A DNA stretch of 64,000 bases from Alphaproteobacteria bacterium (lineage in GTDB: Bacteria > Pseudomonadota > Alphaproteobacteria > SHVV01), in assembly GCA_965261735.1 (NCBI GenBank), contig OZ253470.1, positions 192,001 to 256,000 of the forward strand, given 5' to 3'. The notes beneath the pieces were generated by a model. It saw only the letters and a program-made list of their open reading frames with translations. It was not told the DNA's origin and did no database searches. How positions within the stretch are numbered: position 1 is the first letter of the stretch; each line of letters begins with the position of its first letter. Position numbers and translations under genes: made by a program. Positions 1 through 64,000 of this stretch are shown in pieces.

Positions 1-191
1 GCAAGCCGAGCGAGCCGGTCGTCGCGCCCACGGGCGTCCACATCTTCGTGGTGTGCGAGCGTAACGAGCCGAAGGCCAAGGTGCCGGATCGCGCGGCCAT
101 CGCCGAGCAGCTCGGGCGCACGCGCCTGGCCATGATGGCGCGGCGCTACCTGCGCGATCTTCGGCGCGACGCGGTCGTGGAGCTCCGCTGA
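1..191 (+). CDS. surA: SurA-like peptidylprolyl isomerase, 3' partial
   Basis: Frame 3 reads KPSEPVVAPTGVHIFVVCER...ARRYLRDLRRDAVVELR*; TGA overlaps the pdxA ATG; canonical surA-pdxA-rsmA order. Confidence 0.85.
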   Translation, partial: KPSEPVVAPTGVHIFVVCERNEPKAKVPDRAAIAEQLGRTRLAMMARRYLRDLRRDAVVELR

Positions 192-1219
192 TGGGGCAGG
201 CGTCTGGCCTACCGCTGGCGCTGACGATGGGTGAGCCGGCGGGGATCGGTGGCGAGATCGCCCTTAAGGCGTGGTGCGGCCGCGCGCGAACGGGTGTGCC
301 GCCGTTCTTCGTCATCGACGACCTCTCCCGCCTGTCGCGGCTCGCCGCACGGCTCGAGCTCGACGTGCCGATGCGGGAAATCGGCGACGCCGAAGCCACC
401 CTCGACATCTTCCCGGCGGCCTTGCCGGTATTGCCGATCGAACTTGCAACGGCATACGAGCCGGGCCTCCCCGACATCGCCAACGCATCGGCCGTGATCG
501 CGGCGATCACGCGGGGGGTCGAGCTCGTGACAGAGGGGCACGCGGACGCGCTGGTCACCAACCCGATCCACAAGGAAACGCTCAACCGAAGTGGTTTTGC
601 GCATGCCGGCCACACCGAGTTTCTCGGCGCCCTCTCGGGCAACGGGGCGCGGCCGGTGATGATGATCGCGTGCCCGGGCCTGCGCGTCGTGCCGGTCACG
701 GTCCACGTGGCGCTCGCGCGGGCGCTCGCCGATCTCACCGAAGCGGCGATCGTCGAGTGCGGGCGCATCGTTGCACGCGCGCTGCGGACCGACTTCGGCA
801 TCGCCGAGCCGCGGCTGGCCGTCGCCGCCTTGAACCCGCACGCCGGCGAAGGCGGCATGCTCGGTCGGGAAGAGGTCGAGGTGATCGCGCCGGCTATCGC
901 GTGCCTGGAGCGCGAAGGGCTGCGCGTTGCTGGTCCGACGGCCGCCGACAGCCTGTTTCACGTCGAAGCCCGCCGCGGCTACGATGCCGTCCTGTGCATG
1001 TACCATGACCAAGCCCTGATCCCACTCAAGACCCTCGATTTCGTTCACGGCGTCAACATCACTCTTGGCCTTCCGTTCGTGCGTACCTCGCCCGACCACG
1101 GCACGGCGCTCGACATCGCCGGCACCGGAAAGGCCAGCGAAGCCAGCCTGGTGGCGGCGATGGCAACCGCGTCGGCGCTCGCCCGCCGGCGCGCGGCCGG
1201 TGCCGACGCCCGGTCCTAA
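191..1219 (+). CDS. pdxA: 4-hydroxythreonine-4-phosphate dehydrogenase
   Basis: TMGEPAGIG, GHTEFL, NPHAGE, MYHDQ, RTSPDHGTA motifs. Confidence 0.97.
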   Translation: MGQASGLPLALTMGEPAGIGGEIALKAWCGRARTGVPPFFVIDDLSRLSRLAARLELDVPMREIGDAEATLDIFPAALPVLPIELATAYEPGLPDIANASAVIAAITRGVELVTEGHADALVTNPIHKETLNRSGFAHAGHTEFLGALSGNGARPVMMIACPGLRVVPVTVHVALARALADLTEAAIVECGRIVARALRTDFGIAEPRLAVAALNPHAGEGGMLGREEVEVIAPAIACLEREGLRVAGPTAADSLFHVEARRGYDAVLCMYHDQALIPLKTLDFVHGVNITLGLPFVRTSPDHGTALDIAGTGKASEASLVAAMATASALARRRAAGADARS

Positions 1220-2054
1220 CGCCGCCGGGCGCGCCCCGCTCCGCGACGTCATCGCGCGCCACGGCCTGACCGCGCGTAAGGGCCTCGGCCAGCACTTCCT
1301 CCTCGATCGCAACCTCATCCGGCGCGTCGCGCGCGCCGCCGGCGAGCTCGACGGCATCAACGTGCTCGAGGTCGGGCCCGGCCCGGGTGGACTGACCGAG
1401 GCCCTCGTCGAGGCCGGGGCACGGCTCGTGGTCGCGGTCGAGCGCGACCGGCGCTGCGTGGCCGCCCTGTCCGAGCTTGCGGCCGACTTCCCGGGTCGGA
1501 TTCGCGTGATCGAGGGCGATGCGCTGGGGCTCGACGAAACCGGGCTCGTTCCCGGCCCGGCCAAGGTCGTCGCCAACCTGCCGTATCAGATCGCGACCGC
1601 CTTGTTGCTGAAATGGCTGCGAACGCCGCGGCGCTATCGGAGCCTGACGCTGATGTTCCAGAAGGAAGTCGCCGAGCGCCTGGTCGCGCGCCCGGGGAGC
1701 AAGATTTACGGCCGACTGTCGGTGCGCACGCAATGGCAGTTCGAAGCCCGCAGGCTGTTCGACATAGCACCCGCATCCTTCGTGCCGCCGCCGCGCGTGA
1801 CCTCGACGTTGGTCAGCCTGGTTCCGCGAGAGCGACCGCTCGCCGCGGCCGATCCGGTAGCTCTCGAGCGGGTGCTGGCCGCGGCGTTCGGCCAGCGGCG
1901 CAAGATGCTGCGCACGAGCCTGAAGCAGCTCGGCCACATCGCGCCGGCGGTGATCGAGGCGGCCGGCGCGGCGCCGACGGCACGGGCCGAGGAACTCGCC
2001 ATCGATGCGTTCTGCGCGCTGGCGCGCGCGCTGCGCCAGGTCGAGGCGGACTAG
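1200..2054 (+). CDS. rsmA: 16S rRNA m6,6A dimethyltransferase (KsgA)
   Basis: LGQHFL, EVGPGPGGLT, VANLPY, MFQKEVAER; in-frame GTG at 1200 chosen as start. Confidence 0.95.
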   Translation: MPTPGPNAAGRAPLRDVIARHGLTARKGLGQHFLLDRNLIRRVARAAGELDGINVLEVGPGPGGLTEALVEAGARLVVAVERDRRCVAALSELAADFPGRIRVIEGDALGLDETGLVPGPAKVVANLPYQIATALLLKWLRTPRRYRSLTLMFQKEVAERLVARPGSKIYGRLSVRTQWQFEARRLFDIAPASFVPPPRVTSTLVSLVPRERPLAAADPVALERVLAAAFGQRRKMLRTSLKQLGHIAPAVIEAAGAAPTARAEELAIDAFCALARALRQVEAD

Positions 2055-2686
2055 GCGCGCTCGCGCAGCGCGGCAACGAAATCGGCGAGGCCGGTCCGGC
2101 GCTGGCGCTTCAGCCGCTCGCCCCTGAGGACCGCGTGAATGCCGTCGAGGCTGCGATCGGCGTCGTCGTTGACGACGGTGTAGTCGTATTCGGCCCAATG
2201 GCTGAGTTCGTCGGCGGCGCGCGCCATACGGCTGGCGACGACCTCGTCGCTATCCTGGGCCCGGGCATGCAGCCTGCGCCTGAGCTCTTCGATCGAGGGC
2301 GGGAGAATGAAGATGCTGACGATGTCGTTACTGGCGTTCTGCACCAGCTGCTGAGTGCCCTGCCAGTCGACGTCGAACAGCACGTCGCGGCCCGCCGCGA
2401 GCGCGGCCTCGACCTGTGCCTTGGGTGTTCCGTAGTGGTGGCCGAAGACCACCGCATGCTCGAGAAACGAGTGCGCGAGGACCATCTCGGCAAACCGCGC
2501 CTGATCGACGAACACGTAGTCGCGGCCATCGACCTCGCCCGGCCGCGGCGGCCGCGTGGTGACCGAGACCGACATCTCGAGATTGTCCTCGCGCTCGAGG
2601 AGCCGGCGCGAGAGCGTCGTCTTGCCGGCGCCCGAGGGCGAGGACAGGACCAGCATCAAGCCGCGCCGGGGGATGTCGACCGCCAT
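2051..2686 (-). CDS. gmk: guanylate kinase
   Basis: SSPSGAGKTT P-loop, TTRPPRPGEVDGRDY, YGT. Confidence 0.97.
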   Translation of the reverse strand: MAVDIPRRGLMLVLSSPSGAGKTTLSRRLLEREDNLEMSVSVTTRPPRPGEVDGRDYVFVDQARFAEMVLAHSFLEHAVVFGHHYGTPKAQVEAALAAGRDVLFDVDWQGTQQLVQNASNDIVSIFILPPSIEELRRRLHARAQDSDEVVASRMARAADELSHWAEYDYTVVNDDADRSLDGIHAVLRGERLKRQRRTGLADFVAALRERA

Positions 2687-2693
2687 CGGAGGA

Positions 2694-3581
2694 CTACTCG
2701 ATGTTTTGCAGCTGCTCGCGCAGACGATCGACCGCCGCCTTGAGCTCGAGGCCGATGGCGGTGAGCTCGGTATCGGCGGATTTCGCGCACAGGGTATTGC
2801 TCTCCCGGTTGAGCTCCTGGGCGAGAAAGTCGAGCCGCCGGCCCGCTGCGCCCTCGCCCGCGAGCAGGGCGCGGGACTGGGCGGCGTGAACCTCGAGGCG
2901 ATCGAGCTCTTCGCGCACGTCGGCCTTGACCATCAGCAGGGCCGCCTCCTGGGCCAAGCGCTCCTCGGGCAGCGCGGGCACCGCCTCGAGCAGCGCCGCC
3001 ACCTGCTCGTTCAGCCGCGCCCTAATGCGTGCCGGCTGCGCCGCCGCGGCCTCGCGGGCCGCGGTCGTCAGCCGCGCAAGCTCGTCGAGTTGCGCGCCGA
3101 GCACGGCACCAAGGCGGGCGCCCTCCTCCTCGCGCGCCCGTGCCAACGCATCCAGGGCCGTGCCCAAGGTGGCGCGCAGCGCCCCCTCTCTGGCGGCGCG
3201 CTTGTCCTCGTCGTCCTCGGGCTCGCCGAGCTCGACGACGCCGCGCGCCGCGAGTAAACCATCGAGGCGGGGCGGCGCCACACCCGGCGTATCGGCGAGC
3301 TCGCCGGCGAGGCCGATGAGCTGTTCGAGCAGCGGCCGGTTGATCCGTGCCGCCCCGTTTGCGGCGGTACGCGTGAATTGCAGCGACACCGAGACGCTCC
3401 CGCGCGCGAAGCGCTCCGTCACGGCCCCCCGGACGATCGGCTCGAGGCTCTCCATGCCGGGGGGCATTCGGCAGCGCACGTCGAGCGAGCGACCATTGAC
3501 GCTCTTCGCCTCCCATGTCCAGCGCGCGCCATCGGCCTCGCCGTCGGCGCGCGCGTAACCGGTCATGCTGGCAAGCGACAC
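2694..3581 (-). CDS. yicC: YicC/YloC family endoribonuclease
   Basis: SMTGYAR, KSVNGR, GRRLDFLAQELNRESNT, REQLQNIE. Confidence 0.95.
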   Translation of the reverse strand: MSLASMTGYARADGEADGARWTWEAKSVNGRSLDVRCRMPPGMESLEPIVRGAVTERFARGSVSVSLQFTRTAANGAARINRPLLEQLIGLAGELADTPGVAPPRLDGLLAARGVVELGEPEDDEDKRAAREGALRATLGTALDALARAREEEGARLGAVLGAQLDELARLTTAAREAAAAQPARIRARLNEQVAALLEAVPALPEERLAQEAALLMVKADVREELDRLEVHAAQSRALLAGEGAAGRRLDFLAQELNRESNTLCAKSADTELTAIGLELKAAVDRLREQLQNIE

Positions 3582-3707
3582 AAAGACCTCGCGGGGCCGT
3601 TCCCATCTGCCGAGAACGGCATCGGTGAGCGTGTATCGCCCACTCTATTATGGCGCTCCCTGGTCAACAACCCTGGGCCGCGCGGCGCGCGATCAGCCGC
3701 TGGTGCG

Positions 3708-4691
3708 CTAGTTGCCGCGTAGGCGGCGCCAGCGGGCGACGTTCTTCAGGTGGTCATCCAGGTTGCGCGCAAACGCGTGGCCCCCGGTCCCGTCGGCCAC
3801 GAAATAGAGCTCGTCGGTAAACATCGGGTTCATCACCGCGATGATGGACTCGCGCCCGGGATTGGCGATCGGGCCGGGTGGGAGGCCGGAGATCACATAG
3901 GTGTTGTAGGGGTGCGGCCGGCGAACGTCGGCCCGCGTCAGCGCGCGGTCGAGCGGGCCGACGCCGCCGGTAATGCCGTAGACCACCGTCGGGTCCGATT
4001 GCAGCCGCATGGACCGGCGTAGCCGATTGATGAAGACGCCGGCGATACGCGGCCGCTCGTGGGCCAGTGCCGTCTCCTTCTCGACGATCGAGGCAAGAAC
4101 GCGCGCCTCGGCCGCGTCGCGAAAGGGTAGCTCGGGCTGGCGCCCGCGCCACTCGGCCTCCAGCGCCTCGTCCATGGCGCGGCCCAAGCGCGCGATCAGG
4201 TCGGTCCTCAGATCGCCGTACGCGAAGTGGTAGGTGTCGGGCAACAAGGAGCCCTCCGCCGGAATCGCGTCGATGTCGCCGGCGAGCCCCTCGGTGGCGT
4301 TGAGGATGGCGACGATCTCGCGCGAGGTCAGACCCTCCGCCAGCGTGACTCGACGCACGACCGTCTCGCCGCCGACAAGGAGATTCATGATCTCGCGCAG
4401 GCTCGCCGCGGCGGCGATCCGGTACTCGCCCGCTCGGACCTTGCGGCTATTGCCGCTCACGCGGACGCCGAGCGTGAAGAGCGTCGTATCGCGGATGGCG
4501 CCGGCGGTGGCGAGGTGGTGGCCGATCGCTTCGAGCGAGCTGCCGCGGGGAAGGACGAGCGTGATGTCGCGCACCGACGGGCCCGCCCCATGGAAGGCGC
4601 TCACGCCCCAGCCGAACAGCGCAAGCCCGGCGGCGACGGCGACGGCAACACCTAGGAGTACGAAGCGGACGAGAGTGCGCCGCGCCGGCAT
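3708..4691 (-). CDS. mltG: endolytic transglycosylase MltG
   Basis: EGSLLPDTY, LASIVEKET, LQSDPTV, PYNTY..GLPPGPI. Confidence 0.96.
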   Translation of the reverse strand: MPARRTLVRFVLLGVAVAVAAGLALFGWGVSAFHGAGPSVRDITLVLPRGSSLEAIGHHLATAGAIRDTTLFTLGVRVSGNSRKVRAGEYRIAAAASLREIMNLLVGGETVVRRVTLAEGLTSREIVAILNATEGLAGDIDAIPAEGSLLPDTYHFAYGDLRTDLIARLGRAMDEALEAEWRGRQPELPFRDAAEARVLASIVEKETALAHERPRIAGVFINRLRRSMRLQSDPTVVYGITGGVGPLDRALTRADVRRPHPYNTYVISGLPPGPIANPGRESIIAVMNPMFTDELYFVADGTGGHAFARNLDDHLKNVARWRRLRGN

Positions 4692-5950
4692 TACGGCGCC
4701 TGGGCAAACACCAGCGACGCGTTGGTCCCGCCGAAGCCGAACGAGTTGGACAACACCACCCGCACGTCACGCTTCCTGGCCACATGGGGAACGAGATCGA
4801 TATCGCAGTCGTCGGAGGGGTTGTCGAGGTTGAGGGTCGGCGGCACGACACCATGGACGATGGACAGGATGGAGAAGATGGCCTCCACGCTACCGGCGGC
4901 GCCCAGCAGATGGCCGATGGCCGATTTCGTCGACGACATCGACAGCGCGTATGCGTCCGGGCCGAACAGCCGCTTGACCGCGGCGACCTCGATCTCGTCA
5001 CCGAGCGGCGTCGATGTACCGTGCGCATTGATGTAGTCGATGTCGCCGGTGTCGAACTCGGCCCGACGCAGGGCCATGCCCATGGACCGGAAGGCGCCGT
5101 TGCCGTCGGGGGCCGGCGCGGTGACATGGTTGGCATCGCCCGACATGCCGTATCCCTTGAGCTCGGCATACATGCGCGCCCCGCGCGCGCGCGCATGTTC
5201 GAACTCCTCGAGCACGAGCACGCCCGCGCCCTCACCCATGACGAACCCGTCGCGGTCACGGTCCCAAGGCCGCGAGGCCCGAGCCGGCGCGTCGTTGAAC
5301 CGCGTCGACAGCGCGCGTGACGCCGCGAATCCGGCGATCCCCAGCCGGCACACCGCCGCCTCCGCGCCGCCCGCAACCATGACGTCGGCGTCGTCGAACT
5401 GAATCATGCGGGCCGCGTCGCCGATCGCGTGGGCACCGGTCGAGCAGGCGGTGACCACCGCATGATTGGGACCCTTGAAGCCGTAGCGGATCGATACGTG
5501 ACCAGACAGCAGATTGATGAGCGCGGCGGGAATGAAAAAGGGGCTGAGGCGCCGGGGTCCCTTCTCGTGAACGATGATCGCACCCTTTTCGATGCCGGGC
5601 AGGCCTCCGATACCGGATCCCAGCAGAACACCGGTGCGCACGCGCGCTTCCTCGTCCTGGGGCATCCAGCCCGAGTCCTCGACCGCCTGTTGCGCCGCGG
5701 CCAGGCCGAACAGAATGAAATCGTCGATCTTCTTCTGGTCCTTGGCGGAGACCCATGCGTCGGGGTCGAACTCCCCCGCACCGGACCCCCTGCTGACCTG
5801 GCACGCAACCTTGACCGGCATGTCCGAGACATCAAAACCGGTGATGCGATTGGCCCCCGACTCGCCTTCGATCAGGCGGTCCCATGTTGCGTTCACGCCG
5901 CATCCCAGCGGCGTGACGAGACCTAATCCAGTGACGACAACGCGTCTCAT
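4691..5950 (-). CDS. fabF: beta-ketoacyl-ACP synthase II
   Basis: TACSTG, NAHGTST, GHLLGAAG, SNSFGFGGTN. Confidence 0.97.
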   Translation of the reverse strand: MRRVVVTGLGLVTPLGCGVNATWDRLIEGESGANRITGFDVSDMPVKVACQVSRGSGAGEFDPDAWVSAKDQKKIDDFILFGLAAAQQAVEDSGWMPQDEEARVRTGVLLGSGIGGLPGIEKGAIIVHEKGPRRLSPFFIPAALINLLSGHVSIRYGFKGPNHAVVTACSTGAHAIGDAARMIQFDDADVMVAGGAEAAVCRLGIAGFAASRALSTRFNDAPARASRPWDRDRDGFVMGEGAGVLVLEEFEHARARGARMYAELKGYGMSGDANHVTAPAPDGNGAFRSMGMALRRAEFDTGDIDYINAHGTSTPLGDEIEVAAVKRLFGPDAYALSMSSTKSAIGHLLGAAGSVEAIFSILSIVHGVVPPTLNLDNPSDDCDIDLVPHVARKRDVRVVLSNSFGFGGTNASLVFAQAP

Positions 5951-6022
5951 GGGGTGCTCGGGCGAGCTAGAGCGCCCGCCCGCATCCAGCTTTCTATTCT
6001 TGGCGAGGGCGTCCGCTCGCGC

Positions 6023-6262
6023 CTAGGCCGAGGCATGTTCCTCGATATAGGAGATCGCATCCTTGACCGTTAGGATCTTCTCGGCCGCATCGTCGGGAAT
6101 CTCGCAGCCGAACTCTTCCTCGAACGCCATCACGAGCTCGACCGTGTCCAAACTGTCGGCCCCGAGATCATCGATGAATCGCGCATTATCGGTGGTTTTT
6201 TCGTCGTCGACGCCAAGGTGCTCGATAACAATCTTCTTAACCCGTTCAGCGATGTCGCTCAT
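6023..6262 (-). CDS. acpP: acyl carrier protein
   Basis: [20 protein letters not shown]. Confidence 0.98.
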
Positions 6263-6419
6263 TCTTGTACCTCGACCTCGTCCTCGATGACCTGAAGTGG
6301 GAAGAACGCCTCACGCGTGGAAAAGTCCGCCGAACGGGGCGTTGTCGGATTTCGTAGCACACTTTCCGAGCCTTGACCAGAAGCCCCAAAAGGGGGCCCA
6401 CGCACCCCCGAATCGGCCC

Positions 6420-7157
6420 TTAAATCATGATCATCCCGCCGTTGATATGTAGTGTTTGGCCGGTAATGTAGGCGGCCTCCTCGCTCGCCAGGAAGGCGGC
6501 ACAGGCGGCCACCTCGTCGCTTCCGCCGAACCGTCCGGCGGGTATGCCTGCCTTGAGGCGCGTGCGCTGCTCCTCACCAAGGGCGTCGGTCATGGCCGTT
6601 TCGATAAAGCCGGGCGCGACGGAGTTCACGGTGATGCCGCGGCTCGCCACCTCCTGCGCGAGCGACTTCGTCAAGCCAATCAGGCCCGCCTTCGCGGCCG
6701 CGTAGTTGGCTTGTCCGGCGTTGCCGGCAACGCCGACGACGGAGGTAATGCTGATAATGCGCCCCCAGCGCCGCTTCATCATCCCCCGTAGCGCCGCGCG
6801 GCACAGCCGGAAGGGGGCGCCAAGATCGAGGTCGAGGACCGCGTTCCAGTCCTCGTCGCGCAGCCTGAGCGCGAGGTTGTCGCGCGCGACGCCGGCGTTG
6901 TTGATGAGAATGTCGAGCCCTCCCATCACCTCCTCGGCGGTGCCGATCAGGGTGCCCGCCGCGGTTGGATCGGCGAGGTCGGCCGGTGCCGCGTGGGCGC
7001 CGGCGCCAAGCTCGGCGGCGAGCCCTTCGAGGGCCTCGCGCCGGGTCCCACTCAACGTCACGGCTGCGCCCTGGGCGTGGAGCGCACGCGCAATGGCGCC
7101 GCCGATGCCGCCCGAGGCGCCGGTCACCAACGCGCGCTTGTCTCGCAGTGTAAACAT
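6420..7157 (-). CDS. fabG: 3-oxoacyl-ACP reductase
   Basis: TGASGGIG, NNAG, YAAAK; fab operon context. Confidence 0.96.
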   Translation of the reverse strand: MFTLRDKRALVTGASGGIGGAIARALHAQGAAVTLSGTRREALEGLAAELGAGAHAAPADLADPTAAGTLIGTAEEVMGGLDILINNAGVARDNLALRLRDEDWNAVLDLDLGAPFRLCRAALRGMMKRRWGRIISITSVVGVAGNAGQANYAAAKAGLIGLTKSLAQEVASRGITVNSVAPGFIETAMTDALGEEQRTRLKAGIPAGRFGGSDEVAACAAFLASEEAAYITGQTLHINGGMIMI

Positions 7158-7166
7158 CGGCCCCCC

Positions 7167-8108
7167 TTACAGGCTCTTGAGGAACGCCTCGACGTCCTCG
7201 GGCGACTGCACGGCCTGAGCGGCGAGATCGCGATCGATGCGCCGCGCGAGACCCGTGAGCACCTTGCCGGCGCCGAGTTCGACCAGCGAGTGGACACCGT
7301 TGTCGCGCATGAATTCGACCGACTCGCGCCAGCGCACGGTGGCGCAGACCTGTTCGACGAGCAGCTCGCGGATTGCTTCCGGATCGCTCTCGGCCCGCGC
7401 CGTGACGTTGGCAATCAGCGGGACGACGGGTTGGAGGAGCATCGCCTCCGCCAGTACCTCGGCCATCTCGTCGGCCGCCGGCCGCATCAGGGCACAGTGG
7501 AACGGCGCACTCACCGGAAGCATGACGGAACGCTTCACGCCGCGTTCGCCCGCGAGCGCCGCGGCGCGCTCAACCGCTGCCACGGCACCACTCAGCACGA
7601 CCTGGCCGGGCGCGTTGTCATTGGCGACCACACACACCTCGCCTGACGCGGCGTCCTGCGCGATCGCGGCCGCCACGGACAGGCTAGCGCCGAGCAGGGC
7701 GGCCATCGCCCCCTCGCCCACCGGTACCGCACGCTGCATGGCGCGGCCGCGGCGCTTGAGGAGCCGCGCGGCATCGGCGAGGTCGAGCGCCCGGGCCGCG
7801 GCCAGGGCCGAGTACTCGCCCAGCGAGTGGCCTGCAACGAAGGCGGCCGCGCTACCGATATCGACCCCGCCTTCCTCTTCGAGAACCCGCACGACCGCCA
7901 TGCTCATGGCCATCAGCGCCGGCTGGGCGTTCTCGGTGAGTGTAAGCTCGTCGTCGGGGCCCTCGAACATGAGGCGCGAAAGCCGCTGCTTCAGAGCCTC
8001 GTCGACCTCCTCGAAGGTAAGCCGCGCCGCCGGCATGGCGGCGGCCAGATCGCGCCCCATGCCGACGGTCTGCGAACCCTGGCCCGGAAAGACGAACGCC
8101 GTGGACAT
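7167..8108 (-). CDS. fabD: malonyl-CoA:ACP transacylase
   Basis: Starts MSTAFVFPGQGSQ (ATG 8108); GHSLGEY; SAPFH. Confidence 0.96.
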   Translation of the reverse strand: MSTAFVFPGQGSQTVGMGRDLAAAMPAARLTFEEVDEALKQRLSRLMFEGPDDELTLTENAQPALMAMSMAVVRVLEEEGGVDIGSAAAFVAGHSLGEYSALAAARALDLADAARLLKRRGRAMQRAVPVGEGAMAALLGASLSVAAAIAQDAASGEVCVVANDNAPGQVVLSGAVAAVERAAALAGERGVKRSVMLPVSAPFHCALMRPAADEMAEVLAEAMLLQPVVPLIANVTARAESDPEAIRELLVEQVCATVRWRESVEFMRDNGVHSLVELGAGKVLTGLARRIDRDLAAQAVQSPEDVEAFLKSL

Positions 8109-8327
8109 CGAACCGCTTGCTCCGCCGCGCCCCGTACCGTGCGCGCCCGGCGAGGGTGTGAAAGCCGCCGAGCCTACCATGCCGAGCGACACCTCGGACC
8201 CCTTGCTCGCGCGATGGTTTGATGTATAGTGCGGCGCTTCGTGCCGCCGCCGGCCGCCGGCCGCGAGCACGCCATCCGGCGCGCGCACAATTTGGAGCCC
8301 AGGCGCGGCCACTCGGAGCCATATCGC

Positions 8328-8861
8328 ATGCCGTTGTATGAGAACGTATTCATCGTGCGTCAGGACGCCTCGACGCAGCAGGTCGAGGGGATGACGGACC
8401 ATTTCAGCGACATCGTGAGGGACCAGGGCGGCGAGGTCGCGAAGACCGAGCATTGGGGCCTGAAGACGATGGCCTACCGGATCAAGAAGAACCGCAAGGG
8501 CCATTACGTCATGATGAACCTCGACGCAGCCCCGTCGGCAGTCGCGGAACTCGAGCGCAACCTCCGCCTCAACGAGGATGTCCTGCGCTACATGACGATC
8601 CGCGTTGACAAGCTCGAGGAAGGCCCCTCGGCGATGATGCGGGCGAAAAGCGGGCGCGAGGACCGGCGCGGCGACGGCGATCGGGGGCCGGCCCGTGGGG
8701 CGCCTCCGCGGGCCGAAGGCGGCGCCGAGACGGCGGCCACACAAGCTCCACCGGTGCCAGCGCCCGAAGGCAGCGCGCCCGCGCCTGAAGGCGACGCGGC
8801 TGCCCCCGCGGGCAAAACCGAGGAGCCGGTCAAGGCCGAGGCAGAGGACACCTCCACATGA
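8328..8861 (+). CDS. rpsF: 30S ribosomal protein S6 with Ala/Pro/Glu-rich tail
   Basis: [13 protein letters not shown]...[12 protein letters not shown]...VLRY. Confidence 0.96.
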
Positions 8862-9121
8862 GCTCACGAGGTGAGGGTCGAGGATCGGGTGGCGGCATGC
8901 GCAGGCCGTTCTTCCGGCGCCGCAAGTCGTGTCCGTTCTCCGGGACGAACGCCCCGCAGATCGACTACAAGGACGTCAAGCTCCTGCAGCGCTTCATGTC
9001 GGAGCGCGGCAAGATCGTCCCGAGCCGGATCAAGGCGGTGTCGGCAAAGAAGCAGCGCGAGCTGGCGAGAGCCATCAAACGGGCGCGCAACCTAGCCCTG
9101 CTTCCCTACGTCGTCCGATAG
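8858..9121 (+). CDS. rpsR: 30S ribosomal protein S18
   Basis: [29 protein letters not shown]. Confidence 0.97.
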
Positions 9122-9147
9122 CGCGCCGCGCCGGCGCAGAAAGGCCG

Positions 9148-10089
9148 ATGGCCAAGGACTCTCCGATCAGCCTCGGAGCCGGCGCAGCTAGCGCGGTTCT
9201 TTACCTCGCACTTCTCATCGGCTCACCGGGCGCGATCGTACTTGCGCTGCTCGCGCCGCTGCCGCTCTTTCTGGTCGGCCTGAGCCGTGGCGCGATACCG
9301 GCGCTCGATGCCTGCGCGGTGGCGGCGCTCGTGGTCGCCGTGACGACAAGCATTGCGGCCGCAACCCAGTTCCTGCTCGTTAATGGCGCGCCGGCGGTTT
9401 GGATCGTGTACCAGGCTCTACGCTCCCGGCAACGGGCGGGCGGCCCGGCGTGGGCGCCGCCGGGATATCTGATGATCCAGCTCGCCGGGTTCGCGGCGCT
9501 CTATTTCCTCGCCGCCGCGTTGTGGTATGCCGGCGCCGAGGGCGGCTTACAAGGAGAGCTCGCGCGCCTTATCGACGCCGTGGCGGTCCGCCTCGCGCCG
9601 GCAACCGCCATCGTCGCCGACCCGGCGCTGATAGCGACCTGGGCTACCCTCATGCCGGCGATGATTGCCGTGTGGTGGATCCTCGTCGTGACCGCCAACG
9701 GGATGCTCGCCCAATCGGTGCTGCGTCGCTTCGACCGCAACCTGCGGCCCTCCCTCGTCATGGCCGACTTCGAGCTTCCGCGCGGGCTCGCGGTGGCGGT
9801 CGGGGCTTTGTTGCTGCTCGCGTTTGCACCCGATCCGGTGGGCTTCCTCGCCCGCACGCTGGCAATCATCGCGCTCGTGCCCTTCTTCTTTCTCGGGCTC
9901 GCCTTGGTGCATGCGATTGCCGCGCGCCGGCCGGGCCAGACGTTCCTGCTGCTGGCTTTCTACATGCTGCTTGTTTTGCTCGCGTGGCCCGTGATCATGG
10001 TGGCAGGTTTCGGTATGATCGAACACCTTGCCAAGCTGCGCCGGCGCTTTGCCGGACCGGCCCGCGGCAGTGATGAGGAGGACGAGTGA
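9148..10089 (+). CDS. DUF2232/YybS-like membrane protein
   Basis: Multi-TM hydrophobic ORF between rpsR and rplI (conserved position). Confidence 0.8.
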
Positions 10090-10733
10090 TGCAGGTTATT
10101 TTGCTCGAGCGCGTCGACAAGCTCGGGTTGATGGGCGATGTCGTCTCGGTCAAGCCGGGTTTTGCGCGCAATTACCTGCTGCCGGAAAAGAAGGCGCTGC
10201 GGGCGACGAAGGAGAATCTGGCGCGCTTCGAGGGCGAGCGCGGGCAGCTCGAGGCCGCCAACCTCACACTCCGCACCGAGGCCGAGGCGGTGGGAACCAG
10301 GCTCGACGGCCTATCCCTCGTGATGCTGCGTCAGGCGAGCGAGGGCGGCCAGCTCTACGGATCGGTTACCGCGCGCGACATCGCGGTCGCGGTGTCGGAG
10401 GCCGGTTTCACCGTCGAGCGCCGGCAGATCAAGCTCGAGGCGACCATCAAGACCCTTGGCATCCACCGCGTGCGCGTGGCGCTTCACCCCGAGGTCGCGG
10501 TCGGGATCGCCGTCAACGTCGCCCGCTCCGAATCGGAAGCCGAAGCGCAAGCAGCCGGCGAAACCGCGCCGCCGGACGTGGAGGGCTATTTCGAGGACGC
10601 CGAGCTCGCCGCCCAAGCGGAAGCCTCGGCGCGCGCGGCTGGTGACGAAGGGTCGGCGGAACCGGAAGGCGATCCCGGCGCCCAGGGCCCGGCGGCCGAG
10701 GAACCACCGGTCGTCGCCGCGGAAGGTTCGTGA
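10086..10733 (+). CDS. rplI: 50S ribosomal protein L9
   Basis: [23 protein letters not shown]; LYGSVT. Confidence 0.97.
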
Positions 10734-10782
10734 TCGTCGCTCCCGCGATCGGGCCCCACACGGACTGAGCATCGAGACGCCC

Positions 10783-12006
10783 ATGCTACTCGGCCTGCTG
10801 CTCAAGTCGCTCATCAAGGTCGGCACGCTGCGCGTCGTCGACGCCAACGGCAAGGTGCACGCCTTTTCCGGTGCGCCAGGACCCACGGTTACCCTGCGGC
10901 TTGGCGACCGGCGTCTACACCGCTCGCTGTTCTTCGACCCCAATCTCTATGTCGGCGAAGCGTACATGGAGGGCTCGCTCACGATCGAAGACGGCGACGT
11001 TTACGACTTCATGGCGCTGTGCATGATGAATCTCGACATGGGTCAAGGTCATTGGTTGCAAGAGCTTATCGGCGCCGGGCGCCGCCTCGCCAGGCGCCTC
11101 GCCCAGCACAATCCCGTGCCCCGGGCGCAGGCCCACGTCGCTCACCACTACAACCTCTCCGAGACCCTCTACGAGCTCTTCCTCGACAAGGACCGCCAAT
11201 ACTCCTGCGCCTACTTCGAGAAGCCGGGCGACAGTCTCGACCGCGCCCAGGACAACAAGAAGCGCCACATCGCGGCCAAACTGCTGCTGGAGCCGGGCGC
11301 GCGCGTACTCGACATCGGCTGCGGATGGGGCGGGCTCGCGCTCTACCTGGCGCAGGTCTCGGGCGCCGATGTGACGGGCGTTACCTTGTCGAGCGAGCAG
11401 CACAGAGTGGCGCAGGAGCGCGCCGCGGCTGCGGGGCTTTCCGATCGCGTCCATTTTCATCTTCAGGACTACCGCCACGTCACGGGCGCATTCGACCGCA
11501 TCGTCTCGATCGGCATGTTCGAGCATGTGGGGGTCGGCCATTATCGCGAATTCTTCGACACCGTGCGCGATCGGATGAGCGCGGGCGGAGTCGCGCTTCT
11601 CCACTCGATCGGCCGCTCGGACGGACCCGGCGCAACGAATCCATGGATGCGCAAGTACATCTTTCCCGGCGCTTACACGCCGGCGCTGTCGGAGGTGCTG
11701 CCGCGAATCGAGCGCGCCGGGCTCATCGTTACCGACGTCGAAATCCTGCGGCTCCACTACGCCGAGACGCTCAAGGCGTGGCGGGCCAACTTCAAAGCCA
11801 ACCGTGCCCGTATCGCCGCAATCTATGACGAGCGCTTCTGCCGGATGTGGGAGTTCTATCTGGCCGCCAGCGAAGCCGCTTTCCGCCACGGCGGCCTCAT
11901 GGTCTTCCAGATCCAGCTGGCCAAGCGCCAGGACGCGGTCCCCCTGACCCGCGCCTACATCGCGGATTGGGAGCGGCGGCAGGGACAAACCTCGGCCGCC
12001 GCGTAG
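10783..12006 (+). CDS. cfa: cyclopropane-fatty-acyl-phospholipid synthase family methyltransferase
   Basis: HHYNLS, YSCAYF, LDIGCGWG, SIGMFEHVG, KYIFPG, RMWEFYL. Confidence 0.92.
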   Translation: MLLGLLLKSLIKVGTLRVVDANGKVHAFSGAPGPTVTLRLGDRRLHRSLFFDPNLYVGEAYMEGSLTIEDGDVYDFMALCMMNLDMGQGHWLQELIGAGRRLARRLAQHNPVPRAQAHVAHHYNLSETLYELFLDKDRQYSCAYFEKPGDSLDRAQDNKKRHIAAKLLLEPGARVLDIGCGWGGLALYLAQVSGADVTGVTLSSEQHRVAQERAAAAGLSDRVHFHLQDYRHVTGAFDRIVSIGMFEHVGVGHYREFFDTVRDRMSAGGVALLHSIGRSDGPGATNPWMRKYIFPGAYTPALSEVLPRIERAGLIVTDVEILRLHYAETLKAWRANFKANRARIAAIYDERFCRMWEFYLAASEAAFRHGGLMVFQIQLAKRQDAVPLTRAYIADWERRQGQTSAAA

Positions 12007-12014
12007 TCCAACTC

Positions 12015-12139
12015 TTATCCACAACCGCGCCCGCACATGCCGGTGCCGCAGGCCGGGAGCACCTTTCAGGGCCTTTTTGCCCCCCCTGAAGTCCCCTCTG
12101 TCACCGCTATCCACAGCGTGTGAATTCGCGTTGCCCACA
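12015..12139 (+). promoter_or_regulatory. DnaA-box cluster upstream of dnaB
   Basis: TTATCCACA (12015-12023, perfect), CTATCCACA (12107-12115), TTGCCCACA (12131-12139). Confidence 0.6.
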
Positions 12140-12194
12140 AGATTTTGTTGTTGTTCCACTGCTGTTCTCCGCGTCGACATGATATGGTTCGCCC

Positions 12195-13703
12195 ATGGAC
12201 CCCATGGCCTCGGATCTCGGCCCGGCGTACCCGGACGGCGCCGACGGCGCCTCGCTGCAACGCACCATGCCGCACAATCTCGAGGCCGAGGAGGCCCTGC
12301 TCGGCGCCATTCTCGTCAACAACGACGCGGCCCTGCGGGTCTCGTCGTTCCTCGAGCCCGAACATTTCTTCGAGCCGCTCCACGGGCGCATCTTCGCCGC
12401 GGCGATGAAGCTTGTCGGGCGCGGCCACATCGCCACCCCGGTGACGCTGAAGACGTATTTCGAGGGCGAGGATGCGCTCACCGACATCGGTGGCGCCACC
12501 TACCTCGCCCGCCTCGCCGGGGCGGCGACCACCATCATCAACGCCGAGGACTACGGCCGCCTCATCTACGACCTCGCCCTGCGCCGCCACCTCATCGAAA
12601 TCGGCGAGGATATGGTCAACACGGCATTCGATGCCGAGCCCGATCAGACGGCGCTGTCGCAGATCGAGGCCACCGAACAGCAGCTGTTCACGCTCGCCCA
12701 GAAGGGCACGATCGAGAGTGCTTTCCGGCCCCTCTCCGCCGCGCTCGGCGAGGCCATCGAGAACGCCGAGGCCGCGTTCAAGCGAGACGGCCACCTCTCC
12801 GGCATCGCCACCGGGTTTCGCGACCTCGACGACAAGCTCGGCGGCCTCAACCGGTCCGATTTGGTGATTCTGGCCGGTCGGCCGTCGATGGGAAAGACCG
12901 CGCTGGCCACCAACATTGCGCTCAATGCGTCCCGCGCCCACCGCACCGAGACGGGCGAGAATGGCGAGCGCCGCACCGTCGATGGCGCGGCGGTGGCGTT
13001 TTTCTCGCTGGAAATGTCGGGCGAGCAATTGGCGACCCGGCTGCTGGCCGAGGAATCGGGTATCTCGTCGGTCAAGCTGCGCCACGGCAAGATCACCGAC
13101 GACGAATTCGCTGCCGTGGTCGGCGCGAGCCAGGAGCTCGAGCGCCTGCCGCTGTTCATCGACGACACGCCGGCGCTGACCATCGCCGCTCTGACCGCCC
13201 GGGCGCGGCGCCTCAAGCGCACCCACGATATCGACCTTATTATCGTCGACTACCTGCAGCTCCTGAGGCCCGCCCGCCAACGCCGTGACGAAAGCCGCGT
13301 GCTGGAGATCTCCGAGATCACGCAGGGGTTGAAGGCGTTAGCCAAACTACTCGACGTGCCGGTCCTGGCGCTGTCGCAGCTCAACCGTGCCGTCGAGCAG
13401 CGCGAGGACAAGCGGCCCCTGCTCGCCGACCTGCGCGAATCGGGCGCCATCGAGCAGGACGCCGACATCGTCACGTTCATCTATCGCGACGAGTACTACC
13501 TCGAGCGGCGCAAGCCCGCCGACGGCACCGCCGAGTTCGACGACTGGAAAGCCAAGATGGAGGCGATCCACGGCGTGGCCGAGATCATTATCGGCAAGCA
13601 TCGTCACGGCCCGACCGGCACCGTCGAGCTCGCATTCATCGGCGAACTGACGAAGTTCGGCAATCTCGCCAAGGCCGACCGCGTTCCCAATGTCCCGTTC
13701 TAG
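12195..13703 (+). CDS. dnaB: replicative DNA helicase
   Basis: AGRPSMGKT, FFSLEM, DYLQL, LSQLNR, DLRESGAIEQDAD. Confidence 0.98.
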   Translation: MDPMASDLGPAYPDGADGASLQRTMPHNLEAEEALLGAILVNNDAALRVSSFLEPEHFFEPLHGRIFAAAMKLVGRGHIATPVTLKTYFEGEDALTDIGGATYLARLAGAATTIINAEDYGRLIYDLALRRHLIEIGEDMVNTAFDAEPDQTALSQIEATEQQLFTLAQKGTIESAFRPLSAALGEAIENAEAAFKRDGHLSGIATGFRDLDDKLGGLNRSDLVILAGRPSMGKTALATNIALNASRAHRTETGENGERRTVDGAAVAFFSLEMSGEQLATRLLAEESGISSVKLRHGKITDDEFAAVVGASQELERLPLFIDDTPALTIAALTARARRLKRTHDIDLIIVDYLQLLRPARQRRDESRVLEISEITQGLKALAKLLDVPVLALSQLNRAVEQREDKRPLLADLRESGAIEQDADIVTFIYRDEYYLERRKPADGTAEFDDWKAKMEAIHGVAEIIIGKHRHGPTGTVELAFIGELTKFGNLAKADRVPNVPF

Positions 13704-14805
13704 CCGTGCCGGAGCCGTTCTCACCATCGATCTCGGCGCCGTCGCCCGCAATTACCGCACCCTGCGAGACCGGTTGAAGGGCGCCGCGTGCGCCGCTGTC
13801 GTCAAGGCTGACGCTTACGGACTGGGCGCGAGGCGCATCGTGCGCGAGCTCGCCGCGGCTGGGTGCGACACCTTCTTCGTCGCCACGCTCTCCGAGGCGC
13901 AGGGGCTGCGCCGTGCGCTGGAGGCGCGGGAGCCGTTCCGCATCTTCGTCCTCAACGGAGCCCTGCCGGGGCGCGAGCCCGACTTCGTGGCCGCCGGCCT
14001 CGTCCCGGTCCTCAATACGCCCGAGCAGATCTCCGACTGGGGTGCGCTCGCGCGAGCGCGCAAGACTCGGCTGGCGGCGGCGTTGCACCTCGATACCGGC
14101 ATGTCGCGCCTTGGCCTCGGTGGCGCCGAGACCGAAGCGCTGGCCGCAAGCCCGACGGCGCTCGAGGACATCGACGTCGCCCTCGTTCTCAGCCACCTCG
14201 CCTGCGCCGACGAGCCCGCGCATGAGATGAACGCCCTGCAGCTCGCCCGCTTCGACCGGCTGCGCCGCTGGCTGCCGGCGGCGCCGGCGAGTTTGGCCAA
14301 CTCCTCGGGCATCTTCCTCGGCCCCGACTACGAGCTCGACCTGGTGCGCGCCGGGGTCGCCCTGTACGGCGCCAATCCGTGCCCGGGCCATCCCAACCCG
14401 ATGGCGGAAGTGGTTCACCTACAAGCAAAAATCGTTCAGGTCCGCTACGTTGACAGCCCCATGACCGTTGGCTATGGTGCCGCCCATCGCGTCGTTCGGC
14501 CGGGGCGAATCGCAACCGTACCTGTGGGTTACGCCGACGGATGGCCCCGCGCACTCAGTCATCGTGGCGCCGCCTACATAGCGGGTATTCAAGTCCCCCT
14601 CGTGGGTCGAGTTTCGATGGACCTCACGACCTTCGACGTTACCAGCGTGCCGGAGCACCTTAGTCGACCTGGGTGCGCCGTCGAACTGATCGGCGCGAAC
14701 GCACCGATCGATGAGGTAGCTGGCGCCGCTGGCACCATCGCCTACGAAATTCTCACACGCCTCGGGGGCCGTTACCGCCGCGTCTTTGTTGGCGGCCGGA
14801 CCTAG
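13690..14805 (+). CDS. alr: alanine racemase
   Basis: AVVKADAYGLG, DTGMSRLG, GYADG, GRVSMD, GTIAYE. Confidence 0.97.
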   Translation: MSRSSRAGAVLTIDLGAVARNYRTLRDRLKGAACAAVVKADAYGLGARRIVRELAAAGCDTFFVATLSEAQGLRRALEAREPFRIFVLNGALPGREPDFVAAGLVPVLNTPEQISDWGALARARKTRLAAALHLDTGMSRLGLGGAETEALAASPTALEDIDVALVLSHLACADEPAHEMNALQLARFDRLRRWLPAAPASLANSSGIFLGPDYELDLVRAGVALYGANPCPGHPNPMAEVVHLQAKIVQVRYVDSPMTVGYGAAHRVVRPGRIATVPVGYADGWPRALSHRGAAYIAGIQVPLVGRVSMDLTTFDVTSVPEHLSRPGCAVELIGANAPIDEVAGAAGTIAYEILTRLGGRYRRVFVGGRT

Positions 14806-14808
14806 CGC

Positions 14809-15597
14809 ATGACCGACCTCGCCGCCGACTCGCTAGCGCTCATCGGCCGCCTCTTCATCGCCTTTCTCGCGGAGATCGGGCGGCTCGTCCTGTTCGCCGC
14901 GCGCGCGGTGTCGCACTGCGTACGCCCCCCCTTCTATCCCCGCCTGCTAGGGCAGCAGATGCTGACGGTTGGGTACTATTCGCTGCCTGTGGTCGGCCTC
15001 ACCGCCCTGTTCACCGGCATGGTGCTGGCCCTCCAGATCTATACCGGCTCGGCCCGCTTCAACGCCGAGGGCGCGGTCGCAACCATCGTGGTCATCGGCC
15101 TTACGCGGGAATTGGGGCCGGTCCTGGCGGGCCTGATGGTGGCGGGCCGCGTCGGCGGCGCCATCGCGGCGGAAATCGGCACCATGCGCGTGACCGAGCA
15201 GATCGACGCCTTGACCACGCTGTCGACGAGCCCGTTCAAGTACCTAGTGGTACCGCGGCTGATCGCCGGCGCCACCATGCTGCCCCTGCTGGTCTTGGTC
15301 GGCGATATTATCGGCGTCTTCGGCGGCTATCTGGTGGGCACGCAAAAGCTCGGCTTCAACGCCGCGAGCTACCTGCGCAATACGGTCGACTTCCTGGAAC
15401 CGCTCGATGTCATCTCGGGCCTCGTGAAGGCGGCGGTGTTCGGCTTCATCATCACGCTCATGGGATGCTACCAAGGGTTTTACAGCCGTGGCGGGGCGCA
15501 GGGCGTGGGCGCCGCGACGACCAACGCGGTGGTCTCCGCCTCGATCCTGATCCTCGCCGCCAACTACGTTATCACCGAGTTGTTCTTCGCCCGCTAG
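14809..15597 (+). CDS. mlaE: MlaE-family ABC permease
   Basis: RELGPVLAGL..AGRVG..IAAEIGTMRVTEQIDAL. Confidence 0.93.
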   Translation: MTDLAADSLALIGRLFIAFLAEIGRLVLFAARAVSHCVRPPFYPRLLGQQMLTVGYYSLPVVGLTALFTGMVLALQIYTGSARFNAEGAVATIVVIGLTRELGPVLAGLMVAGRVGGAIAAEIGTMRVTEQIDALTTLSTSPFKYLVVPRLIAGATMLPLLVLVGDIIGVFGGYLVGTQKLGFNAASYLRNTVDFLEPLDVISGLVKAAVFGFIITLMGCYQGFYSRGGAQGVGAATTNAVVSASILILAANYVITELFFAR

Positions 15598-15608
15598 GCG
15601 GCAGTGAG

Positions 15609-16382
15609 ATGAGTGCACCGGCGAAAATCTCCCTTCGTGACGTGCACATGGCGTTCGGCTCCAAGGTCGTGCTCGACGGGTTCGACCTCGATGTTCAGGT
15701 CGGCGAATCGCTGGTCGTCATCGGCGGTTCGGGGACGGGCAAGTCGGTGATGTTGAAATGTATCCTCGGGCTCCTCAAGCCGCAGCGCGGCAGCATCAGG
15801 ATCGATGGCGTCGACGTCATCGGCATGCGCGCCGGCGAGCGCGAGCGGAGTTTGGGCAAGATCGGTATGCTGTTCCAGGGGGCAGCCCTGTTCGACAGCC
15901 TTCCGGTCTGGGAGAACGTGGCGTTCGGACTGATTCAGGGCGCGCATATGGGGCGCGAGCAGGCCAGGGACATCGCCATCGCCAAGCTCGGCCTGGTCGG
16001 TCTCTGCGCTGAGGTCGGGGAGCTCGGCCCGGCCGAGCTGTCGGGCGGCATGCGCAAGCGCGTGGCCCTGGCGCGCGCCATCGCCACCGAGCCCGAGATC
16101 ATCTTTTTTGACGAGCCGACGACCGGCCTCGACCCGATCATGGGCGACGTCATCAACGAGCTGATCGTCAATCGGGTCAAGGAGCTCGGTGCGACGACGT
16201 TGTCGATCACCCACGACATGGCGAGCGCGCGCAAGATCGCGGACCGCGTCGCCATGCTATATGGTGGCCGCATTATCTGGGCCGGCGCCGTCGACGAGAT
16301 CGACCGCTCGGGCAGCGCTCATGTCGAGCAGTTCATCCACGGCAGCGCCGAAGGCCCCATCCAGATGGACGTGAGGTCATGA
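15609..16382 (+). CDS. mlaF: MlaF-family ABC ATPase
   Basis: GGSGTGKS, LSGGMRKRVALARA, DEPTTGLDP; ATG 15609. Confidence 0.92.
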   Translation: MSAPAKISLRDVHMAFGSKVVLDGFDLDVQVGESLVVIGGSGTGKSVMLKCILGLLKPQRGSIRIDGVDVIGMRAGERERSLGKIGMLFQGAALFDSLPVWENVAFGLIQGAHMGREQARDIAIAKLGLVGLCAEVGELGPAELSGGMRKRVALARAIATEPEIIFFDEPTTGLDPIMGDVINELIVNRVKELGATTLSITHDMASARKIADRVAMLYGGRIIWAGAVDEIDRSGSAHVEQFIHGSAEGPIQMDVRS

Positions 16383-16411
16383 GCGACGCCGCCGCGCAGG
16401 AGCCACTCTAG

Positions 16412-17797
16412 ATGGCGCGCGCGGAAGCCCGGTACGTGTGCCAGGCGTGCGGCGCGAGCACCGGCAAGTGGGCCGGCCATTGCGATGCCTGCGGCGCCTG
16501 GAACACGATTGTGGAGGAGGCGCCGCGGGACGCGCCGCCGCGCGGACTGGGCCCCGCGCGAGGCCACAGGATCGAGTTGGTGGGGCTCGCCGGCGAGGTC
16601 GAGGCCGCCTCTCACGTGGCCAGCGGAATCAGCGAATTCGACCGCGTGTGCGGTGGCGGACTGGTGCCGGGCTCGGCGCTCCTCGTCGGCGGCGACCCGG
16701 GCATCGGCAAGTCGACCCTGCTGTTGCAGGTCGTCGCCAGCCTCGGAGCGAGCGGCCTCGACTGCGCTTATATTTCGGGTGAGGAGGCCGTCGATCAGGT
16801 GCGGCTGCGGGCGCGCCGGCTCGGGATCGGCGATGCTAGCGTCGTGCTCGCCGCGGCAACCAACGTGCGCGACATCCTGGCCACGCTCGATGTTGGCGCG
16901 ACGCTCCACGCCGTGGTCATCGACTCGATCCAGACCATGTATGTCGATAGTCTCGATTCGGCTCCCGGCACGGTGGCGCAAGTCCGCGCCTGCGCCCAGG
17001 AGCTCATTCGCCTCGCCAAACGGCGCGGCACGACGATGCTGCTCGTCGGCCACGTCACCAAGGAAGGATTGATCGCGGGCCCGCGGGTGCTCGAGCACAT
17101 GGTCGACACGGTCCTGTACTTCGAAGGCGAGCTCGGCCATCAGTTTCGTATCCTACGCACAGTCAAGAACCGCTACGGACCGACGGACGAGATCGGCGTG
17201 TTCGAAATGACGGGCGCCGGCCTGCGCCAGGTCGCCAATCCGTCCGCCCTGTTCCTCAGCGAGCGCTCCGGTACGGAGACGGGCGCCGCGGTATTCGCCG
17301 GGATCGAGGGAACGCGCCCCTTGCTCGTGGAGATCCAGGCCCTGGTCGCGCAGTCGCCCCTCGCGACCCCGCGCCGGGCCGTCGTCGGTTGGGATTCGGC
17401 GAGGCTCGCGCTGGTGCTGGCCGTGCTCGATGCGCGCTGCGGCCTCGGCGTTGCCGGGCGCGACGTCTACCTGAGCGTTGCCGGCGGCCTGAAGATCGCC
17501 GAGCCCGCGGCCGACCTCGCCGTCGCGGCGGCCCTCGTATCGTCGATTTCCGGCGTCCCGGTGCCTAAGGAAACGGTGGTGTTCGGCGAGATCGGCCTCG
17601 CCGGGGAGGTCAGGAGCGTCAGCCAGATCGACACCCGGCTTAAGGAAGCCGCCAAGCTCGGCTTCTCGCGGGCGCTCGGACCGGCGGGGTCGGGCCGGCG
17701 CGAGGCTCCGCTCGAGGTGACCGAAATCGCCCGCCTGTACGAGCTGGTCGAACTCTTCAGCGAGCGCACGGTTGCGGCGCTCCAGCGCTCGTCCTAG
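16412..17797 (+). CDS. radA: DNA repair protein RadA/Sms
   Basis: C4 zinc finger, GDPGIGKST, KNRYG, Lon-like C-terminus. Confidence 0.97.
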   Translation: MARAEARYVCQACGASTGKWAGHCDACGAWNTIVEEAPRDAPPRGLGPARGHRIELVGLAGEVEAASHVASGISEFDRVCGGGLVPGSALLVGGDPGIGKSTLLLQVVASLGASGLDCAYISGEEAVDQVRLRARRLGIGDASVVLAAATNVRDILATLDVGATLHAVVIDSIQTMYVDSLDSAPGTVAQVRACAQELIRLAKRRGTTMLLVGHVTKEGLIAGPRVLEHMVDTVLYFEGELGHQFRILRTVKNRYGPTDEIGVFEMTGAGLRQVANPSALFLSERSGTETGAAVFAGIEGTRPLLVEIQALVAQSPLATPRRAVVGWDSARLALVLAVLDARCGLGVAGRDVYLSVAGGLKIAEPAADLAVAAALVSSISGVPVPKETVVFGEIGLAGEVRSVSQIDTRLKEAAKLGFSRALGPAGSGRREAPLEVTEIARLYELVELFSERTVAALQRSS

Positions 17798-17802
17798 CCG
17801 CC

Positions 17803-18477
17803 ATGGACCCCCTGACCGGCAACGTAACCGACGCCGTGGTCATCGCCATCGTGGTGGTGTCGGGCGCGCTTGCGTTTTCGCGCGGGCTCGTCAGGGAGGT
17901 ACTCGTCGTGGCGGCGTGGATAGGGGCGGCGATGGCGACCCTCTACCTGTTCCCCATCCTAAAGGTATTCCTGCGCGACCTTATCGCGCTGACCCTGATT
18001 GCGGACGGCATCACCGGAGTCGCCATTTTCGTCGTCACGCTGTTTATCCTGTCGCTAATCAGCCACCGAATCGCCTCGCGCGTGCGGCGAACACAGGTGA
18101 GCACGCTCGACCGGTCGCTCGGCTTCGTATTCGGCTTGGCCCGCGGCAGCCTCATCGTGTGCATCGCGTACCTGGCCCTGACATGGTTCGTTCCCGCCAG
18201 CGACCAGCCGGAGTGGGTGCGCGGCGCTCGCGTGGCCCCCCTCGTCCGCTTTGCCAGTGCGCGCCTCCTCGAGCTCGTGCCGGACGACGCCGCGAGCCGA
18301 GGTGGCGCGGTCGCCGAGAGCCTAACGCGCAACGCCAGGCTCACCTCGAGCGCGGCCGAAAGCCTCAGGATTCTGGCGGCACCGCCCGCCTCCGACTCCG
18401 CGCCCGAGGCCGGCTATGGGAGCCTGCAGCGGCGTGCGCTCGACCAATTGATCCGCGCGCAGCAACAGGGCGGCTGA
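17803..18477 (+). CDS. cvpA: CvpA family membrane protein
   Basis: RGLVRE, LDRSLGFVFGLARG; precedes purF. Confidence 0.92.
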   Translation: MDPLTGNVTDAVVIAIVVVSGALAFSRGLVREVLVVAAWIGAAMATLYLFPILKVFLRDLIALTLIADGITGVAIFVVTLFILSLISHRIASRVRRTQVSTLDRSLGFVFGLARGSLIVCIAYLALTWFVPASDQPEWVRGARVAPLVRFASARLLELVPDDAASRGGAVAESLTRNARLTSSAAESLRILAAPPASDSAPEAGYGSLQRRALDQLIRAQQQGG

Positions 18478-18478
18478 T

Positions 18479-19951
18479 TTGCTTTCCCGCCCATGGCTTC
18501 CGGACCCGACCGGCTTGGCGCTCGACAAGCCGCGTGACGAGTGCGGCGTGTTCTGCGTGTTCGCCCACCCCGACGCGGCCGCCCACACCGTGCTCGGCCT
18601 GCACGCCTTGCAGCACCGCGGCCAAGAGGCGGCCGGCATCGTCAGCTTCGACGGCACCCACTTCCATTCCGAGCGCGGGCTCGGACACGTCGCCGACAAT
18701 TTCAGCTCGGCCGAGGTCGTGCAGCGCCTGCGCGGGGCGTCCGCCATCGGGCACGTCCGCTACTCGACCACCGGTGAAACGATCCTACGCAACGTCCAGC
18801 CGCTGTTCGCCGAGTTCGCGTTCGGCGGCCTTGCCGTCGCGCACAATGGCAACTTCACCAACGGCTATGAGGTGCGCCAGCGGCTCGTGGAGCGCGGCTG
18901 CATCTTCCAGTCGACGACTGATACCGAGATCCTCGTCCACCTTATTGCGACGAGTCCGGCGCGCGGCGTGGTCGACCGCATGATCGACGCGCTGCGCCAG
19001 ATCGAGGGCGCCTATTCGCTGGCGGCGATGACCAACGACGCGATCATGGGCGTACGCGATCCGCTGGGGGTGCGCCCCCTCGTGATCGGCAGCCTGGACG
19101 GGGCCACGATCCTCGCGTCAGAGACCTGTGCGCTCGACATCATAGGTGCCACTTACGTGCGCGACGTGGCGGCGGGCGAGCTCGTCGTCATAGACGCCGA
19201 GGGCGTCCATAGTTATCGCCCGTTCCTTCCGGCGGCGCAGCGCTTCTGCGTCTTCGAGTACATCTACTTCGCGCGGCCCGACAGCATCGTCGAGGGCACC
19301 AGCGTCTACGAGGCCCGCAAGCGCATCGGCGCCGAGCTCGCGCGCGAGAGCCACGTTCCCGCCGACGTCGTCATCCCGGTACCGGATTCGGGAACGCCCG
19401 CGGCCATCGGCTACGCTGCCGAGGCTGGCGTTCCCTTCGAGCTCGGCATCATCCGCAACCACTATGTGGGGCGTACGTTTATCGAGCCGGGCGAGCAGAT
19501 CCGCCATCTCGGGGTCAAGCTCAAGCACAACGCCAACCTGGCGGAAATCGAGGGCAAGAGGATCATCCTCGTCGACGACAGCATCGTCCGCGGCACGACC
19601 TCGACCAAGATCGTCGAGATGGTGCGCAAGGCCGGCGCCCGCGAGGTGCACATGCGCATCGCCAGCCCGCCGACGACCCACTCGTGCTACTACGGGGTCG
19701 ACACCCCCGACCGGAGCCAGCTCCTCGCCGCCAACCACGACGTCGCCAGCATGCGCGAATTCATCGGCGTCGATAGCCTGGAATTCATCTCGATAGACGG
19801 GCTCTACCGGGCGATGGACCAAACCGGCCGCGATCCCGTCCAACCCCACTTCTGCGATGCGTGCTTCACCGGCGATTATCCGACCCCGCTCACCGACCTC
19901 CAGAATGGGCCCCAACCGGCACAGCTTTCCCTGCTTTCCGAGCACGGGTAG
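18479..19951 (+). CDS. purF: amidophosphoribosyltransferase
   Basis: ECGVF, LQHRGQE, GHVRYST, VDDSIVRGTT. Confidence 0.97.
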   Translation: MLSRPWLPDPTGLALDKPRDECGVFCVFAHPDAAAHTVLGLHALQHRGQEAAGIVSFDGTHFHSERGLGHVADNFSSAEVVQRLRGASAIGHVRYSTTGETILRNVQPLFAEFAFGGLAVAHNGNFTNGYEVRQRLVERGCIFQSTTDTEILVHLIATSPARGVVDRMIDALRQIEGAYSLAAMTNDAIMGVRDPLGVRPLVIGSLDGATILASETCALDIIGATYVRDVAAGELVVIDAEGVHSYRPFLPAAQRFCVFEYIYFARPDSIVEGTSVYEARKRIGAELARESHVPADVVIPVPDSGTPAAIGYAAEAGVPFELGIIRNHYVGRTFIEPGEQIRHLGVKLKHNANLAEIEGKRIILVDDSIVRGTTSTKIVEMVRKAGAREVHMRIASPPTTHSCYYGVDTPDRSQLLAANHDVASMREFIGVDSLEFISIDGLYRAMDQTGRDPVQPHFCDACFTGDYPTPLTDLQNGPQPAQLSLLSEHG

Positions 19952-19978
19952 CGGCCGGAACGCGGCCGCCCCATCCTC

Positions 19979-20695
19979 GTGGCCGGGCCTCCTGGCAAGC
20001 GCCTCGATCAGCGCATCGCGCTCATCACGGGGGCCTCGCGCGGTATTGGCGCCGCGATCGCGAGCCGCTTTGCCGCGGAAGGCGCGCGCCTGATCCTTAC
20101 CGCGCGCACCACCGGTGGTCTCGAGGAGGTCGACGATGCGGTGCGCCGGGCCGGATCGAGCGCGACCCTGGTGCCCTTCGATCTCGCCGAGGCCGAGGCC
20201 ATCGACCGGCTCGGCCACTCCGTCGCCGAGCGCTTCGGGCGGCTCGACGTCCTGGTCGGCAACGCCGCCGCCCTCGGGCGGTTAGGACCGCTCGGCCACC
20301 TGCCGCCAGAGCAATGGGAACAGGTTCTCGCCGTCAACCTCACGGCCAACTGGCGCCTGATACGAGCGTGCGATCCGCTGTTGCGCCTGTCCGACGCGGG
20401 CCGCGCGATCTTCGTCACCTCCGGCGTGACGCGCGCCCCGAGCGCCTATTGGGGCGCCTATGCGACAACCAAGGCGGCACTCGAGAGCATGGTCAAAACC
20501 TACGCCGCCGAGATCGCCAAGACGAAGGTGCGCGCGAACCTGCTCGATCCGGGAATCGTGCGTACGCGCCTGCGCGCCGAGGCCTTCCCGGGCGAGGACG
20601 AATCGCGCCTGGCGGCACCGGAGAGCGTCACCGAGGCTTTCGTCACCCTCGCCGAGCCGGCGTTCACCGGCAATGGCGAGATTGTTCGGGCGTAG
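19979..20695 (+). CDS. SDR family oxidoreductase
   Basis: TGASRGIG, YATTK catalytic motif. Confidence 0.9.
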   Translation: MAGPPGKRLDQRIALITGASRGIGAAIASRFAAEGARLILTARTTGGLEEVDDAVRRAGSSATLVPFDLAEAEAIDRLGHSVAERFGRLDVLVGNAAALGRLGPLGHLPPEQWEQVLAVNLTANWRLIRACDPLLRLSDAGRAIFVTSGVTRAPSAYWGAYATTKAALESMVKTYAAEIAKTKVRANLLDPGIVRTRLRAEAFPGEDESRLAAPESVTEAFVTLAEPAFTGNGEIVRA

Positions 20696-20715
20696 CCGCG
20701 ACGCCTCGCGGTTCT

Positions 20716-22059
20716 CTAGGGTCGGGCGCGCCCGCTGCTGCGGAGCTGCAGGCGGATTGGGGTGCCGGCGAGCACGAAGGTCTCGCGCAAGCCGTTGACG
20801 AGGTAGCGCACGTAAGACTCGGGGAGGCCCCGGATGCGGCTCGCGAACAGGACGAAGCTCGGCGGGCGCGCCGCCGCCTGGGTTAGATAGCGCAGCCGAA
20901 TGCGGTGCCCGTCGACGAGCGGCGGGGGGTGGCGCTCGGCAACCCCCGCGAGCCAGCGGTTGAGAACCGCGGTCGGAATACGGCGCGCCCAGACGTCGTA
21001 TACGTGCAGCACCGCCGGCATCAGCTCGGCCACGCCCGCGCCCGTGAGGGCCGATAAGGGAACCACCGGAACGCCACGTATCTGGGCGAGGGATTTTTCC
21101 ATCCTTCCGGTCACCGCCGCGAGGGCGCGCCGCCGATCACGCACGGCATCCCACTTGTTGAGCGCGACAACCAGTGCCCGCCCCTCCTCCACCGCCATCC
21201 TGGCGATGGAGAGGTCCTGCTTCTCCAGTGGTGCCTGGCCATCGATCATCACCACCACGACGTCGGCGAGTCGCACCGCGCGCAGGGCGCTGGCCACCGA
21301 AAGGCGTTCGAGGACACCCGTCACTTTGGCCTTGCGGCGCAGCCCGGCGGTATCGATGAGGCGAATCCGGCGCCCGCCGACCGCCCATTCGACAGGAATG
21401 GCGTCGCGGGTAATCCCCGACTCGGGCCCGGTCAGCATGCGGTCGCTGCCGAGGAGCCGGTTGACGAGGGTCGACTTGCCGACGTTGGGCCGGCCGACGA
21501 TGGCGAGCCTTAGGATGCCCTCCTCTGCGTCCTCTCCCGGCTCCGCATCGGCGACCGCCTTGAGCGCCGCATCGCGGGCGTCGAGCACGTCGTATAGGCC
21601 GTCGAGACCCTGGCCGTGCTCCGCTGAAATCGCTACCGGGTCGCCGAGACCCAACGAATAGCCCTCGAGCACGCCGGCTTCTCCGCCCCCGCCCTCGCAC
21701 TTGTTGGCGATGAGCACGACTGGAGACCTGCCTTTGCGCAGGAGATTGGCGAAGTGGCGATCGGCCGGCGTGACGCCGGCGCGGGCATCGATCAGCATCA
21801 GGGCGATGTCGGCGTGTTCGAGCGCGGCTTGGGTCTGAAGCCCCATGCGGTCACGCAGGGTGCCGGGCTCGGCCTCCTCGAGCCCCGCGGTGTCGATCAG
21901 GCGGAACTCAAGCAGGCCCAGGCTAGCATCGCCCTCGCGCCAGTCGCGGGTGACGCCGGGTTCCTTGTCGACGAGCGCCACACGCCTGCCGACAAGCCGG
22001 TTGAACAGGGTCGACTTGCCGACATTGGGGCGGCCGACGATCGCCACGGTGAGGCCCAT
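20716..22059 (-). CDS. der: ribosome biogenesis GTPase Der
   Basis: Two [13 protein letters not shown]/NKxD GTPase domains. Confidence 0.97.
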
Positions 22060-22063
22060 CCCA

Positions 22064-23395
22064 TCACCTCAACGCGATCAAATCGGCGTCGTCGGTAAGA
22101 ATGTAGATCGTTCCAGCGGCGACGACGGGTGCCACGCGGGCGCCCTCGGGCAAGCGCAAGCGGCCCAGGATATCGCCGCTGTAGGGCGAGACCGAAAGCG
22201 CCTCCGCCGACGACGAGACGACGATGAGGCGGTCGCTCGCCAGCACGGGGCCGCTCCACAGAATCAGCCCCGTCCGGCTCGATTCGTTCTCGTAGCGCGG
22301 CAGCTGCGTGACCCAGCGGACTCGCCCGTTGCGCCGCCACAGACACACGATCTCGGCGTCCGCGGTAACGAGGTAGATGAAGTCGCCGGCGAGCCAGGGC
22401 GACTGCGTTCCGTCGATGAGCTGGTCCCACACGCGCGCGCCGTTGCGCAGATTGATGGCCACCATGCGGCCGCCATGACTGACCGCGTAGACGTGCTCGC
22501 CGGCGATGATGGGGCGGCCGCTGATGTCGCTCACGGCCGCCCTCGAGGCGAGGCGGCCGGTGCGCGTCAGCGAGTCCGACCAGGCGACGCGGCCGTTGTC
22601 GACGCGCAGCGCGAACAACTCGCCCGACGAGTAGGGCGCGACCACGATATTGCCGGCGACCGCTGGGCTGGCCGCGCCGAGGAGGCCGGCCGCCTCGATG
22701 ATTCCCTGATGAGCCCACAGAACTTCGCCATCTGCGGCGGCGAGCGCGTGAAGCTTGTTGTCGTAGCTGATGACGAAGAGGCGACCGTCGCTGTAGGTCG
22801 GCGCCGCGCGTATGGGAACGCCGAGGGGCCGGCGCCAGATCTCCGCGCCGGTCGCGGGATCGAGGGCGAACACATCACCAAAGCCGGTGGCCGCATACAC
22901 GGCGGTCTCGGCCACGGCGACGCCGCCACCGTATCCACCGTCCTCTTCGTCCGCCGGGTTGAGGCTGACCCGCCAGAGGCGCTCGCCCGTCTCGACGTCG
23001 AGGGCAACGGCATCACCTTGTGCGTCGAGCGCGAAGATCCCCAAGCCGGAGACGACGGGAGCGACCAGCAGCCGGCGATACCTGCTGGAGCCGCGCCCCA
23101 GCCTGACCCGCCAGACCTGCTGCGGCGCGGCCGCCACCGCCACATGCTGCATCGCGTGGCTCGCGCGCCCTCCGGCCTGCGGCCACTCGGGATTGATCCG
23201 GGGCCGAGGCAGCCGCACCTCGAGATCGGCGAGGCCGGGATCCGGCTCCAGTGATCGCTGTAGCGATAGGACGGAAATACGCTCGCCCGGGAGCGGCGGC
23301 CCCTCGCCCTCGCCGAGCCAACCGTCGGGCAGCAGGCCACAGCCCGCAAGCAACGCCACCACACCGACCGCCGCTGGCAGCGACCGCGCCGCCAT
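22064..23395 (-). CDS. bamB: PQQ-type beta-propeller lipoprotein (BamB-like)
   Basis: Lipobox LAGC, repeated A.D..TG...W motifs; yfgM-bamB-der order. Confidence 0.85.
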
Positions 23396-23399
23396 CGTC

Positions 23400-24050
23400 C
23401 TACTCCGCAGCGCGGAGGGCGGCCAGGAGTTCCGCCGCACGGGCGCGGATACCGGGCGGCGCCTCGGGGTCGTCGACGAGCCCCTCGTAGCCGCGGCGCG
23501 CCTCCTCGGTACTACCCGTGCGCAGGTCCAGCAGGGCCCTGAGCTCGCGCGCCGAGAAGCGCCACGGGCTTTCTGCATCCATCAAGGGCTCAAGGCGGGT
23601 GATGAGCTCGTCGCGGTCGCCCGAGTCGACGAGATGTTGGGCGGCGAGCAACCGGGCGAGGCCGCGCAGCCTCGCGTCGACGCCGGTGTCCGCGGCGACG
23701 CGGTCGTAAAGCGCGATGGCTCCCTCGCGATCACCGGCACGCGCCTGGGCCGAGGCCTGCTCGAGGCGGGCCAGGACCGCGTAGCCCGCGCCCGCTGAAT
23801 CGGCCAGGCCGGCGAACGCGGTCGCCGCCTGTTCGCTGGCGCCGCCCCGGCTCAGATTCAGGGCTGCCGAGAAGGCCGTACTGTCGGCCTCGCGCTGCGA
23901 GCGAGAAAAGTCCCGCCACCAGACCCCCGACGCCGTCGCCACGACGATGGCGACCGCGACGGCCACGAAATACCGGCCATACGCCTGCCAAAGCTTGGCG
24001 TAGCGTTCTCGGCGAACGTCCTCTTCGACTTCCTTGAAAATGTCGGACAC
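23400..24050 (-). CDS. YfgM-like TPR membrane protein
   Basis: MSDIFKEVEEDVRRE..LW..YG, TM helix, helical repeats. Confidence 0.88.
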   Translation of the reverse strand: MSDIFKEVEEDVRRERYAKLWQAYGRYFVAVAVAIVVATASGVWWRDFSRSQREADSTAFSAALNLSRGGASEQAATAFAGLADSAGAGYAVLARLEQASAQARAGDREGAIALYDRVAADTGVDARLRGLARLLAAQHLVDSGDRDELITRLEPLMDAESPWRFSARELRALLDLRTGSTEEARRGYEGLVDDPEAPPGIRARAAELLAALRAAE

Positions 24051-24136
24051 AGGAAACTCCGTAGCGTGGGCTCTCCGGGTAAACCCCTCGGGAACCCCGT
24101 TCGCCGGGGCGCCGCCAGGAAATCCCGGTGCCTACC

Positions 24137-24691
24137 TCACGCCTCTTTCCACTTGATGGAACAGCCGATGCTCGGCACCTGCTCCGCGGGGCCTTGGCCG
24201 GTCCTGGCTACCAGGAGCATCGCTTCGAACAGCTCGCGCCTGGCGTTGGCGACGGGCTTGACGCCGGAGGCGTCGAGGCGACCGCGATATTCCAGCTCGA
24301 GATCGGCGTTGAAGCCGTAGAAATCGGGCGTGCATACCGCCTCGTAGGCGCGCGCGAGGTTTTGGCTGCGGTCGATCACATAGGGGAACGTGAAGCCCTT
24401 CTCCTGTGCCACCCGCCGCATGTTGTCGAACGAGTCCTCGGCGTGGGCCTGCGGATCGTTGGGCATGATCGCGATCGCGCCAACACCCTTGGTCTTCAAC
24501 TCGGTCACGTCGCGGACGACGCGGTCGATAATGGCCTTGACGTAGGGACAGTGATTGCAAATGAACATGACCAGCGTGCCTTTTTCACCACGCACGTCAG
24601 CCAGGCTATAGCGCTTGCCATCCACCCCCTCGAGGTCGAAATCGACGGCCTCCCACCCGATCTCGCAAATGGGCGTTGTCGTCGCAACCAT
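24137..24691 (-). CDS. thioredoxin family (AhpC/TSA-like) protein
   Basis: FICNHCPYV, CTPDFY, YRGRLD, SIGCSIKW. Confidence 0.92.
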   Translation of the reverse strand: MVATTTPICEIGWEAVDFDLEGVDGKRYSLADVRGEKGTLVMFICNHCPYVKAIIDRVVRDVTELKTKGVGAIAIMPNDPQAHAEDSFDNMRRVAQEKGFTFPYVIDRSQNLARAYEAVCTPDFYGFNADLELEYRGRLDASGVKPVANARRELFEAMLLVARTGQGPAEQVPSIGCSIKWKEA

Positions 24692-25507
24692 GGCACACCT
24701 CCAGGCTCATGCGACCGCGAGGCGTACCTCACGATCACCGTCGCGCCGGTTTTAGCATGAAGGGCGGGCGCAGGCACAACGCCAATTGAGCGTAGCGACG
24801 CGGCGTGCCCGCGCTCGGCGCGGCGCGCTAGGCGATGACTCTATCTGCAGGAAAGCGCATGGCGACGGTCGTTCCCGAGCCCGGAACGCTGGCCAGCGTA
24901 AGGACACCGCCGTGCAACTCGACGAGTGCCTGGACCATCGGCAGGCCCAGGCCCGTACCGCGCGAGCGCCGAGTGAGGCTGCTTTGCACCTGTCCGAACG
25001 GCGCCATTGCCGTCGGGATGTCGTCGGCAGCCATGCCCACGCCCGTGTCGCGCACGGAGATCACGAGCTCGCCACCGGGTTCCATGCCCGCCTCAACATC
25101 GACGCTGCCGCCATCGGGGGTGAACTCGATCGCGTTGGAAACAAGATTGATCAACGCCTGCTTGAGCTTTCGGGCATCGCCGCGGAGCGCGACGAGGTCA
25201 TCGGGGCAGATCGATTCGAGAGCAACGCCGGCGTCCTCCGCACGGCCCCCCATCATGCGCAGGCAGGAGGCGATGCTCTGGCAGACATCGACCGGCGCCT
25301 CGTCGAGCTCGAGCATGCCGGCGTCGGCTTTCGACATGTCGAGGATGTCGTTGATGATGCTCAGGAGGTGCGCACCACTGTCCTCGATAGTCTTGGCATA
25401 ATCGAGATATTTGGGGTGGCCGAGCGGCCCATAGAGCTGGGCCGACAATACCTCGGCGAAGCCGATGACGGCATTGAGCGGCGTACGCGCCTCGTGGCTG
25501 ATATGCG

Positions 25508-26590
25508 CTAGTGGATTGATTCCAACGTTTGGAACCCTCTGTTTCGTGCGGCGATGATATGATCGGGGTCGGCTTTCCAGATGAAGGGTTTTGGGTTTGC
25601 GTCATTGTATTCGCGGACAAATCGGTTGATGGCGTCCTGAAGGTCGACGACGGATTGGAAGACGCCGTATTTGAGCCTGCGCCGCGTTAGTTTGGCGAAG
25701 AAGCCCTCGACGGCATTGAGCCACGAGCACGAGGTTGGCGTGAAGTGGAAGGTCCAGCGTGGATGGCGGGCGAGCCAGGCGCGGACCTTGTCCTTCTTGT
25801 GCGCGGCGTAGTTGTCGAGGATGACGTGGACGGCCTTGTCCGTCGGCACCTCGCGCTCGATGCGGTTGAGGAAGCGGATGAACTCCTGATGGCGGTGGCG
25901 CTGCATGTTCTGTGCGATGACCGTACCGTCCAGCACGTTGAGCGCGGCGAACAGCGTCGTCGTGCCATGCCGTTTGTAATCATAGGTCATCGTACCGGCG
26001 CGGCCCTTCTTCATCGGCAAGCCGGGTTGGGTGCGGTCGAGCGCCTGGATCTGTGATTTCTCATCAACCGACAGCACCACGGCATGGGCCGGCGGATCGA
26101 CATACAAGCCGACGATATCTGTGAGCTTCTCGGCGAAGGCGGGATCATTGGAGAGCTTGAAGTGCCGCCAGCGGTGCGGGCTGAGGCCATGGGCCTTCCA
26201 GATCGCTTGGACCGTCGACGCCGCGACGCCAGCAACCTTCGCCATCGCGCGCAGCGTCCAGTGGGTCGCCTCGTGCGGCGGCGCTTGCTGGGTCAGGCGG
26301 ACGATCTCGGCGACGCGCTCCGGCGGGATCGGCGCTTTGCCAGGCGGACGGGACCTGTCGCGAAGCAAGCCGTTGACACCCTCGTGCATGAACCGCTCCT
26401 GCCAGCGCCAGACACAGGTCTTGGACTTGCCGGTCTCGGCCATGATCGACGAGTTCCCGAGCCCCTCGTCGCTCTTCAGGATGATCCGCGCCCGCCAGAC
26501 ATGTTTCTGCGAGCTCTTCGGGTCCGCGACGATAGCTTGCAATCGCTGACGGTCGCCAGACGTGACAGTAAAATGGATGCCGGTGCGCAT
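25508..26590 (-). CDS. IS630 transposase (intact)
   Basis: VDEKSQIQAL, YKRHGTTTLFAAL, ILDNYAAH, SWLNAVE; stop TAG formed with the target TA. Confidence 0.95.
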   Translation of the reverse strand: MRTGIHFTVTSGDRQRLQAIVADPKSSQKHVWRARIILKSDEGLGNSSIMAETGKSKTCVWRWQERFMHEGVNGLLRDRSRPPGKAPIPPERVAEIVRLTQQAPPHEATHWTLRAMAKVAGVAASTVQAIWKAHGLSPHRWRHFKLSNDPAFAEKLTDIVGLYVDPPAHAVVLSVDEKSQIQALDRTQPGLPMKKGRAGTMTYDYKRHGTTTLFAALNVLDGTVIAQNMQRHRHQEFIRFLNRIEREVPTDKAVHVILDNYAAHKKDKVRAWLARHPRWTFHFTPTSCSWLNAVEGFFAKLTRRRLKYGVFQSVVDLQDAINRFVREYNDANPKPFIWKADPDHIIAARNRGFQTLESIH

Positions 26591-26661
26591 AGCACAGACT
26601 CGCATGACACCGCACAATACGGAATCTCAAATCGGACTCTTTCGTTCCGATCAATCCACTA
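25509..26661 (-). mobile_element. IS630-family insertion sequence
   Basis: IRs TAGTGGATTGATtccAACG / TAGTGGATTGATcggAACG; TA duplication within CTAG. Confidence 0.93.
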
Positions 26662-27147
26662 GGTAGCGTGTCATCGAGTGAACCGGCTCGATGGCGGCTT
26701 CGGGCGCGCCGCGGCTCGAAGCGGACGGTGCATCGTCCTCACGCGCCGTCGCCACAACCTGGGCGATCTCGCCCGTACCGTTGGCGATCGCCGCGAGGTG
26801 CCAGTGCAACGGCTTCGTCTCGCGTGACGACATCTCACGCGCGCCGTCGATGCTGCGCGGTCCGTGCCCCGCGAGAACGGCCTCGACGGCGGCACGCGCT
26901 CCTCCGGCCACGGCTGGCGCCAGTTCCCAAAACGGGCGGCCGCGGATGTCGTCGAGCGAGCGGCCACATGCTTGGCCGCCGGCCGCGTTCCCCCAAGAAA
27001 CCCGCCCACGCCCGTCGAGAAGAACGACCGGAACGGGCAGCGCATCAAGGACGGCGGCGAGTTGTGGATCGACCTCGGACAAAGATACCCTCACTACCCC
27101 CGGCGGGTTGCCCTTTTCAACAAATGGGAGGCACAGGGAAAATGTAC

Positions 27148-28253
27148 CTTGCCTATCCGGTTTACACCCACACCCACTAGGGCTAGAATAGGCGCAAACC
27201 GGATATAGGGGAGCGCGCCATGGATGTTCTCGACCGCGCCGATCTCCCATTCCCGCATTCGCTACCCGAGTTCCAGCGACTTTTCCCCGATGATGCGGCC
27301 TGCGCCGCCTACCTGGAGAAAGCCCGCTGGGGAGACGGCTTTGCCTGCCCGCACTGCGGCACGGCGGGAGAGCCGTTCCACTTTGAAAACCGCCCTGGCG
27401 TCCTGCGCTGCCGCAAGTGCCGCCAAGAACACCGGGCTGACGGTGGGAACAGTGATGGAGCGTAGCCACACTCCGCTGAACGTCTGGTTCTGGGCCGCTT
27501 ATCTGGTCGCAAGTCAGACGCCCGGCATGTCCGCCGTGCAGTTTCAGCGGCAACTTGGTCTTTCGCGCTACGAGACGGCCTTTCAAATTCTCCACAAGCT
27601 CCGCTCGGGCATGGTGCGGCCCAACCAAGACAGGATCGGTGGACAGCCCAAGAACCATGTTGAGGTGGACGAAACCTGGGTTGGCGGGCGAACGCGTGGG
27701 GAAGGCCGTGGTGTTCACCACAAGGTCCCCGTCTCCTGTGCCATCGAGGTGCGTCATCGAAAGCCGGGCACCAAGCTCGACAACCGGAAAGACGGACGCT
27801 ATGCCGGACGCGTTCGGCTCGCCGTCGTGCTCGACCGTAGCGCCGAGTCGCTCTGTGGGTTCGTCGAGAGCACCGTCGCGCCGCGATCGCTGATCGTTAC
27901 TGACGATTGGAGCGGCTATGCTGGCCTCGGTAAGCGCGGCTATGAGCACTTCGCTGTTGCCGAGTGTGGTGATCCAGAGGTTGCCGAGCAATACCTGCCG
28001 ATCATCCATCTGGTTTTCGCCAACCTGAAGACGTGGCTGATCGGTATCCACCACGGCGTTAGCCACCAGCACCTACAAGCCTACCTCAACGAGTTCACCT
28101 TCCGCTTCAACAGGCGGTTCTACCCGTTCAACGCCTTCCGCTCATTGCTCGGCATCGCGGGCGACACCTCTGCTCCAACCTATGCCGAGCTTTACTCGGG
28201 AGAGTGGCGGCACCCTACATGTAGCGGTCATGGGCGTTAACCGGATAGGCAAG
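27148..28253 (+). mobile_element. IS1595-family insertion sequence
   Basis: IRs CTTGCCTATCCGGTTtACaCCCA / CTTGCCTATCCGGTTaACgCCCA; 8-bp direct repeat AAATGTAC at 27140-27147 and 28254-28261. Confidence 0.93.
27220..28240 (+). pseudogene. IS1595 transposase, one frameshift near 27424
   Basis: CPHCG..CRKC zinc ribbon in one frame; VEVDETWVGG, VTDDWSGY, YLNEFTFRFNRR in the next frame. Confidence 0.88.
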
Positions 28254-28283
28254 AAATGTACAGGCCGAATACTGTGTGTTTCC

Positions 28284-29831
28284 TTACTCCCATTCTATCG
28301 TGCCGGGCGGCTTGGAGGTAACGTCATAGACCACCCGGTTGACGCCCCTCACCTCATTGACGATACGGCTCGCCACGCGCCCCAAGAAATCCGCCGAAAA
28401 TGGATAGAAATCAACCGTCATGCCATCGACCGAGGTAACGGCGCGCAACGCCAGGACGTTTTCATACGAGCGCTCGTCACCCATGACGCCGACCGCGCGG
28501 ACGGGCAACAACACGGCAAATGCCTGCCAAATCGCGTCATACAATCCCGCTGACCTGATCTCTTCGATGTAAATCGCGTCGGCCGCCCTCAGGATGGCGA
28601 CCTTCGCGGCCGTGACGGCTCCCGGGATGCGAATCGCCAAGCCCGGGCCGGGAAACGGATGGCGCCCAATGACGGCATCCGGTAGCCCCAGTTCATGGCC
28701 GAGCCGGCGCACCTCGTCCTTGAACAGTTCGCGCAGCGGCTCCACCAGGGCGAGGCGCATACGCTCGGGAAGGCCGCCAACGTTGTGGTGCGACTTGATC
28801 GTGGCACTGGGCCCGCCGGTGAAGGACACCGACTCGATCACGTCGGGGTAGAGGGTGCCCTGTGCGAGGAAGTCGGCGCCGCCGATCTTGGCCGCCTCCT
28901 CCTCGAAAATGTCGATGAACGCCGCACCAATGGTGCGGCGCTTGTCCTCCGGATCGATCACGTCCTTGAGGCGGTCGAGGAAGATCGACGACGCGTCGCG
29001 ATGGACGAGCACCATGTTGTGGCGCTCGCGAAACAGGGAGGTGACCTCATCGGCCTCGCCGGTGCGCAGCAGGCCAGTATCGACAAAGACACACGTGAGC
29101 TGGTCGCCGATCGCCTCATGGAGCAGTGCCGCGGCAACCGTCGAATCGACGCCGCCCGAGAGGCCGCACAGCACGCGCCCGGTGCCGACCTGTTCGCGCA
29201 CCCGCGCCACCGCTGCGGCACGGAATCCAGCCATGGACCAGTCGCCACGGCAGCCCGCGACATGATGGGTGAAGTTGCGCAAGAGCGCCGCGCCATCCGG
29301 CGTGTGCACGACCTCGGGGTGGAACTGGACCCCGTAGAAGCGCTTCTCCTCGTCGGCGATAGCGGCGAAAGGCGCACCCTCGCTCACGGCGACGGTGCGG
29401 AAGCCGTCGGGCAAGCGCACGACCCGGTCGCCATGGCTCATCCACACCTGGTGGCGCTGGCCCGGCCTCCAGACGCCGTCGAAAAGCGCGCACGGCTCCT
29501 GGACATCGAGGAACGCACGACCGAATTCGCGATGTTCGGCGCGCTCGACCTCGCCGCCGAGCTGCGCGCACATGGACTGTTGGCCGTAGCAGATCCCGAG
29601 CACCGGCACGCCAAGGTCGAAGACGCGAGAGGGGGCCTGCGGCGGCGCCTCGTCGGCGACGGAGGCCGGGCCGCCGGAGAGTATGACGGCGCGCGGCGCG
29701 CCATCGTCGAGTGACGCTTCCGCGCGGGTGCAGGGAACGATCTCACAATAGACGCCGCTCTCGCGCACGCGGCGCGCGATGAGCTGGGTCACCTGCGATC
29801 CGAAATCGACAATCAGGACGCGGTCGCTCAT
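28284..29831 (-). CDS. guaA: GMP synthase
   Basis: [33 protein letters not shown]. Confidence 0.98.
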
Positions 29832-29927
29832 GTGCGAACGTAGCCGCCGCGGGCGGCAGGGGTCCAGCGCCGCGTGCCGCGGTTCGGGGTCAGCGCCCTC
29901 ACCGCGGGGGATCGGCCGCGGCGGAGG

Positions 29928-30446
29928 TCAGTAGCCCGTGTTGTGGGTCTTTTTGTATGCGGATATGGCCTTGTTCAGCTCGCGATACGCATCGCAATCG
30001 TAAGCGCAGATCTGGCCGAGCTTCTTCAGATGGCTTCGCGCCATTTTTAGGTCGTCGGTCTCGAGATAGGCCTCCCCGAGGTACTCATGCGCACCCTGAT
30101 GGTCGGGATTGAGCTCGAGGGCCAGGGCGTAGTGCTTGAACGCTTTGTCGAAATCGCCGGCTTTGCGAAAGCTGAATCCGAGCCAGTTCTGAGCGTCGGC
30201 GTTGGTGCCGTCGTTGGACAACACTTGTTGTAGCAAGCCCACCGCGCGCGACCAGTTCTCGGCCTCGACCGCTTTCATCGCCGCCGCGTAGTTCGGATCC
30301 TCGCTGCGCGCTTTGGCCGCCGACTTGGTCGACGACGCGCTCGACCCACTGTCACTCCTGCCGACCGCGATCGCCGCCCCCGGCATCAAAACGAGTGCGA
30401 GCGCCGCCACCAACAGCGGGCCCAGGAAGATGCTTCTTGGTGTCAT
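29928..30446 (-). CDS. exported TPR protein
   Basis: Signal peptide then TPR helices (ADAQNWLGF..AHEYLGEAY). Confidence 0.85.
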   Translation of the reverse strand: MTPRSIFLGPLLVAALALVLMPGAAIAVGRSDSGSSASSTKSAAKARSEDPNYAAAMKAVEAENWSRAVGLLQQVLSNDGTNADAQNWLGFSFRKAGDFDKAFKHYALALELNPDHQGAHEYLGEAYLETDDLKMARSHLKKLGQICAYDCDAYRELNKAISAYKKTHNTGY

Positions 30447-30600
30447 GCCATGTCCCCGTCGTGCAAACCTAAAGAACTTTGTCGCTATCATAACGCTCGT
30501 GGTGTGTTGATTCTTCCATTATGGAGGTCACTTTTTCACACGCTTTCGCGATCTCCTTCGCCGGCCCGCCCTGTATCCGCCCGGCCGCCACGAAGCCGGC

Positions 30601-32064
<1,464 letters not shown>

Positions 32065-32169
32065 GGCGTCTCCCTGTTTTGCGGGCCGGCACTATGCCAC
32101 GCCGAAGCACCGAATGGTAGCGACAACTAAAGGCTCGCAGGGCGCCGAATCGGCGCATGGCGAGCCCGC

Positions 32170-32877
32170 TCAGGCGCCCTCGCCCGCCGCCTCGGGTCGA
32201 AAGGAGAGGGCGACGAGGTAGGTCTCGGCCGACCCCGAGCGGCTCGCCTTGGGCTTGACGTGCCTGACCGATCGAAAGCGCCGCTTAAGCCGGGCCAGCA
32301 GTTGCTGCTCCGTGCCGCCCTGCAACACTTTGGCGACAAAGGCGCCGCCGGGCCGCAGTAAGGCCTGCGCGATTTCTAGAGCCGTCTCGCAGGCCGCCAT
32401 GACGCGAATGTGGTCGGTCCCCGAGTGGCCCGTGGCGGGGCCCGCCATATCGCTCAGCACCACGTCCGCGGGACCGCCCAGCGCCGCCCTCAGGCGCGCC
32501 GCGGCTCCAGGCGCGCCAACGTCCAGCTTGACCACATCCACCCCCGGAAGCGGCGCCATCTCGCTCACATCGACCGCGACCACCGTGCCACGCGGGCCGC
32601 GCCCGCGGGTGACGCGCTCGAGCGCGACCTGGGTCCAGCCGCCCGGCGCCGCACCGAGGTCGACGACCCGCCGACCCGGCTGGAGGAGGCCAAAACGGTC
32701 GTCGATCTCGCGTAGCTTGTAGGCGGCGCGGGAGCGGTATCCGGCCTTACGGGCGGCCGCCACGTAGGGGTCATTGAGCTGGCGCTGGAGCCAGCGGGTC
32801 GAAGAGACGGAGCGGCGGCGCCCCGGTTTGACACGCTCGCGCGTGCGCGCTCCGTCACCGGCGGCCGAGCCAGCCAC
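32170..32877 (-). CDS. rlmE: 23S rRNA 2'-O-methyltransferase RlmE
   Basis: GYRSRAAYKL, DLGAAPGGW, LSDMA, KPKASR; start GTG 32877 estimated. Confidence 0.93.
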   Translation of the reverse strand: MAGSAAGDGARTRERVKPGRRRSVSSTRWLQRQLNDPYVAAARKAGYRSRAAYKLREIDDRFGLLQPGRRVVDLGAAPGGWTQVALERVTRGRGPRGTVVAVDVSEMAPLPGVDVVKLDVGAPGAAARLRAALGGPADVVLSDMAGPATGHSGTDHIRVMAACETALEIAQALLRPGGAFVAKVLQGGTEQQLLARLKRRFRSVRHVKPKASRSGSAETYLVALSFRPEAAGEGA

Positions 32878-32879
32878 GA

Positions 32880-33941
32880 CTAGGGGTGCTCGCCCGAATG
32901 CGCGGCGGCCTCGAGGTCGGCCTCTCCCATGAGCGCAAGCAGCATGCCCTCGCGCAGGCCACGATCGGCGACCCGCAGCCGCTTGGCCGGCCAGGTCCGG
33001 GTAATGGCCTCGAGGATGGCGCACCCGGCGATCACGAGATCCGCGCGGCCGCGGCGGATGCAGGGATGGCGCGCGCGAGCTTCGTAGTCCATGGTCGCGA
33101 GCTGCCCGGTGGCGCGTGCGATATCTTCGATCATGAGCCAGCTGCCGTCGACCCGGCGCCGGTCGTACCTCGGCATCCCCAAGTGGACGGCGGCGAGCGT
33201 GGTGACGGTGCCGGACGTACCCAGCATTTGCGACGTTCCGGCCCTAATCCGCGGGGCCAGACGGTGCTCGTTCTCGAACGGCCGCAGCAGGTCCTCGACC
33301 TCGGTCACCATGGCATCGTAAACCTCGGGCGAGACGTCCCGGCCGCCGTAGCGCTCGGCGAAGGTGACGACGCCGCACGGCAGCGAGATGAGCGCCCGTA
33401 TCTCGGGCTGCTGACCGGGTGCGAGCCCAAGCCAGATAATCTCGGTGCTGCCGCCGCCGATGTCGAACAACAGCGCGTTCGGGCGCGACACGTCGAGCAG
33501 GGGGGCGCAACCCGCGAGCGCCAACAGAATCTCCTCGCGCGGCGTAATGATGTCGAGCGAGATGCCGGTTTCGGCCGCCGCCCGATCCACGAATTCGATG
33601 CAGTTCGAGGCCCGCCGGCAGGCTTCGGTGGCGACGCCCCTCAGACGCGTAACGCCGCGTCGCTCGATCTTGTTGGCACAAACCCGGAGCGCGGCGATGG
33701 TGCGCGCCATCGCCCCTTTGGAGAGAACGCCGCTTTCGCCAACCCCCTCGCCGAGGCGGACGATGCGCGAGAACGCGTCGATGACCTCGAAGCCGTCGGC
33801 CTTGGGTCGGGCCACGAGCAGGCGGCAATTGTTGGTACCGAGGTCGAGAGCCGCGAACACGTGGTCATGACGGCCGCGCGCCCCGCCGGATCGTCCCGGC
33901 GCTTCGTTCTGCGGTGCGGCGGGCGCTTGAAACGGCACCAC
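32880..33941 (-). CDS. ppx: Ppx/GppA phosphatase
   Basis: DLGTNNCRL, ATEACR, DIGGGSTE, GLREG. Confidence 0.93.
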   Translation of the reverse strand: MVPFQAPAAPQNEAPGRSGGARGRHDHVFAALDLGTNNCRLLVARPKADGFEVIDAFSRIVRLGEGVGESGVLSKGAMARTIAALRVCANKIERRGVTRLRGVATEACRRASNCIEFVDRAAAETGISLDIITPREEILLALAGCAPLLDVSRPNALLFDIGGGSTEIIWLGLAPGQQPEIRALISLPCGVVTFAERYGGRDVSPEVYDAMVTEVEDLLRPFENEHRLAPRIRAGTSQMLGTSGTVTTLAAVHLGMPRYDRRRVDGSWLMIEDIARATGQLATMDYEARARHPCIRRGRADLVIAGCAILEAITRTWPAKRLRVADRGLREGMLLALMGEADLEAAAHSGEHP

Positions 33942-34054
33942 GGGACTCCCTGGCTTGAGTTAGCTTGGCGTACGCAGGGTCACGAGCCACGTCGCCCAAG
34001 TGTACCCATCTTTTGCGCAGGGTGCGACCCGTGGTGCGGGTTCCTGGCACGAAA

Positions 34055-34566
34055 CGCGACGAGTTCGACGAACTCAAGCCCACCTACATACTTGCGTACG
34101 ACGACGAAGCGACGCTGGTCGGAACCTGGCGTCTGTTGTCGACCGCGGGCGCCTACATGCTCAAAGACGTGTTTCCATTCTTGCTCGATGGAACCGCGGC
34201 GCCGCGGGATGCGGCGATTTGGGAAATGAGCCGCTTCGCCGTCGATCGGTCGCCGGTGAGCAGGGTCGGTCCGAACGGAATCTGCAGGTTCACCAATGAG
34301 TTGTTTTGCGGCCTCACCGAATTCTGCCTGTCGCGCGGCATCCGAGAGGTCGTCCAGGTCTACGACATCCGCGTCGCCCGGATTCTCCCGAGGTGGGATG
34401 CCATCCCTTCTGGCAAAGCCGGAAGCGCAGAGTAGGCAACACGATTGCTCTGGCGGGCCGCTTCACGACCGACGAAACGGCGCTGAGCCGCATCCGCCTG
34501 GCGACTGGAATCACCAGCTCCGTCCTTGGCGAATCAGTGCAAGCGCCATCCCGCAACGCCGCCTAG
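34055..34566 (+). pseudogene. LuxI-family acyl-homoserine lactone synthase, N-terminally truncated and frameshifted
   Basis: RDEFD..PTYI, RLLST..YML..VFP, IWEMSRFAV; frameshift near 34393 joins ILPR to VGCHPFW. Confidence 0.8.
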
Positions 34567-34594
34567 TCGGCCACCAGTCTCAGGAGAACACTTT

Positions 34595-34849
34595 GTGGTG
34601 GAGCCGGTCGATGGCAGTCCCAAGAACAACGCCCTCGCCATTAAGTCGGCCCTTGAATACCTGCACGGCGAGGCACTGATGGCGGGCCTGTGCTTTGTCG
34701 CCCACCTGATCGGTGCCGCCTCCGCGGCCGTCGAACTCGACCGGCGGCACTCGGACGAAGCCGAGACCAATCCCGGTTTCAAGGAAAATGGCGCCGGCGG
34801 CGGGAGCACACCGAACGACCTCGAGCCTTTCACTGACAACAGCACATAA
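34595..34849 (+). CDS. small hypothetical protein
   Basis: AGGAG RBS then GTG; helical ALEYLHGEA..LIGAA core. Confidence 0.5.
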   Translation: MVEPVDGSPKNNALAIKSALEYLHGEALMAGLCFVAHLIGAASAAVELDRRHSDEAETNPGFKENGAGGGSTPNDLEPFTDNST

Positions 34850-34924
34850 GGGGCGCTGCGATGTCTTCGATAACCGCAACTCACGATGTTTCGGCGCGGC
34901 GAGCCAGGAAAATCCCTGGCCCGT

Positions 34925-35361
34925 CCGGATGGAGTCATGTCTTCGAGTAGGAGTAGGAACTCGCCCGATTCGGGGTCAAAGGAGCTGACATAGCCTTTCG
35001 GGGTCCGCACCGGGCCTTTCGGGGTCCGCACCGGGACGTCGCGCGCGATCCGACCGTAGAAGTTGACCTCGCGTTCGTAGAGCCGGAAGAGACCGGCCAC
35101 GGTTCGCATCTGCTCGCGCGTCGAGGGCAGCTTCGCGACAAGTGAGGCTGGACCATTCGAGCCGTCTGATTCGTATTCGATGCGAAGCCGTCGCACCTCG
35201 CTCGTGAAGCTCGTCCCCTCTTCCTCCGGCTCGCTCGTCCACGAACGCACGGTACGGTTGCTAAGCGGATCCATCGCCCGAATGGCGCGGGTCAGTAGCT
35301 CGGTCGAGACCTCTGTGCCGCCCTCTAGGGGCGCGGGACCCGACGCGAGAGCTTCCGTCAT
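34925..35361 (-). pseudogene. APH/ecdysteroid-kinase-like phosphotransferase, N-terminal fragment
   Basis: PASLVAKLP, YEREVNFY, FLLLLEDM; resemblance ends there; internal 21-bp duplication. Confidence 0.7.
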
Positions 35362-35386
35362 GCCCGTGTCTCCTCTCCCTTCCTGC

Positions 35387-36820
35387 GATCGTGTCCCGCG
35401 GAGTGGTGTAAGAGCGTTGCGCTCTACGCGGCTCCCGGCGGGTAGGGCCGGGACGTTCAGGCTGCCACGGTGGGCAGCGTGATGGGGACACCATCGCTCA
35501 GCGGAGCGATGGATTCCAGCGTCATGTATCTCCTTGAGACGGCCCACTCGTCGTTCTGCTCGAGAAGGATGGCGCCGACGAGCCGTGTGATGGCGGCTTC
35601 GTTGGGAAAGATACCGACGACGTTGGTGCGACGCTTGACCTCGGCATGGAGCCGTTCGATCGGGTTTGTGGAGTGCAATTTCTGGCGGTGCTCCCTGGGG
35701 AAGCTCATGTAGGCGAGGACGTCGTGCTCGGCTTCGTCCATGAGAACTGCCAGCTTGGGCACCTTGGGCCTGAGCTGGTCGGCGACCTGGCGCCACTGGA
35801 CCTTCGCGCTGTCGGCGTCCTCCTGGGCGAAGGCGGAGACGACGCGCCGGCCCTGGCGGCCGGCATGGGCCAGCAGGTTGCGGGCGAAGTGCACGCGGCA
35901 GCGCTGCCATGTGGCGCCGAGGATCCGGGTCGCGGCGGCCTTCAGGCCCTTGTGGTCGTCGGAGATCACCAGCTTCACGCCGCGCAGCCCGCGCCGGGCC
36001 AGCGAGCGCAGGAACTCGATCCAGAAGGTCTCGGCCTCCGACGCGCCGATCGCCACGCCCAGGACCTCGCGGCGGCCTTGGTCGTTGACGGCCACAGCCA
36101 CGGTCACCGCGACCGAGACGATGCGTCCGGTCTGGCGCACCTTCACGTAGGTGGCGTCGAGCCACAGATAGGGTCAGTCGCCCTCCAGCGGTCGATCGAG
36201 GAAGCCGGTGACCTTATCGTCGATCTCGCCGCACAGCCTGGAGACCTGGCTCTTGGAGGCGCCCGACATCCCCATCGCCTGAACCAGATCGTCGACCGAG
36301 CGGGTCGACACCCCCTGGATGTAGGCCTCCTGGATCACCGCAGCCAGCGCCTTCTCGGCCATCCGCCGCGGCTCCAGGAAGCCCGGGAAGTAGCTTCCCT
36401 TCCTCAGCTTCGGGATCTTCAGCTCGACCGTGCCGGCCCGCGTCTCCCAGGACCGGTCGCGGTAGCCGTTGCGATGGGTGATACGATCCGCCGAGCGCTC
36501 GCCGTGCCCGGCGCCGGTCAGGCCCTCAACCTCCAGTGCCATCAGCCGCTCGGCCGTGAAGCCGATCATCTCGCAAAGCAGATCGGCATCGGAGCTCTTC
36601 TCCAAAAGCGCGCGCAGGGTCATCATGTCCTGGGTCATCGTGGTTCTCCTTCGGGTCAGGTTGGTTTGCACTAGCCCAACCCTAAACCGGAACCGCGATG
36701 GCCTCCGCTGTGGATAGCCGGCTTGCCTACGCCAGACTCTCGGCGGTCGCTACGGCAAGCCGCCTACCCACAGCTACCAGAGGCTCCAACAACTCCTACA
36801 CCACGTCCTGGGACACGACC
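35387..36820 (-). mobile_element. IS256-family insertion sequence
   Basis: IRs GATCGTGTCCCgcGgaGTGGTGTA / GGTCGTGTCCCagGacGTGGTGTA; 8-bp direct repeat CTTCCTGC at 35379-35386 and 36821-36828. Confidence 0.92.
35457..36638 (-). pseudogene. IS256 transposase with in-frame TGA at 36174-36176
   Basis: [45 protein letters not shown]. Confidence 0.9.
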
Positions 36821-36861
36821 CTTCCTGCGAGCCCGATCCGACCAGTACCCCGCGCCTTCGG

Positions 36862-36890
36862 TTGACAAGTTCTGGCGGCGGCAATAAGCG
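36862..36890 (+). promoter_or_regulatory. sigma70-type promoter for tRNA-Gln
   Basis: TTGACA-N17-TAAGCG, 23 nt before the tRNA. Confidence 0.55.
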
Positions 36891-36913
36891 TTGGCGTGCG
36901 GGCCCTTCCTTGC

Positions 36914-36987
36914 TGGGGGATAGTTTAGCGGTAAAACTCTCGGCTCTGACCCGAGCGACCCTGGTTCGAATCCAGGTCCCCCAGCCA
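36914..36987 (+). tRNA. tRNA-Gln(CTG)
   Basis: Acceptor TGGGGGA/TCCCCCA, anticodon arm CTCGG-CTCTGAC-CCGAG, GGTTCGAATCC, encoded CCA. Confidence 0.96.
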
Positions 36988-37038
36988 GCCACCCCGGCGA
37001 GGCAGTCTCTTCATCGCATGGCGCGGCCAACCCACGGA

Positions 37039-37362
37039 AAACAGGGCCTGTTTCGCGGTCAATCGGAATTCGCAGCTCCTGAACGCGGGAGCATTTCCGG
37101 CAATTACCGGGCTTCGCGGTGTGCGGTCTCCGCGAGCGCGATGCAAGGGTGAGTTTGGCGGAAACAGGGAATTTTTGCGATTTCGGCCTCAAAACAGGGA
37201 GAATATTGCGGGTTTTCCAACCAATAAACCGAGAGCCTCCGTAATATCAATGCCTTACAAACTTTTCCTGTTTTTTTCGGAACAGGGAAACGAATAGTTG
37301 ATAACAGGGAGACAAATGGAGGGAACAGGGAAACGAATCGAGGGAACAGGGAATAATCAGGG
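37039..37362 (+). repeat. AACAGGGA repeat cluster
   Basis: Direct copies at 37163, 37193, 37281, 37303, 37324, 37345; near-inverted TTCCTGTT at 37265; palindrome AAACAGG-G-CCTGTTT 37039-37053. Confidence 0.85.
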
Positions 37363-37400
37363 CCGTCTTGCCCGTAGTCGAGTGAGTGGGGTGCCGATCC

Positions 37401-38990
37401 CTATTCCGGCGATGCCGCAAACGGGAAGCGGGCGGCTTGCTGCGACCAGTCGAGCGGCATCGGGCCCTTGAGGAGCCGTGACAGTGTCAGGCCTGCGGAT
37501 TGGCGACCTTCAACGATCGCCCGCTGGATCTCTGGCGCCAGAAAGGCCAGGCGGACGAGCCGGCGTCGATGGGGCGTATCGGGTACTGCAGTGAGTGCCG
37601 GCAGCCCGTCATCGTCATAGTGCAGCATGGCGTGAGCGGAGCGGAGCGCCCTGACCAGAACCGGGCCCGGCATGTGACCCGGACTTTGGCCCTTAAGAAC
37701 CCAGGTCTGACCGCGACGCCGGACCAGGGGCAGATGCAGCCTGGCGAGGCGCGCATCCACTGGATCCGGCTCGACCCGTTCGTGGGGCTCGAGGCGCTCG
37801 CGCATCGCGACGATCCGGTCGATCGGCAGCAAGCAGTGCAGCGACTGATCGTGGAGCTCGGCGCGGACAACAAGCGTGATGGGATCGTCCGGACATCCCG
37901 GGATCACGCGACGCAGCGCGGTCGCGAGGGCGACTTCGAGCGATGGTGCGGAAATGCGCCGGATGGCTGTGTCGGATGGATCGCGCCTTGCACCTTGCTG
38001 AAGCGGTGCCGAGACGTAGTAGCGATAGAGCTTGCCGCCTCTCCCATAGGAGAAGGTCGGCGACATCGGCTGGCCATCCGCATCGAAGAGGCGCCCGGCC
38101 AGAGGGGCATTCGACTTCTGCTCCAGCTTCGATGCGCGACGGCGAGTGTTCGCATCGAGGCGCGCCTGGACAGCCTCGAAGAGATCGGCATCGATGATGG
38201 CCTGGTGCCGGCCCGGATGCACCCTCCCCTTGTGGACGATCAGGCCGCGATAGACTCTGTTGCGCAGCAGTTGAAAGAGCGCGCCGCGGCTGAACGGCCG
38301 GCCGCCGGATAGTCGACCCGCCCGCGTCACCCGCCGCTTCGAACGGATGCCCCGATCCTCAAGCCATCGCTGCAGCGCGTGCACGGAACCGAGATCGACA
38401 TAGGCTCCGAAGATGGTGCGCACGATCTCGGCCTCCTCCTGGTTGACCGCCAGGGCGCGCGTGCCATCCCCAGGTGGGTCGTAGCCAAGCGGCACAGTGC
38501 CCCCCATCCACATGCCCTTGGCCTTGGAGGCCGCGATCTTGTCGCGGATGCGCTCGCCCGTCACCTCGCGCTCGAACTGCGCGAAGGACAACAGCACGTT
38601 CAGTGTCAGGCGGCCCATGCTGGTCGTGGTGTTGAAGGCCTGGGTGACGCTGACGAAGCTGACCCGACGGCGATCGAAGATCTCGATCATGCGTGCGAAG
38701 TCGGCCAAGGACCGGGTCAGGCGGTCGATCTTGTAGACGACGACCACGTCGACCTTGCCGGCTTCGATGTCGCAGAGGAGCCGCTTGAGCGCCGGGCGCT
38801 CCATGGATGCGCCAGAGAAACCGCCATCGTCGTAGCGGGCCCGGACCGCTCTCCAACCTTCGCTGGCCTGGCTCTTCACATACGCCTCGCAGGCTTCGCG
38901 CTGTGCATCGAGGGAGTTGAACGCCTGCTCGAGGCCTTCCTCGGTGCTCTTCCTCGTATAGAGGGCACAGTGGAGACGGGGTTGGCTCAT
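37401..38990 (-). CDS. large serine recombinase
   Basis: CALYTRKST catalytic Ser, DGGFSG..RPAL, YKIDRLTRS, recombinase domain PLGY; ATG 38990. Confidence 0.93.
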   Translation of the reverse strand: MSQPRLHCALYTRKSTEEGLEQAFNSLDAQREACEAYVKSQASEGWRAVRARYDDGGFSGASMERPALKRLLCDIEAGKVDVVVVYKIDRLTRSLADFARMIEIFDRRRVSFVSVTQAFNTTTSMGRLTLNVLLSFAQFEREVTGERIRDKIAASKAKGMWMGGTVPLGYDPPGDGTRALAVNQEEAEIVRTIFGAYVDLGSVHALQRWLEDRGIRSKRRVTRAGRLSGGRPFSRGALFQLLRNRVYRGLIVHKGRVHPGRHQAIIDADLFEAVQARLDANTRRRASKLEQKSNAPLAGRLFDADGQPMSPTFSYGRGGKLYRYYVSAPLQQGARRDPSDTAIRRISAPSLEVALATALRRVIPGCPDDPITLVVRAELHDQSLHCLLPIDRIVAMRERLEPHERVEPDPVDARLARLHLPLVRRRGQTWVLKGQSPGHMPGPVLVRALRSAHAMLHYDDDGLPALTAVPDTPHRRRLVRLAFLAPEIQRAIVEGRQSAGLTLSRLLKGPMPLDWSQQAARFPFAASPE

Positions 38991-39400
38991 TTGGCGGATC
39001 GGAGGCCGAAGAAGCGCGGGCCATTCCAACGCGTGCCCGCGATCGCGGTCGCGGCCGCGGAGAGGCTCTTGAAGAGTTGACCCCCGTGGCGAAACCCCTC
39101 TTCTTCGACCGTGACCTGGACGATCCGCCCCCGCCATTCACGCCGCAGCGTGGTCCCGATCCCGAGCTCAAGACCTTCTGCCTGGACCCGCTGGCGGCGC
39201 TTGAGCTTGCGCCGTGTGTCACGATCGAGACCGCCGAGAGCCTCTGCCTGCAGCCGCCAGGCCAGACAATAACGCAACAGCGCGGCCGAGCGCAGCTTCG
39301 GCGGGACACCGTAGCGGTTGCGCCAAACCTCTCGAAGCCCTTCGAGACCAAGGGGCGTGAGCGCCTCGATCTCGTCCGCAAGCGGCGCCTCGCCGGTCAT
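38987..39400 (-). CDS. DUF2924 protein
   Basis: LAWRLQ..ALGGL, GTTLRREWRG, SLSAAA..IAGTRWNGPRFFGL. Confidence 0.9.
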   Translation of the reverse strand: MTGEAPLADEIEALTPLGLEGLREVWRNRYGVPPKLRSAALLRYCLAWRLQAEALGGLDRDTRRKLKRRQRVQAEGLELGIGTTLRREWRGRIVQVTVEEEGFRHGGQLFKSLSAAATAIAGTRWNGPRFFGLRSAK

Positions 39401-39693
39401 GTCACCGGTTCCTCGATGCGGTAGCGCCGCTGGCCCCCTTCTTTCTCGGACCCGATGACGTGGCCCTTGCGCCGCAGCGCACCTGCGAGCGCACCTCGAA
39501 CCGAATGGGGCTGCCAGCCCGTTGCCTTACAGAGTTGGGCGATGGTCGCGCCGCCCGGGGCACTGAGATGGGCGACGAGAAGCGCGAGCTTCGTGGTCCC
39601 CGGCGGCTTCGGAGCTGTCGCCTTTGAGTTCTTGCGGGTGGTCGCCTTCGCGGCACGCGATACCGACCTCTTCTTCAACGGCTTGCTGGTCAT
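39397..39693 (-). CDS. DUF3489 protein (HTH-like)
   Basis: TKLALL..L..PGGATI..L..ATGWQPHSVRGALAG..RRYRI. Confidence 0.9.
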   Translation of the reverse strand: MTSKPLKKRSVSRAAKATTRKNSKATAPKPPGTTKLALLVAHLSAPGGATIAQLCKATGWQPHSVRGALAGALRRKGHVIGSEKEGGQRRYRIEEPVT

Positions 39694-39893
39694 GGTGTTC
39701 TCCTCGGATATTGCGGCGCAGGTCGGCGCCGCTACCGGGGCAAGCCCGGGGTGGCCGGGCGTCGTCGCACTGACGCTCCATTGCGCCGGCGAGTCCAGTG
39801 CTTTCGCACAGTATTGTGGCTATCGCGGGCAATGGGGTATGCGCCTGCAGCCTCGCCTGCTCATCGTTGTTGGTCTTGCAATTCTGATGATAT

Positions 39894-39908
39894 GTTCTAT
39901 CTATGTTC
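39894..39908. promoter_or_regulatory. alphaproteobacterial LexA (SOS) box
   Basis: GTTC-TATCTAT-GTTC, exact GTTC-N7-GTTC, just downstream of a TTGCAA hexamer (39876-39881). Confidence 0.75.
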
Positions 39909-40049
39909 TATAGCGAGGAGGCATGGTGGTCTAAGCGAGAAAGCATGTGGGACCGGAGAGCAATGGCACTCGGAGCCGGCCCGGCCCGGCTCCGCTGGCT
40001 CATCGCCGGATGAATGCCCGGATGACCGGGCAGAAAATCGGAGGGGTTC

Positions 40050-41321
40050 ATGACGGACAGTGCGGCAAGTTCCGATGCTCTCGCGGTCGAATACCGGACG
40101 GTCGGCAGCCTCAAGCCCGATCCGCGTAATGCACGAACGCATCCCAAGCGGCAGCTCGAGCAAATCACGGCCTCGATCAAGGAGTTCGGCTTCACCAACC
40201 CGATCCTGATCGATGAACAGAGCGCCATCATCGCGGGGCACGGACGGCTGCACGCCGCAAAAGAGGCGGGTCTCGCGGAGGTTCCGACCATTGTGCTCGC
40301 AGGACTGACCGATGGTCAGAAGCGCGCACTGAGACTGGCCGACAACAAGATCGCGCTCAGTGCGAACTGGGATCTCGATCTCCTGAAGCTGGAGTTGGGC
40401 GATCTCGCCGGCATGAACTTCGATCTCGGCCTCACGGGTTTCTCGGTGGGGGAGATCGATATCGCCCTTTCGGGTGCGGACGAACCGGACGACGATCATC
40501 TCCCGGAGATAAAACCGTCGCCGCGAACCCGACCGGATGACATCTGGATCCTCGGCGACCATCGCCTTGGCTGCGGGGACGGTCGCGACCGCACGTTCCT
40601 GCGGCGTGTCATCGGGAAAGGCGTGAAGATCGACGCTGCCTTTCTCGATCCACCTTACAATGTCGCGATCGGCGGGCACGCCAACACGCGTGGCCGCCAC
40701 CGCGAATTCGCGATGGCCTCCGGCGAGATGAGCCGGGATGAGTTCCGCACGTTCCTCACAGACGCTTTGGGGGCGTGCGTCGCCGCATCCCGTGACGGCG
40801 CCGTTCACTTCGTTTGCATGGATTGGCGCCATATGGATGACCTTTCCGCCATCGGCCGGGACGTCTACGGCGACCTGCTCAATCTGTGCATCTGGAACAA
40901 GTCCAATGCCGGGATGGGCTCGCTCTACCGCTCAAAGCATGAACTGATCTTCGTCTACCGGGTTGGCCAGGCACCACACTTCAATGCGGTCGAGCTTGGC
41001 AAGCACGGCCGCAATCGCACCAACGTCTGGGACTACGCTTCCGTCAACACCGTGGCCGGAAGCCGGCGCGAAGATCTCAAACTCCATCCGACGGTCAAGC
41101 CGACAGCACTTGTCGCCGATGCGATCCAGGATGTGACCAGGCGCGGCGATCTCGTCTTGGATGTCTTCTCTGGATCAGGCACCACACTCGTCGCATCGGA
41201 GCGAACCGGTCGGCGTTTCCGCGGCGTGGAGATCGATCCGGCTTATGTGGACGTGGCGATCGATCGGTGGGAGGCCATGACCGGCGGGAAGGCCAAGCTC
41301 AGCAGGAAGGCCCAGGCATGA
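40050..41321 (+). CDS. ParB-N-terminal domain fused to beta-class N4/N6 DNA methyltransferase
   Basis: FGFTNPILID..IIAGHGRL (ParB); DPPYN precedes HPTVKP and DVFSGSGTT. Confidence 0.92.
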   Translation: MTDSAASSDALAVEYRTVGSLKPDPRNARTHPKRQLEQITASIKEFGFTNPILIDEQSAIIAGHGRLHAAKEAGLAEVPTIVLAGLTDGQKRALRLADNKIALSANWDLDLLKLELGDLAGMNFDLGLTGFSVGEIDIALSGADEPDDDHLPEIKPSPRTRPDDIWILGDHRLGCGDGRDRTFLRRVIGKGVKIDAAFLDPPYNVAIGGHANTRGRHREFAMASGEMSRDEFRTFLTDALGACVAASRDGAVHFVCMDWRHMDDLSAIGRDVYGDLLNLCIWNKSNAGMGSLYRSKHELIFVYRVGQAPHFNAVELGKHGRNRTNVWDYASVNTVAGSRREDLKLHPTVKPTALVADAIQDVTRRGDLVLDVFSGSGTTLVASERTGRRFRGVEIDPAYVDVAIDRWEAMTGGKAKLSRKAQA

Positions 41322-41887
41322 GCAAGGTCGGGCCAGGGCACCCGCCGAAGAGCACGCGCTTCCCGAAAGGAGTGAGCGGCAATCCCCACGGCAGACCTAG
41401 GAAGGAGCGCCCCGCGGACTCGACTTCCGCTTTCGATGTAGTCGTCGACAAGAAATTGACGATCGACCAGAACTGCAAGTCCCGCGAGGTCACGATCGAG
41501 GAGGCGCTTTGGCACAAGACATATCAAAACGCGATCGCCGGCAATCGCTCGGCCAAGCGCGAAGTTCTGAAGATGATCAAGAAGCGGGATGCCCATCTCG
41601 TCGCCCGCAAGGCCAAAAAACCGGCGCCGCGGAATGATGTCAAGTTCGTGTATCCCCCGGCCGATGTCGAAGAGGCGATGCTGATACTCGGGATAGCGAC
41701 CCAACACCCTGCCTGCGAGGATTTGGAAGCGGATCGCGAACAGCTTCTGCTTGAACCCTGGGCCGTGCAGGCCGCGCTCGAGCAACGCCATGGCGACAGC
41801 AAGCTCACACGGCGAGAGATGGAGGAGACCCAGCGGTGTACCCGTGATGCAGCGACCTTGTGTTGGCCAGGCGGGACCGCCGAATGA
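41318..41887 (+). CDS. DUF5681 protein
   Basis: VGPGHPPKSTRFPKGVSGNPHGRP. Confidence 0.85.
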   Translation: MSKVGPGHPPKSTRFPKGVSGNPHGRPRKERPADSTSAFDVVVDKKLTIDQNCKSREVTIEEALWHKTYQNAIAGNRSAKREVLKMIKKRDAHLVARKAKKPAPRNDVKFVYPPADVEEAMLILGIATQHPACEDLEADREQLLLEPWAVQAALEQRHGDSKLTRREMEETQRCTRDAATLCWPGGTAE

Positions 41888-42513
41888 GCACCGGGGGGGA
41901 AATCGGGTACGCCAATCCACCGAGGAATACGCGGTTTAGAAATGGGCGGAGCGGCAACCCCAAGGGCCGCCCGCCCGGGCGTAACAAAAAGCCGCCCTAT
42001 GAAGCGGTTCTCGGGCAAATGGTGACCGTTCGCGAGGACGGCATCGAGAGGCGTGTGACCGCTGCCGAGGCCTTTGCTCTGTATCTCACCAAACAGGGGC
42101 TCGATGGCGACAATGCCGCCGCCCGGCAAGCTGCGGCGGCGATCGGAGACGCCCGTGCCAAACAAAGGGAATTCTCGCCTCAAGGCCGCCAGACGCTCGT
42201 CATTGAGCTTGTCAGTTCCTCATCCTTCCTCTGTCACGGGACTGTCAACACCGCCCTCGTGCCGCTGCGCATGGCCAGGAAGCTCGATCGAAATCGCAAC
42301 ACCGACCGGATGGCGCTCGAGCCCTGGATCGTCGAGATGGCGCTTGACCGCCTCGGCAGCCGACGCCTGACGCTGCTGGAGCAGCAACAGGTCCTGAGAA
42401 CAACCCGAACCCCAAAGAAGGTACGCTGGCCGGATTGGTGGGAGGCACTCCCCGAGGCCGGCTACAATTTTATGCCGGCCTCTGCGAAGTCGAAGCCACC
42501 CCGGAACAAATAG
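41884..42513 (+). CDS. DUF5681 protein (paralog)
   Basis: IGYANPPRNTRFRNGRSGNPKGRP; shares LEPW.V..AL with the upstream paralog. Confidence 0.85.
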   Translation: MSTGGEIGYANPPRNTRFRNGRSGNPKGRPPGRNKKPPYEAVLGQMVTVREDGIERRVTAAEAFALYLTKQGLDGDNAAARQAAAAIGDARAKQREFSPQGRQTLVIELVSSSSFLCHGTVNTALVPLRMARKLDRNRNTDRMALEPWIVEMALDRLGSRRLTLLEQQQVLRTTRTPKKVRWPDWWEALPEAGYNFMPASAKSKPPRNK

Positions 42514-42548
42514 GCCACATGATTGCCGCCATAACGATGTATCTCACC

Positions 42549-42593
42549 CTCATAACCTGAAGGTCGTTGGTTCAAATCCAACCCCCGCAACCA
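42549..42593 (+). other. 3' half of tRNA-fMet (att-like remnant)
   Basis: CTCATAACCTGAAGGTCGTTGGTTCAAATCCAACCCCCGCAACCA; no 5' half upstream. Confidence 0.85.
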
Positions 42594-42597
42594 AGTC

Positions 42598-42636
42598 AAA
42601 CCCCCGCAAACGTTAATGTTTTCGGGGGTTTCTTTT
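42598..42636 (+). terminator. intrinsic terminator-like hairpin
   Basis: AAACCCCCGcAAAC-loop-GTTTtCGGGGGTTT then CTTTT. Confidence 0.65.
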
Positions 42637-42719
42637 GTCTGCGACATATCTGATTTTGTCAACCGTAAGCGTTCCGAAAGCGGATTCATTATAAATCCAG
42701 ACATCTCCTGACCGGGAGT

Positions 42720-42780
42720 GGTGTAGTGGTGTAAGGTGTAAGGTGTAAGGGTTCGGTGTAAGGTGTAAGGGTTCGGTGTG
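42720..42780 (+). repeat. GGTGTAA tandem repeat with 20-bp higher-order unit
   Basis: GGTGTAA x5; (GGTGTAAGGTGTAAGGGTTC) x2 at 42735-42774. Confidence 0.85.
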
Positions 42781-42799
42781 GTGCCGGGTCCGATCGTCC

Positions 42800-43081
42800 G
42801 ATCTGGCCACGATGGAGATCGTCGGCTGGTCGATGTCCGAGCGGCTGAAGAGCGTCCTGTGCGAGGATGCGCTGAAGATGGCGACCCGCAGCCGCCGGTT
42901 GCCCATGGGGCTGATCCACCATTCCGACCGCCGTCTGCGTACCGTCATAGCAACCTCCTATGCCAGAGTGTTGCGACGACCGATTGAACCCGCCCAATAT
43001 GCCTGCGGTGACTACCGCAAGCTGCTCCGCCTCCATGGCATCAAGGCCTCCATGAGCCGCAAGGGGAATTGCCTCGACAAC
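42800..43081 (+). pseudogene. IS3-family transposase integrase-core fragment
   Basis: DLATMEIVGWSM..LIHHSDR...QYACGDY..SMSRKGNCLDN. Confidence 0.8.
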
Positions 43082-43688
43082 GTAAGCCTCCGGGGTGAGC
43101 CGCCTTCTCGGATTAGTGTAATCAGGCGAGGTTGTGCGATCGGGAGTGGACACCTGTTTGGTGTCCACCAAGGTCTAAGTGGACACGATCGCAGATGTCG
43201 GAAGCAGTGGAGAATCCGAAGTCCGGGCGGGAAGGCCCGGGTGCGCTTCGTCGTCTCTGGTGCGATGCCGAGAAGCGCCGGATCGTAGCGGAAAGCTACC
43301 AGTCCGGGGTTTCTGTGTCGGTTGTGGCGCGGCGCAACGACGTGAACGCCAACCTGGTGTTCAACTGGCGGCGCCGGTTTCGCGAGCAGGCTGGCGGGGT
43401 CGGCGGCTTGGTGCCGGTGGTTGTGGAGCCGCCGCCGTTGGGTGCTGCTGCGGGGGATGCGCCGGCGGCGGGACGGATGGAGATCGCGCTGGCCGATGGC
43501 TCGCGGGTGATCGTCGACCGGGAGGTGGACGGTTCGGCGCTGGCGCGGGTGCTGGCGGTTCTGGCGCGCCGATGATCCCGGTTCCGGGAGGTGTTCGTGT
43601 CTGGCTGGCGAGTGGCGTGACCGACATGCGGCGCGGCATGAACACCCTGGCGCTTCAGGTCCAGGAGGATCTCGGGCGCGACCCGCAC
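43082..43688 (+). mobile_element. IS66 left part (tnpA 43195-43575, truncated tnpB from 43572)
   Basis: GTAAGCCTCC end; [24 protein letters not shown]; [10 protein letters not shown]. Confidence 0.88.
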
Positions 43689-43745
43689 CGCGGTTTAGCG
43701 TGGCACAGTACCGGGAGAAATCCGACCTTTGTGTACAACATTCTC

Positions 43746-46697
43746 TTAACCGTCCGGAAACGGATCCCCGTGTTCCACGTCGTCTGTCCAATAATTAAAT
43801 CTTGCCCGCAGAAAATCATCTATGGCCTCGAAATCGGGCGTTTGTTGGTGACATTCAAGTCTCAATGTTCTTAGTGTTGCGACTTGTGAAAGCTTCAGAG
43901 CCCGTCGCATAGATTCCTCAGTGTACTCTGACATTGGCGCTGGCGTCGTATTTTCACTTTCTTGGCGACCCATAGCATCACTCACACTTTCCTTCAATTT
44001 CTGCAATGCATCGCTCACTGGCGTTTCAAGCTGGGAGGCTCGATAATTCCACGTGATATTTGCTATCGCAACCAGCATATGCCAATCTAGCCATCCTTCA
44101 CGTCTCAAGTTTCTCACGATATCGAGAAACGCTGCGCATGCCGACAACCTCGCCAACGTAAATTTAATGGACGCACTAACGTTTTGGTAACGATTTCGTA
44201 TGTGCTCTGCCGAAGAGCTTTTGCTGTATCCAGGACCAGGCCCTTCAAACCAAGCCATACTTTTGTGTTCTGTTACTCGAAACGACATCGGTGCCTGTGG
44301 TATCGTCCAATTAAAACGCTCTTCATCAAATGGTCGAGAATCCGAGATACAATTCCTATAGAGATCTTCATATGGTCTTGCTATTTGGATTTTGGATACG
44401 ACGCCTTTCTTCAACGAATGTGACATCAATTCAAAAAATTCTGAATCAGAGAGAAGAGACACTTCTCGAATAATAGCCGTTACGAATCCGAAAGCTTCCT
44501 TTTGCACTTCATCCAATTCAACATTTTCCCTTTGCATTGAGAAATGGATTATCCAGAGTCGCCGTTTGTTTGATGTCTTGCTCTCAATTTTTGAATTCGT
44601 CTTACTCCGTGCTCTCACTTCGACCCTGATCTGAGATCGAAGAATACAGAGGTCTAGTCCGGCCCATTCCGCCATCAAAACCTGGGCCGTCGACATGAAT
44701 TGCTCCGCGACTGCTGTAGCCGAGTACGTATTGTCCCATGAAACGGTCCACGTTAGACCCAACTGCTTCCAGATAACCGTTCTTGTTGCCCCGACATCAC
44801 CAAACGGTTTACCTAAAAATTGACTCTGAAGATTATCCCAGACTGCAGCATTGCTCTTCTTAGACCAGACTTTGCGAGCTGCCGTGAAAGCTTCGTCAAC
44901 CATGTCGGCAAAGGGCCAATCCGCTACCAGCTCTTGCATCCGCGGTACCATGGTCGGTGTGAATCGTTCAGCTACCAATAGGGCGATCCCGGCGTGATAG
45001 CTTATCTCCTCCATTTGGGAGTCTATGGTCTCTGGGTTCTGCTCTTGATTTGGCACCAGGTGGTAAGCGAGCATTGCTGTATGCGCCAATCCTAGGAAAT
45101 CGCACCAGCAACCCTGTGCATATTCACATCTTGCAACCAGCATAAATGCCGGAGGAGCGTGACGCTTTAACTCTTTCTTGGTGGTTTGCATAGAGATGTA
45201 CGCAGCTGCCATCGCGTACTGCTTAGCCGCATACGTAAGACCCAGTTCTAGGTACCACATAGAAAGCATCATCATGGTCAGGATAGAGCCGCCGAGGGTT
45301 TCGTCAGCAAACCACGCTATCTTCGCTCGATGTAGTTCAGTGATAGCTTTTAAAATCTGGTCTCTCTCGCGCAACGCCATGCTACGGTCGCGACACTTTT
45401 CAGCAGCTTTGAAGCCACCGTACCGTTCAGCCAGAAGATCGTCCAACCTATTTGTGATATCTTCAAGTTGAGAAGCATCGCCAAGCAATCGGATAATCTC
45501 GGTCACCCTGTCCGCGAAACGCTCCAATGGGTAAAGAGGCGCGTCAACAACCAGGTCGAGCATTTCTGACCACAGACTCGTGGTCTCGTTCAAGTCCGGA
45601 TACGATGCACCGTGCATAGCCCCCTGGAACACAATAAGATTATACCCGAGTGATTCCAGATACATACATTTGTTAGTAGGTGACTGCGTAACGAAAATCT
45701 GTTCCCTCAGACGCCTCTGAATGGAAATTCCTACGACCCTAATTTCGGCAAGAGTAAGCTGAACCGCATTTTGTTGGTAGGCACCGCAGCAGTATAGAAT
45801 CAGCACGCCGGCGTCTTCGAGATCTGCAGCAATCTCCAATTGGTCGATACGCGAGAAATAGCGACGGAGGTCTTGCTCCAATCCTTCCATAGATCCGAGA
45901 CCCTGAAGGGAAGCGACAGCAATCTCATATGTCGCGCGCCAATACAATTTCTCCGGACATCCTTCATCTTCCTGAAAAGCACGCAAGCAGGATATCCAAA
46001 GTGGCAGGTCACTTTTAGCGCGGTCTGCAAACGTTGCATGTCGAACTGCAGATACCAATTCATCAAAGTTTGCCGGGTTTCTTAGAAAATCATCGCAATG
46101 TGTCCATCGTTTGACCGCAGAGTTATACCAACTGTCACCTTCTTCGGCGTCAAGGTGCGGACGAAATTCGCGCGGAATTGAAAGGAAATGTTCAGCTATC
46201 CAAAATATCTCGACGTCACATAATAGCTCTGACAAAGCCTGTGAATCGTACAATTCAAGATGTACGTGATGATGCGTGTGTGCCCATGCTTGTAACTCGT
46301 GTCTACGACCAGTGGATATGTCACAAGCAAAAAACATGTGTATGGAGGCAACACATTGACCAGGTTCCATTATGAGTTTGATGTCTTTTTTTATCTTTCT
46401 GGCAATATTGTCCTTTTGCAGTGAGCAACCGAATACGACTAGGCCTTCAGATGCCGAACCAACGAATGAAGGACAAGTTAGAGGGGATTTGTGGATATAC
46501 GTACGAAATGTCTCAAAATCACGACCTTGATCTCCACCTGCCGACACCGGTCCGGTGGCAGGAAGAATGTTGCTACATATTCGAAGCCGCGCGAAATGCC
46601 TACACATGTGCTCAAATTCGTGATGAGCATTGCGTGCCGACAATTGCCCCTCGATGGCGAAGCGTATTTGTGCGATGACTTGAGGTACGGTGGCCAA
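43746..46697 (-). CDS. large AT-rich protein: N-terminal Mrr/PD-(D/E)xK-like domain plus TPR-like helical region; candidate defence protein
   Basis: HHEFEHMC...[15 protein letters not shown]...FGCSLQK; GGAG RBS before TTG 46697; visibly lower GC than the host. Confidence 0.7.
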
Positions 46698-47039
46698 GGT
46701 CACACTCCATGAAGAAAGCAATGCTGTAGGTGTGCAAGCGCTGAGCAAATGTGGCGAGGCTAAACTCTGGGAAAGGCATTGGCTAGTTGCATCTCGTAGA
46801 CTTACCAGAGGCATTTCTCGTTCTGCCGCCCTTGGAGCGCGTTCCCATCGCCCTGAGCGAATGCGGAGACCGACGATTTGGAAACACAGACCGAAAGTCG
46901 AATAGTGCAATATATCGACTCCTTTCAATAGGAAAAATTGGCATATCTGACTGTGGGAGGCACGGGCGCTCATCGACTGGATTATTGGTGGGAGGGTGAA
47001 CATTATTCACTCCATTGACGCAGCGCAGGTAACGAAGTG

Positions 47040-48060
47040 TCGTGTGTGGACGCCCCCGGTGACGCAACATTTTCTTCGGTCGGCTCGGCGCATGAGGTAA
47101 GGCACAGTCGTATGTGCCGCGGGCCCTCATGGAGATGCGAGGACCGGGTCCATATCGCTTACGCGAGCTTGATGGCTCTGCGTTGCGAAGCTGGTTCTCC
47201 CGATCCCGTCTCGATCGACCGTTTGCCCTTGCCTTTCCTCAGACCTGCCCGCGTCCCCGACAGCTACCCACCCGGCTGCCCTGTCAGGCGGCGGCGGGAG
47301 CCCGATAACTTTCCTTTTTCTTCATCAGCGCCCAAACAATGCGCGCCATCCGGTTGGTCAGTGCCACGGCGACCAGCATGCGCAGGCGTGCGCATCAGCA
47401 TCCTGGCGAGCCATGGGTCGTTCGTCCGGCCGCGCCGAGCCGCCCAGCGGACGACCGCGATGGCGCCCGTGATCAAGAGCCGCCTCAGATCGCGCTGGCC
47501 CATCTTCGATATTCGGCCAAGCTGCGGCTTGCCGCCGGTCGTGTGCTGGCGCGGCACCAAGCCGAGCCAGGCGGCAAAGTCCCGGTCGCGCCGGAAGGTC
47601 TCCATCGGCGGCGCGAAGGCCTGAACCGCCATCGCGGTGATCGGGCCGATCCAGGCACGGTCATCAGACGACGCACCTCTTCGTCCTGCCGGGCGGCCGC
47701 CAGTATTTCCTCTTCGAGACTATCGATCTTCGTGCCGAGCCCGGCGATCTGCTCCAGCAGAAGGCCGGTTATTTCGCGGACCGTTTCCGGGAAATCCAGG
47801 TCCGGATCGTCAAGCGCCGACACCAAACGCCCGACATGAACCGCACCGTGGGGCGCAACGACGCCGAACTCCGCCAGATGGCCGCGCAGCGCGTTGATCG
47901 TCTGGGTCCCCTGGCGCACCAGGAGATCGCGCGTGCGGAACAGCATGCCCCGAGCCTGCTGCTTGGCGGTCTTCACTGCCACAAAGGTCATGGTCGGGCG
48001 CGACGCTGCCTTGCAGATCGCCTCCGCGTCCGCTGCATCATTCTTTTGCCGCTTGTTGTT
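47040..48060 (-). mobile_element. IS110-family (IS1111-like) remnant: 5'-truncated, frameshifted transposase plus 3' non-coding end
   Basis: QKNDAADAEAIC, RGHLAEFG, FAAWLGLVP..TGGK..GRISKMG; ~220-nt non-coding end with TGTGGACGCCCC. Confidence 0.85.
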
Positions 48061-48337
48061 CGGCTGGTGGACTGGACGCAGATCGGCTTGGAAACGTATT
48101 GATCTGTTTTGCCTTTGCGGGGTCCAGAAAGGAGTCCGAGTAACATTCTTCCAAGGTCGCACGAATGCGCGCGATCTTGCCCCGCGGGTCGCTTCTGGTA
48201 GGCTGCCCGCACCGGGAACCCTCTATGTCCTTTCAAACGCCATCGTACACTCGCCGTTCCTCACCGCCGCAGTCGCGAAGCGAGCCGCAGACCACATCAC
48301 GCGGGCAACCGGCGCAACGCGACCGCGGCCGTTGACC

Positions 48338-51300
48338 GTGCCGACAGATGCCGGAGCGGTTGGCGACCCCCGGCCGGTGCTGCACGACTGGGATCGGGCG
48401 AAGACCCGGATCCTCGCGTCCAACACGGCCCAGGGTGTGCACAAGCACCTTCGGACCCTGGAGTCCAACCGCTCGCGCGTCCTTCCGCGCTGGATCTGGG
48501 AACTCCTCCAGAACGCCCGAGACGTTTCGGACGGAAACGCGAGCCTAGTCGCCTCGGTAGAGGTGCGCGACGGCGAGCTGACCTTCTGCCACAACGGGCG
48601 CGGATTCGAACCCGACGAGATCACGCACCTCGTCTACTACGGCTCGACGAAACTCGAGCGCGACGACGCGGTCGGCCAATTCGGCAGCGGATTCCTGACC
48701 ACGCACCTGCTGTCCCTCACCATCGAGGTGTCCGGGCAACTGACGGACGGCCGAGCGTTCGCTTTCCGGCTCGACCGGGGCGGCGACTCCGTGGCCGACC
48801 TGCAGCGCCGCATGGACGCCTCGTTCGAGGCCTTCAAGTCCTCGCTGGCGCCTGCGGGCGACCGCAGCGTTCCGGGAGCCACCACCACGTTTCGGTACCT
48901 GATCGATGAGCGCGCTTCGGAGGCTGTGCAGAAGGGTGTGCGGGCCTTGGCGCTAATCGGGCCCTACGTGACCGCTGTCAACCAGGAGTTCAAGCGCATC
49001 CAGATCAAGACGGCGAATTCCGGAATCGTTCTCGAGCTGAGGAAACGGCGCGTCCTCGCCGAATACATCGAGGAAGTGGAAGTCGATGTGTCAGCGCACG
49101 ACAGCGCACCGGGGGAGCGCCGTAGCCACGTCGTCGCCGAATTCGATGGAGTAGCCGTGGCGATCCCCTTCGAGCGCCGGGGCGAGGACGTGGCCCTGGT
49201 GTCGCCGACAAGTGCGCCTAAGCTGCTGTTGGGATTCCCTCTGATCGGGACGGAGGACTTCAGCTTCCCCGCGGTTGTTCACAGCCTGCGGTTCTCGCCC
49301 ACCGAGGAGCGGGACGGGGTCTATCTCGGACAGAGCGACGATCAGGTCAATTGCGAGAATCAGGCAGTCCTCGAGCAGGCCTGCCGGCTGCTTCTTTCGA
49401 TCGCCGGGTTCGCGGCGAAGTCGGGCTGGTCGCGCACCTACTTGCTCGCCGAAGTACCGCCCGTCCAGGCGCACAGGTGGCTGAACGAGGCTTGGCTGCG
49501 CAATTGCCTCAAGACGCATCTGGTCGATCCGATACGCGCCACGCCGTCGGTTCTGACAGAGTCTGGTGGCGCCGTCGCGCCGAAAGCCTCCACCCTGCCG
49601 ACGGCCGACTCACCGGAGGCGGTGGACCGGTTGTGGTCGCTGGCCCGCGCCCTGACGGCCCTGAAGGACACACTCCCTAGACAGGCGGAGGCTCAGGGCT
49701 GGTCTAGGGCGGCCCGGAAATGGGCGGCCCTGTACGCTTGCCCTATCGACAAACTCGAAGAAACGATGGACGGGCGCGATCTCGTTGGCCACGCCGAGTC
49801 CGCTGGATCGATCGAGACGCTGCAGGCCCAGCTCGAGGACGGCGACGTGACGAGTTGGCTGGACGAACTGCACGGCTTCCTATCGGCTAACGGCTTCGAC
49901 GACGCGCTGCGAGGTCGAAAAATCGTCCCGGATCAGAACGGTCGGTTCAGCACGCTCTCGAATCTGCATCGTGACCGGGACATCCCCGGTGAGTTGAAGG
50001 AAATCGCGCAACTCGTCGGCTGGGATCTCCGTGCGGAGCTGCGGGACACGCGCTTCTGTACGCTCGCCGACGAACCTGGAGCGGGAGACGTCGATGGCGA
50101 CTTCGTCATCCTGAAACTGATCGACTGCCTACGCGAATGCATGGAGAAGCCGCTCGACGACGATACCAAGGTCGCCAACGTGCGGCTCTTCGGCTGGCTA
50201 GCCGTGCACGGTCAATGGCGTCACCTCGAAGGATTCCCCGCGTTCTCGGATGAGGGCGCCTCGAGCACTACCATAAAGCTGGTCCGACACGAGGACGACG
50301 GCTCCGAGCGGCCCCTCGCGCCCGTGCGGACATGGCCGGAGCCACTTCGGCAATACGCGGACCTGTTCCCCCGACGCCGCATAATGGCTGACGACTTCGC
50401 CGACGGACTTGACAATCCCTCGGCGTGGTCCGCGCTCGACCAGCGCAGCTTCCTCCGCACGAGTGTCCTGTACACCCGAGCGTTACCATTCGACGAGTTT
50501 TTTCCGGATGAACCCCTGCCCGAAGGGGACGAGGGCAAAGTCGATCACAAGGTAGACGGCACCGTCGAGGTCACGGACGTCGCCTTCCTGTCAATGAGAG
50601 ACATCGGGGTCCTATCCAGGGTCCGCCAGAGCCGAGTTCAGGCACAGCTCTTCTGGGACTTTCTCACTCGATGGCTTGCAGTTGAGGACGCCCAGGGACT
50701 AGAGGCCCAGGAGTCGATGTGTGTATGCGGATCGCCTCACCGCTACTATCCGGCAGCATGGCTCGTCCCCGTCGCACGTAACCAATGGGTTCCGCTGGAG
50801 GGCCGGCGCACCGATCGGGCCAGGGCACACTCCCTCGCGAACCTCGTCCGCCACAGCGAATGGCCGGCGGATCTCCTGCGAAAGAGTCCGCAGGTCGTCG
50901 CCCTCCTGAAGGCGCTCCGGGTCGGCGTGCCCGAACTCATCATGGAGCTCTTCACGACGGACAACGAGGAGCGGGAGGCCCTGGACGAGATGCTCGCGCA
51001 GCTACTGACGTCCGTTGGCAGCGACTGGGGTCGTTTGCAGGTGCTCGCCGACGACATACAGGAGGATAGGGAACTCTTCGACCACCTCGAAGAACGCCGG
51101 CAGCGCCGTCGCATGGTGCGCGAGAATCAGAGACTAGGTGCGCTCGTCGAGGAGCTGGTCAGGGAGAGTCTGGAGGGCGAGGGCTTCGATGTCCGCCGTA
51201 CTGGCGTCGGCTCGGACTTCGCCATACAGCCCCGCCCGACTGCGGAAGACGAACAAATCCGGCTCGAATTGACCCGGCGCGGCCGGACTTGGCTCGTCGA

Positions 51301-51688
51301 GATCAAGTCCGCTCGTGACGACAGCGTGAGGATGACGTCCGTCCAGGCGCGAACTTCCGTCGAACACGACTCCGACTACCTGCTTTGCGTTGTGCCGATC
51401 ATCCCTGGACCAGAGGATCCGGACATCGAGGCCGTTCGCCGATGCATGCGCTTCGTCGACGGAGTCGGCGCGCGCCTCGCAGGCATCTGTGCCGATCTGA
51501 ACAACTTCGAGAGCTTCCGCGACAGCGTCACCGTCGAAGATGCGGCGGGATTCCGCCTCGAGCTGGATTCGGGCTCGCCGCGCATCCGCATCGGCAGCAC
51601 GGTGTGGGAGGCCGGATTCGGACTTGAGAACCTCTTCTCCCGACTTACCGCGACGGACGGCGGTCGCGACGGTGCCGCCGGACATTAG
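48338..51688 (+). CDS. sacsin/NOV-like GHKL ATPase fused to C-terminal DUF3883-like nuclease; candidate defence protein
   Basis: WELLQNARD, HNGRGF, STK, GQFGSGF, F.PTEERDG; C-terminal GALVE..TGVGSDF..VEIKS; start approximate. Confidence 0.8.
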   Translation: MPTDAGAVGDPRPVLHDWDRAKTRILASNTAQGVHKHLRTLESNRSRVLPRWIWELLQNARDVSDGNASLVASVEVRDGELTFCHNGRGFEPDEITHLVYYGSTKLERDDAVGQFGSGFLTTHLLSLTIEVSGQLTDGRAFAFRLDRGGDSVADLQRRMDASFEAFKSSLAPAGDRSVPGATTTFRYLIDERASEAVQKGVRALALIGPYVTAVNQEFKRIQIKTANSGIVLELRKRRVLAEYIEEVEVDVSAHDSAPGERRSHVVAEFDGVAVAIPFERRGEDVALVSPTSAPKLLLGFPLIGTEDFSFPAVVHSLRFSPTEERDGVYLGQSDDQVNCENQAVLEQACRLLLSIAGFAAKSGWSRTYLLAEVPPVQAHRWLNEAWLRNCLKTHLVDPIRATPSVLTESGGAVAPKASTLPTADSPEAVDRLWSLARALTALKDTLPRQAEAQGWSRAARKWAALYACPIDKLEETMDGRDLVGHAESAGSIETLQAQLEDGDVTSWLDELHGFLSANGFDDALRGRKIVPDQNGRFSTLSNLHRDRDIPGELKEIAQLVGWDLRAELRDTRFCTLADEPGAGDVDGDFVILKLIDCLRECMEKPLDDDTKVANVRLFGWLAVHGQWRHLEGFPAFSDEGASSTTIKLVRHEDDGSERPLAPVRTWPEPLRQYADLFPRRRIMADDFADGLDNPSAWSALDQRSFLRTSVLYTRALPFDEFFPDEPLPEGDEGKVDHKVDGTVEVTDVAFLSMRDIGVLSRVRQSRVQAQLFWDFLTRWLAVEDAQGLEAQESMCVCGSPHRYYPAAWLVPVARNQWVPLEGRRTDRARAHSLANLVRHSEWPADLLRKSPQVVALLKALRVGVPELIMELFTTDNEEREALDEMLAQLLTSVGSDWGRLQVLADDIQEDRELFDHLEERRQRRRMVRENQRLGALVEELVRESLEGEGFDVRRTGVGSDFAIQPRPTAEDEQIRLELTRRGRTWLVEIKSARDDSVRMTSVQARTSVEHDSDYLLCVVPIIPGPEDPDIEAVRRCMRFVDGVGARLAGICADLNNFESFRDSVTVEDAAGFRLELDSGSPRIRIGSTVWEAGFGLENLFSRLTATDGGRDGAAGH

Positions 51689-51769
51689 GCCAGCCGTGCG
51701 GACCAGCGTCGCGATGGCGGTGCCGACCCAAATGCCCCCTGGTTGCCGGTCATGGGTGCGCGGGGGGGG

Positions 51770-51821
51770 GTCAACGGCAACCGAAAATCGCACAGTTTTG
51801 ATAATCGAAAATAGCACAGTT
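51770..51821. mobile_element. isolated IS21-like end
   Basis: GTCAACGGCAA followed by two CGAAAAT(c/a)GCACAGTT repeats (51782, 51806). Confidence 0.5.
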
Positions 51822-52058
51822 CGAGCGCGGGGTCGTGCCCCTAGGACGCGGTGTTGGGGTGTGGGATTCGGTGGAGCTGTGGGTAACCGGGTTGGCGCAG
51901 CGACCGCCACGAGTCTGGCGGCGCCCGCAGGTCTCGCGGAACAGCAGGACCGGCATGTCGTCCGGTGACGGCGTCCCGAACTCGATCCACGGATATTCCG
52001 TGAGGTCGGCAATGGTGGGCGGTGCCGTCGGGCAGCGGATGACCGGCATGGGTGCACA

Positions 52059-53426
52059 GTAAGCATCCGCCGAAGACCGCGGGGTATTTCGGGCTGAGTT
52101 TGGCGGCGGGGTGATGCCGGTGAGGAGCGCCAGGCGGGGCCTTGGCCTATGCAGCCCGATCGTGCCGCCGGTTGTCTTGCCAGTTCCACGGAAGGAGTTC
52201 GTCGAGCTGGCTCTGCGGCGTCCCGGCGATCTTGCCGAGGACATCGGCGAGCCAGGCCTGCGGATCGACATTGTTGAGCTTGGCGGTGCCGATGAGGGTG
52301 TACATCGCCGCCGCCCGCACGCCGCCGCGGTCGGAGCCGCAGAACAGCCACGACTTTCTGCCCAAAGCAATCCCTCTGAGCGCGCGCTCGGCGGCGTTGT
52401 TGGTCAGGCAGATGCGGCCGTCGTCGAGGAAGCGGGCGAAGCGGTCCCAGCGCCTGAGCATGTAGTCCATCGCCTTGGCCACGGGGGAATGGCGCGACAG
52501 CTTCTTGCGCTCGGCCTGCATCCAGCCCTTGAGATCGGCCAGCACCGGCGCGCTCAGCTCCTGGCGTGCGGCGAGGCGCTGCTCGGTGGGCTTGCCGTTG
52601 ATCCCGCGCTCGATGTCGAACAGCACATCGATCCGCTTCACCGCCTCCAGCGCCACGGGCGAGATCGGCGGCGCGTTCTTGCCGCGTCGCTTGCTGGCTG
52701 ATCGATACCGCGCCCCCCGACGTCGTCGGCCACAGGAACCGGCCGCGCTCAAGTCGCTTGGCGTAGAGCGAGATCCCCAGACCGTCATGCCAGAGGATTT
52801 TTACCAGGTCGCCTCGACGGCCGCGGAAAATATACAGATCCCCCGCATGGGGATCGTGCCCGAGATCCTCCTGGACCTGAAGCGCCAGCGTGTTCATGCC
52901 GTGCCGCATGTCGGTCACGCCGGTCGCCAGCGAACCGAAAGCACCCGGGCCAGCGCCGAACCGTCCACCTCCCGGTCGACGATCACCCGCGAGCCATCGG
53001 CCAGCGCGATCTCCATCCGTCCCGCCGCGGGAGCGGCACCCGCGGCAGCGTCCGCCAGGGGCGGCGGCGTCCCGGAAGGCTCGACAACCACCGGCACCAA
53101 GCCACCGGCCCCGCCAGCCTGCTCGCGAAACTGACGCCGCCAGGTGAACACCAGGTTGGCGTTCACGTCGTTGCGCCGCGCCACAACCGACACAGAAACC
53201 CCGGGCTGGTAGCTCTCCGCTACAATCCGACGCTTCTCGGCATCGCTCCAGCGACGACGAGGAGCAACCGCGCCTGCCCGCCCGGGCCCCAGATTCTCCA
53301 ATGCTTCCGACATCTGCGATCGTGTCCACTTGGACCTTGGTGGACACCTCCATGGTGTCCACTTCCGATCGCATAACCTCGCCCGATCACACTAATCCGA
53401 GAAGGCGGCCCACGCCGGAGGCTTAC
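52059..53426 (-). mobile_element. internally deleted IS66 (tnpA, partial tnpB, tnpC C-terminus)
   Basis: GTAAGC ends at 53426 and 52059; TNNAAERALRGIALGRKSWLFCGS; TAKLNNVDPQAWL..LLPWNW. Confidence 0.9.
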
Positions 53427-53428
53427 GT

Positions 53429-53700
53429 TCAACATAACTCGATGTCGGTCTGCCTGGTGCTCGCGAAATACTGCCGGGTATAGGGTCCGTAGATTTGCAC
53501 GCCCATCGACGCAACGATGCCCCTCTCTACCGACTGCGGATAAGGATAGTCCCGGCGGACGTACGGGGTGCAGCGGTACTCCGGGGCGACGGTAAAGCCG
53601 CGCCAGATGTCGCCGAGGGTCTGGGCCCCAGCGCTTCCCCATGGAAGAATGATCGTGAAGCCTGCGTTATCTGCAAGGATAAAGGTGACGGCTAGGCTCT
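53429..53700 (-). pseudogene. fragment of a secreted HNH-type nuclease family protein
   Basis: Frame absent from ORF track: IWRGFTVAPEYRCTPYVRRDYPYPQSVE..IYGPYT..FASTRQTDIE, ending beside the IS66 end; family call from recall. Confidence 0.55.
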
Positions 53701-53825
53701 TCTACCACCGCTTGGTATTTCGGCACGTAATCGTCGTTGTCTCATACGTCCAGCGATCGCGCTCCCCGGGGAGGCCGGCTGCGCAGCAGGGTGCCGCGGC
53801 CGGACCGGTATCGGCTGAACGGGTT

Positions 53826-54719
53826 TCAACCGTGTCGTCTTTTGCTGGTAGCGCCGGCTCGCACCATCTCGGAATCCACCCGCACCATGTGCGCGATGGT
53901 ATCCCTTAGCGCCAGTAGCTCTCGAATAACCCCGCACACATGCCGCGCCTGGTCGCGCGTCGCCGCATATTCGTTGGCATGAGCAAGATCGTCTCGAAGC
54001 GTCTGTATTTCTTCTAGTTTCTCTCGGAAGTTACCCTTGCTATGTTCGCTCTTCGGAAGTTGAAAACCTTTCAGAAGAATTTCCAATTTGTCGCAAAATT
54101 GCGTGAACAGCAGGGCATCAACGAAGCCGTCACCTCGACGTGACCCCTCTATCTCTTTGTTGATCTTCTTCTTGCGGTTGTCACTAAGACTGCGCTTCCA
54201 CTCATCATCGTTTGGATACTCCCTCTTAATTACCTCGAACATGGAGATTTCGAACCCGGTTATCAGTGCGAAGAGGGCCGCCCTGACAGGCAGTTTCTGA
54301 AGGTCCGATAGGCTGACCAAACCGACAATATTGGCCCCGGAGATAACAAGCCGGCAGGGCTTTTTGTCGGCCTCGACGACAAACTCCAGAATGCTGGCGT
54401 CAGCCCCCATTAGATGTTCTTCAGAGAGCGGCACATAGTGCTGCTCAATGTGCCCCTCAACCGACACCTCATCGCAAAACTGCACAGCGTCAAACAGACC
54501 GATGATGCGGTCCTGCTGCCGGTCACCGGGAGCTACGACAGGGAGGAAATCATACGGCTCCGTGTTCCGCGCCATGACGACGGGCAAAGCTTCATGCAGT
54601 GCGCATGTCATGAGCTGGGGTCGTTTCGTCGAAATGAGTTCGACCGTCAGCCCCGCGTGCAGCGCGTGGAAAACATCGACGGCTCCCGCATTGTCATGAT
54701 TGGTCCATTTCTCGGTCAT
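53826..54719 (-). CDS. CBS-pair domain fused to Swt1-like HEPN RNase
   Basis: YDFLPVV..IIGL and LVISGANIVGLVSLSDL (CBS); FTQFCDK..IL and LRDDLAH (R-x4-H). Confidence 0.75.
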   Translation of the reverse strand: MTEKWTNHDNAGAVDVFHALHAGLTVELISTKRPQLMTCALHEALPVVMARNTEPYDFLPVVAPGDRQQDRIIGLFDAVQFCDEVSVEGHIEQHYVPLSEEHLMGADASILEFVVEADKKPCRLVISGANIVGLVSLSDLQKLPVRAALFALITGFEISMFEVIKREYPNDDEWKRSLSDNRKKKINKEIEGSRRGDGFVDALLFTQFCDKLEILLKGFQLPKSEHSKGNFREKLEEIQTLRDDLAHANEYAATRDQARHVCGVIRELLALRDTIAHMVRVDSEMVRAGATSKRRHG

Positions 54720-54755
54720 GTCCGCGCCTCCTTGCTGTCAGCCGCGGTTGAATAG

Positions 54756-55895
54756 TGGCCTGCCCCCGATTAGTGGTCCAGCGCTTAAGTTAGAGTTTGG
54801 CGCGGGTTAAGTTGATGGGCCGACCGTAGCCCCTCAACAGCGTAGGTTGGCCCCTCAACGGCCCGGGTCACCTTGGGAGAACGGATACAACGAGAGCTTC
54901 AACTCAAAGCTCCGGAACGAAATCCTGAACACGGAGATCTTCTCTACACTGAAGGAGGCCAAAGTGCTGATCGAACGATGGCGGCATCACTATAATACCA
55001 TCCGGCCGCATAGCTCGCTCGGATACAGACCGCCGACCCCAGAAACCATCTTGCCAAACGAGCTCGATATAGAGGGTCTTGACGCCGATCCTGCCGAGCC
55101 AGTCGCGGACGGCATGAGCGGTAAACTCTGAGCCGTTGTCGGAACGGATATGATCCGGCGGGCCATGTTGGACGAAGAGCTCGGTCAGACAATGGAGTAC
55201 ATTGTCCGAGTTCAATCTTCGCTCGACGACAACGGCCATGCACCGCCTGGTGAACTCATCGATCACGGTGAGCATGCGGAACTTCCTCCCATCGTGTGTT
55301 CGATCCATGACGAAGTCATAGGACCAGACGTGATTGGGCCAGCACGACCGCAGACGGATGCAGGATCCGTCGTTGAGCCACAGCCTGCCCCGTTTCGGTT
55401 GCTTCTGTGGGACCTTCAGCCCCTCCCGCCGCCAGATGCGCTGGACCCGCTTGGCGTTCACGTGCCAACCTTCGGTCCTGAGCAAGGCAGTGATCCGCCG
55501 ATAGCCATATCTGCCATACTGGCTGGCCAAGCGGATGATCGCGGCCGTGAGTGCCTCTTCATCATCCCGACCACGGGGTCTCTTGCGCTGGGTTGAGCGA
55601 TGTTGGCCTGCAACAGCACAGGCACGTCGCTCGGAGATTCCCAGTTCGGCCTGGAGATGATCAACACACTGCCGGTGACGGGCGGGGCTTAGCAATTTCC
55701 CTCAAGCGCCTCTTTCAAGATCAGCTTATCCAACGTCAGATCCGAGATCGCCTTCCGGAGACGGCCATTCTCCTTCTCCAGGTCCTTCAGACGCTTGGCC
55801 TGGTCAGTACGAAGGCCGCCATATTCCTTGCGCCAGCGATAGTAACTCTGCTCCGATACGCCGAGCGTGCGGCAAGCTTGACCAACGGACTGGCC
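54756..55895 (-). mobile_element. IS3-family (IS407-like) element, left end lost, with internal inversion
   Basis: End TGGCCTGCCCCC; orfA YYRWRKEYGG..LEKENGRL; GGGAAAT slippery site 55701-55695; orfB YGYRRI, WSYDF, RSDNGSEF. Confidence 0.9.
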
Positions 55896-56515
55896 CGGCG
55901 AGGATGTGCGAGCCCAGGTTGGGGATGGTGATCCAGGGCAGGATCAGGAACCTCGGATTGTCGGCGACGAGCGGGAGGTTCTTCTCGCGTGCATGGGCAT
56001 CAATCCGGATGCCGCTGATAATCCGTGGTTGCGGGAGGCGATGAAGCCGCTGGTGAGGGACGACTACGACAGGAAGCTGCCTGTCGAGGTCCTGCGCTCG
56101 GGCGACCGGGTCGAACTGCCGGCCGTCCTGACGTTCGGGTCGGGCGTCGTGTTCAAGGTGAAATGGCGGTGGCGTGAGGAGAACGGCGAGCAGAGGGAGC
56201 GAACAAATCGGAAATGGCTGGTCGTCTGGCCGCGCGGATGGGATTAAGCAAGGCCGAGGGGAAGGATGCGGTGGACAGCGTGTTCGCGGCGATCGGCGAG
56301 GCGCTTGCGCAGGAGGAGGATGTGACCGGATTGAGCCAGGCTGACCCAACGCCGGCCCGGAGCGCCCTGCCACCTGGCGCAACATTGGCCATCTGCCGCA
56401 GAGCCCGCCGCGAATCGAACGGGTGATCGAGCCGGAGAGCCGGGACTGCCCGTGCGGCTGCGGGAGATGGTGCGGGTCGGCGAAGACCGGAGCGAGAGCC
56501 TGGACATCGTTCCCA
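55895..56515. pseudogene. mosaic of fragments: DUF4338-like, HU-like, IS66 TnpC zinc finger
   Basis: (-) NLPLVADNPRFLILPWI.IPNLGSHIL; (+) LAARMGLSKAEGKDAVDSVFAAIGEAL; (+) VIEPESRDCPCGCG/EMVRVGEDRSESLDIVP. Confidence 0.6.
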
Positions 56516-56587
56516 GTACTTCGTCCTTCCGAAACTCTGAAAGCGAAGCTACCCTTCGTGCACGATGGGCAGGGCGGAGCTGAAAGA

Positions 56588-59500
56588 ATGATTGAGGGAG
56601 CCCGGCAGCTTTCGCGCCAGCATGTAACGGTTCGAGTGCCGTGGCACGATTCCGGGTGGACGGGCAGGGTCTGCGCAGCGCCATCGGCCAACACGTCCTG
56701 CATGGCGCTGTCGCGCATCGCCAAGAACAAGAGAGCCGACGAGGACTCCTTCCGAGATCGAGACTTCGAAGACCTGGGGGCATCCGAACTCCCGCCATGC
56801 GTCGAGGAGCGAGTGGGCTTCCTCTCCGAACACGACTTTATCTTGAAAAAGCAGCATCCTTACAAGGTTGCCAGCCCTGAGACACACGGACATTTCGGCG
56901 AGACGACGCTCCGATTAGAGGCGTATTCGGCTGCTTGCATTCCATTCGGGTGGATGTTGCGACGTCACGTTGAAGGCGACGAGCGCGCGGGAATGGTAGG
57001 CAAAGCGGACGCGCTAAGACTCGGCTACGATACCGCCCGCGAACCCAAGCTGCCATTCGATACGAGTTGGATACAGGACAAGCGCAACCAACTCGTCATG
57101 CTCGACACATTCTTCGCCGCCCTTGAACCGAAAGGTTCGCTGTGCGTGTTCTACGCCAAGCGGACGCCACTCGCAGAAGACAACCGCCGCGTCATCATCG
57201 GGGTGGGACGGGTCAAGAGTGTGGGCCACATGACCGAATACACCTATGACGCGCCAGGGCCGCTTGAGGGCGTGTTGTGGGAGCGTTGTGTCCGTCACTC
57301 GCTCCGGCTCAAAGGCAATTCAGATGGCTTCCTGATGCCGTACCATGCTCTCCTGGCTGCGGCAGAGGCTGATCCGACTCTAGACCTTGCCGGCAGCGTC
57401 GCGTTCGCGCCGGACGACCAGTTCGACGCGTATTCTTACGCGTCCGAGCATCTGGGCGATGACGCGGCGATTGCCTCGCTGCTGTCGTGTGCGGTCGCCC
57501 TTCGGGCAGCGGCCGAGCACATCGATGTCGAGATCGAGTCGGCGCTGAAATGGATCGACGCCGAGATCGCCCGGTTATGGACGGCACGTGGCGTCTATCC
57601 GGGGCTGGGAAGCGCACTTTCCGCCTTTGGGCTCGATCATGGCGGTCTTCTTGCGCACGAGATTGTCCGCGCCGGTGCCGAGGACGGCAAGGTGTTCGAC
57701 GCGTTCGCCTTCATCGACGCCTTTGTCGCCGATCCAAAGCGGTTCCCACAAGGCGAGCATCTGGGCTTTGGAGCGAGTTTTCGCGAAAAGTGGAGCGGGC
57801 TTCCTCCCGAACGACGTAGGCTGCTGGAACTAGTTGGGCGTTGCAATCTTAAGGCCGACCAAGCGCTCCGTGTCTATCAGCCGAGTATAAGGAGCTTCGC
57901 CCCTTCGACCAGCGACGCTGACGTCCTCGCGAACCCCTACCTGATGTTCGAGTGCGACGAAGCGGCGGCCGAGCGGATCGGCTTTGCAGTGGTCGATCGC
58001 GGCGTGTTCCCGGGCGATGCGGTGCGTGAGGCGGCGCCTTTGGCCTCGCCGACGGAGATGACCGATGCGATCGACAAGCGGCGCGTGCGAGCGCTGATGA
58101 TCGATCTTCTCGAACGCGCGGTCACCGAGGCGGGGCACACGCTATTGCCGCGAAGCTGGATGGTGCAGCGCGCGCTGGCCACACCGCTGGAGCCCAAGTG
58201 CACGATCGACGAGGACGTGATCGCGATCAACAGCGCTTGGCTCACGGAGGGGCTCGCCGAAGCAAAGACCGGGAGCGGCGAACCAGCGTACAAGCTGCAG
58301 CGTTACGCGACTGCCCGCAAAATGATCGGCTCGGCGATCTATAAACGTGTCAGTGCGAAGCAACACGAGCTAAATCACGACTGGCGCAAGCTCGTCGACA
58401 AGGAACTCGGGCCGCTACCGACGGAAACCGACGACCGCAAGGAAGAAGACCGCGCTCGGCACGAGAAGGTGGCCTCGCTCAAGCAGTTGGCGAGATTTCG
58501 GTTTTCGGTGCTTGTCGGACCTGCCGGTTCGGGCAAGACGACGCTGCTGAAAATCCTGTGCAACCTGCCTCAGGTCCGTGAGAGAAAGGTCCTGTTGCTG
58601 GCACCGACGGGGAAGGCGCGGGTCAGGCTGGAGGAAGCCACGGAACGCGTGGGCGAAGGCAAGACGCTCGCCCAGTTCCTACAACGTTTGGATCGCTATG
58701 ACGGTGCTAGCGGGCGCTATTATTGGAACCCCGCCGCCCCGCGTGAGAAGGCGTACCGGACGGTCATCGTCGATGAATGTTCGATGCTGACCGAAGATCA
58801 GCTCGGCGCTCTTCTTGACGCAATTGAAGGCGTGGAGCGCCTCGTCCTCGTCGGCGATCCGCGTCAGTTGCCACCGATCGGTGCGGGCCGCCCGTTCGTC
58901 GACATCTGTCACAAGCTCGCCCCGCCCGAGCAGCCGCCGATCTTTCCGCGTCTCGCCGACGGCTACGCCGAGCTAACGGTGATCGGCCGCCAACGCGGCA
59001 GTGGGCGCGGCGACGTGCTGCTCGCGCGACAATTCAGCGGCGAACCGCTCGATGCTGGTGGCGACGAAGTCTGGGATGCGCTGAACGCAGGCACGCTCGA
59101 CCACGTTCGCTCAGTCCGCTGGGCCGGACCAAGTGCTGTCGAAGGGACGCTGACCACCGAGCTTGTCTCTGGGCTCAAGCTCGTGGGCGGCGACGATGAG
59201 GCGGGGTTCGAGCTGAGCCTCGGCGGAAGCACCTACGAAGGCAATGTCTATTTCTGGTCGGCACGCGAAGTCGGCGGCGACGGCGGAGCTGCGTCGCGTT
59301 CGCATGCCTGGCAGATTCTGTCGCCGATCCGCGCTGGCCTTGCCGGTGTCGACGGGTTGAACCTCGCGGTCCAGCGACGCTTCCGAGTCAAGGCCAAGGC
59401 GCGGGCCGAGGCGACACGTTGGGCGAAGATCCCAAAACCGGCCGGCCCGCAAGGCCTGTTATGGGGTGACAAGGTAATTAACGTCCGCAACAACGGCCGA

Positions 59501-60358
59501 CGACGCACCTACCCGACCCAGGAGAACGCCTATGTCGCGAACGGTGACATAGGCATCATCGTCGGCGGCTTCAAGACGAAGAATATGAAGCGCCGACCAC
59601 GCAATCTCGAAGTTGAGTTCAACAGTCAACGAGGCGTCAAGTTCACTTATCCGTATTGGGAGTTCACCGGCGACGACGGCTCACCCGAACTTGAGCTGGC
59701 CTACGTACTGACCGTTCACAAGACGCAGGGCAGCCAATTCGACCAGATCTTCCTAGTCGTGCCCAAGCATTGTCGACCGCTGACGCGTGAGTTGCTTTAC
59801 ACAGCGCTGACGCGCCATCGTGACCGGCTTGTGATCCTCCACGAGGACGAGATTGGCGCGCTGCGCCGCTACGCCGAACCCGCGGCGTCCGAGATCGCAC
59901 GTCGGATGACCGACCTTTTCGAGGAGCCCACACCGATCGAGGTGGTGACGGACACCGGGCCGAAGTTCCTCGACCAGCATCTCCTACACCGGACGAGCCG
60001 CAACGAACTCGTGCGGTCGAAGGCCGAGCTGGCGATCGCTGAGAAGCTGATCGCGATGGGCGTGCCCTATGTCTACGAGCAACCGCTCATGCTTGGTGGG
60101 CGGACACGGTGGCCGGATTTCACCATTGAAGACGATGAGAGCGGCATCACCTACTACTGGGAGCATCTCGGGCTCCTGTCCGATCCCGCGTATGCGGAGC
60201 GGTGGGCAACTAAGCGGCAGGCTTATCTCGCGGATGGAATCTGCCCTGTCGACCAAGCGGCGGGCGCTGATCGCGTGCTGATCGAGACGCAGGAAACCGA
60301 AGGTTCGGGACTCAACATGCTGGAAGTGGAACGCCTGGCCAGGATTGTCCTCGACTGA
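56588..60358 (+). CDS. RecD-like SF1B helicase with Cys/His-rich N-terminal domain and C-terminal PD-(D/E)xK-like nuclease
   Basis: GPAGSGKT, LLAPTGKA, DECSM, VGDPRQLPPIG, TVHKTQGS, LYTALTR; C-terminal RSKAE..YEQPL..PDFTI..WEHLG; ATG 56588. Confidence 0.88.
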   Translation: MIEGARQLSRQHVTVRVPWHDSGWTGRVCAAPSANTSCMALSRIAKNKRADEDSFRDRDFEDLGASELPPCVEERVGFLSEHDFILKKQHPYKVASPETHGHFGETTLRLEAYSAACIPFGWMLRRHVEGDERAGMVGKADALRLGYDTAREPKLPFDTSWIQDKRNQLVMLDTFFAALEPKGSLCVFYAKRTPLAEDNRRVIIGVGRVKSVGHMTEYTYDAPGPLEGVLWERCVRHSLRLKGNSDGFLMPYHALLAAAEADPTLDLAGSVAFAPDDQFDAYSYASEHLGDDAAIASLLSCAVALRAAAEHIDVEIESALKWIDAEIARLWTARGVYPGLGSALSAFGLDHGGLLAHEIVRAGAEDGKVFDAFAFIDAFVADPKRFPQGEHLGFGASFREKWSGLPPERRRLLELVGRCNLKADQALRVYQPSIRSFAPSTSDADVLANPYLMFECDEAAAERIGFAVVDRGVFPGDAVREAAPLASPTEMTDAIDKRRVRALMIDLLERAVTEAGHTLLPRSWMVQRALATPLEPKCTIDEDVIAINSAWLTEGLAEAKTGSGEPAYKLQRYATARKMIGSAIYKRVSAKQHELNHDWRKLVDKELGPLPTETDDRKEEDRARHEKVASLKQLARFRFSVLVGPAGSGKTTLLKILCNLPQVRERKVLLLAPTGKARVRLEEATERVGEGKTLAQFLQRLDRYDGASGRYYWNPAAPREKAYRTVIVDECSMLTEDQLGALLDAIEGVERLVLVGDPRQLPPIGAGRPFVDICHKLAPPEQPPIFPRLADGYAELTVIGRQRGSGRGDVLLARQFSGEPLDAGGDEVWDALNAGTLDHVRSVRWAGPSAVEGTLTTELVSGLKLVGGDDEAGFELSLGGSTYEGNVYFWSAREVGGDGGAASRSHAWQILSPIRAGLAGVDGLNLAVQRRFRVKAKARAEATRWAKIPKPAGPQGLLWGDKVINVRNNGRRRTYPTQENAYVANGDIGIIVGGFKTKNMKRRPRNLEVEFNSQRGVKFTYPYWEFTGDDGSPELELAYVLTVHKTQGSQFDQIFLVVPKHCRPLTRELLYTALTRHRDRLVILHEDEIGALRRYAEPAASEIARRMTDLFEEPTPIEVVTDTGPKFLDQHLLHRTSRNELVRSKAELAIAEKLIAMGVPYVYEQPLMLGGRTRWPDFTIEDDESGITYYWEHLGLLSDPAYAERWATKRQAYLADGICPVDQAAGADRVLIETQETEGSGLNMLEVERLARIVLD

Positions 60359-61306
60359 ACTTAGATTGCGGTGGATCCCTGTTGTTTGCCCTGTTCGGTC
60401 CACCTTCCGCAAAGAGCAACAATCGGCCATATGGCAGAGTCGTCAAGGAGCAACTGTATGACGCCGGAAAGGTGAAGCACCGTCGGAAACAGCCGGTTAA
60501 CGGAGACGTCGATACGCGGGGTATTTCATGAAATCTCAGGTCTTTGGTCCCTACGACCTTCCGAAGAAAACTGCGGCTAAGGGGAAGGTTCTTGACCTGT
60601 CTCCCAGAGCACTGAATCGCATCTGGGTCGGCCTTGACTTCGCCGTACTTCGAGCATGTATCGCTTGGTGTGAGTTCCGGCGCTACGGAGAGGCCCATCC
60701 AGGTTTTCGCCCGGGCGTCAGGTTCAAGCATTGCGGCGAGGATCGTTGCAGTCAGGATAGCGACCAGTCTCATTCGCCTACTCCCTTATCAACAGCACCA
60801 TTGCCAAGCTGGATACTGTATCGAGGCAGAAAAAGGCAACCCTGGTTGTCAGATCAAACCCTCAGACCCTCAAACTTCCTGTCCTCAGTTCGAGCGCAGA
60901 CACGCGATCCAGGCTGGACCGCCCTCTAATCTTGCGTTTGCGCGCCTCATAGCCAGGGGCGCACCGGGATTGCCTTAGCGTGCTGGGAATCGGATGGGAA
61001 TTTCCGGAAATCAATACCCTGACCGCTGAAGGCGACGAAAGGCGTAGCAATGCTTGCCCTTCAGGTGGGCTGCTGGGCTGGTGACTTCCAACTGTTGTAA
61101 CTAGCCTTGACCTAACATTGCCTCCGAAATCCGGATAAGATCGTTCTTCACCTATGCGGCCTGACCGATGGTCATGTCCCGAATCTTACTGTCGGTGCGG
61201 CTCAGAGAAACTACCAATCCATTCTGCAGAAGTTGCATAGCATTGCGTTGCTGACGCACCGGGATCCCGCGGTGCCAGCCTGTTGATTTAACCCAATGAT
61301 CGCGTT

Positions 61307-61627
61307 CTATTCGGTCGAAACCTGCGTTTTGGCTTCCTCGAGCAGGCGGGTCATCTCGTGACGCACCTTGTGCTCGTCCGTCGCGATCCCTTTGTCAGTC
61401 AGGTCGCCGAGCACCTTCCGCAACACATCGGCATCTCCCGGCTCTTCAAAATCGGCGATCACGACCTGCTTGGCGTAGGCCTCGGCATCCGCGCCAGAAA
61501 TGCCCATTTGCTCCGCTGCCCACAGGCCGAGCAGCTTGTTGCGCCGCGCGATGGTCTTGAACTGGAACTCCTGATCATGCGTGAACTTGGCTTCGGCGGC
61601 TGTTTTGCGGTCATCAAAGGCGGTCAT
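61307..61627 (-). CDS. DUF1476 / F1Fo-ATPase inhibitor zeta-like protein
   Basis: MTAFDDR..AEAKF.HD.E..FK..ARRNKLLGLWAA. Confidence 0.9.
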   Translation of the reverse strand: MTAFDDRKTAAEAKFTHDQEFQFKTIARRNKLLGLWAAEQMGISGADAEAYAKQVVIADFEEPGDADVLRKVLGDLTDKGIATDEHKVRHEMTRLLEEAKTQVSTE

Positions 61628-61959
61628 CGACCGGGCTCCTCAACTTCAGAAGACGGGATCGGCGCTTTGTCCGCCTTTTCATTCTTGTATGCGATGAAGC
61701 CCGACGCGCCTTTGCCTTTGGCGCGGCGCAGTGTGTAGCCATAATTTCCGAGATTGAACTTCGGGTCATTCTCAAAGCCCGCGAGAGCCTCAACGATCTT
61801 CATCGCCACGGGATCCGGCTTGCTCCTGGCTTGTGAGGCAGCCTCCCGCTCCAGCCACCTTGCGAAGACCTCTTCGGCGAGGTCGTCGCCGACAGATTTC
61901 CTAAGCGCGGTCAATTTTCTCACCAGACCTTTGGTGAGCCCGGTCTCATCGATAGCCAT
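61624..61959 (-). CDS. hypothetical protein
   Basis: Clean 111-aa ORF with ATGA overlap to the DUF1476 gene. Confidence 0.75.
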   Translation of the reverse strand: MAIDETGLTKGLVRKLTALRKSVGDDLAEEVFARWLEREAASQARSKPDPVAMKIVEALAGFENDPKFNLGNYGYTLRRAKGKGASGFIAYKNEKADKAPIPSSEVEEPGR

Positions 61960-62155
61960 TTCCTGAACCCCTCATTTCAAGCCTCTTATACTGTCGCGTG
62001 GCCCGGCTGGTGCAGCTGATTGCCACTGTTGCACACCAGCTTGCCGTTTCCCTTTTCACGTCGTTCTGCTTGAACCGATGTGCTGGATGTATTCTACCGC
62101 CAAACCAAGTTAATCGCCGCCGCCGTCGACAAGGGAAATTTACAGGCATTGCCTG

Positions 62156-62440
62156 ATGTTCACCGTAGTCACCCCCACGACGAGTCTTAGCCTTGATGAT
62201 CATTTCATAAAGCGCCCGGCGGCGACATTCTTTGTCACGGTCGAGGGCGGCGGCATGGCCGAACACGGGATCCTTGCCGGCGACATCTTGATCGTCGACC
62301 GTTCGCGCACGCCAGGCACGGGTTCCATCGTCATCGCGGCAATCGAAGGCGAGTTGACCGCGCGTCCGTTCGCCGCCCTCGATGGCGAGGAGGCCCACGT
62401 CTGGGGCGTCGTCGCCGGTGTGGTGCGGAGCCTGCCATGA
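62156..62440 (+). CDS. umuD: shortened UmuD-like protein lacking catalytic residues
   Basis: LSLDDHFIKRPAATFF, GDILIVDRS, IVIAAIEGELT, VWGVV; ATGA overlap with umuC. Confidence 0.8.
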   Translation: MFTVVTPTTSLSLDDHFIKRPAATFFVTVEGGGMAEHGILAGDILIVDRSRTPGTGSIVIAAIEGELTARPFAALDGEEAHVWGVVAGVVRSLP

Positions 62441-63696
62441 GCGTCTACGGACTGGCCGACTGCAATAACTTCTTCGTCTCCTGCGAGAGGGTCTTCCGGC
62501 CCGCGCTCGAAGGCCGTCCCGCCGTCGTCCTGTCGTCGAACGACGGCTGCATCGTCGCGCGCAGCGACGAGGCCAAGGCGCTCGGCGTCAAGATGGCGCA
62601 GCCGGCGTTCCAGGCGAAAGACCTCATCGAGAGGCACAGCATTGCCGTCATCAGCGGCAACCTCCAGTTCTATACCGACATGAGCAACCGGGTGATGCAG
62701 GTCTTCGGGGAACTGGTCCCGGCGGTGGAGAAATACTCGATCGACGAATGCTTTCTCGATCTCACGGGAATACCGGAAGACCTCACAGCATTCTGCCAGG
62801 GACTGAAACATACCGTGCGGCAATGGACCGGGCTGCCGATCAGCATTGGCATCGCCAAGACCAAGACCCTTGCCAAGATCGCCAATCGTCTCGCGAAGAC
62901 CTCCGCCAAAACGGACGGTGTTCTCGATCTCACCGGTGAACGCTGGCGCGACAGGGCGCTGGCGTCAACGGAAGTCGGCGATATCTGGGGCATCGGCAGG
63001 CAGTACGCCAAGAAACTCAACCGCAACGGCGTCATGACGGCTCTCGATCTCGCGCGGCGGCCCTATGGCTGGATCCGCAAGGAGATGGGCGTCGGTGGGC
63101 TGAAGACGGTGCGGGAATTGCGCGGCGAGGACTGTATAGGCTTCGATGACATGCCCCAGCCCAAGCAAACGACGATGGTCTCGCGATCCTTCGGCACGGA
63201 AGTGCGTGACTACGACGAGTTGGCCAATGCGATCGCCATGTTCGCGACCGATGCGGCACGATCGATCCGCAAGGCCAATCTCGTCTCAACCTCGGTGAGC
63301 GTGTTCATCGAGACCAACCGTTTCGGCAAGAGCCCGCACCACGCTCCCTCCTGCTCGGAAGCACTGTCGCCCGCGACCAATAACACGAAACATGTCGTGC
63401 GGGCCGCGCTGGCCGCTCTGAAGCACATCTACCGCGAGGGGCTGGCGTACAAGCGCGCCGGGGTGATGCTGCTCGACCTCGTCGAAGCCGGCCGGGCACC
63501 AATCTCGCTATTCGATACGCAGGATCCAAGGGACGACAAGCTGATCGAAGCGTTCGACGCCATCAACGACCGGCTGGGGCCGGGAGCGATCCAATTCGGC
63601 CCAGCGGCGCAGGCCGCGGCCTGGCGATCGAGCAGCGCGTTCCGCTCGCCCAACTACACAACCCGTTGGGAAGACATTCCGAAGGTTAAAACCTGA
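62437..63696 (+). CDS. umuC: Y-family DNA polymerase V catalytic subunit
   Basis: DCNNFFVSCE, LSSNDGC, YSIDECF, SRSFG, SPNYTTRW. Confidence 0.95.
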   Translation: MSVYGLADCNNFFVSCERVFRPALEGRPAVVLSSNDGCIVARSDEAKALGVKMAQPAFQAKDLIERHSIAVISGNLQFYTDMSNRVMQVFGELVPAVEKYSIDECFLDLTGIPEDLTAFCQGLKHTVRQWTGLPISIGIAKTKTLAKIANRLAKTSAKTDGVLDLTGERWRDRALASTEVGDIWGIGRQYAKKLNRNGVMTALDLARRPYGWIRKEMGVGGLKTVRELRGEDCIGFDDMPQPKQTTMVSRSFGTEVRDYDELANAIAMFATDAARSIRKANLVSTSVSVFIETNRFGKSPHHAPSCSEALSPATNNTKHVVRAALAALKHIYREGLAYKRAGVMLLDLVEAGRAPISLFDTQDPRDDKLIEAFDAINDRLGPGAIQFGPAAQAAAWRSSSAFRSPNYTTRWEDIPKVKT

Positions 63697-63872
63697 GCCT
63701 CGGCAGACCCGGGCGTCGATCCGGGCAGCGGTCCACAAGCAGAAAGTTACACTACGGGCGCGCCGCCACCGCGAGAACCTGGCGCGCCGGCGAGAGAATG
63801 AGGCCGGGGCCTTTGGGGCGGCGGGGACGAGAGCGAGAGAACGGCTCTCGCCGCCCCGCCGGGAGGTCTCGA

Positions 63873-64000
63873 TTGACCCATTCGAAGACGGCGGCGATCA
63901 GGACGGCGATCGCGGTAATCGCGGCGCTGTTTCTCGCCGGTTACATGACCGGCGATCATGGCGTGAAACGGATGGCCGGCGTGGGGGCTCGCCGGCATCG
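63873..64000 (+). CDS. possible exported protein; only its 5' part is in the window
   Basis: GGAGG RBS, TTG start, hydrophobic AIAVIAALFLAG. Confidence 0.3.
   Translation, partial: MTHSKTAAIRTAIAVIAALFLAGYMTGDHGVKRMAGVGARRH

Follow-up and report, generated by a model that had tools for sequence, protein, structure and literature searches.

An island at tRNA-Gln that probably gathers four independent single-gene defence cassettes, one of them from a widespread unnamed family

[quoted passage not shown] The Tiamat preprint finds a helicase beside ~14% of curated Tiamats, and a complex between Tiamat and a NERD-helicase is predicted there for type I-G. DS-11 is a one-protein system from E. coli that combines CBS and HEPN domains and was validated in 2026 (DefensePredictor, Science 2026, PMC13092281). 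According to that article, DS-11 protects E. coli, protection is abolished by the CBS mutation Y157A and by mutations of the HEPN catalytic residues, and R330A is listed in the strain table (PMC13092281). PDC-S68 is catalogued by PADLOC as a single-gene 'phage defence candidate', and a full-text literature search returned no paper in which it is named. Avs and bacterial NLR-like proteins are built from an N-terminal effector, a STAND NTPase and a C-terminal TPR sensor.

Here we compare these systems with four genes (ORF1 to ORF4) that cluster within 17 kb in a window of 64,000 nucleotides, the whole stretch of DNA analysed and the one to which all positions refer. Three of the four correspond to systems or candidates already catalogued. 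The stretch is probably best understood as variable cargo carried by an integrative element next to tRNA-Gln, a patchwork of single-gene defence cassettes, four in number and each acquired independently, and not a four-gene system without a name. The island is bordered on its left by a tRNA-Gln (CTG) gene (36914-36987, forward strand; ARAGORN, and Rfam tRNA at 66.1 bits) that is a likely integration hotspot. This gene is followed by a large serine recombinase (37401-39137, reverse strand; Pfam Resolvase 2.4e-39, Recombinase 4.1e-16), which is the island integrase, and by a ParB-N domain fused to an N6/N4 DNA methyltransferase (40050-41321, forward strand; Pfam N6_N4_Mtase 4.1e-31, ParB_N 6e-08; PADLOC MTase_II 8.2e-86), a fusion of mobile-element, orphan-like type. 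Together with the four defence-type architectures downstream, the tRNA-Gln gene and the integrase support the original prediction of a defence-type island at a tRNA.

The four uninterrupted open reading frames are present at their predicted positions, on alternating strands (-, +, -, +), and IS fragments occupy the gaps of 1.6-2.1 kb between them. The predicted breakage of the surrounding IS genes is borne out by the partial Pfam coverage of the transposase genes between the ORFs (rve 31-102/102, TnpB_IS66 2-43/101, DDE_Tnp_IS66 168-282/284, rve_3 8-67/67). Two truncated IS66-family copies form the arms of an inverted repeat, the left one (43079-43687, forward strand) retaining orfA and the start of orfB (HTH_Tnp_1, TnpB_IS66 2-43/101) and the right one (51771-53429, reverse strand) retaining orfA, orfB and the C-terminal half of the transposase (HTH_Tnp_1, TnpB_IS66, DDE_Tnp_IS66 168-282/284); the inverted repeats I1-I3 of the left copy are 89-92% complementary to positions 52848-53429. 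An IS110-family remnant (47264-48162, reverse strand) is frameshifted, with Transposase_20 (20-80/87) and DEDD_Tnp_IS110 (88-152/155) falling in two separate ORFs and frames, and IS3-family fragments lie on both strands at 54847-55695 (rve_3 8-67/67 on the forward strand; rve 4-94/102 and HTH_21 on the reverse). The GC contents of ORF1 to ORF4 (0.478, 0.648, 0.544 and 0.625, against 0.675 for the backbone) differ from one another, which points to separate origins.

ORF2 (1116 aa, GTG start; 48338-51688, forward strand, with the open frame starting at 47894) matches the PADLOC TmtA profile PDLC03967 from position 9 to 1057 of 1063 (E 6.5e-166, 552.5 bits) and, as judged from this match, is Tiamat. 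It has an N-terminal GHL/GHKL ATPase domain, a large central region and a C-terminal PD-(D/E)xK-type nuclease. The GHKL domain had been correctly recognized (NCBIfam sacsin ATP-binding domain, 60.6 bits against a cut-off of 50; Pfam HATPase_c, E 0.0017), and the DUF3883 domain proposed alongside it corresponds to a match to NOV_C (PF13020, formerly DUF3883) that falls below threshold (E 0.0069, 16.9 bits against a cut-off of 22.1).

ORF4 (1256 aa, ATG start; 56588-60358, forward strand, with the open frame starting at 56423) aligns with positions 5-1216 of the 1221 in the PADLOC profile PDLC05065 at 1485 bits, and is the catalogue candidate PDC-S68. A conserved Cys-rich N-terminal region precedes a RecD2-like SF1B helicase core (~625-1090) and a C-terminal domain. 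The helicase, as predicted, is recovered both by Pfam (AAA_30 3.7e-27, UvrD_C_2 2.9e-12) and by comparison with the PDB structure of RecD2 (3e1s, 1.6e-25). The PD-(D/E)xK nuclease predicted at the C-terminus finds a counterpart in an invariant PDF...DD...YYWEH motif (alignment A4), with no Pfam match in the last 182 residues even at E<=10; we regard this domain as probably restriction-endonuclease-like. Plasmid-borne relatives of PDC-S68 adjoin NACHT, DISARM and Cas6/WYL genes.

ORF3 (297 aa; 53826-54719, reverse strand) consists of a CBS pair (~20-142) followed by a HEPN domain (~143-290), and is full length given that its relatives span ~272-297 aa. The two domains had been predicted, and both hold at the level of the family: Pfam matches CBS in 45 of 60 members, HEPN_RiboL-PSP in 23 and HEPN_Swt1 in 22, and a Foldseek search with the AF2 model (pLDDT 88) retrieves the CBS pairs of ATP-bound CorC/CNNM. 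The HEPN domain bears an R242-x4-H247 motif, and R242, H247 and N249 are invariant in the family alignment (A1). No match to ORF3 was found by tblastn in a plasmid collection that includes two E. coli chromosomes, nor in phage records. The architecture of ORF3 is the same as that of DS-11.

Only ORF1 is left without a name, and only ORF1 is potentially new; the original prediction had not recognized the set as a named system. ORF1 (983 aa, TTG start; 43746-46697, reverse strand, with the open frame running on to 47003) has 1056 homologs of constant length across Bacteria and Archaea and, with relatives of ~975-985 aa, is itself full length, but has no sequence match in Pfam, NCBIfam, PADLOC or the PDB. 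Its alpha/beta domain (1-180) is followed first by TPR-like helical repeats (184-626) and then by a beta domain (638-720), and its helical C-terminus is conserved. The predicted helical repeats are evident in the AF2 model (pLDDT 85.5), for which Foldseek returns TPR matches only. Conservation in the family is highest in the N-terminal domain (mean column identity 0.709, compared with 0.541 in the repeats). This domain bears an invariant GGDQGRDFE motif, which sits in a low-confidence loop (46-75) of the model. Of the proposed Mrr-like character of this domain, what stands is the motif and a lead from the Atlas language-model features, in which residues 1-182 lie nearest to Mrr_cat clusters (0.91 and 0.90). 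None of 49 family members matches a nuclease HMM, the hhalign comparison with E. coli Mrr is not significant (probability 0.15%), a PDB profile search with the domain is empty, and the expected (Q/E)xK lysine is not conserved in register, the nearest near-invariant lysine being K101. In a sister clade, residues 1-187 are replaced on the same body by a Cap4 dsDNA-endonuclease domain (PF14130 at 33.8 bits, cut-off 26.2). We infer that the N-terminal domain of ORF1 is a putative restriction-endonuclease-like nuclease and that ORF1 is a candidate single-gene defence protein; its family of large nuclease-like proteins, widespread and unnamed, is worth testing.

Relatives of ORF1 sit in mixed defence neighborhoods. 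A known or candidate defence protein with a full or substantial match lies within 6 kb in 10 of 24 sampled loci, a count that has no matched control and for which loci were classed by judgement of match coverage; these neighbors include an Avs2 gene directly upstream of the ORF1 relative (locus L015), type I R-M genes on both sides of it (locus L004), BovA, PDC-S27, S28, S65, a DUF262-type Orf5 and NERD+UvrD. Relatives also occur on plasmids (11 records), and among their neighbors there are an ABC-three-component system and a reverse transcriptase, and AbiEi/AbiEii. No neighbor is conserved, the commonest neighbor cluster occurring in 6 of 80 loci. It is possible, though we think it the less probable reading, that ORF1 is not an immune protein and instead serves mobile elements in a selfish or maintenance capacity, for instance as a nuclease for addiction or exclusion, or is a TPR-built regulator. 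This would fit the 14 of 24 loci without a clear defence neighbor, the occurrence of relatives on plasmids and beside heavy-metal resistance and HipA genes, and the lack of a match to any nuclease HMM, but it sits less well with the Avs2-adjacent and R-M-embedded loci, with an effector swap for Cap4 typical of immune effectors and with the absence of any match among 50,697 phage records. We also consider it unlikely that all four genes are recent passengers, unexpressed or non-functional here, whose intactness reflects youth and not selection. The elements around them are decaying, and the GC of ORF1 together with its GC3 of 0.468, far from the host value of ~0.8, implies a very recent arrival without amelioration. 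Yet all four genes are full length when compared with large families, ORF3 keeps a strong ribosome-binding site (AAGGAGG), and every IS gene examined has been broken by neutral decay over the same period.

The suggestion that some of the genes act together finds no support. ORF2, ORF3 and ORF4 are each absent from all 80 ORF1-relative loci searched by tblastn, and none of the nine annotated plasmid neighborhoods contains a second member of the set. The proximity of the four genes and their integrity amid broken IS genes are what a single cooperative, unnamed system would have in its favor; the alternating strands, the IS-filled gaps, the unequal GC, these missing partners and the full-length match of two of the four genes to single-gene PADLOC profiles make such a system the least credible of the readings, and we strongly disfavor it. 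Scarcely more probable is a pairing of ORF2 with ORF4, in which single-stranded DNA would pass from the helicase to the Tiamat nuclease, a mechanism proposed for Tiamat types that have a helicase next to them. Here the helicases beside curated Tiamats and the predicted type I-G complex provide a precedent, both genes are on the same strand, and by our own reading ORF2 continues for ~95 residues beyond its ExK motif. Against this, a distance of 4.9 kb separates the two genes, and an IS66 remnant, the opposite-strand ORF3 and fragments of IS3 lie in between; among the plasmid records listed, TmtA-like genes occur in 7 and full-length relatives of PDC-S68 in 24, with no record common to both; the other gene is missing from 3/3 TmtA-like and 3/3 PDC-S68 neighborhoods; and PDC-S68 is a RecD-like SF1B helicase, for which the only match to the PADLOC NERD+UvrD profile (E 4.9e-4) is a weak local one.

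We return to four independent single-gene cassettes, from which the island would have been assembled piecemeal by IS activity. For the activities in this organism, what follows is inference. ORF2 would act as a Tiamat ATPase and nuclease, by analogy with its B. cereus homolog, and ORF4 as a RecD2-like 5'-3' helicase that is extended by an additional N-terminal region and ends, probably, in a restriction-endonuclease-like domain. In ORF3, an adenine nucleotide is the probable ligand of the CBS pair, which would gate the HEPN RNase and may lead to RNA cleavage of the abortive-infection type. ORF1 could be an effector-plus-sensor protein in which the TPR-like and beta body recognizes a phage cue and the N-terminal restriction-endonuclease-like domain cuts DNA.

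ORF3 and DS-11 are both single proteins in which a Swt1/RiboL-PSP-type HEPN domain with an Rx4H motif comes after a CBS pair, but ORF3 has 297 residues in place of 365, DS-11 carrying ~120 extra N-terminal residues. Aligned by eye, Y56, R242 and H247 of ORF3 correspond to Y157, R330 and H335 of DS-11, of which Y157 and R330 are among the residues mutated in the strains of that paper (PMC13092281). ORF2 resembles Tiamat in its GHL ATPase motifs, its C-terminal D...ExK region and an end-to-end profile match, but is distant from the plasmid-borne Bacillus Tiamat (22-27% identity over about half the length). ORF1 differs from Mrr and Cap4 (PF04471, PF14130) in lacking an HMM match and in its out-of-register (Q/E)xK lysine. 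Mrr domains present a helix with an invariant Glu, a GGDxGxD-type loop and a strand ending in Q/E, and by our own reading ORF1 has these elements in the same order. Unlike Avs and NLR-like proteins, the ORF1 family has no NTPase module, with 0 of 49 members matching a P-loop or STAND family. It resembles them in having an effector-like N-terminal domain followed by long TPR-like repeats and in the exchange of this effector for a Cap4-type domain in the sister clade, and Avs2 itself is the direct neighbor of one of its members.

The four long ORFs at 43746-60358 lie in a defence island composed of four independently acquired single-gene cassettes. The left side of the island is marked by a tRNA-Gln(CTG) gene (36914-36987, found by both ARAGORN and Rfam), just past which lie a large serine recombinase gene (37401-39137), a ParB-N6/N4 methyltransferase fusion (40050-41321) and two DUF5681 genes. 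A mosaic of IS fragments and the four ORFs begins at ~42.7 kb, and GC content, 0.675 in the backbone (window bases 1-36000), drops to 0.48-0.54 across 43-47 kb. To the right, resident genes seem to resume with a gene for an ATPase-inhibitor zeta subunit (61307-61627) and with umuC (62437-63696). A 13-mer search for an att-like copy of the tRNA-Gln end at other places in the window found none, and Rfam reported nothing in the whole window besides this tRNA.

Some features of the backbone side may be recorded here. Just ahead of the tRNA-Gln, at 36174-36671 on the reverse strand, is the N-terminal piece of a Mutator-family transposase (model positions 4-157 of 379), and thus IS decay is present on the backbone side of the tRNA too. 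A second GC dip upstream of the island (24000-31000, 0.62-0.65 against ~0.69 in the surroundings) may be another acquired segment. At 29306-29394 on the reverse strand ARAGORN also reports a 'tRNA-Asp' of 89 nt whose anticodon, ATC, is unusual; Rfam does not support it at the gathering score, and either a spurious prediction or a tRNA-like relic is the probable explanation.

Each of the four ORFs is uninterrupted and of full length: ORF1 (43746-46697, reverse strand, 983 aa from a TTG start), ORF2 (48338-51688, forward, 1116 aa from GTG), ORF3 (53826-54719, reverse, 297 aa, preceded by an AAGGAGG ribosome-binding site) and ORF4 (56588-60358, forward, 1256 aa from ATG). Pfam models are covered only in part by the mobile-element genes in between (rve 31-102 of 102, TnpB_IS66 2-43 of 101, DDE_Tnp_IS66 168-282 of 284, rve_3 8-67 of 67), and Transposase_20 and DEDD_Tnp_IS110 (88-152 of 155) match in different frames. 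The original prediction, which described four intact genes amid IS debris, was therefore correct on this point. A 746-aa reverse-strand ORF at 51134-53374 was rejected as a gene, being a high-GC read-through that holds just an IS66 TnpB piece and overlaps the end of ORF2. ORF1, the IS110 fragments and ORF2 lie between two inward-facing IS66-family remnants (43079-43687 and 52848-53429) that are 89-92% complementary over pieces of 84-352 nt. This ~10-kb segment looks like a composite transposon or an inversion-prone unit, and ORF1 and ORF2 may have moved or inverted jointly between the IS66 arms, which would be a matter of transposition history and not a functional link.

The original prediction went on to suggest that some of these genes may act together in a new anti-phage locus, and cooperation as a new system is not supported. 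We matched the ORF1 family alignment to species-representative genomes, obtaining 283 stretches of which 228 encode relatives, and took the best 80 loci with up to 10 kb of flank each. ORF2, ORF3 and ORF4 were each found in none of the 80 (tblastn, E ≤ 1e-5). No conserved partner emerged when the 1272 ORFs of these loci were clustered: the most frequent neighbour cluster occurred in 6 of 80 loci, 4 of them near-identical Caulobacteraceae loci, and HsdM-like and HsdR-like clusters in 5 each. Plasmids give the same picture, as the 7 records with TmtA-like genes (relatives of ORF2) and the 24 with full-length relatives of ORF4 have none in common, and three neighbourhoods examined for relatives of each of ORF1, ORF2 and ORF4 contained none of the other window genes. 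Base composition also differs strongly among the four genes (GC/GC3 of 0.478/0.468 for ORF1 against 0.648/0.788 for ORF2). It is because of the absence of the other three genes near ORF1 relatives, the lack of a conserved partner and the differing GC and GC3 that we read the locus as four independent cassettes. Nor is the set outside every named system, as had been thought: ORF2 belongs to a named system, ORF4 to a catalogued candidate and ORF3 to a known architecture, leaving ORF1 alone without a name and as the only potentially new item among the four.

On the basis of its sequence ORF2 is Tiamat, a named and validated system, and its activity here is predicted. It matches the PADLOC TmtA profile PDLC03967 almost end to end (E 6.5e-166; residues 167-1252 of the open frame cover profile positions 9-1057 of 1063). 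The GHKL ATPase assigned to it earlier stands, since the NCBIfam sacsin ATP-binding domain scores 60.6 bits against a cut-off of 50 and places a GHL/GHKL domain at the N-terminus (HATPase_c E 0.0017, under the Pfam cut-off). The sequences ELLQNARD and GQFGSGF are readable in ORF2, and we take these to be the Bergerat motifs. The DUF3883 assignment fares less well, with the C-terminal NOV_C domain (PF13020, the current name of DUF3883), a putative PD-(D/E)xK nuclease, matching below threshold (E 0.0069, 16.9 bits against a cut-off of 22.1); a GSDF...VEIK sequence is present. A 2026 preprint describes ATP hydrolysis, duplex DNA nicking and single-stranded DNA cutting by purified B. cereus Tiamat, and helicase neighbours at roughly 14% of curated Tiamats.

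ORF4 is assigned by profile match to PDC-S68, a phage defence candidate catalogued by PADLOC (PDLC05065, 1485.1 bits, profile positions 5-1216 of 1221). The earlier reading of an SF1B helicase is borne out by a RecD-like core in Pfam (AAA_30 3.7e-27, UvrD_C_2 2.9e-12, and SH3_13), which is RecD2-like by comparison with PDB entry 3e1s (1.6e-25) and with TIGR01448 RecD2 (4.3e-58, under the NCBIfam equivalog cut-off). The accompanying PD-(D/E)xK label is a motif reading, because even at E ≤ 10 no Pfam family matches either the C-terminal or the Cys-rich N-terminal segment. Aligned with three plasmid relatives, ORF4 shows two blocks, an invariant one at the C-terminus (...PDF.I.DD....YYWEH.G...) and a Cys-rich one at the N-terminus. 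A RVPWHD..W.G.VC...N..C block at the N-terminus (window 56588-56800) is conserved in PDC-S68 relatives. PDC-S68 stands alone in defence neighbourhoods: in this small sample, all three annotated plasmid neighbourhoods hold differing defence-type genes (NACHT; DISARM; a DEAD helicase with WYL and Cas6) with no common partner. A full-text literature search returned no paper naming PDC-S68, and a keyword search of Table S8 of the DefensePredictor paper (PMC13092281) gave no ORF1-like or ORF4-like entry.

ORF1 matches nothing in Pfam, PADLOC, NCBIfam or the PDB sequences, the last giving chance-level or no matches whether searched with ORF1 alone, the family profile (A2) or the N-terminal profile (A3). 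It nevertheless belongs to a large family, with at least 1056 homologs at E ≤ 1e-3 among 8000 candidates scored in a word-index search. Nearly all are 970-1005 aa long and ~37-45% identical over their full length, and every name given by the source is 'hypothetical'. The sources named are Methanobacterium, Bathyarchaeota, Chloroflexota, Bacteroidota and Pyrinomonadaceae, and the family as a whole spans many bacterial phyla together with Methanosarcina and Bathyarchaeia. Tandem same-strand paralogs occur in an Acidobacteria MAG (L023, 9842-16446) and in Planosporangium flavigriseum (L059, 6712-13054). No match to ORF1 was found among 50,697 phage records, and hhalign detects no relationship of the ORF1 family to ORF2 or ORF4 (probability ≤ 0.1%).

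In the AlphaFold2 (AF2) model of ORF1 (pLDDT 85.5, pTM 0.82) an alpha/beta domain (residues 1-180) is followed by helical repeats (184-626), then by a beta domain (638-720) and lastly by a C-terminal part that is helical. Foldseek returns only TPR and other helical-repeat proteins (for example LGN, Ctr9 and separase), which agrees with the helical repeats originally predicted and is uninformative on the N-terminal domain. That domain is the most conserved portion of the protein (identity averaged over columns is 0.709, and 58 positions reach ≥90%; the repeats average 0.541), its invariant positions including E29, R33, a P-x-T-G-P-V-x-x-x-G-D-Q-x-x-D-F-E block, F89, C91, D105 and D151. The N-terminal profile finds 1321 representative clusters at E ≤ 1e-3; the domain is essentially tied to one architecture, because 94 of the best 150 of these are 940-1035 aa long, with 54 shorter and 2 longer. 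The C-terminal tail (821-983, DNA 43746-44237) is also strikingly conserved, with a GWLDWH motif and a terminal R..YW.DD..H...F block. D972, D973 and H976 are invariant in the family, and the tail may serve as a further site of catalysis or metal binding.

An Mrr-like nuclease had been predicted in ORF1, and for the N-terminal domain the evidence is mixed. In a protein language-model feature search (Atlas), residues 1-182 fall nearest to Mrr_cat clusters (scores of 0.91 and 0.90; 164 and 158 features in common), and the whole protein finds a related cluster, 26% of whose members carry Cap4_nuclease. A 1249-aa Hymenobacter plasmid relative aligns to ORF1 residues 188-980 only and carries a Cap4 dsDNA-endonuclease domain ahead of its ORF1-like body (residues 20-168, 33.8 bits against a Pfam cut-off of 26.2); the same domain scores 25.2 bits in a second Hymenobacter relative and is not found in a Fibrella one. 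The predicted order of secondary structure fits the alpha-beta-beta-beta-alpha-beta core of PD-(D/E)xK folds, with E29, D56, D60 and E62 invariant and K101 near-invariant. Against a nuclease, the motif loop (46-75) is modelled at pLDDT <50, the (Q/E)xK lysine is not in register, none of 49 family members matches any nuclease family, Mrr_cat and Mrr_cat_2 included, residues 1-185 alone match no family at E ≤ 10, and hhalign gives a probability of 0.15% against E. coli Mrr and nothing significant against the Hymenobacter Cap4-type relative. A structural nuclease match is missing because TPR matches dominate the search. The Mrr-like label is thus a lead from Atlas features with no HMM match behind it, and given this mixture a putative restriction-endonuclease-like effector is the most likely reading of the domain. 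Literature searches for names of Mrr, REase or nuclease-TPR fusions gave no paper, the 'Mrr-like nuclease' matches listed being unrelated by title.

The ORF1 family is frequently, though not always, found in defence neighbourhoods. We compared ORFs of ≥150 aa within 6 kb of the ORF1 relative to PADLOC in 24 loci (alternate loci of the 47 that are at least 20 kb long). Matches were obtained for 20 of 116 proteins in 14 loci at E ≤ 1e-15 and for 6 of 88 proteins in the other 10 at E ≤ 1e-25. In ten of the 24 loci a neighbour matches a known or candidate defence protein fully or over a substantial part, a count without a matched control, for which a rough yardstick is that 2 of 34 other window ORFs matched PADLOC at E ≤ 1e-5, both to methyltransferase-type models. 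These neighbours are a type I methyltransferase and specificity subunit upstream with a restriction enzyme downstream and PDC-S27 (L004), a BrxHI/SngC-type helicase (L010), Avs2 (L015; 1762 bits, ending 52 bases before the ORF1 relative), a type I restriction enzyme with PDC-S31 (L024), a DUF262-type Orf5 with an HKD-Snf2 protein (L035), type I restriction-modification (R-M) (L051), PDC-S65 and PDC-S28 with a type I restriction enzyme (L058), a partially matched type IIG-like enzyme (L060), a NERD+UvrD protein (L068) and BovA (L071). Six further loci (L013, L018, L021, L031, L038, L048) gave partial or unspecific matches only, and eight gave none. L004 (5878-20276, Terriglobia) holds the closest relative in the genome collection (56% identity), which lies within the type I R-M locus together with the PDC-S27 gene, between hsdM and hsdS upstream and hsdR downstream. 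On plasmids, a Blastomonas relative adjoins an ABC-three-component system, DUF2326, a reverse transcriptase and DUF4238, a Fibrella relative adjoins AbiEi/AbiEii, and others lie amid metal-resistance genes and HipA or amid unrelated genes. Two Hymenobacter plasmids (L001, 5918-7168; L092, 3870-5120) carry a ~416-aa hypothetical gene, without a Pfam match, just upstream of the Cap4-type relative and an HTH-HipA pair downstream.

ORF1 is thus a fixed-length protein that combines a nuclease-like domain with TPR-like repeats, has no NTPase, and has an exchangeable N-terminal module. We tentatively suggest, at somewhat less than an even chance, that it represents a new and widespread single-protein immune family of Bacteria and Archaea, an NTPase-less 'effector + TPR sensor' of fixed length (~980 aa). 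The nuclease module of such a family may be exchangeable, being restriction-endonuclease-like here and Cap4-type in Bacteroidota plasmids, and the conserved beta and C-terminal domains with their invariant YxYWTDDxEH-type tail would form a module for sensing or activation that has not been described before. Should ORF1 prove protective against phage, it would add to immune effectors both a new effector-sensor architecture without an NTPase and a new nuclease-like domain. Taken together, the locus is an unremarkable defence island that is of value as an inventory: an alphaproteobacterial-type Tiamat, an intact PDC-S68 that has apparently never been tested, a short DS-11-like CBS-HEPN protein, and a 983-aa protein nameless in every library searched.

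The remaining gene, ORF3, is on structural and sequence grounds predicted to be a single protein in which a CBS pair precedes a HEPN domain, as was originally proposed. ORF3 alone gives sub-threshold Pfam matches (CBS E 0.028, HEPN_RiboL-PSP E 0.14), and of 60 family members scanned singly 45 match CBS, 23 HEPN_RiboL-PSP, 22 HEPN_Swt1 and 4 HEPN_Apea. The family has at least 816 members at E ≤ 1e-3 among 6276 scored candidates, with no match to ORF3 among the 50,697 phage records or in the plasmid collection. Across 60 aligned members R242, H247 and N249 are invariant in a RDDLAHANEY block that corresponds to the HEPN Rx4-6H motif. In the AF2 model (pLDDT 88) the N-terminal half resembles CBS pairs from ATP-bound structures of CorC/CNNM transporters (Foldseek, E ~1e-4), and this fold, with Y56 ≥90% conserved and D57 and P60 invariant, makes the CBS pair a candidate adenine-nucleotide binder; a predicted homodimer-ATP complex scored 0.01 against a mark of 0.42, which says nothing either way. 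A literature search for CBS-HEPN as a protein name gave no paper. A 2013 HEPN survey already notes such fusions as likely nucleotide-gated RNases (PMC3710099).

Set beside known systems, ORF1 differs from the Mrr restriction endonucleases in that its N-terminus matches neither their domain models nor E. coli Mrr itself. It differs from Avs and other NLR-like STAND proteins in lacking an NTPase: none of 49 members matches an NTPase family in Pfam at E ≤ 1, and no STAND or P-loop NTPase domain is seen in the AF2 model or among the Foldseek matches. ORF3 shares the architecture of DS-11 (WP_000257686.1), a validated one-protein CBS+HEPN system from E. coli (PMC13092281). That paper places HEPN_Swt1 at residues 252-359 of DS-11 by HHpred and reports loss of defence on mutation of CBS Y157 (Y157A) or of HEPN catalytic residues, with R330A in the strain table. 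We liken the two proteins by architecture and by motifs matched by eye, ORF3 Y56 (EPYDFLPV), R242 and H247 corresponding to DS-11 Y157 (HDYSQLPV), R330 and H335.
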